Of a stretch of DNA of 64,000 bases, positions 1 to 64,000 are shown in pieces. This DNA is from a phage. The position numbers were made by a program, and so were the translations under genes. How positions within the stretch are numbered: the stretch's first letter is position 1; every line of letters begins with the position of its first letter. The notes under the pieces were generated by a model that searched no databases, was not told the origin of the DNA, and worked only from the letters and a program-made list of their open reading frames with translations. Where the stretch lies: assembly GCA_036253055.1 (NCBI GenBank), contig GCA_036253055.1_4124.1. The stretch is one strand, 5' to 3'.

Positions 1-23
1 AGTGTCGATGTTTCCTAAAATAT

Positions 24-542
24 CTAACATAACTTCTCCTTTATAGCTGTCATATTTAGAAGAAATTCAGTAAGCAATTCCTCCGTAACATGCTCTGTAT
101 ACCAGAATATCACAATATCTTTTGAAAGACGGGTATTCATAAAAATATCTACTAACTCTTTGTAGTACTCTAAATCATTAAGATCTTTTAAAATCAATGA
201 GTACTGAAAGAGTAATTCTTCAGTTAGATTAAATTCGGGATAGAGTAAATCATTAAATTCATGTGACGCTGTTTGAACTTTAATTTCTTTGAAATCATTT
301 GTTATTCCTCCACATGTTCCATATAAAGCTGCATAGTCCATGAATCTGGCTTTGGGGTTCAAGTCAAGAACCGTTTCCCCTTTATAGGATAAACGATGGA
401 ACGCAGAGAACTTGGTTAATTCCCACGGTTGCTTAATGCCTAATTCATGTATATCAATCCCACTGTACAAAATATCAGTGAATATCTCACCAATCGTCAA
501 TAATAATTTAGTACGTGCTAGTACTGTCATAGGTTCAATCAT
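24..542 (-). CDS. Family-A FQ-core paralog, function unknown
   Basis: Track ORF 172 aa; core TEELLFQYSLI; tandem same-strand packing. Confidence 0.65.
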   Translation of the reverse strand: MIEPMTVLARTKLLLTIGEIFTDILYSGIDIHELGIKQPWELTKFSAFHRLSYKGETVLDLNPKARFMDYAALYGTCGGITNDFKEIKVQTASHEFNDLLYPEFNLTEELLFQYSLILKDLNDLEYYKELVDIFMNTRLSKDIVIFWYTEHVTEELLTEFLLNMTAIKEKLC

Positions 543-955
543 TATACACCTTCATATTCATCAAGGAAATCTTCGATGATCATTTCAGCTTCATCCATAT
601 GCATCGCATCAACTTCAATAATACGAATTTTAGATGTATCCCAAATCATAAAGCTAGGAACATTGTCTGGCTCGTAATCATTTTTGTACTGAACAGCATC
701 ATAACCTTGAGCCGTGCAATTCTCAATAAGTGAACGCCACTCATCATCACTGCCTAAATCTTCACACAGAAGCACGTTATCAACATCAACTTCTAAGGTA
801 TGCAAGTATACTGTACATGCGTCAACAACGTTTAGTGGGCTTCTCAGCTTGCGTAATGCAGCTTCCAAAGCACTGTGTTTGCCTCCCATATGAAGTCCAC
901 CATACGGGATATAAAAGTTATCAATTTTTACAGTACTCGCATGATACAGTTTCAT
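542..955 (-). CDS. Hypothetical protein (137 aa), no FQ core
   Basis: Track ORF; ATGA overlap with upstream gene; in operon context. Confidence 0.55.
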   Translation of the reverse strand: MKLYHASTVKIDNFYIPYGGLHMGGKHSALEAALRKLRSPLNVVDACTVYLHTLEVDVDNVLLCEDLGSDDEWRSLIENCTAQGYDAVQYKNDYEPDNVPSFMIWDTSKIRIIEVDAMHMDEAEMIIEDFLDEYEGV

Positions 956-964
956 ATTTCATTC

Positions 965-1549
965 CTATTTCAGTACTTTAGTCAATGCTTTCACAGCGGT
1001 TTCGAGTTGAGCATAGTCGTTAATTGTAAGGTAATGAATACCATGTGCATTCATTTCAGCATCTATTTTACTATATAAATCAAACATGTCAAGGATATGA
1101 TTGTATGCATATGAAGTATTTGAAACACACAATTCTTGGAACAAACGTTCTTCCAAGTCATTCACAACTTCTCCATGAATGTCAAGTACTACACCATCTT
1201 TGTAAGTGTAGTATTCTTCACTCCACTCTTCAGAAAGTCGGAACAGTAACGGATTCCCGCCGAACACTTCCATGTCATAGGAATTTATCTCACTAAGTAG
1301 TGTTTCACCTGGTTCTGGTGTGAAGTCGAAATATGCGAGTGTTGAACCATCATAGTCCTTGAGTGATATACCAGCATGATTTAAGCTTACTTCACCATAA
1401 TTATTATTCTTGAACTTGATTTTGATATTAATCTCAATGTATTTTATTGTCTCATCATCACTGAAATTGTAATCAATTTTATACTTTTCCCAAAGAAGTT
1501 TGATATCTTTGAAGTACTTTAATTTACTTTCAATTTCTTTAAAGTCCAT
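965..1549 (-). CDS. Family-A FQ-core paralog
   Basis: Core LEERLFQELCV. Confidence 0.6.
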   Translation of the reverse strand: MDFKEIESKLKYFKDIKLLWEKYKIDYNFSDDETIKYIEINIKIKFKNNNYGEVSLNHAGISLKDYDGSTLAYFDFTPEPGETLLSEINSYDMEVFGGNPLLFRLSEEWSEEYYTYKDGVVLDIHGEVVNDLEERLFQELCVSNTSYAYNHILDMFDLYSKIDAEMNAHGIHYLTINDYAQLETAVKALTKVLK

Positions 1550-2141
1550 CTGGAACCACCATTTCTTGAATGTGCTTACATTTTATATTTGCCATATTAG
1601 TATGCAATATAAGGGTGTGATTACGCAATGATTTTACTTTGTAGCACTCATTGAGTACTGAAATAATTCCCCATAACTCTTCTACACTAATAGTGATAGG
1701 TTCACTTGTACTCAGTTGCATTAGTGCTGCTTCAACATCATCTTTGTTATTAATAGTGAACTGAATTCCTCTTTTGAGAATTTTAGTTTTTGGATTGTAT
1801 TCAGCTAATACATCACCTTCTGGATAACCCTCATGAAGTAATAATGTTGTTTCAAAATCACCGCAGTTGAAGTTAATTTCATCATAATCAGGTACACAAA
1901 TGTTTCCTTCCCCGTACTCATTAGGTTCAGATTCTAGTGTTAAAATACGCTGAGTCTCATTGCTCAGGATGATAGAATCATTCCAGTACTGGGTAGTGAA
2001 TGCTCTACGTTTCTTTTGAAAGCACATACTCGACATTGACCCATACTTCTTGTATATGGACTTCTTGAACTCAATAGCAGCAGGAGCCACCTTGATAACT
2101 TCACGAATTAAGTCAATAGCTTCTTGATAACTTTTTCTCAT
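1539..2141 (-). CDS. Family-A-like paralog (degenerate core)
   Basis: Core-like VEAALMQLSTS; 200-aa ORF. Confidence 0.55.
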   Translation of the reverse strand: MRKSYQEAIDLIREVIKVAPAAIEFKKSIYKKYGSMSSMCFQKKRRAFTTQYWNDSIILSNETQRILTLESEPNEYGEGNICVPDYDEINFNCGDFETTLLLHEGYPEGDVLAEYNPKTKILKRGIQFTINNKDDVEAALMQLSTSEPITISVEELWGIISVLNECYKVKSLRNHTLILHTNMANIKCKHIQEMVVPDGL

Positions 2142-2689
2142 TTATCGTATCCATATAAAATATGATCTAGTGTACTTTGGACTTCTTCATGAAAGAATGA
2201 AGGGTAAACTTGTATTAATTTATCTTTAAGTTCAAGGGAATGGCATAGTTCTAATGTTTTGTAACAATCCTCGTACTGTGCCAGAACATGCAATGTACTT
2301 AACTGAAAATGTTGTTCTTCGGAGTACAATAAATCATAAACCATATTATCGGATAAAAGATTAGATTTGATTGAAGGATCAAGTACTGTCTGATGGTGAC
2401 CAACCCAAAAGATAGCTTTGGAGTTAATGTTATTACAACCCCATCCTTTCCCCATCTTTTGGTGAATAGCAAATACACAGGAATCATACAAATTAATGTT
2501 CAGACGTTCTTCGTCTGCATGGATAGTTACACCATCAATAGATAGTGTATATTTGAAATCCATAGCCCCCTCACTTCGTGCACGGGAACTAAAGACGAGA
2601 TATCGATGAATTATGGTATTGATTTTATCTGCCCATCCTTCAACACATTTGGATGCACATAATGTAAAAAGATCATGATTGTAGTTCAT
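2138..2689 (-). CDS. Family-A FQ-core paralog
   Basis: Core SEEQHFQLSTL; SD AAGGAG before ATG. Confidence 0.65.
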   Translation of the reverse strand: MNYNHDLFTLCASKCVEGWADKINTIIHRYLVFSSRARSEGAMDFKYTLSIDGVTIHADEERLNINLYDSCVFAIHQKMGKGWGCNNINSKAIFWVGHHQTVLDPSIKSNLLSDNMVYDLLYSEEQHFQLSTLHVLAQYEDCYKTLELCHSLELKDKLIQVYPSFFHEEVQSTLDHILYGYDK

Positions 2690-2704
2690 AAAATTCTCCT
2701 TGAG

Positions 2705-2740
2705 AACAATGTATCATACAAAAAAACCAGAGTCAACCCC
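2705..2740 (-). terminator. Intrinsic terminator (hairpin ACCAGGGgttgacTCTGGT + T7)
   Basis: Stem-loop followed by TTTTTTTG on minus strand, just after stop of gene 2751-3332. Confidence 0.5.
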
Positions 2741-2750
2741 TGGTACAAAT

Positions 2751-3332
2751 TTAATCCATCATAAGTGGGATGATTGCCCATATCTTTTTCATAATCATAT
2801 CTTCAGTAAAAACAAATGTTTTAGGAGCAGTATATGATATTGACACACCAAATGGAAGTTTGATTGCATCATCAATTATATTATGAATATCAAACCATGT
2901 TTTAACATAATCATATGGTGGAAGTTCATGAATTGTACTTAACTGAAAGTAATGTTCTTCACCAAAATCATTATATTCAATTTCACAAATTTTAGTGAAT
3001 TGTTGATTCCATTTAGATATAATACTATTTTTATTATTGTACATAGTAGTTCTATGCATAAAACCATTTTTGCTAGTATGATTTGATATTATGTTTTCTT
3101 CAATGTCAGTATCTATTTTAAAATTCATATCAAAGTTGTAGTACGGACTCGAAGATTCTTTGAATTTTAAATGTAAATTACGATTGTTATTAATTTCAAT
3201 TTCAATACAAAACACATCTGAATCAAAACGATTAAACTTGTAATCGTTATCTTCCGGTAGATTCTGTATTTTTTTCATAATACTAAGCATAGGGTGTACT
3301 ACACTTTTAATAAAATCATTTGTTATTTTCAT
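2751..3332 (-). CDS. Family-A FQ-core paralog
   Basis: Core GEEHYFQLSTI. Confidence 0.65.
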   Translation of the reverse strand: MKITNDFIKSVVHPMLSIMKKIQNLPEDNDYKFNRFDSDVFCIEIEINNNRNLHLKFKESSSPYYNFDMNFKIDTDIEENIISNHTSKNGFMHRTTMYNNKNSIISKWNQQFTKICEIEYNDFGEEHYFQLSTIHELPPYDYVKTWFDIHNIIDDAIKLPFGVSISYTAPKTFVFTEDMIMKKIWAIIPLMMD

Positions 3333-3825
3333 AGTATTCCTTTAGAACTTTATATGATTCAACAATACTATCTTGTGTATAATTTGAACTATATACAACA
3401 GCACTTGTTTTAGTTGACCATAGATATGACATAAAGGTTATAACACTACTACATGGACTTAATGTATTGTTTTGAAATTCAATTTCTTCAATGTTATCAG
3501 TACTGGTATAGATGAATTGGAAAGTATCCATTGATTTATTGGACAGCGATACTATAGTAGAATCCGTACCAGGACTATACATGAATGTCTCATTGCTAAT
3601 AGTACTATCATTAGTATATGATGGTTTAGGAATATAAATCAAACGCATGATATCACGCTCCAGACCTGACTTATTACTTTCCACCAAAGAAATCATATCT
3701 ATATTTGTTATATGTTCAACACTGACATGGAACTTTTTGTTTAGAATTACATCTTTTGGAGAATTTTTATATGAAGATAAGATCTCATACATCTCAACTA
3801 ATTCTCGTGCATTTAATAAACTCAT
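3316..3825 (-). CDS. Family-A FQ-core paralog
   Basis: Core EEIEFQNNTL. Confidence 0.6.
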   Translation of the reverse strand: MSLLNARELVEMYEILSSYKNSPKDVILNKKFHVSVEHITNIDMISLVESNKSGLERDIMRLIYIPKPSYTNDSTISNETFMYSPGTDSTIVSLSNKSMDTFQFIYTSTDNIEEIEFQNNTLSPCSSVITFMSYLWSTKTSAVVYSSNYTQDSIVESYKVLKEYYENNK

Positions 3826-4250
3826 GTTTTGTCTCTTAATGAAAGAATATCCTTAGTATAAACTGAAACAGAAATATGATTATATTTCATCATTAATTTA
3901 TACACATAAGAAGCTAGTACTAAATCGTAAATTAATTTAGTATTATATAGTACTTGGTATTGTAACGCAAGTGAATCAATATCATCTTTACTTTCAATAT
4001 CCAGAAATGTACCAAAAATTGTAGTACCGTGGAGATGAAAAGTGGAATTAATGCAATCAATGCATTCATTGTCCAACAGAGTAGATGCTGATGCCCTCGG
4101 TGAATCCCAAATAGTCACTGCGTGTATGCCCTCAACGAACAAATCTATCCATATTTTGTGTCGTTGTCTTTTTTTTGTTTTATAATTTTCTGGATTTGAA
4201 AGTGTAGTTTCAATTATATCCCATATGTACAAACAATCATCTCTTGTCAT
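3822..4250 (-). CDS. Hypothetical protein, family-A-like size and context
   Basis: 142-aa ORF, ATGA overlap both sides. Confidence 0.55.
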   Translation of the reverse strand: MTRDDCLYIWDIIETTLSNPENYKTKKRQRHKIWIDLFVEGIHAVTIWDSPRASASTLLDNECIDCINSTFHLHGTTIFGTFLDIESKDDIDSLALQYQVLYNTKLIYDLVLASYVYKLMMKYNHISVSVYTKDILSLRDKT

Positions 4251-4828
4251 TATAGCACCTTATCCATTGCTGCATTTAATGCTGTTAAACGATCTACATT
4301 CAAATTATTGAAGATGTATGTTCCTAACATGTGGAAATCGAACTGGAACTTTTTGTATTCATGATAAATTAAACTACAAAAAATAACAGTACTAAGAACC
4401 TCTTCAGGTATAACAGTGCTCATCTGGAACAGTTCTTCTTCAACTGTACTTGAATCTGGATTGATAGCTTTTAACACATACTCTTCATCACCGAATAGTA
4501 CTTTAATATTATATAAAACACTAATAGTACTAATATGGAATGGGTGGTGTGAAAAACTTCCATCATCCTTAATTTGTATATCGGTTCTAATCTCACACTC
4601 TTCATTACTTTTATTTTTATTTTTTACAATACAAATATTTCTAGCCCCAGAAATAGTAAGAATACCGTGATCGTAATATTCATTGGACCAACATTTAGAT
4701 GAAATTGCTACATCACGGATGAGGTATTGTTTTTCAATTTCTTTTGCACTACTAACAATTGATAACATTTTTGTACTGATATCATATAATAACTGATGGC
4801 GTTCTGTCATATAACTATAAGCGTTCAT
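4250..4828 (-). CDS. Family-A FQ-core paralog
   Basis: Core VEEELFQMSTV. Confidence 0.65.
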   Translation of the reverse strand: MNAYSYMTERHQLLYDISTKMLSIVSSAKEIEKQYLIRDVAISSKCWSNEYYDHGILTISGARNICIVKNKNKSNEECEIRTDIQIKDDGSFSHHPFHISTISVLYNIKVLFGDEEYVLKAINPDSSTVEEELFQMSTVIPEEVLSTVIFCSLIYHEYKKFQFDFHMLGTYIFNNLNVDRLTALNAAMDKVL

Positions 4829-5399
4829 ATTTTTCCTTAACCGATTCTATATTTTGAAGTAGTGTATTCAGAACATCAGTCTTGTAATTGATAAAATCAT
4901 TGTACATAACTAGTTCACCACAATCAAGAACTTTTGCAGTATCGTAACAAAGCATTAAGTACTCGAATTCTTTGTAATTGTCCAACAATGATTTCTGGAA
5001 AATGAATGCATCTCGAATATCTTCACTTTGGTCTAATTCTGGTGGAACATCCAACCCAATAAAACCATCATCTTCACTGAAATCAGATTCTACAATTTTA
5101 TTCATTTTTTCATGTAATGCATTCGCAAATACCATATTAGAAGAAATAGAACCAATACGTTCACGATTTCTGGATGTGCGAATGTACATAGTAATCGTAT
5201 CCCATGAACTTTTAATTTTTTTAGAAAATTCATAAGTTTTATATACATCCAACTGAACTGAACCAAAACGATGTTTGGATTTGTTTTCAATTTTCAGTCG
5301 ATAATCACCAAATTCAACAATTTCTGTAATGTCATGAATCTCTGAAAGTTCTGCAATGTCATGCATGAGTCTCAAAATTTTAGTTCTGATATGGTTCAT
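4815..5399 (-). CDS. Family-A FQ-core paralog
   Basis: Core RDAFIFQKSLL. Confidence 0.6.
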   Translation of the reverse strand: MNHIRTKILRLMHDIAELSEIHDITEIVEFGDYRLKIENKSKHRFGSVQLDVYKTYEFSKKIKSSWDTITMYIRTSRNRERIGSISSNMVFANALHEKMNKIVESDFSEDDGFIGLDVPPELDQSEDIRDAFIFQKSLLDNYKEFEYLMLCYDTAKVLDCGELVMYNDFINYKTDVLNTLLQNIESVKEKYERL

Positions 5400-5962
5400 T
5401 GTGCATCCTCGAATTTAACAGGTACATGTTCATTAATGAAATTCTTAAGAGCCTGTACTAAATCCTCTAATTCTTTTGTACTGTATTTTAAAATAGTTTT
5501 AAAGTGAATCAAATCTTTTCTTTCCATGATCTTTGGAATTTTATATGCTAACTCTAAACAGCGTACAGTACTGGCATCATACAAAAGGTTTGCGTTGAAC
5601 ATTAGCACATTGTATTCATCAGATGAAATTTTATAATTATATGTATCAATCACTTCATGTGTGTATAAATTCTTATACACAATTTTATTCTCACTGAAGT
5701 TTGAGCAAACACACAGATAATCGTTGTAAAATGAAGAACGATAATCTTGTTTACGTTGTACATCTGCTATGATTTGTAATACTGTATATTTTTCTTCAGA
5801 ATCCAACTCAATGTTAGCATAACTGCTCGCAGTTTCAGATACAAGGATATTGATGTTATATTTCTCATTAACTTTAATGTACTGGCGTGAACCAGTATCA
5901 GGAATGAACTTAAAACAATGCTTCAGAAGTAAGGTAACTTCTTTAATTAATTCAGTACTCAT
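5396..5962 (-). CDS. Hypothetical protein (188 aa), family-A context
   Basis: SD CAGGAGAAGA before ATG; own promoter upstream. Confidence 0.6.
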   Translation of the reverse strand: MSTELIKEVTLLLKHCFKFIPDTGSRQYIKVNEKYNINILVSETASSYANIELDSEEKYTVLQIIADVQRKQDYRSSFYNDYLCVCSNFSENKIVYKNLYTHEVIDTYNYKISSDEYNVLMFNANLLYDASTVRCLELAYKIPKIMERKDLIHFKTILKYSTKELEDLVQALKNFINEHVPVKFEDAQ

Positions 5963-5989
5963 ATCTTCTCCTGTACTCTATTAAAAGCG

Positions 5990-6018
5990 ATTATAACACA
6001 TCTGAATGCTACTGTAAA
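5990..6018 (-). promoter_or_regulatory. Sigma70-like promoter (TTTACA-N17-TATAAT)
   Basis: Hexamers read on minus strand upstream of gene 5396-5962. Confidence 0.5.
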
Positions 6019-6027
6019 GACGTAAAC

Positions 6028-6058
6028 ACAAAAAGACCCAATACGGGTCTTTATTTTG
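6028..6058 (-). terminator. Intrinsic terminator (GACCCgtattGGGTC + T-run), bidirectional
   Basis: Hairpin flanked by A5 and T-rich tracts, directly after stop at 6051. Confidence 0.6.
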
Positions 6059-6569
6059 GTAAAACACTGTCAATGTACGCTAGAGCTTCATCTCTGAGGT
6101 ATGTTCCATCTATCGTTAGGTAATAGTTCATGGGAATATCACTCCCAACCTTCTCATAAATTTTCATACATGATATCACATCTTCATCACAAATGGTACT
6201 CAATTGAAAAAGTACTTCATCAGTTAAAGGTACGATATCATGTTTAGATATAGGATTGGTATTTTCATTTAAAACAATATCAAACAAGTTGGGAGTATTC
6301 TTTGACGAAATGTAACGATGTTTACTACGAATTACCATTCTCGATAGTGAAATACTGGAACTCCATCTTGGGTCCACATCTTCGTATGATAATGAAACTA
6401 ACATTTCATAATAATCTTGGAATTTCATTGATGCATAATATGTTTTTTCCTCACCGTACATTCCAAATGATTTGAATTCAATGTCACCTATATTGTGTGT
6501 ATCACTGGCACTATTCACGAAATTTAACAGACTGTTGATTAGTCTAATTAGAATATCATCTTTATCCAT
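6051..6569 (-). CDS. Family-A FQ-core paralog
   Basis: Core TDEVLFQLSTI; start moved to ATG 6569 (SD GGAG, avoids 56-nt overlap). Confidence 0.6.
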   Translation of the reverse strand: MDKDDILIRLINSLLNFVNSASDTHNIGDIEFKSFGMYGEEKTYYASMKFQDYYEMLVSLSYEDVDPRWSSSISLSRMVIRSKHRYISSKNTPNLFDIVLNENTNPISKHDIVPLTDEVLFQLSTICDEDVISCMKIYEKVGSDIPMNYYLTIDGTYLRDEALAYIDSVLPK

Positions 6570-7125
6570 TCTTAAATAACTCCAAGTGCATGTCGTATAA
6601 ATCTCTGAAGTCTTCATAGAAATCTTTTTCTACCAGAATATCCTTTAAACTAGGAAACTCTTCCATAATTTCTTCTATATCCGATTCTATGAAAAACCCT
6701 GATGGTTTATCGTAGTTTTGTAACAGATAACTGAAAGTAATAATGTAAAGAAGTTCATTAGGATTGTGAATTAAACTTAGCTGGAACATAGCTGATTCTA
6801 AATCGGATTCAGTACTAAGATCAACCCAACGTGAATTTCTATAATCAATTCGTACTTGACTTGTATTTGGATTCCATGTGAAGCAATGTGTACCAATATG
6901 ACCTATACAACCAACCCTTGTACTGTCTCCGGTATCAACACTGATATCAACAAATAGTTCAACACAGATATCGGATGATGTTACACGACCTTTTTTCAGA
7001 AATAAATCATTATCCTTACGAAATTGTTTGGATGAAAGAGTGTCAATGATGCACATCAATGTTTTTGCAAATGCAACACAATGACGAAATTCAAGCCTAT
7101 GAAATTGGTAATCATTGATATTCAT
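6562..7125 (-). CDS. Family-A FQ-core paralog
   Basis: Core LESAMFQLSLI. Confidence 0.65.
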   Translation of the reverse strand: MNINDYQFHRLEFRHCVAFAKTLMCIIDTLSSKQFRKDNDLFLKKGRVTSSDICVELFVDISVDTGDSTRVGCIGHIGTHCFTWNPNTSQVRIDYRNSRWVDLSTESDLESAMFQLSLIHNPNELLYIITFSYLLQNYDKPSGFFIESDIEEIMEEFPSLKDILVEKDFYEDFRDLYDMHLELFKNG

Positions 7126-7664
7126 AATTCAACCCCCAATATTTTATCAGCAATTGATATAACCTTATCATTGAATACATTACCAATCTCAATCCTTATA
7201 TACATAGCAGGTGGAATCTTTCCTTGTAGTGAATAATATGTTTGTATACCTAAGTACTCATTATCTGATAATGAAAATTTGATTCTCTCCATATCAATGT
7301 CTGTTACTGGTAAATCAATCATTTCATAATGGTAGTCAACGTTTTCAGTGTATATTTTATCGAAGTAATTTGAATAATCACTACTAATATAGATGCTATC
7401 ATCACGAATAATCACTTTATAATCAGAAGGTTCAAATTTATCTTTAGAAGAAAAGAATGCATCATCTATCTTCTCTTCTCTTATACCGAATAACATTTTA
7501 CCATCATATTTTACATCAAGAATACTACCTAGTATATTAATGGTACAATGCTCATCAATATTATGACGTAAAGAACGAGTCTTGTATTTTGGGTTAATGA
7601 AAATTTTCATTAATTTTATACAAATGTCAGTAATGCATTTTACATTCTCATTTTCTATGTACAT
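7122..7664 (-). CDS. Hypothetical protein, family-A context
   Basis: 180-aa ORF with ATGA overlaps. Confidence 0.55.
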   Translation of the reverse strand: MYIENENVKCITDICIKLMKIFINPKYKTRSLRHNIDEHCTINILGSILDVKYDGKMLFGIREEKIDDAFFSSKDKFEPSDYKVIIRDDSIYISSDYSNYFDKIYTENVDYHYEMIDLPVTDIDMERIKFSLSDNEYLGIQTYYSLQGKIPPAMYIRIEIGNVFNDKVISIADKILGVEL

Positions 7665-8151
7665 TAAAAGCCCTCTTTAATTCTTTTACATTTTTAATGA
7701 ATACTTTCATTGCAGAAATCTCAAAAGATAATGTATTAAATTTGCAGTACTTTTTAAAGTACGACATTATGAATAACATTTTGAGTTCTTTTTCTGTATA
7801 AATTAAACTGTTTTGAAAGTAACTTTCTTCGGAAATGTCCGTAAGAAAAGAATAAAATGTATTTTGCTTGTGCACAATTTTAATACTATCAGACCAAGAT
7901 TTGTATGAAACGTAATCAGTACGTGCAAAATCATATAGTGAATTAGATGTATCTGTGTATGTTTCCGAGAACACAATCTTATATATCTTATCGTGAATTC
8001 GAGAACATATGTACCTATGGTCATCTGTCTCACTTATTGCAATGTATCTATGGAGTAAATCTTTATGAGCATTGATGAACTCAAACACTTCTAAACACTC
8101 CTTAGCGAACTTCATAGTTTCTCTGTACTTTCGGTTCATTAGTCTCTCCAA
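7648..8151 (-). CDS. Family-A FQ-core paralog
   Basis: Core SEESYFQNSLI. Confidence 0.65.
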   Translation of the reverse strand: MERLMNRKYRETMKFAKECLEVFEFINAHKDLLHRYIAISETDDHRYICSRIHDKIYKIVFSETYTDTSNSLYDFARTDYVSYKSWSDSIKIVHKQNTFYSFLTDISEESYFQNSLIYTEKELKMLFIMSYFKKYCKFNTLSFEISAMKVFIKNVKELKRAFNVHRK

Positions 8152-8552
8152 ACTTTACCAGGGAAGTGTTTTTCGTAGTACTCATCATCACTTAACATAT
8201 AATCAGGAGTTTCTACTTCTATGGTTTTGAAGATTGTTTCTGGAATGTGTGTGACTTTATTGGGTTGTACTTTATGTTCGCGTAAAACCTTCTGTATCGC
8301 TCCTAGACGTTGTAAATCGATACATGTAGGAAGAACTAAGCTGTACTGGAATAACTCATCAGGGGTCATTATAGACACATCCTTAGCTTGTTTGATTTTA
8401 TTGTTGGCATCAATGAATATATCAAATCCATGTACAGCATTATAGCTTACATAGGTTGTTTTATTTTTGTCAATAGGAGCACTTAAACGATATCCATATA
8501 CCCCGTGTTGATCAACAAGACAGCGTTGCATAATTTTAATCATTTCTAACAT
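8139..8552 (-). CDS. Family-A FQ-core paralog
   Basis: Core TPDELFQYSLV. Confidence 0.65.
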   Translation of the reverse strand: MLEMIKIMQRCLVDQHGVYGYRLSAPIDKNKTTYVSYNAVHGFDIFIDANNKIKQAKDVSIMTPDELFQYSLVLPTCIDLQRLGAIQKVLREHKVQPNKVTHIPETIFKTIEVETPDYMLSDDEYYEKHFPGKVWRD

Positions 8553-8898
8553 AATTTACCTCATATGTATTGTAACACCACGGTTTAACAATATCTATTT
8601 GTATATCATTTGCTTCATGAAAATGTTTAAGTACCTTTTGGTATTCCATTATTTCGTACACATCTTCAGTACTTATAGTGTTCTCCTGAAACAATTCCTC
8701 TTCTGATAAAGTACTATAATCAGGGATTTTTATTTCTGAATATATATCATTTATCTTTCCATTATTTTGATAAATCTGAATATAAAATTGATTGTACTCT
8801 GGAATATAGGTTACATAATGGTTGTAGTTGATTACATATCTTGAAACAAAGTATTCAGAACCATCAGTCATGTACTGAATTGTTTTCTTATTTTGCAT
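8536..8898 (-). CDS. Family-A FQ-core paralog
   Basis: Core SEEELFQENTI. Confidence 0.65.
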   Translation of the reverse strand: MQNKKTIQYMTDGSEYFVSRYVINYNHYVTYIPEYNQFYIQIYQNNGKINDIYSEIKIPDYSTLSEEELFQENTISTEDVYEIMEYQKVLKHFHEANDIQIDIVKPWCYNTYEVNYVRND

Positions 8899-9358
8899 TC
8901 AAATAATCCACGCATTTATAGTAGACTGCTAAATCTAAAAAGAATCGTTGATTGTATTTGTAATGATTAAGTAGTGCACCATAAAATAACATAGCATTAA
9001 GTACTTTTACATCATGAATACAAGAACCCTGAAAGTACATTTCCTCTGACATGAAGACTAAATCATTATACGGAACAAATACTGCTTCTCTAAATGTATC
9101 AATATTAATCTTCAAATCAGACCCAGGGCAATATGAAATGTATTCGGCTTTGTAATGAAAGTCATTATCATCAAAGTACTCCGCGTAGATTTGATTACCT
9201 CTACCATTAGTAAATGCTAGTCTTCCTTTAGATGAACTGAACTCATCGTATTGAAACATACCACCAAAAGGCTTAGGACTTCTGAACTCCTTTGCAATGC
9301 GATAGATATTTTCTGTAAATTCTAAAACACCATAGTAATCATATTCTGTAGTAATCAT
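8888..9358 (-). CDS. Family-A FQ-core paralog
   Basis: Core SEEMYFQGSCI. Confidence 0.65.
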   Translation of the reverse strand: MITTEYDYYGVLEFTENIYRIAKEFRSPKPFGGMFQYDEFSSSKGRLAFTNGRGNQIYAEYFDDNDFHYKAEYISYCPGSDLKINIDTFREAVFVPYNDLVFMSEEMYFQGSCIHDVKVLNAMLFYGALLNHYKYNQRFFLDLAVYYKCVDYLNAK

Positions 9359-9831
9359 AAACCATTTTTCTCCAGGTACTCAATAATACAATCGACATTG
9401 TTCAGGTCCAAGTAGAAATGATCACTATCGGAATTTAGTTCATTTTTAAGGGCTGTTAAAATCACTGAACTGAAAACAATCCTCTCTGGATACACAGTAC
9501 TGTACTGGAAGAACTCTTCTTCATTGTTAATTACAATCGTATCAAAGTATTCTCCTATGAGAATACTATTGTAGTATTTGAAATTATCTGAACTTGGAAA
9601 ATGGTATGAAATAAAATCTCCGTTTGGTACAGTATCAAGTACTCTAATACCACAAGATGATTCATCTGAACTATAGAGTAACCCATCCATAAAGGAAAGG
9701 TATCCATTTCGTTTAATAACTTTATTTTTATCAATTAAAAAATCTTCAGTAACATTCGCAAGGAATTTATAAACCCTGATAATGTCTTTTGCTATTTTTT
9801 GTGCATTGGTGAATGTGAGTTCGTTGGACAT
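9355..9831 (-). CDS. Family-A FQ-core paralog
   Basis: Core NEEEFFQYSTV; start moved to internal ATG (MSNELTF..., matches N-termini of paralogs). Confidence 0.55.
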   Translation of the reverse strand: MSNELTFTNAQKIAKDIIRVYKFLANVTEDFLIDKNKVIKRNGYLSFMDGLLYSSDESSCGIRVLDTVPNGDFISYHFPSSDNFKYYNSILIGEYFDTIVINNEEEFFQYSTVYPERIVFSSVILTALKNELNSDSDHFYLDLNNVDCIIEYLEKNGL

Positions 9832-9890
9832 TGTGTTATAACCCTTTACAATTAATATAAAGGGATTATAACACAAAGAATCGGTGGGTG

Positions 9891-10427
9891 TCAAGAGGGA
9901 TTGCGAAGTTCTACCATTTCTTTCCAAACTAATTGGTAATCTTCTAAGTCCAGATAGAAGTCTTCATTCCAGTGCTCATGAAAGTACTTATACATGAATA
10001 GAACTCCTAAATCGTATGCAGGAAACAATAATGATAGTTGAAAGTAGTATTCCTGATTTAAAACTATATCAATGAACTCTAATGTACGTATGCCACCTTT
10101 CGATGAACGTATCTCAATGTGTGAGGTATCCTTTATACTGTAACACATGAAACCGCCTCTGAATTCTGGATCATATTCACATTCGAACTGCTCACTGTTG
10201 TTATAGAAATCTCTCCCACTTTCTTGATCTTTCGGTCTACGTACTGATACATGAATATTTTTATCACGGTACATTGAACGATTTAGTATTTTCAAACATT
10301 TGAACTTATCTTCTTTAATGAACTTGATAATATCAATTATATCTTGTGCTGTACTGATAGCTGATTCGAATGTATCCAACTTAAGATGATTATATTGGGT
10401 TCCAGAGTTCATTTTTTTATCTAACAT
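9891..10427 (-). CDS. Family-A FQ-core paralog
   Basis: Core NQEYYFQLSLL; start moved to ATG 10427 (SD TGAGGT). Confidence 0.55.
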   Translation of the reverse strand: MLDKKMNSGTQYNHLKLDTFESAISTAQDIIDIIKFIKEDKFKCLKILNRSMYRDKNIHVSVRRPKDQESGRDFYNNSEQFECEYDPEFRGGFMCYSIKDTSHIEIRSSKGGIRTLEFIDIVLNQEYYFQLSLLFPAYDLGVLFMYKYFHEHWNEDFYLDLEDYQLVWKEMVELRNPS

Positions 10428-10434
10428 ATAAACC

Positions 10435-10770
10435 TCATAATTCATACATTTTTGATTTGAACTGCATATGACCACCTATTTCACATGGATAACAATTCAT
10501 AATTTTGTTCAATAAAATCTGGTATTTTTTAATAACTTCTATATCAATTTTTATATTACTATTAAAAACTAATGATTCTTGAAATAATTCACCCTCGTCA
10601 AGTGAAGTAAAATCATTTATCTTCAACGGTATATTGTTGCATCGCAAGGAGAATGTATTTTCATCACGAATTAAAGTATAGAAATCATTATGTTTTTTAT
10701 TATAATCAAATTTCACAAGTAGTAGTTTAATATGAGTAGCGTACATTACTTTCACTAATTCAGTCTTCAT
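10435..10770 (-). CDS. Family-A short-form paralog
   Basis: Core DEGELFQESLV. Confidence 0.65.
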   Translation of the reverse strand: MKTELVKVMYATHIKLLLVKFDYNKKHNDFYTLIRDENTFSLRCNNIPLKINDFTSLDEGELFQESLVFNSNIKIDIEVIKKYQILLNKIMNCYPCEIGGHMQFKSKMYEL

Positions 10771-11122
10771 AACGGAATAAAATTCTCCTGTACTGCTCCG
10801 GTCCAGTACTCAATCTCTTCACTGGATAATTATCAAAGATTCTTTTCATTTCTTTCTGGATTAAACATAAGAAATCAAAGTTACAATCGTACTTATTATC
10901 CCATACTAAACTTTCTTGGAATAACTCATCCTCTTGCATTAGTGTAGTGTCAATTACATCTTCACGAACATAGCTATATACTTCATAGCTCTTGAAGCCA
11001 TCTTCTGATAATTCTAATTCATATGCAGCCATATCAAACATATCATCATGGTTTGTCTTCAATGATATTAAACAAGTAACTAATTTTTTAGTTGTATAGT
11101 ATGTAATACTTAATGTGTTCAT
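10760..11122 (-). CDS. Family-A short-form paralog
   Basis: Core QEDELFQESLVWD. Confidence 0.65.
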   Translation of the reverse strand: MNTLSITYYTTKKLVTCLISLKTNHDDMFDMAAYELELSEDGFKSYEVYSYVREDVIDTTLMQEDELFQESLVWDNKYDCNFDFLCLIQKEMKRIFDNYPVKRLSTGPEQYRRILFRYED

Positions 11123-11127
11123 TTGTT

Positions 11128-11730
11128 TTATACCTCAGTATAAAGCTTACAATAGCTTTCATCAAAATCACAAACACTTCTCAAGTACTGACACAGGTCA
11201 TTGAAAATATTTACATTTGATATATATACATTATCAAATTCTGTTCGTTGAAAGAATGTATGCATAGAATTTGTAATATATCGCATTGCATCTTCACGTC
11301 CCATAGTTATATCATTTGTGAACATTGCATCTTCATCAGTACTGATGTGTTCTATTTTAAATGATTTCATAAATGGAATACTCTTTCCTAGGGCATAACC
11401 ATCACCATATGATGCTTCTACTGCACCTTTAGAATAAAGGAATTGATATAAGTCCGAATCACGATTATAAAAAGTACGACATACGGAGGAACATAATTTA
11501 TTATCTATATGAAATAAAAATCTTTTAGCATTTTTGTCTAATACTATTCGCAATGCATCACTCTCTAGAAATATATCACCATCAAGCATAAATGAGAACT
11601 GTACTAATGCTTTTTCTAAATCCGCTCGTTTGTGATAAATCATTTCCTGCATATATATAATATCATTTGCTAATTTCTTAAAAAACAAATGCACATCTGC
11701 ACTACAACATTTATTTGCATTTATTGACAT
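11128..11730 (-). CDS. Hypothetical protein (200 aa), degenerate family-A core
   Basis: Core-like EDAMFTNDIT. Confidence 0.5.
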   Translation of the reverse strand: MSINANKCCSADVHLFFKKLANDIIYMQEMIYHKRADLEKALVQFSFMLDGDIFLESDALRIVLDKNAKRFLFHIDNKLCSSVCRTFYNRDSDLYQFLYSKGAVEASYGDGYALGKSIPFMKSFKIEHISTDEDAMFTNDITMGREDAMRYITNSMHTFFQRTEFDNVYISNVNIFNDLCQYLRSVCDFDESYCKLYTEV

Positions 11731-12281
11731 AATAGTTCCTTATACATATGATGTACTTTACAAATCTCATTATAGTATTTCATATCAATGTCATTTGTAT
11801 TAAAAACGGAAACAGACAATACTGCTAACTTATCAATTAAGTAATTATTATCGGCGTACTCTTTTAACTTATTGAACATATAGATGCATTTTATGCTTAA
11901 TTCATCATGCAACACACTGTTCTGAAAAATATTCTCTTCAGTATTAGGAGATAAGTAATCTTCAATTATATACGATAAACTACTATCGCAATCTTTATAG
12001 ATTGAAATTGATGGATGTAATGTGTCATACATTACACTAAACAGAACACCGTCATATGTGGATATTAAACTATTATTGGAAACAGTAGGATGATAATATT
12101 TCAGTACTGAAAACTTTGAACAATCAGTGCAGTAAAAATGATCCATCCCTCGACGACTTTCGTATGAGAATAGTTTACTTGTATATTCAATCCCTTTGGT
12201 GCGACGGATTGTTTCATGCATTTCTGCACATTGCATTAAAATTACCATACGTTCAAACGCAATATCTAAATCATCGTACAT
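11721..12281 (-). CDS. Family-A FQ-core paralog
   Basis: Core TEENIFQNSVL. Confidence 0.65.
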   Translation of the reverse strand: MYDDLDIAFERMVILMQCAEMHETIRRTKGIEYTSKLFSYESRRGMDHFYCTDCSKFSVLKYYHPTVSNNSLISTYDGVLFSVMYDTLHPSISIYKDCDSSLSYIIEDYLSPNTEENIFQNSVLHDELSIKCIYMFNKLKEYADNNYLIDKLAVLSVSVFNTNDIDMKYYNEICKVHHMYKELLCQ

Positions 12282-12462
12282 AACGGATATCCTTCTTCAG
12301 CGAATTAATATATTCCAAAATAACTTGTTCCTGATATTGGGTTCCCAAGTACATCAGGACTTTCAACTCTTTGAATTCAGTACTATATGAGTCTGTTTGC
12401 ATCATTCTAGTAGAATATATATTGAATAGTTTAGCAATGTCATTTTGGTCTATTATTTTCAT
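12271..12462 (-). CDS. Family-B paralog (dispersed copy)
   Basis: Motif YLGTQYQEQV. Confidence 0.55.
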   Translation of the reverse strand: MKIIDQNDIAKLFNIYSTRMMQTDSYSTEFKELKVLMYLGTQYQEQVILEYINSLKKDIRYVR

Positions 12463-12661
12463 ATATTCTCTTCTGGATTAGTTCCTGTAAGTGCTGAATA
12501 TAACCCTTCATTGCAACATCCTGTTTGTTAGAGCCAACGAAGAACAAGAGCTTAAAGTCATGGTAATCCATTTTTGGTTTAGTAGTGAACCATATGTCCC
12601 ACACTGCACTCACAGTTCTCATGTATTCAATTCGATTAAATGTTTTTGAATACTTCATCAA
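12440..12661 (-). CDS. Family-B-like paralog
   Basis: Motif FVGSNKQDVAM...IQKRI. Confidence 0.5.
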   Translation of the reverse strand: MMKYSKTFNRIEYMRTVSAVWDIWFTTKPKMDYHDFKLLFFVGSNKQDVAMKGYIQHLQELIQKRIYENNRPK

Positions 12662-13172
12662 TGTTAATCGCCAATAAGTTAATATACAAATTACTGTTAA
12701 ATGCTATCTGCAATTCCATATAGAACTGAATGATAGCATAGTCAGGGTCAGTACACGATAGTTGAAAACACTGTTCGTCAAATGCATTGTAATTGTACTT
12801 AGGGATGTGAATTTCACGCTTCAAATCAGGTTGACCCCACTTCATCGCATACACACCAATGTTATTGTTCTTTTTCCTTTTCTTAAATGTTAATTGTTGA
12901 ATATTTCCAGCGTTGTCTAGGAAAATAGTATTATTCGACACAGGTGCACCAATAGAAAACAATGATGTATCAATTACGTGTGTCTCACGCACCTCACACT
13001 TCTGGAATGCCCCAGTACCCTGTAATACATAATGAAAATTGTACTTCTCATTAACAACAGTACTAGGATCGATTAAACCAGTACTGCATTTTTTGAGTAC
13101 TGGTACAATGGTGCGAATCTTTTTTGATAAATCTTGTAATGCATCAAAGTCATTGATGTTAACTTTCATCAC
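12636..13172 (-). CDS. Family-A FQ-core paralog
   Basis: Core FDEQCFQLSCT. Confidence 0.6.
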   Translation of the reverse strand: MMKVNINDFDALQDLSKKIRTIVPVLKKCSTGLIDPSTVVNEKYNFHYVLQGTGAFQKCEVRETHVIDTSLFSIGAPVSNNTIFLDNAGNIQQLTFKKRKKNNNIGVYAMKWGQPDLKREIHIPKYNYNAFDEQCFQLSCTDPDYAIIQFYMELQIAFNSNLYINLLAINIDEVFKNI

Positions 13173-13618
13173 TCGAATGTAGCCTCTTCAGTAGTAACAA
13201 AATTGGTTAGTGTATCCAGTTCAGCAGTGTCAAGATAAAATACATCTAGTACAGATTTCTGATATATTACACTGAATGTGCATAGATTGTCAAGTGTCCC
13301 TTGTTCATAAACAGTACTACCCTGGAAGTACCCTTCTTCAGTACTCAGGGATAAAATATCTGAAATTTTAAAAGATTCTTCAGTTGCATGTCTTTCTATA
13401 TTAACTATATTGCCGTTTCGGTTCAATGAAATATAATCGTATGCTAACTCAATTAGACTATAATTATCCGCATTAGTGTCAAATAAAGCGACAATTTTTC
13501 GTCTCAATCTCTCATCGTGATCATGGTTTTCATCAGCTAAGTATTCAGGATTTTCTTTGAAGAATTTAACGACGCGTAGAATATCATTTGCTTTCTTGAT
13601 TGCACTTTCGTAACTCAT
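13169..13618 (-). CDS. Family-A FQ-core paralog
   Basis: Core TEEGYFQGSTV; N-term MSYESAIKKA. Confidence 0.65.
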   Translation of the reverse strand: MSYESAIKKANDILRVVKFFKENPEYLADENHDHDERLRRKIVALFDTNADNYSLIELAYDYISLNRNGNIVNIERHATEESFKISDILSLSTEEGYFQGSTVYEQGTLDNLCTFSVIYQKSVLDVFYLDTAELDTLTNFVTTEEATFE

Positions 13619-13923
13619 AATAATTCAACCACTCCATCTCTAAAGTACATATAACTACCACCATTGGATACTGTGAATTCTATTGTCCCCAATAATATAT
13701 TATATTTTTTTATTTCACATGTAGTACTTGTAGTGTAAGGCTCACCATCTCCTAAGTACATTGACATATGACATAGAACTTTTCTACCAGCATATTTCTC
13801 TTCAAACGATTGTTCAAAACTATGCATAATTTGATTTAAAGCTGAAATGTAATTAATAAAGTCAGGTATTTCTGTCAATGAATTATAAACCGTACAAAGT
13901 GAATCAAATTCATTTTTAGTCAT
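13615..13923 (-). CDS. Hypothetical protein (102 aa)
   Basis: Track ORF, ATGA overlaps. Confidence 0.5.
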   Translation of the reverse strand: MTKNEFDSLCTVYNSLTEIPDFINYISALNQIMHSFEQSFEEKYAGRKVLCHMSMYLGDGEPYTTSTTCEIKKYNILLGTIEFTVSNGGSYMYFRDGVVELL

Positions 13924-14237
13924 TATATTTCTATCTCAATGTAATCCTGTGTGATTAAGTAATTCCAATGATACTTCACCTGCTTTTGTAATTCAATTAA
14001 CGTAAAGAAGTTGATCGATTTATCCCACACGAGCGATTCCTGGAAAATAAATGATTCATGTTCATCGTAATAATCACACTCTAAAAAATCAGGTATATAT
14101 TCACTATCGTGAATGTATTCAACAAATGAACTAGCTTGGCATTTCTTTACTACTAGTAATAATGAATTATCATGATCAAACAGATACAATAAACTAATTT
14201 CACCAGGGACGTACTGAACACTGAATAAGTTTTTCAT
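13923..14237 (-). CDS. Family-A short-form paralog
   Basis: Core HESFIFQESLVWD. Confidence 0.65.
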   Translation of the reverse strand: MKNLFSVQYVPGEISLLYLFDHDNSLLLVVKKCQASSFVEYIHDSEYIPDFLECDYYDEHESFIFQESLVWDKSINFFTLIELQKQVKYHWNYLITQDYIEIEI

Positions 14238-14686
14238 TCTATACCTTCTGGATCTTTACGAAGTTCTTCGAAATCCAAATAAAATCGAGGACAGTTAACA
14301 CTCTTTAAGTACCACATAATAACTAATGCTTCAAGTACTTCATCATCGTAAACAGTACTGTTTTGGAAGTAATACTCTTCACTATCCCACGGACCTTCCA
14401 GTACTTCATAATTCAAAATTAATGGTTTTTTGCGATTAATAAAACGAATGCTACCATTTTCAACATAACTAATAAATTCTGCATCTCTATTGTATTCAGA
14501 AAACGATATAGGACTATTGGAATTCAACCCAAGAATAACCCTTACACCAACGGAGTTATTATACATTTCATCCTTGTAGTAGTTGCCGTTCTCGGCTTTG
14601 TACACTTCTTTGAACTTTCCTGCCTTTATATCGTCAAAGTATCCATGTAGTTCTTTTGCTTTTTCAAGAGCACTTTGTAATGACAT
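14234..14686 (-). CDS. Family-A FQ-core paralog (MSLQSAL subgroup)
   Basis: Core SEEYYFQNSTV; N-term MSLQSALEKAKE. Confidence 0.7.
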   Translation of the reverse strand: MSLQSALEKAKELHGYFDDIKAGKFKEVYKAENGNYYKDEMYNNSVGVRVILGLNSNSPISFSEYNRDAEFISYVENGSIRFINRKKPLILNYEVLEGPWDSEEYYFQNSTVYDDEVLEALVIMWYLKSVNCPRFYLDFEELRKDPEGIE

Positions 14687-15152
14687 TACCTTCTCCTACA
14701 GTATTCTCTACATATTCATAATCAAAATAGAAACTACTGGAGTCAATACTTTTGAAATACCACATAATTACAATAACATCTAATTCTTCTTCATTGTACA
14801 ACGTACTATTCTGGAAGTAATATTCTTCACTATCCCACGGTCCTTCCAGTACTGAATAAGGAATGATAGTGTCATCAGCATCACTATCTGTGTTGTAGAT
14901 GGTAATATCTTCATTACGACAATAACTAATGTACTGATTGTACATATGATATTCACAGTTATCACTGTCACCAGTATCAGTGTGCAGTACTAATGTTTCT
15001 GCACATATCTCGGACTCGTCATAATCGTCACGGTCTTTTACAAAAAATTCAGTATCAGATGTTTTATATACACCTGGTACTGAACCTTCCTGTACCATAA
15101 TCATGTACTCATGAATCTTCTTTGCTTCTTTCAATGCACTTTGTAATGACAT
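14664..15152 (-). CDS. Family-A FQ-core paralog (MSLQSAL subgroup)
   Basis: Core SEEYYFQNSTL. Confidence 0.7.
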   Translation of the reverse strand: MSLQSALKEAKKIHEYMIMVQEGSVPGVYKTSDTEFFVKDRDDYDESEICAETLVLHTDTGDSDNCEYHMYNQYISYCRNEDITIYNTDSDADDTIIPYSVLEGPWDSEEYYFQNSTLYNEEELDVIVIMWYFKSIDSSSFYFDYEYVENTVGEGNVITKCS

Positions 15153-15595
15153 TACAAATCCCCTGTACTTAAATATTCACATGCTCCCCAGTCAAGAAAG
15201 AATGGTTCAAAATTCAATTCCTTAAAGTACCACAACACAACCAAGGAATCAAGAATTTCTTGGTTAAAAATGAGACTCTGTTGGAAGTAATACTCTTCAG
15301 TACCCCACGGGCCATCAAGTACCCCGAAGTCAACAGGTGTATTTGTTGTGTCAAAAGTAATCTTAGTACCTGGAATATATACAAAAAAATTAGTATATTG
15401 ACTACATGAAGAGTACTGTATAGTATTGTCTTTATCCTGTCCCATAAGTAAAATATCATCAGAGTATGTCTTTATACCTGATAGATAATACTCATCACCA
15501 AATGCACTTACTTTATCACCATAGAACCCACTTTTTATGTTATCGTGGAAGTGATGTATTCTGTGTGCTAGTTCAAGTGCACTTGCTAAACTCAT
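15152..15595 (-). CDS. Family-A FQ-core paralog (MSLQSAL subgroup)
   Basis: Core TEEYYFQQSLI. Confidence 0.7.
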   Translation of the reverse strand: MSLASALELAHRIHHFHDNIKSGFYGDKVSAFGDEYYLSGIKTYSDDILLMGQDKDNTIQYSSCSQYTNFFVYIPGTKITFDTTNTPVDFGVLDGPWGTEEYYFQQSLIFNQEILDSLVVLWYFKELNFEPFFLDWGACEYLSTGDL

Positions 15596-16062
15596 ATATC
15601 CTCTTTAATAACTCGTAGTAGATCCAAGTCCAAATAGAAGCTAGGACAATCTGTATTATTAAAGTACCACAGAATGACAAGCTTGTCAAGTACATCTTCC
15701 TCGTAGATAGTATTCTGCTGGAAGTAGTACTCTTCACTTCCCCAGTCATTATCCAGTACTGAATACGGAAGATGTTTCTCTGCTGCACCAGATATAATGT
15801 CAGAATCTTGTATTAAAATATCAGCATCACGACAGAAGTACATGTAATTATCTTCCAAATTAACATCACACCCATTGAGTGTTGTTTCAGAAGAATCTAA
15901 GTTTTCTTCATACATGTGAATGTACTCACTACTGTCATCGTATCTCATTCGACAATATGATTTACCTTCCTTGAATAGATATCCATTAAGACAATTTGCT
16001 ACAATTTCTTTGCTGCATAAATCAATTAACTTCGCAATCTCTAATGCTCTTTCTAAACTCAT
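15592..16062 (-). CDS. Family-A FQ-core paralog (MSLQSAL subgroup)
   Basis: Core SEEYYFQQNTI. Confidence 0.7.
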   Translation of the reverse strand: MSLERALEIAKLIDLCSKEIVANCLNGYLFKEGKSYCRMRYDDSSEYIHMYEENLDSSETTLNGCDVNLEDNYMYFCRDADILIQDSDIISGAAEKHLPYSVLDNDWGSEEYYFQQNTIYEEDVLDKLVILWYFNNTDCPSFYLDLDLLRVIKEDI

Positions 16063-16063
16063 T

Positions 16064-16555
16064 TCAACCCCTGTTAATACCGTTATCTACAGTTTTCTTT
16101 ACGTATTTGTAATCGAAATAGAAGTTCCCAGAACCAATACTTTTAAAGTACCACATAATTATAATAACATCAAGTACTTCATTATCATATACAGTACTTT
16201 GTTGGAAGTAATACTCTTCACTATCCCACGGACCTTCCAGTACTTCACTCGGAATTATAATGTCATTGGAATCGCTGTCAGTACTGTTGATGGTATCTGT
16301 ATCATTAATATAGACCATGTACTCATTATGCATATTAATGAAGCATTCATAATCATTAGGGTCGGTATCTAGTATGCACGTTTCTGTATCCAGTACGCAC
16401 GTTTCTGTATCTGAGCAGTCATTATAAAGGAGGTTATCCGGTACATAATATTGAGTACTTGTGTCTTTGAAAACACCGTAAACTGAACCTTCTTTTGCCA
16501 TATTCATGTACTCATGAATCTTCTTTGCTTTTTCCAATGAACTCTGTAATGTCAT
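16064..16555 (-). CDS. Family-A FQ-core paralog (MSLQSAL subgroup)
   Basis: Core SEEYYFQQSTV. Confidence 0.7.
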   Translation of the reverse strand: MTLQSSLEKAKKIHEYMNMAKEGSVYGVFKDTSTQYYVPDNLLYNDCSDTETCVLDTETCILDTDPNDYECFINMHNEYMVYINDTDTINSTDSDSNDIIIPSEVLEGPWDSEEYYFQQSTVYDNEVLDVIIIMWYFKSIGSGNFYFDYKYVKKTVDNGINRG

Positions 16556-16564
16556 TTTATAATC

Positions 16565-16924
16565 TCATATATTGAAATAATAATTATTCGTTCTTGATGG
16601 GGATGGATTAAATACGTTTTCTTTTTCAAATCTCTTCATTTCATTTTGCAAAGAAACCATTTCTTCAAATGTACAGGAGTACTTATTCTTATCAAACACT
16701 AATGCAGCCTGAAATAGTTCACCATCGTCCAGTACTGTATAATCTATAAGACTCTCAGATTCATAGTCATAGTCGTCATGTGATACATGAATAAATTTAA
16801 AACAAGAATCTTTGTAATGCATATATAAACTCAACTCATGTTCCGAGTCGCCCTTAATAAGATTACAGCACAAGTCCCATCCTTTAGGTAACTTATAATA
16901 GTACATAGAATAATCATATGTCAT
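16565..16924 (-). CDS. Family-A short-form paralog
   Basis: Core DDGELFQAALVFD. Confidence 0.65.
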   Translation of the reverse strand: MTYDYSMYYYKLPKGWDLCCNLIKGDSEHELSLYMHYKDSCFKFIHVSHDDYDYESESLIDYTVLDDGELFQAALVFDKNKYSCTFEEMVSLQNEMKRFEKENVFNPSPSRTNNYYFNI

Positions 16925-17277
16925 TCTTGAATTCCTAAATTGAATTTGTATTCTTGATTAATACTTGCATTGGGTTTATGCAAAGCAGCATACTCTTTCA
17001 TTTCATTTTGTATTGCAATAACTTCTTCAAATGTACACAAGTACTTCTTATCAAATACTAATGATTCTTGGAATAGTTCTGCGGTATCCATTAATGTATA
17101 GTCCGGCATATCTTGGTGTGGATACTGTAATGAACTGTAATCAATGAATGTAAATTTACCCTGAGTGTAATGAATATACTCATTTGCACTGTGCATTAAA
17201 TCACCTTTGTTTAAATTACAAAAGTACTGATAACTGTGCTTGAAAGTATGTACTGATATTAAAAAATCAAATTCCAT
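16921..17277 (-). CDS. Family-A short-form paralog
   Basis: Core DTAELFQESLVFD. Confidence 0.65.
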   Translation of the reverse strand: MEFDFLISVHTFKHSYQYFCNLNKGDLMHSANEYIHYTQGKFTFIDYSSLQYPHQDMPDYTLMDTAELFQESLVFDKKYLCTFEEVIAIQNEMKEYAALHKPNASINQEYKFNLGIQE

Positions 17278-17648
17278 CAGTACTCAACCTCTACATAAAT
17301 AGATTCAGGAAACTTAGTCATATAATCTTCTGGATAGTTCTGCATTACTTTGATCATTTCTGCCTGTGTAGCACGGACGTATTCAATTGGTGCTCCTGGT
17401 AAATTCCAGACAGTACTTTCCTGAAAGAATTCCTCTTCTGACAGTACTGTCAGATTTACAAAATCATTACGGTAATTTTTTGAATCATCATATGTGAAGA
17501 TTTTAAAAGACCCATTTTCATATAGTACAAGAACAAAATGGGAGAATTTTTGTAATGCACCACCAAGGCTTTCCACGACCGCATGATTCAGTGTACAGAT
17601 GACCTCTCTTTTCCTCATACCGAATTGAATTCTAATTTCTTTTTTCAT
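17277..17648 (-). CDS. Family-A short-form paralog
   Basis: Core SEEEFFQESTVWN; SD GAAGGAG. Confidence 0.65.
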   Translation of the reverse strand: MKKEIRIQFGMRKREVICTLNHAVVESLGGALQKFSHFVLVLYENGSFKIFTYDDSKNYRNDFVNLTVLSEEEFFQESTVWNLPGAPIEYVRATQAEMIKVMQNYPEDYMTKFPESIYVEVEY

Positions 17649-17806
17649 AAAATCTCCTTCAGATTAGTACTGAATTTGTACAGAATATTAGAACTGTATA
17701 CAGCCTCTGTATCTGTATCCATAATCAAATCACCTTTGTTTAAATTACAAAAGTACTGATAACTGTGCTTAAAAGAATGTACTGATATTAAAAAATCAAA
17801 TTCCAT
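17645..17806 (-). pseudogene. Truncated duplicate of the 5' end of gene 16921-17277
   Basis: 80-nt direct repeat (17198-17277 vs 17726-17805, 2 mismatches); ORF keeps first ~27 aa (MEFDFLISVH...) then diverges, 53 aa. Confidence 0.5.
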
Positions 17807-18183
17807 CACACTTCCCCTAGATTGAAATGATTACAAAAATCATCTTCACCAGTACTGCACCAGATATCTATACATTCCCTGTGAATACATTTAATTCTAC
17901 GCTGTAATTCAATCATCTCTTCTAATGTACAGATGTACTTCTTATCAAATACTAATGCCGCCTGAAACAGTGCAGCATCATCAAGTACTGTATAGTCCAA
18001 CATCTCGGTTGCTTTACCCCTAAACCCAGTACTAAAATCCATCAAATAAAAGTCAGCATTCCAGTACTTTAAAATCTTGTCCCTAGCGTAGTTTAAATCA
18101 CCCTTGTATAAGTTAGAGTGCGTAACTAACTCACCAGTGTACATCCATGTCCTTGCACAAAATTCATTATATTTTATTTCCAT
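17806..18183 (-). CDS. Family-A short-form paralog
   Basis: Core DDAALFQAALVFD; start moved to ATG 18183 (MEIKYNEF). Confidence 0.55.
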   Translation of the reverse strand: MEIKYNEFCARTWMYTGELVTHSNLYKGDLNYARDKILKYWNADFYLMDFSTGFRGKATEMLDYTVLDDAALFQAALVFDKKYICTLEEMIELQRRIKCIHRECIDIWCSTGEDDFCNHFNLGEV

Positions 18184-18381
18184 CTTAATCTCTACTATAA
18201 TTAATAAGGTAAACTCCAATATAAGGAGCACGTTCGGCGGCGGGGTATTTTTTGTTTAAGGAAACATGAACTGTACTCTGAAAAACACAATATAAAACTT
18301 TATATTAAACATATACCTTAGCATGTTTTTCAGCGGAAATTTTTTTGACCCCCCCCTGCGGCCTGTCAAAATGAAACGTCT

Positions 18382-18618
18382 CTATTTATTCAGCCTAGAA
18401 ACCTTGATTTCTTCAATCCTTTTCAACGCACAAAGCTTGCGACTCGTATTCCTGTACATATTCATTACACGCTGTAATGCATTGTCCTGATATTCCCTCA
18501 CTGTTGCACGCTCAGGATTGTGTACTAAACACGAACTCTTCAAAATCGAATCCATCATGAATTCAAAACCTTTCATCGTATATGGACTCATTGTTTCTGG
18601 TTCTTCAAACGTAATCAT
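18382..18618 (-). CDS. Hypothetical protein (78 aa)
   Basis: Track ORF. Confidence 0.45.
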   Translation of the reverse strand: MITFEEPETMSPYTMKGFEFMMDSILKSSCLVHNPERATVREYQDNALQRVMNMYRNTSRKLCALKRIEEIKVSRLNK

Positions 18619-18835
18619 TATACCAATCCCCTATTCCCTCTAACCTTCTAAGATATCTTGCGTAAATTATTTCGAAATATCGATGCAACGAAATTACGGA
18701 TTGTTCATAATCATCATTCCTGTACATTGTGCATGTAAGAAAATCATTTAAACCGTAATCTAAACTGCACTTAAACTTCTCCTTTGCAATATCACTATTA
18801 CTTGCACTTTTCATAATAAACCCTTTGTACCGCAT
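18605..18835 (-). CDS. Hypothetical protein, family-A C-terminal-like (possible split gene)
   Basis: Degenerate core DDYEQSVISL; upstream out-of-frame ORF 18798-18968. Confidence 0.4.
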   Translation of the reverse strand: MRYKGFIMKSASNSDIAKEKFKCSLDYGLNDFLTCTMYRNDDYEQSVISLHRYFEIIYARYLRRLEGIGDWYNDYV

Positions 18836-18968
18836 TGGTGTACTGTGAACTCAGCACCACCAATAGGTAATCAATATTGTAAGCACGATTTCCTCGTTGA
18901 CAGGCACGACTGGAATAAAGAATATTATCCACATATGTATTGAACTGATCTTCAAATAACTCTTTCAT
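18798..18968 (-). CDS. Small ORF (56 aa), possible N-terminal half of a frameshifted family member
   Basis: Not in track; ATG-initiated, overlaps 18605-18835 in another frame. Confidence 0.3.
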   Translation of the reverse strand: MKELFEDQFNTYVDNILYSSRACQRGNRAYNIDYLLVVLSSQYTNAVQRVYYEKCK

Positions 18969-18989
18969 TAGCATCATCCCATCACAAAA

Positions 18990-19532
18990 TCATACATTAA
19001 CAACTTTATCGATGTAATCTTCTAACATATCAATATATCTGGTATTGGTTCTAACTAAAAGGTATGCAAATCCAGAAAACTCCTGTGTATAATGCTTTAC
19101 AGCGTACATACAACGAAGCTTATCATTGTCATACATTGTACTGTACTGAAACAAACTCTCGTCTGATAGCTCTAATAACGCTTGGGCTTCACTTCTCGTG
19201 AACTTCATAGGGTCATGTACTGCATCACAAAAACAAACCTGTGTCTCGCTATTGAAACCCTGTGATAGATATATACCTTCACACTCGGAACGCACCGATA
19301 CGGCATTATAACTATGTGTTGCCCCCATCATATCTGAACTCAAAACTAAAATCAACCCATTTTTATTTTTAATCAACAAATCTGACTTAAGGGATTTGAT
19401 CTCCGTATGGGAAATATCACCAAATCTTCCGGGAACCTCAAACTTATCAACGTTGTATACAATCTTTTGTACTTGCTCTTTTAAACGCTTAATTGCACTT
19501 CTGTCTTTTTCTAATGTATCTAATAAACTCAT
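18990..19532 (-). CDS. Family-A FQ-core paralog
   Basis: Core SDESLFQYSTM; start moved to ATG 19532 (MSLLDTLEK). Confidence 0.55.
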   Translation of the reverse strand: MSLLDTLEKDRSAIKRLKEQVQKIVYNVDKFEVPGRFGDISHTEIKSLKSDLLIKNKNGLILVLSSDMMGATHSYNAVSVRSECEGIYLSQGFNSETQVCFCDAVHDPMKFTRSEAQALLELSDESLFQYSTMYDNDKLRCMYAVKHYTQEFSGFAYLLVRTNTRYIDMLEDYIDKVVNV

Positions 19533-19542
19533 TGTACTTTCC

Positions 19543-19884
19543 TTACATATTTGTATCGAACAATACGGAACTGCGAACGTCATTGATCGACAATTCATGT
19601 ACATATATATTTTGTCTGAACAAAGGAACTAATTGAACTAAACTTTGTTGCATAATAATATGCATATGTACATTGTCATATGCCGTTTCGTATTGGAAAC
19701 GTGCTGCTTCATCTTCTATGAAATTAGGAACTTGGACTGGATTTTCAAAATTTGTTCTTGAACTGAACTGCACATCATTGTCCTGTACTTTAATACCATA
19801 TGCATTATCATCATCATATACATCTAATTCAATTAAACTACCATCACTTTTTATGTTTACCACACAAACCGAAAATCGACTCAT
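19543..19884 (-). CDS. Family-A-like short paralog
   Basis: Core DEAARFQYETA. Confidence 0.55.
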   Translation of the reverse strand: MSRFSVCVVNIKSDGSLIELDVYDDDNAYGIKVQDNDVQFSSRTNFENPVQVPNFIEDEAARFQYETAYDNVHMHIIMQQSLVQLVPLFRQNIYVHELSINDVRSSVLFDTNM

Positions 19885-20396
19885 AAACCTATTTCCTCTA
19901 AATCTTTGACAAATGTATCATAATCCGATAATGACAAAAATATGTCTGTACTGATGTTCTGACGTAATGTATTAAACAAATTATGTACCTGTAATAAATC
20001 AGGTGAATAAATCAGGGATTGCTGGAAATACGATTCTTCTGTATCTAATATATCCCTGCACTCAATTTCACGAACTCGTTGGTATATTGAATTTAATAAT
20101 ACATTTTCATCTTTGAGCATTGGAAGGTATCGGATGTACATGTTCTCCATCAACTCATCTTGGATTGAACCCCTGAACTGCAACACGTATTCAAAACACA
20201 TCACTACATCTTGTAGGTAATTGGCACTGTACTGATTACTATACACGATTTTATGACAACTGAACTCGGAATCATTTCTGAACCAATTGTTACCCTCTTT
20301 CCTGTACTTATGACTAAGCTTCCCATCCTCCAACGCTCGAATAAACTTCATAATGTTAATTGCAAAATCATATGAATGATGCTTGTGTTGATGCAT
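19881..20396 (-). CDS. Family-A FQ-core paralog
   Basis: Core TEESYFQQSLI. Confidence 0.65.
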   Translation of the reverse strand: MHQHKHHSYDFAINIMKFIRALEDGKLSHKYRKEGNNWFRNDSEFSCHKIVYSNQYSANYLQDVVMCFEYVLQFRGSIQDELMENMYIRYLPMLKDENVLLNSIYQRVREIECRDILDTEESYFQQSLIYSPDLLQVHNLFNTLRQNISTDIFLSLSDYDTFVKDLEEIGL

Positions 20397-20404
20397 TTTT
20401 TACC

Positions 20405-20599
20405 TCAATTCTGTCCGAAAAAATAACCAAAATGTTTAAAGCAAGAAAGCATTACTATGTTCATCACTCTATCATCAAATTCATCTTGTGTTTCTGCACA
20501 TAATGTTCCACTGATATTCATATGTAATAATTCAAGCTGGAAACTATCGGTGAACCAATCAAACTTACGGTATTTTTGTTTAATATCAATTATAAGCAT
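20405..20599 (-). CDS. Hypothetical protein (64 aa)
   Basis: Track ORF. Confidence 0.4.
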   Translation of the reverse strand: MLIIDIKQKYRKFDWFTDSFQLELLHMNISGTLCAETQDEFDDRVMNIVMLSCFKHFGYFFGQN

Positions 20600-20600
20600 A

Positions 20601-30077: not shown

Positions 30078-30336
30078 TCCTAGTACACCTTAGTGGGCGG
30101 GTCATTTGATGAAAGTACAGCTTACCTCTGATTTCCATTAGTAATTCATTTAATACGAGTTGTACCTCTTGTTCTTGATAGTTAGTTCCTAGCATAGCAC
30201 CCATTATCAACTCACGTATCATAATCATCTTCTTGTCGTGTTTGATTTCTTCGCTGTAATAGATTTCGGTGCGTTTAGTTGAGATTTTTGCACGTCGCTC
30301 GTTATATTCATCTTTACTTAAATTGATCATTTTCAT
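30070..30336 (-). CDS. Family-B paralog
   Basis: Motif MLGTNYQEQEV; start moved to internal ATG (MKMINLSKDEY). Confidence 0.55.
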   Translation of the reverse strand: MKMINLSKDEYNERRAKISTKRTEIYYSEEIKHDKKMIMIRELIMGAMLGTNYQEQEVQLVLNELLMEIRGKLYFHQMTRPLRCTRND

Positions 30337-30337
30337 G

Positions 30338-30568
30338 TTAATTACCCTTACATTTATTTTCAATACTATTCATGAGTTCTTTAAGATAGTTTTTTACCTT
30401 ACCTGCCTGATAGTTCGTCCCTAGAAAGTTGCACAACTCTGCTTCTATGATTTTGATTTTCCTGATATCAGGCTTCAATCTTTTGTTATTGAATATTTGA
30501 ATCCTTATATCTCTGGATGCATTTAAACGTTTTTGATATTCATGGTAAGTTAAATTAATCATTTTCAT
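30338..30568 (-). CDS. Family-B paralog
   Basis: Motif FLGTNYQAGKVKNYL. Confidence 0.6.
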   Translation of the reverse strand: MKMINLTYHEYQKRLNASRDIRIQIFNNKRLKPDIRKIKIIEAELCNFLGTNYQAGKVKNYLKELMNSIENKCKGN

Positions 30569-30783
30569 TTACGTTTAACCTCTCGCTGGAGGGAATCAAT
30601 TAACATCAGTACCGCATTCTCTTGATAGTTTGTTCCTAAGACTGAAAGCATCTTTATCTCATTTACTAAAATCAACTTCTTTGAGGGTTCAATAATGTGA
30701 CTATCATAAACGGCCTTACGTGCTGGATAAGTTTTCGCCAGTATAACATAAAATTCGTCTTTACTTAAATTAATCATTTGCAT
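30565..30783 (-). CDS. Family-B paralog
   Basis: Motif VLGTNYQENAVLMLI. Confidence 0.6.
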   Translation of the reverse strand: MQMINLSKDEFYVILAKTYPARKAVYDSHIIEPSKKLILVNEIKMLSVLGTNYQENAVLMLIDSLQREVKRK

Positions 30784-31031
30784 TTACTTTTAACCTCTTT
30801 CTGTAGTGCATCGATCCATAGGTCTACATAAGTGTGTTGATAGTTTGTGCCTAAGAGTGTTAAGACATAAAGTTCAGTTATCATTATATACTTTCGTTCT
30901 TCGGCAATTTTTTTATCCTTTTGAATCATTCTCCTTCTGATTCCACAGGTTTGTAGAAGCTTAACATATTCGAAACCTATTAATTTTCTCATTTTAAACT
31001 CACCGACTTCAGACGTAAGCTGCTTAACCAT
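30774..31031 (-). CDS. Family-B paralog
   Basis: Motif LLGTNYQHTYVDLWI; true start may be internal ATG near 30992. Confidence 0.55.
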   Translation of the reverse strand: MVKQLTSEVGEFKMRKLIGFEYVKLLQTCGIRRRMIQKDKKIAEERKYIMITELYVLTLLGTNYQHTYVDLWIDALQKEVKSKCK

Positions 31032-31249
31032 GCGTCTATGTAGATACTTTGATAGTTTGTCCCAATGAAGAGTAATAGCTTCATTTCAGCTATTATAACA
31101 CATCGGTCCGCTTCTGCAATAGAATTATCTAAAAAAGTCCACGAGACTTTTCCTTGTATAGTTCTTAACCTATTGTAATACTCATGCTCAGTCAGGATTT
31201 TCATTCTCACGTCTCCATATCTCGGTTCTAATGTGTTGGCAGTGTGCAT
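30989..31249 (-). CDS. Family-B paralog
   Basis: Motif FIGTNYQSIYIDAWL; true start may be internal ATG near 31204. Confidence 0.55.
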   Translation of the reverse strand: MHTANTLEPRYGDVRMKILTEHEYYNRLRTIQGKVSWTFLDNSIAEADRCVIIAEMKLLLFIGTNYQSIYIDAWLSSLRLKSVSLK

Positions 31250-31451
31250 CGATGAACATATCTATAGATTTGGTAATTGCTGTTTTATCAGTGCCTGTCA
31301 TCAGTACAAGCATCTCTGCCTCACTATGAATTAAACGCATGATATCATAGGGTAATATTTCAGATACTGTATCATAGTGTTTTTGTCCTAGATTCTGTAA
31401 TAGTTTAAAATACATTTTGTGATTTAGTCTTTGTTGCATTGTCTCTTCCAT
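31188..31451 (-). CDS. Family-B-like paralog (degenerate)
   Basis: Motif MTGTDKTAITKSIDM; start ambiguous. Confidence 0.5.
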   Translation of the reverse strand: MEETMQQRLNHKMYFKLLQNLGQKHYDTVSEILPYDIMRLIHSEAEMLVLMTGTDKTAITKSIDMFIDAHCQHIRTEIWRRENENPD

Positions 31452-31696
31452 TCTCTTTGGGCTTGGCGGGTTTTATCTGATATTTCGTTTCTCAGTGCAG
31501 AGATATATCGTTGAGTGAACAGTTCTTGATAGTTTGTTCCAATGAATTTCATAAGATAAACATCACCGTTGATAACATCCAATTCAGGTGCACCATGTAA
31601 TGCATAGTTTTTTCTAAGGGTGTTAAGAAGAGAGAAGAGGGCAGTCTGATACTCAGTGCTTGATAAAGTCTTCATATTTTTCCACAATTCGTTCAT
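31424..31696 (-). CDS. Family-B paralog
   Basis: Motif FIGTNYQELFTQRYI; start ambiguous. Confidence 0.55.
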   Translation of the reverse strand: MNELWKNMKTLSSTEYQTALFSLLNTLRKNYALHGAPELDVINGDVYLMKFIGTNYQELFTQRYISALRNEISDKTRQAQREWKRQCNKD

Positions 31697-31910
31697 TTAG
31701 TTTTATCTGTATAAGATCCATTAGTTGTTCAAGATAATCGGTACAATATTTCTCTTGATATTGGGTTCCCACAAAGTACAGCAACCATAGCTCATGAACT
31801 TTAACTTTCATCTCGTTCCATGAAAGTTCACCGTCATCGTAGATTAGTCTTGCTTCTGGGGTGAGCTTTCGAATTCTAAGTGAATATTCATCGTTCGTCA
31901 AGTGTTTCAT
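31653..31910 (-). CDS. Family-B paralog
   Basis: Motif FVGTQYQEKYCTDYL. Confidence 0.6.
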   Translation of the reverse strand: MKHLTNDEYSLRIRKLTPEARLIYDDGELSWNEMKVKVHELWLLYFVGTQYQEKYCTDYLEQLMDLIQIKLNERIVEKYEDFIKH

Positions 31911-32065
31911 TTACATTTATCCCTTATTAGATTTGTGAGTGCAACTATGTGTTCATGGACATAAAAATTCTGATGAGAAGTTCCAAGAAAGTACAGCATC
32001 CATCCCTCACTCTGCTCGACTTTTAGTTTAGTATCGAGTTGGTCAGATATGTTAATGAAAACCAT
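31907..32065 (-). CDS. Family-B paralog (52 aa, below track cutoff)
   Basis: Not in track; ORF MVFINISDQL...YFLGTSHQNFYVHEHIVALTNLIRDKCK; stop/start overlaps with neighbours. Confidence 0.5.
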   Translation of the reverse strand: MVFINISDQLDTKLKVEQSEGWMLYFLGTSHQNFYVHEHIVALTNLIRDKCK

Positions 32066-32289
32066 TAGTTCTTTTCCTTTCTTTCTATTTGTTTCATAAG
32101 AACATTGATATACTCACCCGCAAACCTATTCTGATACTGCGTCCCCATGAATTCCAACATCCATACTTCAGCAACCTTTTCTTCAATTTCAGTCCATTGT
32201 AAGTACATCATAGTGAAGTAAATGGTGTTCTCTTTTTTTCTGGCACTCTTAGCACGGGCCTCGTATTCAAAGTTATTAATGATGTTCAT
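32065..32289 (-). CDS. Family-B paralog
   Basis: Motif FMGTQYQNRFAGEYI. Confidence 0.6.
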   Translation of the reverse strand: MNIINNFEYEARAKSARKKENTIYFTMMYLQWTEIEEKVAEVWMLEFMGTQYQNRFAGEYINVLMKQIERKEKN

Positions 32290-32503
32290 TACATTTGTCC
32301 ATTATGTAATTAGTGAGTGCAACGATGTGCTCATGAACATAGCCTTCTTGGAAGTTAGTCCCCAGTACAGCCAACATGCGAATCTCGGTGGTGTTTATCC
32401 TGTGTTCCCTTATAGATAAACATTCTTTTTGTGGAAGTGTAAAATATTTGTTTATTACAGCAATGATAATTTTATTCTTCTCTATATTACTTAAATGTTT
32501 CAT
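32276..32503 (-). CDS. Family-B paralog
   Basis: Motif VLGTNFQEGYVHEHI. Confidence 0.6.
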   Translation of the reverse strand: MKHLSNIEKNKIIIAVINKYFTLPQKECLSIREHRINTTEIRMLAVLGTNFQEGYVHEHIVALTNYIMDKCNEHH

Positions 32504-32715
32504 AGTTTGCTCCTGACGTATTTCTCAAGAGATGACAAATACTTTTCCTCATAATACTCCTGATAGTCTGTTCCCAAGAATGCACCCAAAAGTATTTCAT
32601 TTTCCAATACCTCGGCTAAGTTTAAATCAGAAGTCTCTTCGTATATTATGAGGATTTCAAGTTGTCTGGCAGCGATGCGTTCAGTATATTGATATGATTT
32701 TTCTAGAATAATCAT
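32500..32715 (-). CDS. Family-B paralog
   Basis: Motif FLGTDYQEYYEEKYL. Confidence 0.6.
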   Translation of the reverse strand: MIILEKSYQYTERIAARQLEILIIYEETSDLNLAEVLENEILLGAFLGTDYQEYYEEKYLSSLEKYVRSKL

Positions 32716-32924
32716 AGTTTACTCTTAATGTGGTTCTGAAGTGCAATAAAGTATTCTCCTACATAATACTCCTGAAAGTCTGTATCCAAAAATGCACCCA
32801 TAAGTAAATCCTTCTCCATTACCCTTGATAAGTTAAGATCTGCATTTGAAAGGTATATAAGTAATATTTCAGCCTGGACAGATTTAAAACGTTTCTTATA
32901 TTCTTCAGGTGTTAATATAATCAT
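32712..32924 (-). CDS. Family-B paralog
   Basis: Motif FLDTDFQEYYVGEYF. Confidence 0.6.
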   Translation of the reverse strand: MIILTPEEYKKRFKSVQAEILLIYLSNADLNLSRVMEKDLLMGAFLDTDFQEYYVGEYFIALQNHIKSKL

Positions 32925-33130
32925 AGTTTACTCTTAATATCTTCTATTAAAAATCGAATCCAATCTTGAACATACTCTTCCTGATGGTTTGTGTTCAGTA
33001 CAGCCAACATACGGATCTCTGCTCTTGCAACTTCAATTTCAGTTTTAGGAAGGTCTTTGCTGATATCCACCATTAAGTCCATGTATTTCAAGATAAGACC
33101 GTATGATTGGGTTCGTGTTATAGTTTTCAT
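32921..33130 (-). CDS. Family-B paralog
   Basis: Motif VLNTNHQEEYVQDWI. Confidence 0.6.
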   Translation of the reverse strand: MKTITRTQSYGLILKYMDLMVDISKDLPKTEIEVARAEIRMLAVLNTNHQEEYVQDWIRFLIEDIKSKL

Positions 33131-33327
33131 TGTTTCCTCGTGGACAAAATTTCATTTTTCAATGTATCCACATATTTCGTTACCCATGCATCCTGATAGT
33201 TAGTTCCCAATGTAATCAAAAGGTATAACTCCATTCGTTCTACGTGTGAGTCTGTATTATAAATCTTTGTGAAGTTTTTACGTAACAGTGCTTGATATTC
33301 TTTTTCGGTTAATTTACGCATTTTCAT
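33127..33327 (-). CDS. Family-B paralog
   Basis: Motif TLGTNYQDAWVTKYV. Confidence 0.6.
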   Translation of the reverse strand: MKMRKLTEKEYQALLRKNFTKIYNTDSHVERMELYLLITLGTNYQDAWVTKYVDTLKNEILSTRKQ

Positions 33328-33521
33328 AGTTTACTCGTTACATCTTCAATTAAATACCAAATCCAATCCTTGACATACCTTTCCTGATAGTTAGTCCCAA
33401 TGAATAGTGCCATAATTAATTCACGCTTATAGGCAATACCACGGTCATGTGACTTATACATTATCATAGCCATGTTATTGATAAGTCTTTCGTGGTGTTC
33501 TGCTTGAGTTAAAATACGCAT
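33324..33521 (-). CDS. Family-B paralog (first gene of array)
   Basis: Motif FIGTNYQERYVKDWI; start moved to ATG 33521 (SD AAGGGAG); promoter just upstream. Confidence 0.6.
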   Translation of the reverse strand: MRILTQAEHHERLINNMAMIMYKSHDRGIAYKRELIMALFIGTNYQERYVKDWIWYLIEDVTSKL

Positions 33522-33551
33522 AGGGACTCCCTTGAAAATAATATCAATCAT

Positions 33552-33579
33552 ATAATATATGAATTGTATAAAAAGTCAA
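33552..33579 (-). promoter_or_regulatory. Sigma70-like promoter (TTGACT-N16-TATTAT) heading the family-B array
   Basis: Hexamers on minus strand ~25 nt upstream of SD/ATG at 33521. Confidence 0.5.
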
Positions 33580-33599
33580 TAACATTTTATTCGTAATAC

Positions 33600-33770
33600 C
33601 CCTTTATCGAAGTCGCTAAGGTTACCCGCCCTTTAGCCCCCTACGCATTTTGCCATAGTCCAATCCCTTTTATTTTAAAAAAGTCAAGGGATTACCTATG
33701 CATTTTTTTAACGCATTATTTTAAAAACGCCTTGACTTTTTTCTGAATCAGTACTAGATCCCTTTACGCA
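33600..33770. promoter_or_regulatory. Intergenic control region with 13-bp inverted repeat and repeated ACGCATT motifs
   Basis: AAAAAAGTCAAGG ...(~40 nt)... CCTTGACTTTTTT; ACGCATT-like motif four times. Confidence 0.4.
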
Positions 33771-33980
33771 TTAATCCTTCGTTACGCTAACGATTATCTG
33801 TGTATCCCCGTAGTCCTGCCATACTTCCACGCCATCCGTCGCCCTGGTTAGTCGTGCTGTCATCTGCTTAACAGTCTTAGGCTTTAGTGGAACCTGTTGC
33901 AGTACTGTACGCATAGCATCACTGACGTTATCATGTACGCCAGCAATAGTACCTAGAACGCTGTATACTGTATAGAACAT
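33771..33980 (-). CDS. Hypothetical protein (69 aa)
   Basis: SD AGGAGGG before ATG; perfect hairpin AGGCCGCTctctAGCGGCCT upstream. Confidence 0.55.
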   Translation of the reverse strand: MFYTVYSVLGTIAGVHDNVSDAMRTVLQQVPLKPKTVKQMTARLTRATDGVEVWQDYGDTQIIVSVTKD

Positions 33981-34048
33981 ATGTATGCCCTCCTGATATA
34001 GTTAAGGCCGCTAGAGAGCGGCCTATGATGTTTGGTGATGTGTAATGC

Positions 34049-34450
34049 TTACAGCCCTAAGATAGTGCGTGCTTCGTTACGTTCCGTCCATAGCTGCATG
34101 ATGTGAGCAAGTAAGTCCTTACTAATGTATCCGGTGTTCATAGCTTCACGGATAGATACATCATAAGCACCGAACCCCGTGCGAACGATACGCACATCAT
34201 TTAGGTTAGTGTTATAGATACCGCCAAGATCAACGGCTTCGAATACTGCATCAACTGAATACTCATTGTTACCATCGTTGAAGTTTTCTAGTGCAATAGT
34301 ATTGGATACCGCCCAACGTTTGCAGTTTCCAATGATGCGGCATTGTTCCGGTTGGAGAGTGCCATTACTTACAGCGTACTCCAGTGCATCTTTACCAAAA
34401 GTCCGAGCCAGTACTAAAACGTCAGCGAAGGAAGTGATTGAGAAGGTCAT
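34049..34450 (-). CDS. Hypothetical protein (133 aa)
   Basis: Start set at ATG 34450 (SD AAGGAG); track start 34483 lies in the cassette hairpin loop. Confidence 0.6.
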   Translation of the reverse strand: MTFSITSFADVLVLARTFGKDALEYAVSNGTLQPEQCRIIGNCKRWAVSNTIALENFNDGNNEYSVDAVFEAVDLGGIYNTNLNDVRIVRTGFGAYDVSIREAMNTGYISKDLLAHIMQLWTERNEARTILGL

Positions 34451-34468
34451 GATAAAACTCCTTAATTT

Positions 34469-34532
34469 AGGAGGGAGAACCATTTCCCCCTCTCTATGTA
34501 AAACATTATACTTGATTCTAAGTACAATGCAA
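34469..34532 (-). promoter_or_regulatory. Class-1 cassette: TTGCAT-N16-TATAAT + GTTTTACAT + hairpin
   Basis: Read on minus strand; hairpin abuts SD of gene 34049-34450. Confidence 0.6.
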
Positions 34533-34539
34533 GTACTTT

Positions 34540-34866
34540 TTACATTTTAATTCCTGGATTCAGGTAACGATGTGATCCGTATTCTGGATCGGTTTCGGTC
34601 CAGTACTGTAAATCGATAGTACCTTTAGCGTTAATCTTGTCTACCAGCTTATTCATCTTACTGTAGACTACTTCGCTAGGGATGTAGTGTAATCCTTTAT
34701 TATAGAAGTAGTGGTTAGCTTCACTATCGTTTAAGATATAGCGTGCACCGTTTGCGGTTTGTGCAACAATGAAAGAGTATTCTACTTCCCGATCATTACC
34801 ATCAACAGTAATGCGGTCGAAATTGGTACGGATGAAAGCTTTAACGATAGCGATTGAAGTACTCAT
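34540..34866 (-). CDS. Hypothetical protein (108 aa)
   Basis: SD AGGAG; cassette upstream. Confidence 0.6.
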   Translation of the reverse strand: MSTSIAIVKAFIRTNFDRITVDGNDREVEYSFIVAQTANGARYILNDSEANHYFYNKGLHYIPSEVVYSKMNKLVDKINAKGTIDLQYWTETDPEYGSHRYLNPGIKM

Positions 34867-34886
34867 GGTGAATCTCCTAACTTTGT

Positions 34887-34948
34887 GGGCCGTCGCACCA
34901 TTGCCGCCCTACGAGATACATTATTGCAGTACTGATATACTTTGTCAA
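34887..34948 (-). promoter_or_regulatory. Class-1 cassette (TTGACA-N17-ATAATG + GC-rich hairpin)
   Basis: Minus-strand promoter hexamers with AGTACT in spacer. Confidence 0.5.
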
Positions 34949-34966
34949 TACTTTTTCTATTAAAAT

Positions 34967-35182
34967 TTATTTACAGAACTGTAGCCCGACTGTGTTCGGA
35001 TAGTACACACATCTTTCACGCTTACCGCTAAACGCAGATATCCAGGATAATTTGTATGCCACTGGTTCCGGTGCAAGAGGATTATTTGAATAATCGAGAA
35101 CTTTAACAATTAAACGGTCCCCAACATACCAGCCAGTTGACTCTTTGATACGGTCGATAATTTCTTGTTTGGTTAACGCCAT
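34967..35182 (-). CDS. Hypothetical protein (71 aa)
   Basis: Start moved to ATG 35182 (MALTKQEI); track start is a GTG inside the cassette. Confidence 0.55.
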   Translation of the reverse strand: MALTKQEIIDRIKESTGWYVGDRLIVKVLDYSNNPLAPEPVAYKLSWISAFSGKRERCVYYPNTVGLQFCK

Positions 35183-35204
35183 TTTATATCTCGCTCTTTT
35201 GGAG

Positions 35205-35265
35205 GTGGGCTGCACTATTGCCGCCCTACGAGATACATTATCTCAGTACTGATATACTTTGTCAA
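35205..35265 (-). promoter_or_regulatory. Class-1-like cassette (TTGACA, weak -10, GC-rich hairpin)
   Basis: Near-duplicate of cassette at 34887-34948. Confidence 0.45.
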
Positions 35266-35289
35266 TACTTTTTTTGAAATAGTTTTGAG

Positions 35290-35440
35290 TACTGGCATTA
35301 CATCCACCAGCAGATAGTTACTCACCGTTATTAACTATCTTATAGATACTTCTCTGCACCCTGTGGGCTAGTTTTTGTCTATGCGTATATAATAGCAAAG
35401 GGACTGACCGGAGTCAATCCCTTTTTTTTATTCTTTTTTG
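35290..35440 (-). repeat. Intergenic repeat copy A (conserved element + intrinsic terminator)
   Basis: ~150-nt unit shared with copies at 37.2, 40.1 and 44.1 kb; terminator GGGACTGACcggaGTCAATCCC + T-run. Confidence 0.6.
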
Positions 35441-35641
35441 TTAGATGATTCTCCAATCTTCTACCAGGATTTTAATATACCGTACCAGTGATTCGAGTGA
35501 TTCCACTTCCCGATAATCGGTAGCCGTTTGCACTGTACAAGTACAGCCGATCAAGCCATTGCCAAGCTCTTTGATCTGTACATCGATGCAGTTGGCTTTT
35601 GCTTCATTCAGTACTGCAACCAATTCGTTAGCGATTGACAT
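35441..35641 (-). CDS. Hypothetical protein (66 aa)
   Basis: SD AGGAG; cassette upstream. Confidence 0.6.
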   Translation of the reverse strand: MSIANELVAVLNEAKANCIDVQIKELGNGLIGCTCTVQTATDYREVESLESLVRYIKILVEDWRII

Positions 35642-35661
35642 AATGTTTTACTCCTAAAGGT

Positions 35662-35722
35662 GCGGGAGAACTATTCCCCCGCTCTATGTAAAACATTATA
35701 CATTATCTTGTAGTACTGTCAA
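35662..35722 (-). promoter_or_regulatory. Class-1 cassette (TTGACA-N16-TATAAT + GTTTTACAT + hairpin CGGGGGAAtagTTCTCCCG)
   Basis: Read on minus strand. Confidence 0.6.
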
Positions 35723-35729
35723 ATAGTTT

Positions 35730-35987
35730 TTATGAAATATCTTCGATATAGTCGGCCCATGTCATTTGTTCAGTACTATCTAGTGCACCAGGATTATTTG
35801 GATCAAACCATTCGCCATCCCCTAAGTACATTGCAGCCGCTACCGCTTTATAGCCATTATAGGCGTTATTCCACTGCATAGCACGATAGATACGGCCTTT
35901 GATTGGTGTCTGTACTGGTAATGTTTTATGGTCTTCTACGTAGGCCATAGCTTGAGGATTTACCCGATATTGTGTGAACTGTTCCAT
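35730..35987 (-). CDS. Hypothetical protein (85 aa)
   Basis: Start moved to ATG 35987 (MEQFTQ; SD AAGGGGAA); promoter TTGACA-N17-TGTAAT upstream. Confidence 0.5.
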   Translation of the reverse strand: MEQFTQYRVNPQAMAYVEDHKTLPVQTPIKGRIYRAMQWNNAYNGYKAVAAAMYLGDGEWFDPNNPGALDSTEQMTWADYIEDIS

Positions 35988-36062
35988 TATGTTTCCCCTT
36001 GTAGTTAGTAAAGTTATTACATCAGTACTATCACGCATTGTCAATAGTACTGAAATAAAACT

Positions 36063-36287
36063 TTAGATTAGATTATTGATGCCGTTGATGGTAGACTCGC
36101 TTTCTTCTTTCTCCCATTGGCGGTAATACTTCCATGCTTCATGATAGGTGGCGATCAGTTCATCTTTTTGATCCTGAGTACATGCCAGTACTGAATCACT
36201 GTAAGCGGTGTTATAGATAGAATCAAATGATTTCTTCTCTTCTGCCAGGGTAGCTACTTCCCGCATCAGTTCATCAAAGTTAGCCAT
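36063..36287 (-). CDS. Hypothetical protein (74 aa)
   Basis: SD AAGGAG; cassette upstream. Confidence 0.6.
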   Translation of the reverse strand: MANFDELMREVATLAEEKKSFDSIYNTAYSDSVLACTQDQKDELIATYHEAWKYYRQWEKEESESTINGINNLI

Positions 36288-36306
36288 TTTAGTACTCCTT
36301 ATTAGT

Positions 36307-36363
36307 GGGGGAGGATATCTCCCCCTATGTAAAACATTATACTTTGTTTTACTTACAATGCAA
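36307..36363 (-). promoter_or_regulatory. Class-1 cassette (TTGCAT-N16-TATAAT + hairpin GGGGGAGgatatCTCCCCC)
   Basis: Read on minus strand. Confidence 0.6.
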
Positions 36364-36370
36364 GTACTTT

Positions 36371-36562
36371 TTAAATTTTATTTCCGATATAGTCCGGCCT
36401 GTTCTTTTCGGTCATACGCTTAAGCATTTTTTGCATATGGCTTATTGCTTGTAGTGTATCCTCTTCCAGCGATGAATCAAGATAATCAGGATCATTCTTC
36501 ACCTTACAATGATTATGATAGCGTAGTACTGCCAGTACTTTTTTAACTTCTTCTACTGTCAT
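36371..36562 (-). CDS. Hypothetical protein (63 aa)
   Basis: ATGA overlap with upstream gene, co-transcribed. Confidence 0.5.
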   Translation of the reverse strand: MTVEEVKKVLAVLRYHNHCKVKNDPDYLDSSLEEDTLQAISHMQKMLKRMTEKNRPDYIGNKI

Positions 36563-36831
36563 AATAAGTATTCCACTTCGTTTGCTTTCAGGTTAGTATC
36601 AATCATCAGTGGTTTTTTGTAGTCCACAAAACGATTAGTTTTCTCGATAGCGAAGCCCATATAATCCAGTTTGCTTACAGTACATTCATTCTTAAAAACT
36701 TCTTTCGCTGCATTGATGGCTGATTCAATTGATAACCGCCCATCTAAATTAATGTTACCAAATGATCCACCAGCAGAAGTAGGATTACCGTTCATATCTT
36801 TAATAATCATAGTAGCGGAGTAGCTGGACAT
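36559..36831 (-). CDS. Hypothetical protein (90 aa)
   Basis: SD AAAGGAAA; cassette upstream. Confidence 0.6.
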   Translation of the reverse strand: MSSYSATMIIKDMNGNPTSAGGSFGNINLDGRLSIESAINAAKEVFKNECTVSKLDYMGFAIEKTNRFVDYKKPLMIDTNLKANEVEYLL

Positions 36832-36852
36832 AATTTTGTTTCCTTTTATTGG

Positions 36853-36912
36853 TGGGGAGAGCTATTCTCCCCTTGATGTAAACTATTATACAGTACTGAT
36901 ATACTTTGTCAA
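36853..36912 (-). promoter_or_regulatory. Class-1 cassette (TTGACA-N16-TATAAT + AGTTTACAT + hairpin GGGGAGAgctaTTCTCCCC)
   Basis: Read on minus strand. Confidence 0.6.
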
Positions 36913-36915
36913 TAC

Positions 36916-37137
36916 TTAATTACGTTTAAAATGATATGTACCGTTATCATCCTGTACGCCCCATACTGATTTACCATCAACACCAGTGAAGCCGGATTGT
37001 AATTCAATATGGAAACCGTTAGCATCAACGACGAAAACTTTTTTATTTTCATCCCGATAGCATTGATATTCTTCACCTGCTTTAAATGCTGCATCATTCA
37101 GAAGATTTGAAGCGTGAACGCAGGTCATAGTAGTCAT
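36916..37137 (-). CDS. Hypothetical protein (73 aa)
   Basis: Start moved to ATG 37137 (MTTMTC, SD AAAGGAA); track N-terminus MFYIERG... is translated cassette. Confidence 0.6.
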   Translation of the reverse strand: MTTMTCVHASNLLNDAAFKAGEEYQCYRDENKKVFVVDANGFHIELQSGFTGVDGKSVWGVQDDNGTYHFKRN

Positions 37138-37160
37138 CGTCTTGATTCCTTTTAGTACCA

Positions 37161-37220
37161 GGGAGAACCATTTCCCCCTCTCGATATAAAACATTATACG
37201 CTCATTGAGATAGTTTGCAA
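37161..37220 (-). promoter_or_regulatory. Class-1 cassette (TTGCAA-N16-TATAAT + hairpin)
   Basis: Read on minus strand. Confidence 0.6.
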
Positions 37221-37224
37221 GTAC

Positions 37225-37360
37225 TTTTTATAAAATAGTTTTCAGTACTGAATACTTATATAATAGATACACTTCCGCACCCTATGGGTCAGTGAGTTAT
37301 CTCTCAATGAATATATAATAGCAAAGGGACTGACTGGAGTCAATCCCTTTTTTAATCTTT
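37225..37360 (-). repeat. Intergenic repeat copy B (conserved element + intrinsic terminator)
   Basis: Element CCGCACCCTATGGGTCAGTG; terminator GGGACTGACtggaGTCAATCCC + T6. Confidence 0.6.
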
Positions 37361-37361
37361 T

Positions 37362-37946
37362 TTATCGTGTTATAGTTATCGCGTTAACATCACGTTTTTT
37401 ATAGTACTGATTCCAGATATTGCGGGTTAAACCGTAATCAAGTACTTTAATCAAGCCGTTGCGATCCTGGCCGATATTCTGTTTTCTGATATCTCTTATC
37501 GTTAGTGTGGATAATGTATCATCAACGTGATTGAGAGCATCAGCGAAATGGTGATGGCGTTCTACCGTATTACGTTTAATATTGTACTTTAACTCATTGC
37601 ACGCGTTTACATGCTTTACACTGCCTTTGCTTGCAGTACTCAAACGATCCATAACAATAAACAGATTATCAGGATCGCATAAATGCATATGCACTTTAGC
37701 AAAGTACTGTTTAAGGTGCGGACGGTCATAATCTAAAAAATTCCATACCTTACATTCAGTTTCATTTTGTTCTACACCCGCATCACAATTCGCGACCTTA
37801 ATCACTAACCGATCATTTAAAGCGAATACAATACGGGAAGAACCCGCACCGACGATCTCCAGTCCAGCTAACCGACAAGCTGAAAGGATCTCTTTGTTGG
37901 TTTCCATTGCATGAAGTGAACGGATGAATTTAGTATAGTTACGCAT
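37362..37946 (-). CDS. Putative protein-kinase-like protein (194 aa)
   Basis: Gly-rich loop VGAGSSRIVF, beta3 Lys in LVIKVA, catalytic-loop-like DIRKQN, DFG-like DYG; SD AAGGAG; start at ATG 37946. Confidence 0.5.
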   Translation of the reverse strand: MRNYTKFIRSLHAMETNKEILSACRLAGLEIVGAGSSRIVFALNDRLVIKVANCDAGVEQNETECKVWNFLDYDRPHLKQYFAKVHMHLCDPDNLFIVMDRLSTASKGSVKHVNACNELKYNIKRNTVERHHHFADALNHVDDTLSTLTIRDIRKQNIGQDRNGLIKVLDYGLTRNIWNQYYKKRDVNAITITR

Positions 37947-37977
37947 TGTGTTGACTCCTTGAGTTAATGAAACTATA

Positions 37978-45041: not shown

Positions 45042-45188
45042 CTATTTTTTAGATTTACGCAAACTTTCTACCATCTCAGGAGTAAGGCCAGGCGGGTAGG
45101 AAACCACTTCATCAACGAAACGTAAAGGGAATACCCCAGCGAAAGGTGAACGTGCTTTCTTAGTATTACTCTTTTTTGATGCTTTCAT
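45042..45188 (-). CDS. Small basic protein (48 aa); paralog of 39497-39631
   Basis: Not in track; MKASKKSNTKKARSPFAG...DEVV; SD AAGGAA. Confidence 0.45.
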   Translation of the reverse strand: MKASKKSNTKKARSPFAGVFPLRFVDEVVSYPPGLTPEMVESLRKSKK

Positions 45189-45207
45189 TTCATATTCCTT
45201 AATTAGT

Positions 45208-45267
45208 GGGGAGAATCATTTCTCCCCTTCATGTAAAACATTATACGCGTTTAAAAACTAATTGCAA
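45208..45267 (-). promoter_or_regulatory. Class-1 cassette (TTGCAA-N16-TATAAT + hairpin GGGGAGAAatgaTTCTCCCC)
   Basis: Read on minus strand. Confidence 0.6.
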
Positions 45268-45467
45268 GTACTATTTGAAAGTAAATGCTCATACGCTGCA
45301 TTAACTACGTTTTCAATAACCGACTGTACAGAAAGATCCCCCACGTCCTGGCTATAGTAGAAATCGCTTACAGTGGTGTCATCGTATGCAAATACTTTAC
45401 CAGGTACTGCATCAATCACATACATATTAACCTTTAAGATGTCGATCTTATCCTGTACAGTAAGCAT
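45258..45467 (-). CDS. Hypothetical protein (69 aa)
   Basis: SD AAAGGT. Confidence 0.5.
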   Translation of the reverse strand: MLTVQDKIDILKVNMYVIDAVPGKVFAYDDTTVSDFYYSQDVGDLSVQSVIENVVNAAYEHLLSNSTCN

Positions 45468-45472
45468 ATTAA

Positions 45473-45745
45473 TTAACCTTTTAAGTACTGGCTTAAGTAG
45501 TCTTGTTGATCTTCGGTGATTGCAGCCATCTTCCCTAGTACTGGATTGATGATATAATCCCCTGTAACGTCCTGTAACGCATTCTCAGGCGGTTTAACGG
45601 CTGGGGTAGCCATAGCCATTGCCTGGACTTGTTCGACGCTGTAACGCTCATAAAGGCGGCATTCTTCCGGTGTTAACATAGCATCAGTACGCTTCATCGG
45701 TTTAATGATGCTTTCGATCTCATTCAGTACTTGATTAACGTTCAT
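45473..45745 (-). CDS. Hypothetical protein (90 aa)
   Basis: SD GGGGA. Confidence 0.55.
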   Translation of the reverse strand: MNVNQVLNEIESIIKPMKRTDAMLTPEECRLYERYSVEQVQAMAMATPAVKPPENALQDVTGDYIINPVLGKMAAITEDQQDYLSQYLKG

Positions 45746-45796
45746 GGTATAATCCCCAATATAAGCGGCCTAAATCGACCGCTAACGATGTTTTGA

Positions 45797-46066
45797 TTAA
45801 TAGGTGTATGGTTGACGCTCAAACAATGAATAGACGTTATACGCCCCGCTTATGGGCTTCGCTGGTAAATCAATTTTATATTGTTCACGCTTAAAGATAA
45901 TAAAACGGCAATTGTTTTTAACATCAAAATTGATTGAACGTTCCAGGAGTTTACCATCGTGCACAAATACAAGATAACCGCTTGGTACTTGTTTTGTAGA
46001 ACTGGTTGCAACCATAGACCGACGAACATGTGTACCTGCATCGATTAAAGTACTGATATTTTTCAT
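45797..46066 (-). CDS. Hypothetical protein (89 aa)
   Basis: SD AAGAGGAT; 7-bp inverted repeat ATGCAGA-N15-TCTGCAT upstream. Confidence 0.55.
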   Translation of the reverse strand: MKNISTLIDAGTHVRRSMVATSSTKQVPSGYLVFVHDGKLLERSINFDVKNNCRFIIFKREQYKIDLPAKPISGAYNVYSLFERQPYTY

Positions 46067-46146
46067 TTTACTATCCTCTTAAGTTGATTTAATTTCTTTC
46101 TCCTATGCAGACACTATATCAAAGTATCTGCATAAAGTAAAGCTAA

Positions 46147-46470
46147 TTAAAGATCTTTTTTGCGTTTAACATTCTGTACAGTACAATGCAACGGGATATT
46201 AAGATCATTGCACAAACGATAGAGGGAGGTTTCAACAGTATCAAGCCCGTCTACTGATTCCTTTAAGAGTGATACCGCCGTTTGTTGATATGCATCCTCA
46301 TAGCCATAAGTAAATGATTCAACCGCCAGATCATTCAAGCCGTTATCCAGTTCAACGCTTACATGACAAGAATGATAAGTATTGCCATATGAATCAGTCC
46401 AACGTTTACCGTCAACATTGATTGCATGGATTGCAGCCAGGGAAACGGTGTTGATGATAGTTTTAGCCAT
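46147..46470 (-). CDS. Hypothetical protein (107 aa); paralog of 39086-39409
   Basis: SD AAGGAA; class-2 promoter upstream. Confidence 0.6.
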   Translation of the reverse strand: MAKTIINTVSLAAIHAINVDGKRWTDSYGNTYHSCHVSVELDNGLNDLAVESFTYGYEDAYQQTAVSLLKESVDGLDTVETSLYRLCNDLNIPLHCTVQNVKRKKDL

Positions 46471-46561
46471 TTTAGTATTCCTTAAATTAATATGTGTCGT
46501 CTTGATAAAATCTATTATGCCAGTACTATCAAACTATGTCAATAGTACTGTGATAATATTT

Positions 46562-46774
46562 TTACTTACTTTCTTTCGCTGCTTTATATGTTGCCACTGC
46601 CATAACCACATCAGCACGAACAAAGTTTTTAACCGTGTCACTGTAATAATTGATCGCATCATCTATATCTGCGAACGTCCGATACATACCGCACCAAGAT
46701 ACTTTATAACCTTCTTTCACTTCTACCAGTTTAACGATAGTCTTGTTAACTTTGATTTTAGTAATGATAGCCAT
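46562..46774 (-). CDS. MAII-family small protein (70 aa)
   Basis: Start moved to ATG 46774 (MAIITKIK, SD TGAGGAAAC); track start MVLP is the cassette hairpin. Confidence 0.55.
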   Translation of the reverse strand: MAIITKIKVNKTIVKLVEVKEGYKVSWCGMYRTFADIDDAINYYSDTVKNFVRADVVMAVATYKAAKESK

Positions 46775-46794
46775 TTTAGTTTCCTCATTATCAG

Positions 46795-46852
46795 GGAGAA
46801 CCATTTCTCCCCTTGATGTAATGTATTATACTTTATTCGATTTACTTTGCAA
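46795..46852 (-). promoter_or_regulatory. Class-1 cassette (TTGCAA-N16-TATAAT + hairpin)
   Basis: Read on minus strand. Confidence 0.6.
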
Positions 46853-46861
46853 GTACTTTTT

Positions 46862-47089
46862 TTAATTTAATTCATCCAGGCAAAGGATACGCTCAACGCC
46901 CAAATCAGTTAAACTAATCGACGGCACTTGATAGGTTTCAATGTATGCTACACTTGCCCACTGACCGAACTCATTAACGGCCCAGGTATTCATTGCATTT
47001 TGCAATTCCGCACCTGCCTTGTTAGTAATGACTGCAACTACTTGTTCGTTGCCAGTAGTACCAGATACGCGAGTAATGATAATAGCCAT
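46862..47089 (-). CDS. MAII-family small protein (75 aa)
   Basis: Start moved to ATG 47089 (MAIIITRV, SD AAAGGAA). Confidence 0.55.
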   Translation of the reverse strand: MAIIITRVSGTTGNEQVVAVITNKAGAELQNAMNTWAVNEFGQWASVAYIETYQVPSISLTDLGVERILCLDELN

Positions 47090-47112
47090 TGTTTTGATTC
47101 CTTTGATTTGGA

Positions 47113-47172
47113 AGGAGAACCGTTTCCCCCTCTCGATGTAAAACATTATACGCTAATCTCTTAATCGTGCAA
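47113..47172 (-). promoter_or_regulatory. Class-1 cassette (TTGCAC-N16-TATAAT + hairpin)
   Basis: Read on minus strand. Confidence 0.55.
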
Positions 47173-47216
47173 GTACTTTTTATTACTTTTTGCAAAATAC
47201 TTTAAACGCTCTCAAT

Positions 47217-47307
47217 CGCATTCTAACGACCTTAACGCCACCAGCTAGGGCGATGTATCAGATAATCAGTTTAATGCGTTAGAATCGATTCTAGGCGGTG
47301 CTGGTGG
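47217..47307. repeat. Interleaved inverted repeats (CGCATTCTAACG / CGTTAGAATCG and CCACCAGC / GCTGGTGG)
   Basis: Two inverted-repeat pairs arranged A-B...A'-B' between a terminator and the next promoter. Confidence 0.5.
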
Positions 47308-47324
47308 ACTGGAATACTACAGAC

Positions 47325-47352
47325 ACAAAAAAGCCCACTGTTTAAGGTGGGC
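47325..47352 (-). terminator. Intrinsic terminator (GCCCACcttaaacaGTGGGC + T6)
   Basis: Hairpin then TTTTTT on minus strand, 20 nt after stop at 47375. Confidence 0.7.
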
Positions 47353-47374
47353 TAGTGATTCAGTACTTTAATTG

Positions 47375-47857
47375 TTATGCTTCAACTTTGCGATGAGCTT
47401 CGATCCATTCCTCGCGAGTCATACCGCTTTCTTTGATAGCGTCCAGTACTACCGCAATGCAGTTACCGCGTACAGGAATCAAATGTTCTTCCCCGTTATC
47501 AAGGACAACAGTAACACGTTCTTGAATCCATTTTTTAGGCTTAGATTCCGGCTTATCTTCACCGTACTTAACCGCCAGGGCTTTATGTGCCATTTCAATA
47601 ACCACTTCCAGATCTAAACCAGACACCGCCGCCTGAATACTTTCTATTGTTGCTTGCAGTTCTGCTTCACGGGCTTTTTTCTGTTCTTCCAGTTCTGCTA
47701 CCTTTTTGGCTTGTAGTTCTTTCGCTTCACTGTAAGCAATGTTAAAATTGTTGCGTACTGCTTTCATGGTATCATTATCCAGGTCAGCCAGCAATTCAGC
47801 AGCAATCACAGTATCGTTAGAAATCAGTGCTTTCAGAAATGATTTTACATTAGCCAT
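47375..47857 (-). CDS. Hypothetical coiled-coil protein (160 aa)
   Basis: Start moved to ATG 47857 (MANVKSF, SD GAGGAT); Lys/Glu-rich heptad-like segment; strong terminator downstream. Confidence 0.6.
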   Translation of the reverse strand: MANVKSFLKALISNDTVIAAELLADLDNDTMKAVRNNFNIAYSEAKELQAKKVAELEEQKKAREAELQATIESIQAAVSGLDLEVVIEMAHKALAVKYGEDKPESKPKKWIQERVTVVLDNGEEHLIPVRGNCIAVVLDAIKESGMTREEWIEAHRKVEA

Positions 47858-48049
47858 TTTATAAATCCTCAATTAAAGTTTAAGTTAGTTTATCAAAGTT
47901 TGTTTGACGTGTCCAGTTTTTCATTCGACTTACTGGCGGTCTACTTAATGTTCCCCGTCTTGATGTAATACATTCTACGCTTTTCCCTGGTAATGTCAAC
48001 TACTTTTTTAAAACTATTTTCAAAGTATACCAGTACTACGATACTACAA

Positions 48050-48078
48050 AAACAAAAAAGCCCACTGTATAAGTGGGC
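48050..48078 (-). terminator. Intrinsic terminator (GCCCACttatacaGTGGGC + T6)
   Basis: Near-duplicate of terminator at 47325; follows stop at 48097. Confidence 0.7.
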
Positions 48079-48096
48079 TAGTGATTCAGTACTATA

Positions 48097-48396
48097 TTAT
48101 AAACAATTAATTACGCCAGTGAATGTAACTTTCTCTGTATCCATTACAGTAACCGAACCGCGTTTACTTTTTGCATCGTAATAGATGGTCGTGCTACCCT
48201 GATCATCTTCTTCATGGTACGGGCCATTAGCAAACATTGCAGGGGCCAGTTCCAGGGATTTGGTAACGATCTCAGCCGTTTCCTCGTTAGTCATTGCAAC
48301 AGTGCACTGAATGAATTTTTCTTTCTGTACATCAACGGAAGCGTTAACAGCGAAAGAGGAAACAGATAAAGCCAGGGCGATGATTGCAGTTTTCAT
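48097..48396 (-). CDS. Putative secreted/periplasmic small protein (99 aa)
   Basis: N-terminal signal-peptide-like MKTAIIALALSVSSFAVNA; SD AAAGGAT; own promoter and terminator. Confidence 0.6.
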   Translation of the reverse strand: MKTAIIALALSVSSFAVNASVDVQKEKFIQCTVAMTNEETAEIVTKSLELAPAMFANGPYHEEDDQGSTTIYYDAKSKRGSVTVMDTEKVTFTGVINCL

Positions 48397-48418
48397 TTGT
48401 ATATCCTTTGTTAGTACT

Positions 48419-48474
48419 AGGGAGTATTCCCGATTAGATGTAAAACATTATACGCGTTTAAAAACTATTATCAA
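48419..48474 (-). promoter_or_regulatory. Class-1 cassette (TTGATA-N16-TATAAT + GTTTTACAT)
   Basis: Read on minus strand; weak hairpin. Confidence 0.5.
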
Positions 48475-48507
48475 GTACTTTAATATAAAAGTATTTGAAA
48501 AAAAGTC

Positions 48508-48640
48508 TTGACAACTGCATCCAGTACTGGCATAATATCTACATAAAGACGAGATAGTCACTAACCCACAGGGTGCATAGATCCGTCTATTAAATGATTC
48601 AGTACTGCAAAATAAAGGGGATCGTTTGATCCCCCTGATT
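48508..48640 (+). ncRNA. Candidate plus-strand small RNA (class-2 promoter + CACTAACCCACAGGGTGCA element + terminator hairpin)
   Basis: TTGACA 48508-13, CATAAT 48531-36, element 48559-77, hairpin GGGGATCgtttGATCCCC 48617-34; no ORF; opposite to all local genes. Confidence 0.35.
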
Positions 48641-48641
48641 A

Positions 48642-48863
48642 TTACTTAGTAAGATATAAACAAAAATCACCTTTCTTTGATACTCCGCAAGTGTAACGCG
48701 ATGAATAGTTAGAAACGTCTTGTACTTCTGCAATGACGAGCGTATCATCATTTAACTCATCGCAAAAACATACTGCGGGATCTTCTACGCCGATATTGTC
48801 GGCATGTTCCCGCATAGATTTAACCAGTGCTTCAAGCTGGGAAAGAGTAGTGATATTAGCCAT
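48642..48863 (-). CDS. Hypothetical protein (73 aa)
   Basis: SD AAGGAG; cassette upstream. Confidence 0.6.
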   Translation of the reverse strand: MANITTLSQLEALVKSMREHADNIGVEDPAVCFCDELNDDTLVIAEVQDVSNYSSRYTCGVSKKGDFCLYLTK

Positions 48864-48882
48864 TGTAAAACTCCTTATTAGT

Positions 48883-48941
48883 GGGGAGAACCATTTCCCC
48901 CTTGATGTAAACTATTATATAGTACTGGAAACTATTTGCAA
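48883..48941 (-). promoter_or_regulatory. Class-1 cassette (TTGCAA-N16-TATAAT + hairpin)
   Basis: Read on minus strand. Confidence 0.6.
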
Positions 48942-48947
48942 GTACTT

Positions 48948-49136
48948 TTAATTAAATTCCATAAAATCATTTTCAACGTGCACAACAATCTGATTATTTT
49001 TAAAGGACGCAGAAAACTCTATACAATCATAAACCGCTTTTTCTGTTACCAGACTATGAGCACCAATCGGATTAATTGGGGATTGAATTGTTTCAATCTC
49101 GTTACCCTGCTCATTTACAATTAAAATATTAAACAT
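48948..49136 (-). CDS. Hypothetical protein (62 aa)
   Basis: SD AGGAG; promoter TTGCAA-N16-TATAAT. Confidence 0.55.
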   Translation of the reverse strand: MFNILIVNEQGNEIETIQSPINPIGAHSLVTEKAVYDCIEFSASFKNNQIVVHVENDFMEFN

Positions 49137-49210
49137 TGTCGTTACTCCTGGATAGTGTTAACTCGATGTAAACAATTATACAGTACTGGAAACTAATTGC
49201 AAGTACTTTT

Positions 49211-49414
49211 TTAATTTAATTGCTTTAAAACAAAATCAAAGACACCACGCACATCATTGATCATCGCCTGGCGGTTAGCAGGTAACGCATCAGGATCGCC
49301 ACTATCCCAGGCATTAATGAAGCCACTTAAATCATGGAATACTTTATTCCGTAACCCGATCAACTGCAATTCTTTTTCTTCAAGCTCTTTGATACGTTCA
49401 ATTAAATCACTCAT
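49211..49414 (-). CDS. Hypothetical protein (67 aa)
   Basis: Start moved to ATG 49414 (MSDLIERIK, SD GAGGAT). Confidence 0.5.
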   Translation of the reverse strand: MSDLIERIKELEEKELQLIGLRNKVFHDLSGFINAWDSGDPDALPANRQAMINDVRGVFDFVLKQLN

Positions 49415-49431
49415 TAGATAATCCTCAGTAC

Positions 49432-49716
49432 TCAATTGTAAGATCCACATCGTTCGCAGTAGTGTTCATCTTCCTCATCTTCTACCACTTGCCCGATGAA
49501 ATGATCTACTTTCGCTTTCAGGTTATTATAATCGTTTTCTACTTCCTGTAAACGTTCCTGGTAGTATTCCAGGGCTTCAACAAATGCAGCTTCCTCTGAT
49601 TTTGCTTGCATCGATAAATTCATCCCGCGTGTTTCATCATATAGCCAAAAACCATCGGTGCATTCAGTTATAGATAACGTGTTAGTCAGTACTTTACTAT
49701 TAATTACTTTGCTCAT
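49432..49716 (-). CDS. Hypothetical protein (94 aa), Cys-containing C-terminus
   Basis: SD GAGGAT; C-terminal HYCERCGSYN. Confidence 0.55.
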   Translation of the reverse strand: MSKVINSKVLTNTLSITECTDGFWLYDETRGMNLSMQAKSEEAAFVEALEYYQERLQEVENDYNNLKAKVDHFIGQVVEDEEDEHYCERCGSYN

Positions 49717-49735
49717 TAGATAATCCTCATTAAAG

Positions 49736-49794
49736 GCGGGAACTATTCCCGCTCTCGATATAAAGTATTATACGTTAATCTAATTACTTTGCAA
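49736..49794 (-). promoter_or_regulatory. Class-1 cassette (TTGCAA-N16-TATAAT + hairpin GCGGGAAtagTTCCCGC)
   Basis: Read on minus strand. Confidence 0.6.
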
Positions 49795-49801
49795 GTACTT
49801 T

Positions 49802-50039
49802 TTAGTGCTTTTTATAAAACATCTCAGCGGTGATATTTTTACCCGTTGGTTGTACTTTATCCAGGATCTTTTGGTGTGCACTACGCCCGAAAGAATAAGA
49901 ACCGTAAACCGTTAGCCAGTAGTCGCCATTTTGGTTTACATGTACCGCACAATAAGGAACGCCCCGCGAATCGTCACCAATGAAGTGTGATACTGTACCC
50001 GTTACGTTTGGCGTTGTAGTTTTGATTTGTTCGATCATT
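49802..50039 (-). CDS. Hypothetical protein (78 aa)
   Basis: Start moved to ATG 50039 (MIEQIK, SD AGGAG) downstream of hairpin GGCGGGGAAtggTTCCCGCC. Confidence 0.5.
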
Positions 50040-50096
50040 TCTCTTACTCCTGGGATATAGGCGGGAACCATTCCCCGCCATTGATTCAGTACTGAA

Positions 50097-50708
50097 TTAA
50101 TATTCGATAGATTCTACTACATCGTCGATAACGTTAAATTGATATTCGTTACCCTCAATCAGTCCTACAATGTTTTCAGTAGTAAACTGGTCTTCATAAG
50201 CATTTTCTAAATCACGGTACAGCTTACAAGATAATTCTCGGATAGTATCAGTCAGTAAGTTTTCCAGATCCTCAGCCAATGCAGCCTGTTTTACAGTTAA
50301 ATCAGTGTAGCGAGTATCAACGCAACCGCCTACCGTGTTTTCGTGAGCGTAGCGTGATTGGGAACGTTCTACACTCATTTCCAAATCATCTTCGTTCAAC
50401 AGGTGACGGATGGAACGATATTTCGTTAACGCCTTAACCTTGCGTAAAAACTTCTCAGCGTCAACGTGGTCAGTACTGATTGATGCACCGTCACCTTGCG
50501 ACCAAAAACCACTGTATTGCAATTCAGCTTCATCTATGCCGTATTCTGGCAGTACTGTTTCTTTATAGTATTCCAGTACTGATTCAGCAAAGAAATTATC
50601 CTCACTTGCACGTTCCCGATCCCGAACCAGTTCGATAGCCGCCGCTTGTTGTTCTGCGTTCAGTTCAGAAAAATCCATAACGAAAGTAGTAGTAGTGATA
50701 GTTTTCAT
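50097..50708 (-). CDS. Hypothetical acidic protein (203 aa)
   Basis: SD TGAGGGT; tandem promoters with structured element X copy 2 between them. Confidence 0.65.
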   Translation of the reverse strand: MKTITTTTFVMDFSELNAEQQAAAIELVRDRERASEDNFFAESVLEYYKETVLPEYGIDEAELQYSGFWSQGDGASISTDHVDAEKFLRKVKALTKYRSIRHLLNEDDLEMSVERSQSRYAHENTVGGCVDTRYTDLTVKQAALAEDLENLLTDTIRELSCKLYRDLENAYEDQFTTENIVGLIEGNEYQFNVIDDVVESIEY

Positions 50709-50778
50709 TTTGTAACCCTCATTCAGTAGTTGATGTAAGTATTATACGCTTTTAAAAACAATTGTCAAACTATTTTAT

Positions 50779-50886
50779 CAGGGGAGTTTTTCGTGTGCCT
50801 TACTCCTGGGCTACTTAACGGGAAGTTACTTATTTCGTTCCCCGTCCTGATGTAAAACATTATACGCCTTTAAACATAGTTTGCAA
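50779..50886 (-). ncRNA. Candidate structured leader/sRNA element X (copy 2)
   Basis: About 90% identical to 39968-40074; frame-disrupting differences argue against a peptide. Confidence 0.35.
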
Positions 50887-50931
50887 GTACTTTTTGAAAA
50901 TAGTTTTTATCTCTTTCATATAGATACATTC

Positions 50932-51001
50932 CCGCACCCTATGGGCTATCGCCTTGTGTCCGGCTTGTAAGTATTATCTCACTAAGCCGGATAACGGTCA
51001 A
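50932..51001 (-). promoter_or_regulatory. Class-2-like promoter (TTGACC..TAATAC) + conserved CCCATAGGGTGCGGG element + hairpin CCGGCTT-N17-AAGCCGG
   Basis: Same promoter-to-element arrangement as 42498-42567. Confidence 0.4.
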
Positions 51002-51007
51002 GTACTT

Positions 51008-51274
51008 TTATTCAAGTACTGCAATCTTTTTAGTACTGTACACAGTAACGCGGTTGCCCTTGCGGTCGTGCTTTATTTCTACCACGCGACGCGATACACT
51101 ATCAGGACGCTTTAAAGCAGATAGCCAGTACTGAATTGATCGGGCTGTACTTTGCTTTACTACGGCCCAACGTTTACCACGTTCAGATTGTACGCCCATA
51201 TCTTTAAACGTTGCCCCGTCCTGGCGTGCTGCAATCCGAGCTAGTTCACGCGTCGCAAAATATGTAATAGTCAT
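51008..51274 (-). CDS. Hypothetical protein (88 aa); paralog of 38591-38986
   Basis: Start moved to ATG 51274 (MTITYFATREL, SD AGGGGT). Confidence 0.55.
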   Translation of the reverse strand: MTITYFATRELARIAARQDGATFKDMGVQSERGKRWAVVKQSTARSIQYWLSALKRPDSVSRRVVEIKHDRKGNRVTVYSTKKIAVLE

Positions 51275-51357
51275 GCTGTTACCCCTATCGTTGATGTACA
51301 AAAAGAACTTTATTATAAAGTACTATCACCGTGCAATAGTACTTTTAATCTATTCTC

Positions 51358-51597
51358 TTACATTCCAACCATCGCCGCACGGATCGCAGTAGTACTATAC
51401 TTAAAGCCGTCCGGTGTTTTATCTTGTCCAGTCTGTTCTAAAAATAGCATCATATGACGGGCCGCATCATTACGATTAGTGTTAGCGGCAATAAAGTCCT
51501 GGGCCAACCGGTATAATGATTCGTCGTTATTAATCCAAAGGCTTACATTCCATTGAGTTTTGTTTTTGTGTCCTAAGAACATTTTTGATTTAGCCAT
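51358..51597 (-). CDS. Hypothetical protein (79 aa)
   Basis: Start moved to ATG 51597 (MAKSKMF, SD AAGAGGAT). Confidence 0.55.
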   Translation of the reverse strand: MAKSKMFLGHKNKTQWNVSLWINNDESLYRLAQDFIAANTNRNDAARHMMLFLEQTGQDKTPDGFKYSTTAIRAAMVGM

Positions 51598-51618
51598 TTT
51601 TAAATCCTCTTTATTATA

Positions 51619-51677
51619 GTGGGGAACTATTCCCCACCTGATGTAAAACATTATACGCTTTTAAACTTAGTTTGCAA
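51619..51677 (-). promoter_or_regulatory. Class-1 cassette (TTGCAA-N16-TATAAT + hairpin GTGGGGAAtagTTCCCCAC)
   Basis: Read on minus strand. Confidence 0.65.
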
Positions 51678-51691
51678 GTACTTTATTAAAC

Positions 51692-52054
51692 TTATTCGTA
51701 AATCTTGCCACTGTCAGCCCATACCAGGAAACGAGGCATATTATCCCATGCATCTTGTTTTAAGTTTAAGCCGTGTAATACTTCTGTACTTTCCATTCCT
51801 GGTACTGGCTTGCTATACACTGCAAACATTTCGCCCATGTACTGATAAGCCATCGTTAAATCAGTCTGGATCATCTTATGGATCATTGCATCCAGCATTG
51901 CAGTAGCGGCATACTGTTCACGCTTAAGCGGCAGCATTGCAATCAATTCCCGATAAGCTGCAATGTGAATCCGTACAGTCTCAGCGGGAAGATCTTTCAT
52001 CTCTTCACGGAAAGAAACCAGGTTAAGCATGATAGTATTGATTTGAGTCGCCAT
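51692..52054 (-). CDS. Hypothetical protein (120 aa)
   Basis: Start moved to ATG 52054 (MATQINT); first gene of the middle module. Confidence 0.55.
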   Translation of the reverse strand: MATQINTIMLNLVSFREEMKDLPAETVRIHIAAYRELIAMLPLKREQYAATAMLDAMIHKMIQTDLTMAYQYMGEMFAVYSKPVPGMESTEVLHGLNLKQDAWDNMPRFLVWADSGKIYE

Positions 52055-52077
52055 CGTTTTAATCTCTTTTAAAGTGT

Positions 52078-52137
52078 AGCGGGAAGTGTTCCCGCTCTCG
52101 ATGTAAAACATTCTACACCTTTCCCAATACTTTGCAA
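52078..52137 (-). promoter_or_regulatory. Class-1 cassette (TTGCAA-N16-TAGAAT + hairpin AGCGGGAAcacTTCCCGCT)
   Basis: Read on minus strand; most upstream cassette of the module. Confidence 0.6.
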
Positions 52138-52879
52138 GTACTTTCTACAAATACTTTTAAAATAGTTTTCTTTCTATATAGGGGAACTATCTTTCAGTAC
52201 TGCAACCATCCAGGGGAACTATCTTTCTATATAGTAGTACTATGATTCAGTACTGAATCAATCCACCAAATCATCCCGATACCCCGTAAAACGGCCTCAG
52301 ACGCATTCTAACGCATTAATACACCTAAGCTATACATTTGCACCATTCCAATCATTCCAGGGCTTTACAGGCCGTTTAAACGCGTTAAATTATTTTCAAT
52401 TATTTTGTTTTTAGCTATTGACTCAGTACTAAAAAAGCGTATAATTACTACATAGACGCGAGAAAGCGGATACCCCAGGGGGTGGGAAGATCCGTCCAAA
52501 ATTCAAGATATAAAAAAAGGATACACTCCCGCACCCTAGCAGGTTAACGCACTTTCTCAGTACTGAATTATAGTACCATAGTCCGGCCCAGGATGGCAAG
52601 CAAATTAATTAAAACTTTTTTCATCCAGGGTATTGCTTTATTTTTCCAGTACTGTATAATAGTTCCATCAAGTCGAGAAAGACTCAAGCCCACCGGGTGC
52701 ATAGTTACGCCCAAAATTCAGTACTGAAAAAATTTTTAAAAATATCCGTCCAGGCCGTTGACATTGCCCCCAGTTTATAAGATAATGATTCCAGATTCAG
52801 AAAAATCTAACTCCAGATACTGCGGGGAAACTATCCCCACGCGGTAGGGGAACTATTGGAAAAAACAAAATAAAATTTT

Positions 52880-53040
52880 GATTTAGCCGTCTATACTTCC
52901 AGACGTGTAACCATCTAGCCGTTTAGCCGTCCAAACGTCTAGCAATCCAGCCATCCAGAAATCTAGCCGTTTAGCCGTCTAGATGGATAGCCATCTTTAC
53001 TTCCAGACTTCTGGAGGGCTAGACATATCTACGTCCAAAA
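52880..53040. repeat. GC-richer block of short direct repeats (TAGCCGTTTAGCCGTC x2, CCATCCAG, TCCAGAC) with small hairpins
   Basis: Visible direct repeats; AGATGGatagCCATCT and CCAGActTCTGG palindromes. Confidence 0.5.
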
Positions 53041-53193
53041 TCCACCCAGGGTAACTACGCCCAAAATCCGTCAGTACTATACCATAGATCTATCTTTTGA
53101 AAGGGAGTATTCAGTACTGTCATCATAGCCCTCACTATGTTACCCTAGGAGGATGAAGACTATCATGTAGTACTGAATACTGTTAGAGGGAAT

Positions 53194-53213
53194 CCACCAG
53201 CACAAGCTGGTGG
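53194..53213. repeat. Perfect palindrome CCACCAGCacaaGCTGGTGG
   Basis: 8-bp arms; same CCACCAGC motif recurs at 47.24 kb, 35.30 kb and 40.12 kb. Confidence 0.6.
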
Positions 53214-53700
53214 CATAATGCTTTAGATTAAAATCAGTACTGACACCATTCTGTTAATATCAGTACTGTTATTACGATTTTCATATGAGGTTCAAAAAGA
53301 TGTACCACCACAGGAGGAACTATCTTTTCTGTACTGTCTCACGACAGGAGGTAGAGTAAATGAATTGTTCGCAGCAACTCATCACCCTATGTAGAACATT
53401 ATACAGTACTGAATCATAATGTCAATAGCTTTCTTTCATTATTCAGTACTGAAATCGTATAATCTGTATCGCTACAAAACTCATTATATCCCACAAATCC
53501 TATATGTCCCAACGTAAATTTCAACTTTCGAAGATCCAACTTTTATTTCATAGGTACTCCAAAATTTTTAGGATCGAGATTTAGGATGGAGTACTAACCA
53601 ACTTTTTGCTGGAGCCTCAAGGGGTAATTGAATTTTACCCCGAAGGGTAAAAGGGTAATTGAAATTAAGGTGAAAGTAATAATTCAGTACTAATCATTGC

Positions 53701-53729
53701 GTGATTACTTTTGATTACATTTGATGTAA
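53701..53729. repeat. Iteron cluster 1: TGATTAC-like repeats at exact 10-bp spacing (x3)
   Basis: TGATTACTTT TGATTACATT TGATGTAATT. Confidence 0.55.
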
Positions 53730-53867
53730 TTTGCAAAATGGAAAAGGAGCTTGGAAACTACAAAGTACGGCAGACTTCCTCTGCCTACTTAGTGGCATAT
53801 CAGTACTGCTACGTTCTTGATTAAACGTGAACATTCCTGTACTCTAGTACTCACTACTGATCACTAC

Positions 53868-53929
53868 AGTGATTATAAATGATTACTTAAATGTTTATAT
53901 ATGATTACTTATGACTACCTATGATTACG
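53868..53929. repeat. Iteron cluster 2: ATGATTAC(TT) repeats (x5, 10/22-bp spacing)
   Basis: gtgATTATaaATGATTACTT...ATGATTACTTATGACTACCTATGATTACgg. Confidence 0.55.
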
Positions 53930-53978
53930 GGGTTTAGCCTGGGGAGAATCCTAGTGATCGCATTTGTCCAGGCTGAAT

Positions 53979-54001
53979 TTTAACATATGCAACATATGTT
54001 A
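53979..54001. repeat. Perfect 10-bp-arm palindrome TTAACATATGcaaCATATGTTAA
   Basis: Directly downstream of the last family-C gene; possible operator or terminator. Confidence 0.55.
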
Positions 54002-54044
54002 AAGCCTGTATAATGCTTCCACTACGGAGCTTCCCCTAGCTATA

Positions 54045-54236
54045 TTACTTCCTATATATAATCATTAAGATATAGTAGTACTGATTATACTGTACATTCT
54101 CTTTAATATTATAAGGGTCTATAGCAATCTCGGTACATCTGTTAAATGCATATCTATTAAATGCCAGTGGAATTATAGATCTAATCCATACTTGTTCATT
54201 TTCTTTTAGTTTACTTATATAGAAGTTTTTATACAT
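54045..54236 (-). CDS. Family-C paralog (~60 aa)
   Basis: MYKNFYISKL...YYYILMIIYRK. Confidence 0.55.
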   Translation of the reverse strand: MYKNFYISKLKENEQVWIRSIIPLAFNRYAFNRCTEIAIDPYNIKENVQYNQYYYILMIIYRK

Positions 54237-54251
54237 AGTATTCTCTATTAA

Positions 54252-54434
54252 TTAATATGATAGTACTAGTGTTAGTACTGAGCACAATTGTTCTTTGTAG
54301 TTCTTAGGGTATATAGAATCTTTTATGCACTCATTGAAGTGCCATAGGTATAATCTTGGGTCGCATTCTTTATATATTCTTACGGGGACGAATGTTAGTT
54401 TTCTTATATAGAATTCTTTATGTTCTTTATTCAT
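54252..54434 (-). CDS. Family-C paralog
   Basis: MNKEHKEFYIRKL...LTLVLSY. Confidence 0.55.
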   Translation of the reverse strand: MNKEHKEFYIRKLTFVPVRIYKECDPRLYLWHFNECIKDSIYPKNYKEQLCSVLTLVLSY

Positions 54435-54439
54435 ATTAG

Positions 54440-54625
54440 TTAGTGTCTGTATATAAGTAATAGTAAGAATACGTACTGCACATCTTCATCTTTAGTATTG
54501 AGTACTGTACGTATTGCGTCATTAAACAAGAATATAGTACTTGGGTCATGAGAATTTAAAGGGGTTCTGGGTACGGCATGTTTGTAGTTCCCTTTAACAA
54601 ATTGTGTGTAGTATTCTCTATGCAT
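54440..54625 (-). CDS. Family-C paralog
   Basis: MHREYYTQF...FLLLLIYRH. Confidence 0.6.
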   Translation of the reverse strand: MHREYYTQFVKGNYKHAVPRTPLNSHDPSTIFLFNDAIRTVLNTKDEDVQYVFLLLLIYRH

Positions 54626-54626
54626 A

Positions 54627-54812
54627 TTAGTACCTATATATTAGGGCGAGAATGTAGTACAATTCATATGGAATGTAATTTGGGGTGATCGCACACTGTG
54701 TATGGTAAATGAATTGTTCGGTATTTTTCTTATCCTTGATATCTATTGGGATTAGTGGTATAAGCATTTGGGAGTTTAGATCCAGATGGCTTAAGTAGAA
54801 TTCTTTATGCAT
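54627..54812 (-). CDS. Family-C paralog
   Basis: MHKEFYLSHL...YILALIYRY. Confidence 0.6.
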   Translation of the reverse strand: MHKEFYLSHLDLNSQMLIPLIPIDIKDKKNTEQFIYHTQCAITPNYIPYELYYILALIYRY

Positions 54813-54821
54813 ATTGTTCTC

Positions 54822-55010
54822 TTAGAATACGAAAGCTAGGTACAGGGTATGATACAGTACTCGATGGTAGCTGTCAAAATCTAGTATACATGCTTTAGTG
54901 CACATAGTAAAATACACTTTATCATTTTGTGCATTGATACCGCGAGGTTTATCTAATAGATTAGTTCTGAGGTACATTGGGAAATATTTTGTGTAGTATT
55001 CTTTATGCAT
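54822..55010 (-). CDS. Family-C paralog
   Basis: Start moved to internal ATG (MHKEYYTKYF); ...YHTLYLAFVF. Confidence 0.5.
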   Translation of the reverse strand: MHKEYYTKYFPMYLRTNLLDKPRGINAQNDKVYFTMCTKACILDFDSYHRVLYHTLYLAFVF

Positions 55011-55011
55011 G

Positions 55012-55194
55012 TTAGTACCTGAATATAAGTAGGATAGTGTTATATAGCTGGTCATAACTACTACTATTTTCTATACTTCGTTCTATGCAGTTATTGAATC
55101 CCAGTACTGCCAAATCGTTATCCAGAGGGACTTTATATCTGGCGTAGTGTTCAAAAATGCTGGGGAGAAATTGTGTGTAGTATTCTTTGTGCAT
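55012..55194 (-). CDS. Family-C paralog
   Basis: MHKEYYTQFLP...NTILLIFRY. Confidence 0.6.
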   Translation of the reverse strand: MHKEYYTQFLPSIFEHYARYKVPLDNDLAVLGFNNCIERSIENSSSYDQLYNTILLIFRY

Positions 55195-55195
55195 A

Positions 55196-55381
55196 TTAGT
55201 ACCTATATATTAGTAAAAGGATGTGATACAGTACTCGATTATAGTCTTCAATATATATCGAGGATTTAGTGCACTGAATGAAGTAGTCTTTTTCGTAGTT
55301 TTTTTCTATACCCAATGGTTCTGTTGGTACAAGGTGTTGGAGATACATTGGGAGTTTCTCTATGTAGTATTCTTTATGCAT
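55196..55381 (-). CDS. Family-C paralog
   Basis: MHKEYYIEKLPMYL...HILLLIYRY. Confidence 0.6.
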   Translation of the reverse strand: MHKEYYIEKLPMYLQHLVPTEPLGIEKNYEKDYFIQCTKSSIYIEDYNRVLYHILLLIYRY

Positions 55382-55382
55382 G

Positions 55383-55571
55383 TTAGTACTTAAATGTTAG
55401 GGCGAGGATGTAATACAGTTTATATGTTCTATCCTCATACATTAGGGTGTACTTAGTACATTCCTGGAACATTGTTTTTGCGTCATCTTTTATGCCCAAT
55501 GCAACGTTTGGTATATGGCTCTGTAGATACATTGGGAGTTTCTCTATGTAGTATTCTTTGTGGTTATTCAT
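55383..55571 (-). CDS. Family-C paralog
   Basis: MNNHKEYYIEKLPMYL...YILALTFKY. Confidence 0.6.
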   Translation of the reverse strand: MNNHKEYYIEKLPMYLQSHIPNVALGIKDDAKTMFQECTKYTLMYEDRTYKLYYILALTFKY

Positions 55572-55572
55572 A

Positions 55573-55755
55573 TTAGTACCTGAATGTTAGCATTACTACG
55601 TAGTACAGCATATATGGATTATCATCGTATATGAGCGTGTACTTAGTACATTGTTGGAACATTATCTTTGCGTGATCTTTTATTCCTATTGGTTCTGTTG
55701 GTATATGGTGCTGGAGATGCATAGGGATTTTATCCCTGTAGTATTCTTTGTGCAT
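55573..55755 (-). CDS. Family-C paralog
   Basis: MHKEYYRDKIPMHL...YVVMLTFRY. Confidence 0.6.
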   Translation of the reverse strand: MHKEYYRDKIPMHLQHHIPTEPIGIKDHAKIMFQQCTKYTLIYDDNPYMLYYVVMLTFRY

Positions 55756-55765
55756 GTTGTTCTCT

Positions 55766-55945
55766 TTAGTACTTATATATTAGGAGTAAAATGTTATAGT
55801 ACTGGTTCATTGCGTCATCATTTTCTATAGCACGTTTTACGCTATTCATGTAGTTAGATCGAGCGGCACGAGTTATGAGAAGAACTTTGTATGCAGCAAA
55901 GTATTTTTGCTGCACGGGTAGTTTAGAGATATAGTATTCTTTATA
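55766..55945 (-). CDS. Family-C paralog
   Basis: Start moved to internal ATG (MYKEYYISKLP); ...YNILLLIYKY. Confidence 0.5.
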   Translation of the reverse strand, partial: YKEYYISKLPVQQKYFAAYKVLLITRAARSNYMNSVKRAIENDDAMNQYYNILLLIYKY

Positions 55946-56612
55946 CATAGTTTGTAATATACGTAATGAGGTGATGCATTTTCTTATTAGTACTGATAAT
56001 TTCCTGTACATGTTTTGTCAGATTGTACGCGTTTTTATAGAGTACTGGATTATCGATTACAGTACTGTACATGAATAGTTCTTCTTCCTGTAGTTCTTTG
56101 TGTTCTAGTTCTTTGAGGAAATCTACAATTGATTTAGTTTCTTCTGTACGTTGTGCTTGCCAGAAGTGCATATTCTCGTGTACTTTTTTTGAACCCATAT
56201 TGTATATGCCACCCATTTGGAATTGTGCTGTATTGACATCGTGGGAGGTGTTACAATTCCCGAAGAAGTATGTATTCCCGAAGTATAGCATTAAAGTGCA
56301 CGGGGTATTATCCAACTGCATATGGATGATGAAGGATGCGTTCTTTAGTACCTTTGTGCTCGTATTAGTACTCAATACTTTTAAATCAGTATTATAGATA
56401 TTCATATAATGAACAGCTATATTATTTTTTTTCATATACAAATCAAGGTTCTTTGATACGTTAACACCATTTGTACTGGATTTTTCCTTTTTATTTCGTT
56501 TCTTTAGTACATTCGGGTGATACGTATATGCAGATGTAACTGATTCTGCCTGAATACTATTGAGGTACTTAAAGTGCTTAAGGTATTGTTTGCTGTGTGC
56601 ATTAAGTTTCAT
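55941..56612 (-). CDS. Larger protein (223 aa) embedded in the family-C array, with family-A-like C-terminal core
   Basis: C-terminal EEELFMYSTVIDNPVLY resembles the family-A core (FM for FQ); SD AAAGGAAACC. Confidence 0.6.
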   Translation of the reverse strand: MKLNAHSKQYLKHFKYLNSIQAESVTSAYTYHPNVLKKRNKKEKSSTNGVNVSKNLDLYMKKNNIAVHYMNIYNTDLKVLSTNTSTKVLKNASFIIHMQLDNTPCTLMLYFGNTYFFGNCNTSHDVNTAQFQMGGIYNMGSKKVHENMHFWQAQRTEETKSIVDFLKELEHKELQEEELFMYSTVIDNPVLYKNAYNLTKHVQEIISTNKKMHHLITYITNYV

Positions 56613-56622
56613 TTGGTTTCCT

Positions 56623-56802
56623 TTATATAGATGCCAGGGCGAGGATTTCCCTGTAGGGATTATCTTGTGTTAGTACAGCATAAATGCAGCTATTGAGATT
56701 AATATTTTTAGTACTTTTTGTTCCTAGGTTGTAGTAATCAACGAAGGTGTCGTACATGAAACGGTCTTTTATGGTTATACGTTCTATATAGAATTGTTGC
56801 AT
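56623..56802 (-). CDS. Family-C-like paralog (59 aa)
   Basis: Not in track; MQQFYIERITIKDRF...EILALASI. Confidence 0.45.
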   Translation of the reverse strand: MQQFYIERITIKDRFMYDTFVDYYNLGTKSTKNINLNSCIYAVLTQDNPYREILALASI

Positions 56803-56810
56803 AGTATTCC

Positions 56811-56993
56811 TTAAATAGCGATTAGTTTCATTACTTCTCTGTATGTGTACTTTTCGTTTTGTGCATCTCTTGTGACGACATATAGGAAGGTGTGTTTATC
56901 TTTTTTGTTCCCGCAATTGTAGAAAATATTGAACTTATTGAAGTTGAATCTTTCGGCGTGTTGTAGTTTAGTTAAATAGAATTCTATGTTCAT
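56811..56993 (-). CDS. Family-C-like paralog (divergent)
   Basis: MNIEFYLTKL...YREVMKLIAI. Confidence 0.5.
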   Translation of the reverse strand: MNIEFYLTKLQHAERFNFNKFNIFYNCGNKKDKHTFLYVVTRDAQNEKYTYREVMKLIAI

Positions 56994-57001
56994 TTTCTTC
57001 C

Positions 57002-57187
57002 TTACATTTCAATAAGTTTAAGTACTGCTCGGTACGTGTACTTAGTTGTTAGTGCTTCTTTAATAGAAATACAGAAGTAATGTTGTTTGTCTCTTATACT
57101 GCCGCGTTTGTAGTACCACACATGGGAGTTGTGACTGTACTTGTCTCTGTCGGATAGTTGTTGGTAGTAGTAGCTTATATGATTCAT
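57002..57187 (-). CDS. Family-C-like paralog (divergent)
   Basis: ...TKYTYRAVLKLIEM. Confidence 0.5.
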   Translation of the reverse strand: MNHISYYYQQLSDRDKYSHNSHVWYYKRGSIRDKQHYFCISIKEALTTKYTYRAVLKLIEM

Positions 57188-57239
57188 TATAATGTAATTA
57201 GCCTTACTATATTAAAGTACTCGGTCCCTGGTGTACCTT

Positions 57240-57434
57240 TTAGAACTTAAAGATGAGGTTCAGGATAGAGCGGTACTTAGTTGCAGGGAACGTATGTTCT
57301 ATTGCATCACGTGTCTCCATCCTGAAATCGTAATTGTAATATAGATTATTCTTTCTCATAGGTCGTGCTAAAGAGAATGATAGCTGTTCTTGCTTGTGTA
57401 GTTTACTACAATAGAAATCTTTATGATTATTCAT
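57240..57434 (-). CDS. Family-C paralog
   Basis: MNNHKDFYCSKL...YRSILNLIFKF. Confidence 0.55.
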   Translation of the reverse strand: MNNHKDFYCSKLHKQEQLSFSLARPMRKNNLYYNYDFRMETRDAIEHTFPATKYRSILNLIFKF

Positions 57435-57636
57435 AGAAATATATTAGTCCTATTAAACCTGAGTACTGAATATTTTTGTTATTGCATTCGATTGCTTCTA
57501 GAGTACTACGTATACAATTATTAAAGCAATCTCTGGCGTGTGGTGTATCTATACTTAAAGGTGATACACTCCTTAGAAACAATTGTTCTTCGTTGCTAAG
57601 GTATTTGGTGTAGAATTCTTTATGTTCAGTATTCAT
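57427..57636 (-). CDS. Family-C paralog
   Basis: MNTEHKEFYTKYL...YSGLIGLIYFYE. Confidence 0.55.
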   Translation of the reverse strand: MNTEHKEFYTKYLSNEEQLFLRSVSPLSIDTPHARDCFNNCIRSTLEAIECNNKNIQYSGLIGLIYFYE

Positions 57637-57637
57637 A

Positions 57638-57847
57638 TTAGTACTCGATTAATAGTGTTAAGATGAAATAGTACTGCATAGACTCGTTACCTTCAAGGAA
57701 ATTCCTTATGAGGTTATTTCTGACTGAGTTAAGCAGAAGTGCCGAACGTTTTGCATTTGCAAGTATAATTTGTTGATGCTCTATGCTATTCTGTTCACCT
57801 TTTGACAGAGCACATAGGTAGTACTGCATAATTTGTTCTTGGGTCAT
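57638..57847 (-). CDS. Family-C-like paralog
   Basis: ...MQYYFILTLLIEY. Confidence 0.5.
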   Translation of the reverse strand: MTQEQIMQYYLCALSKGEQNSIEHQQIILANAKRSALLLNSVRNNLIRNFLEGNESMQYYFILTLLIEY

Positions 57848-58089
57848 ATAGATGCCAGTACTAAAAGGTTAATGAATCGTTTACTTTCGTCAGGGTTTTG
57901 AAGTCCCTCAAAGATGTCCTCTATAAAGCAATTCAACATAAGTGCATTTGTTGGGGTAGTACTTTTTTTGAGGGTATTGATTGCACAGAATTTTGAGAGG
58001 AAGAATGCGAAGTCTTCTGCGTTCATGTAGCTCATATAGTTCTTAGTACTTTGGCTAAGTGCTTGGTAGTGATCTATTACATTGTTCAT
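57844..58089 (-). CDS. Family-C-like protein (81 aa), first gene of array
   Basis: SD AGGAG; consensus promoter directly upstream. Confidence 0.55.
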   Translation of the reverse strand: MNNVIDHYQALSQSTKNYMSYMNAEDFAFFLSKFCAINTLKKSTTPTNALMLNCFIEDIFEGLQNPDESKRFINLLVLASI

Positions 58090-58112
58090 GAATTTCTCCT
58101 TATATTTTTTCT

Positions 58113-58142
58113 ATTATAAATGAGTCCAGAAAGGATGTCAAG
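58113..58142 (-). promoter_or_regulatory. Consensus sigma70 promoter (TTGACA-N17-TATAAT) heading the family-C array
   Basis: Read on minus strand; followed by SD AGGAG and ATG 58089. Confidence 0.65.
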
Positions 58143-58190
58143 GGTTTTCTTTTTGTGGTAAATATGATATAACAAATAAAGGAGGGAAAT

Positions 58191-59393
58191 ATGTTACCTT
58201 TTGGAAGAATGATTAAGTACGCAAATATTGCACCAGGTCCAGAACCTGTAGAGTTCTCAGATGTTTTACAACAACATTATACAAACTGTATGTATCTACA
58301 TAACCCAACTAATACTTTATATGGTTATGGTAGTAATAACTTTTATCAATTTGGTCTTGGGAATTCAGCAGCAGTTTCGTCATTTACAGTACTTGCAAGG
58401 AACTGTGCAGCCTTTTGGCTTGGTGTTCAAGGTTCATTGATGATTGATTTGGATAATAAAATATACTACACTGGATCGGTTGGTGCATTTTCTGATTATG
58501 GAGATGCAACACCTGTTAATGGTTTTTTGACAACATGGACTGATGTTACTGTTGCATTTAATAAAATTGGTGTTATGGCTAATATGATCAAGAGTGTATA
58601 TATAGGTGAAAGTACTAGAATATTATTAACCGATGGTAGAGTAATTGCGTGTGGAAGAAATACTAATGGTGAATGTGGCTCTGGTAATAAAAATTCCATC
58701 CCTACACTCACAGTTATGACTAATATGGGTGAAGTTACACATATGGCATGTTCATTACAAGGAACGCACTATATCAAATCAAATAAAGATGCATGGTTTT
58801 GTGGTAAGGATAACTTTGGTGAAAGTGGATGTGGTGGTAGTTCTGTTGTATATTTGAACAAATTCGTGATTAGTAATGTAGAACATATTAGTACTACATA
58901 CGATGTTACTTGGTGGTTTACTACTGGTGGGTCTGTATATTATAGCGGGGCTAACAGTACTGGACAAGCTGGTAATGGTACGACTACATCGGTAAATCAG
59001 CTAACACCAATTAGGAACACATCGGTCACGGTTGATGTAAGTAAGTACAGTACTTTTATTTGTCCAAGTAATATGGGAAATGCATCAATTGGTGCACCTA
59101 TGGCACAATACGCACCATATGTTAGAAGTAGTGGTGCTAACTCATATGGTCAAGAAGGTAATGGAACTAATACATTAGTTAGAACTTGGAATATTTTTAA
59201 TCTTAGTGCAATAAGTGGTGGTTATGACAATGTTCTTATGGCATCTAAAGATTGGAGCAGAACCATAATAATTACTAAAGATTATAAATTATATGCATGT
59301 GGTGGCTGGAATGGAAATGGTGGTAGATTGCCAGATGGCACTTATAGTATTACTACACTAACATTAATGCCAACGCAGTTATGGCAACAATAG
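58191..59393 (+). CDS. RCC1-like beta-propeller repeat protein, paralog 1 (400 aa)
   Basis: Repeated G-x-N-x-x-G-Q/E-x-G-x-G blade signatures; conserved N-terminus MLPFGRMIKYANIAPG; SD AAAGGAGGG. Confidence 0.7.
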   Translation: MLPFGRMIKYANIAPGPEPVEFSDVLQQHYTNCMYLHNPTNTLYGYGSNNFYQFGLGNSAAVSSFTVLARNCAAFWLGVQGSLMIDLDNKIYYTGSVGAFSDYGDATPVNGFLTTWTDVTVAFNKIGVMANMIKSVYIGESTRILLTDGRVIACGRNTNGECGSGNKNSIPTLTVMTNMGEVTHMACSLQGTHYIKSNKDAWFCGKDNFGESGCGGSSVVYLNKFVISNVEHISTTYDVTWWFTTGGSVYYSGANSTGQAGNGTTTSVNQLTPIRNTSVTVDVSKYSTFICPSNMGNASIGAPMAQYAPYVRSSGANSYGQEGNGTNTLVRTWNIFNLSAISGGYDNVLMASKDWSRTIIITKDYKLYACGGWNGNGGRLPDGTYSITTLTLMPTQLWQQ

Positions 59394-59401
59394 GAGGGAA
59401 T

Positions 59402-60511
59402 ATGTTACCTTTTGGAAGAATGATTAGGTATGGAAATATTGTCCCTGGTCCTAAAAAAATAATTAAAGTTGGTGCTTCTACCCAAGGCCAATTCTTATTG
59501 ACTGATTCACATGATTTATATTACATAGGTAGAAATCAAGGTGGTGAATCTGGAAATGGTAATACCAACACGGTATCTTCATGGATATTAGTAAGTGCAG
59601 ATGTTTCTAATTTTTTCGTGGGTGATCGTACACTTGTTATTATTAAAAATGATAATACGATATGGACATCAGGTCAAACGTACTGGTTCTCATCTTCTAC
59701 AACTACTTCTTACAGTACTGTATTAGTTGAAAGAACTAATTGGTTTACCAATGCTATACCAGTAAGTGAAATTGCTAATATTGTATGTACAAATGGTTTA
59801 ATATTTGTACTTAGCACTAATTCAGTACTCTATGGTGCAGGAGATAATGGATATCGTGGTTCTTTGGGTATTGGTTCCTCATCAATTTACACATTAACTC
59901 AATGTGCTACGAACGTTCGTAAAGTAATGACCAATGCGAATGATAGTATGTATCTTACATTAGATAATAAGCTATATAGTTCTGGATGGAATAGTAGTGG
60001 GCAGCATGGTACGGGGAACCAAACACAAATTAACACTTGGGGATTGCGTAGTTCTGGTGTAATCGATGCAGCCATTGGTGGTAATGCATTAAATTACTAT
60101 AATGGTACATCATATTTCGTATGTGGTCAAACTCCAAACTTTCTTAGTTCAGGTACGACTACATTCCGTGCAGTTCCTGTAAGTACTTTGCCTAATAGTT
60201 CTCCATTGTTTATGACGAATTCACCTGCCTTAAATACTGCTACACAAATGGTAATTACTAGTACATATCAGAAGGGTGTTGGGGCGAACCGTGGTTTGGG
60301 ATTAAACAATTCTCAAACTGGTGCTATATATAGTGCTACCAATTTACAATTACCCGTTGAAGTTAGTGAGATTAGGGATGTTCTTTTTAGTGATGGTTTG
60401 ACATCGATATTAACCAAAAATGGAGATGTGTATAGTACTGGATCGTATTACGCCATTCCAGGTGCAATCGAGGATGTTGCAGTCTTTACTAAAATTGATT
60501 TACCAAAATAA
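59402..60511 (+). CDS. RCC1-like repeat protein, paralog 2
   Basis: Start at conserved MLPFGRMIRYGNIVPG (SD TAGGAGGGAA overlapping upstream stop); blade motifs. Confidence 0.7.
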   Translation: MLPFGRMIRYGNIVPGPKKIIKVGASTQGQFLLTDSHDLYYIGRNQGGESGNGNTNTVSSWILVSADVSNFFVGDRTLVIIKNDNTIWTSGQTYWFSSSTTTSYSTVLVERTNWFTNAIPVSEIANIVCTNGLIFVLSTNSVLYGAGDNGYRGSLGIGSSSIYTLTQCATNVRKVMTNANDSMYLTLDNKLYSSGWNSSGQHGTGNQTQINTWGLRSSGVIDAAIGGNALNYYNGTSYFVCGQTPNFLSSGTTTFRAVPVSTLPNSSPLFMTNSPALNTATQMVITSTYQKGVGANRGLGLNNSQTGAIYSATNLQLPVEVSEIRDVLFSDGLTSILTKNGDVYSTGSYYAIPGAIEDVAVFTKIDLPK

Positions 60512-60517
60512 CATAAT

Positions 60518-60546
60518 GCCAGTACACTGTACTGGCTTTCTTATTT
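60518..60546 (+). terminator. Intrinsic terminator (GCCAGTACactGTACTGGC + TTTCTTATTT)
   Basis: Perfect 8-bp stem and T-rich tail after stop of paralog 2. Confidence 0.7.
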
Positions 60547-60581
60547 GTATTAAATATAGTATAACAAATAAAGGAGGGAAT

Positions 60582-64000: not shown

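Follow-up and report, generated by a model that had tools for sequence, protein, structure and literature searches.

The minus strand between positions 54045 and 58089 of the window, by which we mean the whole 64-kb stretch of DNA analyzed in the present study, is tiled by 18 back-to-back ORFs, and these form a single promoter-led polycistronic operon that has evolved through the birth, death and whole-unit exchange of small genes. This account of its anatomy and evolution is held with high confidence. The complete statement that we propose, namely that the array is an early operon of diversified host-interaction or counter-defence mini-proteins, is given a probability of approximately one half. 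Early expression is suggested with somewhat better than even odds, because of the type and the position of the promoter and for these two reasons only, and a host-interaction or counter-defence function of the mini-proteins is put forward tentatively.

Organization of the array and membership of the family

The window derives from an Asteriusvirus, of the 121Q/PBECO4/G17 group of E. coli jumbo phages. Seventeen of the ORFs encode 59-81 aa and one, u08, encodes 223 aa (Table 1). The spacing between ORFs ranges from -8 to +15 nt, with a 52-nt gap before u05 as the sole exception, and each ORF has a ribosome-binding arrangement, being either coupled or provided with a Shine-Dalgarno site of its own. 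The preliminary description of this DNA had claimed that small paralogous protein genes are arrayed here in tandem, and this was borne out by all-against-all BLASTP and by leave-out HMM searches. The same genes have already been annotated in relatives, as hypothetical proteins (gp249-gp265 in 121Q and G17_00054-00069 in G17; phrog_11711), and no array-level description of them is on record.

Table 1. Positions of the array genes and of the elements within and around them
Feature	Position	Strand	Description
Sigma-70-type promoter	58113..58141	-	TTGACA 58141-58136, 17-nt spacer, TATAAT 58118-58113; 12/12
Shine-Dalgarno AAGGAG of u01	58096..58101	-	invariant in 7-phage alignment
u01	57844..58089	-	81 aa; doubtful, very divergent family member
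u02	57638..57847	-	69 aa; divergent family member
u03	57427..57636	-	69 aa; family member
u04	57240..57434	-	64 aa; family member; 8-nt overlap with u03
Weak promoter-like candidate	57186..57215	-	TTAATA-N18-TATAAT; 10/12; in the only real intergenic gap
u05	57002..57187	-	59-61-aa sub-family; AAGGA Shine-Dalgarno
u06	56811..56993	-	59-61-aa sub-family; AAGGA Shine-Dalgarno
u07	56623..56802	-	59-61-aa sub-family; AAGGA Shine-Dalgarno
u08	55941..56612	-	phrog_29152; not a member of the 60-aa family
u09-u18	54045..55948	-	ten core members, 60-63 aa
u09	55766..55948	-	core member
u10	55573..55755	-	core member
u11	55383..55571	-	core member
u12	55196..55381	-	core member
u13	55012..55194	-	core member
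u14	54822..55010	-	core member
Possible internal promoter in u14	54849..54877	-	TTGACA-N10-AGTACTG-TATCAT; 11/12; putative
u15	54627..54812	-	core member
u16	54440..54625	-	core member
u17	54252..54434	-	core member
u18	54045..54236	-	core member
Non-coding element 3' of u18	53900..54040	-	long predicted stem-loop, RNA fold z=-4.7
Hairpin GGCAGAGGAAGTCTGCC	53769..53785	-	at inferred inner edge of direct terminal repeat (about 53779)

The earlier count of about 17 paralogs is a fair one, with 12 certain members, 4 probable members (u02 and u05-u07) and 1 doubtful member (u01). First, an HMM built from u09-u18 picks up the left-out u03 (E 1e-14) and u04 (E 1.5e-8). Second, the phrog_11711 profile is matched over positions 1-62 by 7 of the 8 family-type ORFs in the scanned batch (8 of all 10 scanned), with E values from 7e-9 to 2e-28; those of u03 and u04 are 1.3e-13 and 5e-22. 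Third, u01, u02 and u06 gave no match to this profile and are joined to the family by profile-profile comparison only. The u02-type proteins align with the family profile at full length (hhalign probability 86%, P=5e-6, 60 columns), and the HMM E value of u02 is 0.009-0.03. The u05-u07 sub-family, with mutual BLASTP values of 1e-5 to 1e-10, also aligns with the main family at full length (hhalign P=4e-4, 52 columns), and a BLASTP match between u04 and u06 near 1e-3 is a further link. The u01-type proteins appear to join the family weakly, with hhalign P=6e-4 against the u02-type proteins (61 columns) and P=3e-3 against the family. Further members were sought across the window, and none was found outside the array. 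No relation of the 60-aa family to the 75-aa, 115-aa and 150-aa families of the window was found by hhalign (P 0.11-0.88), and an initial reading in which u03 seemed to align with the region of the EEELF motif was dropped because of this null result.

At the DNA level, a tandem repeat is detectable only for u10-u12 (period 190, 2.3 copies, 76% matches), the youngest copies (70-73% DNA identity). Divergence does vary along the array, as had been proposed, but not as a monotonic gradient; two zones are split by the 223-aa gene, with divergent units proximal to the promoter and units near the consensus distal to it, and the youngest copies lie mid-array.

The 223-aa gene within the array

The 223-aa gene had been described as carrying a core like that of family A, a large family of 105-215-aa proteins encoded at 1-27 kb of the window, and as a sign of recombination between arrays. 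A short shared motif was indeed observed: u08 carries EEELFMYSTVIDN at residues 176-188, and its pattern L.EEELF.YSTV.D is common to family A (EEE.FQ.ST.V); 13 other ORFs carry the motif. The hhalign comparison of u08 with family A gave P=1.5e-5, yet over 18 columns only; the alignment extends to 18-37 columns at most, and no homology was found beyond the motif (best BLASTP E 0.047). Recombination between arrays was not upheld, u08 having no significant DNA similarity to the rest of the window (the best matches, of 26-29 nt, reached E 0.035). The gene lies mid-array in all relatives, with 41-96% identity (41% in the very divergent array of JNE01), and its dN/dS is 0.46; the AlphaFold model (pLDDT 40) is too poor for use. 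Because the same mid-array position is kept in every relative, including JNE01, u08 is, judging from these comparisons, an old and conserved resident of the array and not a recent recombinant.

Conservation of the units and predicted fold

Among 1.84 billion proteins, the 60-aa family counts 67 clusters when grouped at 90% identity and, at 50% identity, 29 genuine representatives, all of 41-98 aa and mostly of 59-70 aa; a 30th representative match, P0087 (531 aa), is spurious, being an unrelated repeat protein. The three divergent matches looked up (P0088, P0085 and P0089) come from arrays with this same layout. In these searches the family is restricted to one phage genus and to this array only.

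The units are complete reading frames, as first described, and the frames are kept in 121Q, G17, WPEC5, E9.1, JNE01 and ELP-22; the outcome that the preliminary description had named as its refutation, a lack of conserved frames in relatives, was thus not observed. The reported conservation of an N-terminal (M)HKE(Y/F)Y and a C-terminal L.LIYRY motif is real. Y6 shows no variation among 65 sequences. In the 12 copies of the window, conservation reaches at least 90% at K3, F34 and L57, and of these three positions only L57 reaches 90% across all 65. The variable positions are 11-21, 24-33 and 43-50, and the core positions are conserved. The AlphaFold model of u12 (pLDDT 90.9, pTM 0.75) is a small helical fold, for which no known structural relative was found. 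The surface differs among paralogs and is kept among orthologs, and the hydrophobic core is conserved. A split dN/dS test of gene middle versus termini showed no difference, and amino-acid change was not elevated in the variable middle; therefore, the orthologs give no indication of an arms race still under way.

These data bear on the possibility that the array is genomic filler, i.e., tandem duplicates that accumulated after capsid enlargement and themselves do little or nothing. Hua et al. (PMC5646251) have proposed that the genomes of 121Q and phage G expanded by tandem duplication. The phage group and the process, the tandem duplication of small genes, are the same as here; their report most likely concerns the 75-aa family at 12.3-33.6 kb of the window (about 30 members), which has no detectable relation to the 60-aa family (hhalign P 0.11). 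The free variation in copy number (16 to 24 ORFs per phage), the presence of several other paralog arrays in the window, and the truncated 44-aa unit and unannotated unit-sized gap in JNE01 are also in line with such an origin. However, the pooled dN/dS of 56 ortholog pairs is about 0.35, six genomes of good quality carry intact ORFs, each ORF has its ribosome-binding arrangement, and the paralogs, old and diverged and often less than 30% identical, retain one confident predicted fold. Filler is thus improbable, although it fares best among the alternatives to the early host-interaction operon.

Exchange of units at gene junctions

The array is 97% identical to those of 121Q and G17 over 87-88% of its length, and units of 100% identity stand beside units of 25-60% identity between phages. 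Relative to 121Q, u11 is an extra unit of the window. The first two genes of the array are of the JNE01/Turkey5 type (90% identical) and share about 26-56% protein identity with 121Q; u01 is 81% identical to JNE01 and only 25-26% identical to 121Q and G17. The u05-u07 sub-family has 5-6 copies in WPEC5, E9.1 and ELP-22. Of 47 homology-block ends, 32 fall no more than 30 nt from a start codon, against an expectation of 26% (p=3e-9). Breakpoints cluster at gene junctions; therefore, the units are exchanged as cassettes.

Such clustering might also be expected if the junction of roughly 45 nt were itself a conserved periodic DNA or RNA signal for recombination, processing or translational coupling, with the terminal protein motifs as a by-product. 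The junctions are the best conserved DNA of the array, with 84-96% identity over 44-66 nt even where the bodies of the paralogs cannot be aligned; the penultimate Arg/Lys codon supplies an AGG or AAG at the Shine-Dalgarno position, 7-9 nt upstream of the following ATG; and GTAC is enriched in the array to 15 per kb. Against this explanation, conservation in the family extends beyond the junction (F34, C37, I42, P22 and L23), the terminal motifs pack as helices in the confident model, synonymous divergence is equal in termini and middle (pS 0.063 versus 0.073), and u05-u07 keep the fold signature with different junctions and their own AAGGA. We consider a primary role of the junction as a nucleic-acid signal unlikely.

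Promoters, terminal repeat and neighboring genes

The consensus promoter that had been claimed upstream of the array is present there, with a -35 hexamer that does not vary across seven phages. The -10 hexamer is TACTAT or TACAAT in six relatives (4-5 of 6), and in most of them it reaches only 4/6 (TACTAT). The strong promoter sites of the window number 32 on the minus strand versus 6 on the plus strand, and they are dense at 34.9-53.4 kb, the region equal to the terminal repeat of G17, where the promoter type is the same as that of the array. In the G17 record, 1-20668 is repeated at 350150-370817 as a direct terminal repeat of 20.7 kb; its inferred inner edge was mapped onto the window, and the array lies just beyond the inner edge of the left repeat, about 270 bp away. 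The candidate promoter within u14 has a layout like that of the terminal-repeat promoters, with a spacer one base longer.

Downstream of u18, the block at 53900-53985 of the predicted stem-loop is near-invariant in all relatives, even in JNE01, and the outer stem is not conserved. A terminator was considered and rejected for this element, which has no U-tract and is conserved only in its 3' half. The Rfam scan of the window revealed no known RNA family.

The divergent neighbor, transcribed from 58191, is an array of RCC1-like paralogs encoding beta-propeller proteins. A service to these proteins (e.g., as chaperones or adaptors) or a role in virion assembly was weighed. The two arrays always adjoin divergently, both families are multi-copy, and two RCC1-like proteins are virion components in phAPEC6 (PMC7247149). 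In the same 62-protein virion list (PMC7247149), however, no member of the 60-aa family is found: the family member gp542c is absent while its neighbors gp549 and gp551 are present. Small proteins are easily missed in virion mass spectrometry. Moreover, the array promoter is of the host type and not a late-type motif, the promoter type and the AGTACT density are common to the array and the small-gene region of the terminal repeat, and no co-variation was seen between the copy numbers of the two arrays. A structural or RCC1-related role is accordingly doubtful.

Discussion

Herein, we propose that the array serves the phage as a repertoire of host-takeover or counter-defence proteins. Host RNA polymerase in its unmodified form would transcribe the operon as soon as infection begins, and ribosomes would move from gene to gene via the TAAnATG and overlapping junctions. 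The paralogs would be non-structural early proteins, each binding a different host or defence target, and unequal homologous recombination, acting at the junctions, would reshuffle the repertoire. No similarity in sequence or fold was found between the array proteins and characterized anti-defence or host-takeover families. Phage-phage competition, superinfection exclusion or toxin-like host shut-off would suit small proteins behind a host-type early promoter, found in one genus only and varying in repertoire among co-circulating phages, but nothing sets this explanation apart from counter-defence, the family has no membrane-spanning segments (the C-terminal hydrophobic stretch of approximately 12 residues is too short) and no similarity to known exclusion proteins, and its probability is low.

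More speculatively, the array might be a cassette library of mini-binders, in which one stable 60-aa helical scaffold bears many surfaces and each unit neutralizes its own host defence or takeover target, the units being swapped, gained and lost by homologous recombination via the conserved junctions. It would then be the phage equivalent of the multigene families at the genome termini of large eukaryotic DNA viruses, bordering the terminal repeat and being the first to be expressed. Gene accordions are known in poxviruses, and African swine fever virus carries multigene families at its genome ends; the likeness is one of process and layout only, in the form of variable arrays near a genome end.

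Host-takeover or pre-early clusters of small genes are found in the terminal repeats of Bacillus phage SPO1 and coliphage T5. The array resembles these, and that of phage CBB, in that many short ORFs with strong host-type promoters lie within or beside a long direct terminal repeat and are presumed to be expressed first. The SPO1, T5 and CBB clusters consist mostly of single genes that are unrelated to one another and have individual promoters and terminators, whereas the array is one long paralog operon just outside the repeat. In CBB, a related phage, RpoD-like promoters cluster over short hypothetical ORFs, which were taken as early genes (PMC5259590). Segmental amplification of a small counter-defence gene has been reported for tifA of T4 (10.1101/2022.04.14.488369). 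Here too a small accessory gene changes its copy number by recombination in a large lytic virus; the array copies are old and diverged whereas the tifA repeats are fresh and identical, and the likeness concerns process and layout, not sequence.

Phages of this jumbo group are being isolated as therapeutic agents against pathogenic E. coli and Salmonella, and yet no role is known for more than 80% of their genes. The array is among their most variable loci and is a clean natural case of the birth and shuffling of a gene family in a virus. If the units set which strains or defence systems are overcome, the repertoire would help to predict host range, and, if the proposal is true, the array would be a source of small, stable and easily expressed inhibitors of bacterial proteins.

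Results

Organization and coding status of the array

The array is tiled by 18 ORFs, numbered u01 to u18 from the promoter end, comprising 17 small genes (59-81 aa) and a single 223-aa gene (u08), with gene-to-gene spacings of -8 to +15 nt and one exception, a 52-nt gap before u05. The Shine-Dalgarno sequence AAGGAG was observed at u01 and AAGGA at each of u05-u08; u02, u04 and u09 each overlap the gene before, and u11-u14 and u16 start 1 base past the preceding stop, in the form AGGTACTAAnATG. A profile of the core units u09-u18 recovered u03 (E 1e-14) and u04 (1.5e-8), and these 12 proteins belong to phrog_11711, a family of unknown function. The u05-u07 units form a sub-family, which joins this main group through a profile-profile match spanning the full length (P=4e-4) and through a BLASTP match between u04 and u06. 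With orthologs from relatives added, u02-type proteins matched the family with P=5e-6 over 60 columns, and u01-type proteins matched it weakly.

Thus, the tiling and the profile matches confirm the tandem array of small paralogous genes reported in the preliminary description, and the consensus promoter claimed upstream is present as a perfect match. Its -35 hexamer is invariant across the seven phages compared, and the -10 hexamer is TATAAT in the window alone, being TACTAT or TACAAT in the others. The divergence gradient was more loosely described: the units diverge along the array, but not monotonically. At the DNA level, a tandem repeat registers for u10-u12 only.

The reading frames are conserved in related genomes, as ORFs of the same lengths are kept in six Asteriusvirus phages (121Q, G17, WPEC5, E9.1, JNE01 and ELP-22). 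The pooled dN/dS was 0.35 over 56 ortholog pairs, with the same value at the conserved termini as in the variable middle. An AlphaFold2 model based on a 65-sequence alignment was confident (pLDDT 90.9, pTM 0.75), with helices at 3-7, 12-15, 28-43 and 47-60 and a hydrophobic core formed by the conserved residues Y5, Y6, L10, P22, L23, F34, C37, I42, Y51, L55, L57, I58 and Y59. The paralogs diverge at positions 11-21, 24-33 and 43-50; positions that vary among paralogs and are kept among orthologs are the pattern expected if each unit maintains its own specificity. Neither sequence nor fold similarity between the family and characterised proteins was found.

Features of the window
Feature	Position	Strand	Remark
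Superfamily of 105-215 aa	24-27910		loose; sub-families of 115 and 150 aa
Tandem family of 63-90 aa	12271-33551		~30 small proteins
269-aa ORF	25992-26801		same tandem family
AGTACT-free island	18063-25635; also 29101-33750		first part 7.57 kb
Direct terminal repeat	~33112-53779		mapped from G17
Terminal-repeat promoters	34900-53430	minus	shared layout TTGACA-N9-AGTACTG-TATAAT
Non-coding stretch	52600-54045		~1.4 kb, between last repeat gene and array
8/24-bp tandem repeat	52884-52983		in non-coding stretch
Hairpin at inferred repeat edge	53769-53785		in non-coding stretch
Repeated GTAATCA words	~53870-53930		in non-coding stretch
Block near-invariant even in divergent JNE01	53900-53985		in non-coding stretch
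Array	54045-58089	minus	18 ORFs
223-aa gene (u08)	55941-56612	minus	mid-array
First two array genes and flank	57600-58200		JNE01/Turkey5 type
Perfect TTGACA-N17-TATAAT	58141-58113	minus	sequence match
RCC1-like beta-propeller genes	58191-62941		at least 4 paralogs, 376-433 aa, divergent from array

Distribution and turnover

Matches to region 54000-58200 were found in 36 public phage genomes, every one an Asteriusvirus jumbo phage of Escherichia or Salmonella (including 121Q, PBECO4, G17 and Sharanji); the best align over 87-88% of the query at 97% identity, and no genome matches its whole length. Public records already list the array genes as hypothetical proteins, the 121Q counterparts being annotated gp249-gp265. 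A published report mentions tandem duplication in 121Q (Hua et al., PMC5646251), and no description of this array was found in the literature. In 5.8 billion proteins, a word-indexed search returned 67 clusters of the 60-aa family; scanning 1.84 billion representatives in full with an HMM gave 30 matches. Of these, 29 are true family members (41-69 aa) and the other is a 531-aa repeat protein matched spuriously. The three divergent members that were looked up all come from arrays arranged in the same way, with a gene of ~220 aa among them. These results restrict the family to the genus Asteriusvirus and to this locus. Within the 64-kb window, no member was found outside the array, and no relation to the other paralog families was detectable.

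The arrays of relatives hold 16-24 ORFs each, in the order u01/u02 types, u03/u04, 3-6 of the u05-u07 type, the 223-aa gene and 8-13 core units. Between two phages, 100%-identical units adjoin units of 25-60% identity; the JNE01 array shows 30-60% identity throughout, except for u01 and u02 (81-91%). Among DNA homology-block ends between the window and six relatives, 32 of 47 lie no more than 30 nt from a start codon, compared with an expectation of 26% (binomial p=3e-9; these ends are not fully independent). The junctions between paralogs are 84-96% identical over 44-66 nt, and the gene bodies are unalignable. The simplest reading is that whole units are gained, lost and swapped via homologous recombination at these conserved junctions. 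The genes u01 and u02 with their flank belong to the JNE01/Turkey5 type (89-90% DNA identity) and the other array genes to the 121Q/G17 type (97%), which makes the source phage a mosaic here.

The 223-aa gene (phrog_29152; dN/dS = 0.46) falls outside the 60-aa family and is found in the same phages only. The motif L.EEELF.YSTV.D of its protein recurs in 13 ORFs from the large family located at 1-27 kb; the hhalign match (P=1.5e-5) spans 18 columns only. DNA similarity to the rest of the window was not significant, and the gene lies mid-array in all relatives, at identities down to 41%. The family-A-like core noted in the preliminary description therefore corresponds to a real motif, but the recombination between arrays drawn from it is, as a recent event, unsupported.

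Genomic setting and word composition

In the G17 record, the first 20,668 bases are repeated at the right end. Since this repeat maps to the window, the array begins ~270 bp inside its inner edge and is transcribed toward that edge; the window thus extends from the right-end unique region through one collapsed repeat copy into the left unique region. Across the repeat, G+C climbs from ~0.30-0.33 to 0.36-0.41. The adjoining non-coding stretch may serve as a signal for packaging or replication. Strong sigma-70-like sites number 32 on the minus strand and 6 on the plus strand, mostly at 34.9-53.4 kb. AGTACT lies in the spacer of 17 of the 32, and downstream of several terminal-repeat promoters there is a GGGGAGAATAGTTCTCCCC-type 5' hairpin. 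The AGTACTG element may act as an operator or as a site of polymerase contact.

AGTACT is by far the most over-represented hexamer of the window (256 against 47 expected, order-2 Markov, z=30); for CAGTACTG the count is 52, with 2.8 expected. Across the terminal repeat and array (33112-58089) AGTACT reaches 6.1-6.4 per kb, compared with 2.6-2.75 per kb elsewhere; it is 3x denser in non-coding DNA and present in every reading frame. No paper was found that mentions this enrichment. The AGTACT-free island (25.5 expected in its 7.57-kb part, P ~9e-12) is natural, because 121Q and G17 show the same. It holds 43 TGTACT and zero AGTACA on the plus strand, which makes the motif strand-specific in this island, reading AGTACA on the coding strand. 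No GCGC occurs in the 64 kb, where base composition predicts 56, and CTAG too is depleted (80 against 202). The superfamily at the start of the window has the common motif EEE(L/F)FQ.ST(V/I).D ~50 residues from the C-terminus.

Discussion

The operon is probably early and non-structural, given its promoter type, its position at the terminal-repeat edge and two parallels. In the related phage CBB, RpoD-like promoters concentrate over short hypothetical ORFs that the authors call early (PMC5259590). In phAPEC6, a family member, gp542c, is absent from the virion proteome, in which the neighbouring RCC1-like homologs gp549 and gp551 are present (PMC7247149). From the promoter type, position, small size, non-structural status and genus restriction, together with diversified surfaces on a fixed scaffold and cassette-like turnover, we infer, as the best reading, that the array may encode a repertoire of mini-proteins acting early in host interaction or counter-defence. 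Amplification of T4 tifA, a small counter-defence gene, provides a precedent for copy-number change in such a gene.

Other explanations compete with such a repertoire. The array proteins might have an assembly role linked to the RCC1-like neighbours, or might serve phage-phage competition, a reading that the present observations do not distinguish from the repertoire. The array genes are protein genes under selection, and this speaks against both a junction-level nucleic-acid signal and functionless filler left by tandem duplication (Hua et al., PMC5646251).

The present study adds the cassette-like evolution of the array, its confident fold and its place at the terminal-repeat edge. In the repertoire that we propose, one scaffold would carry many surfaces, and the units would act early on the host or counter host defences.
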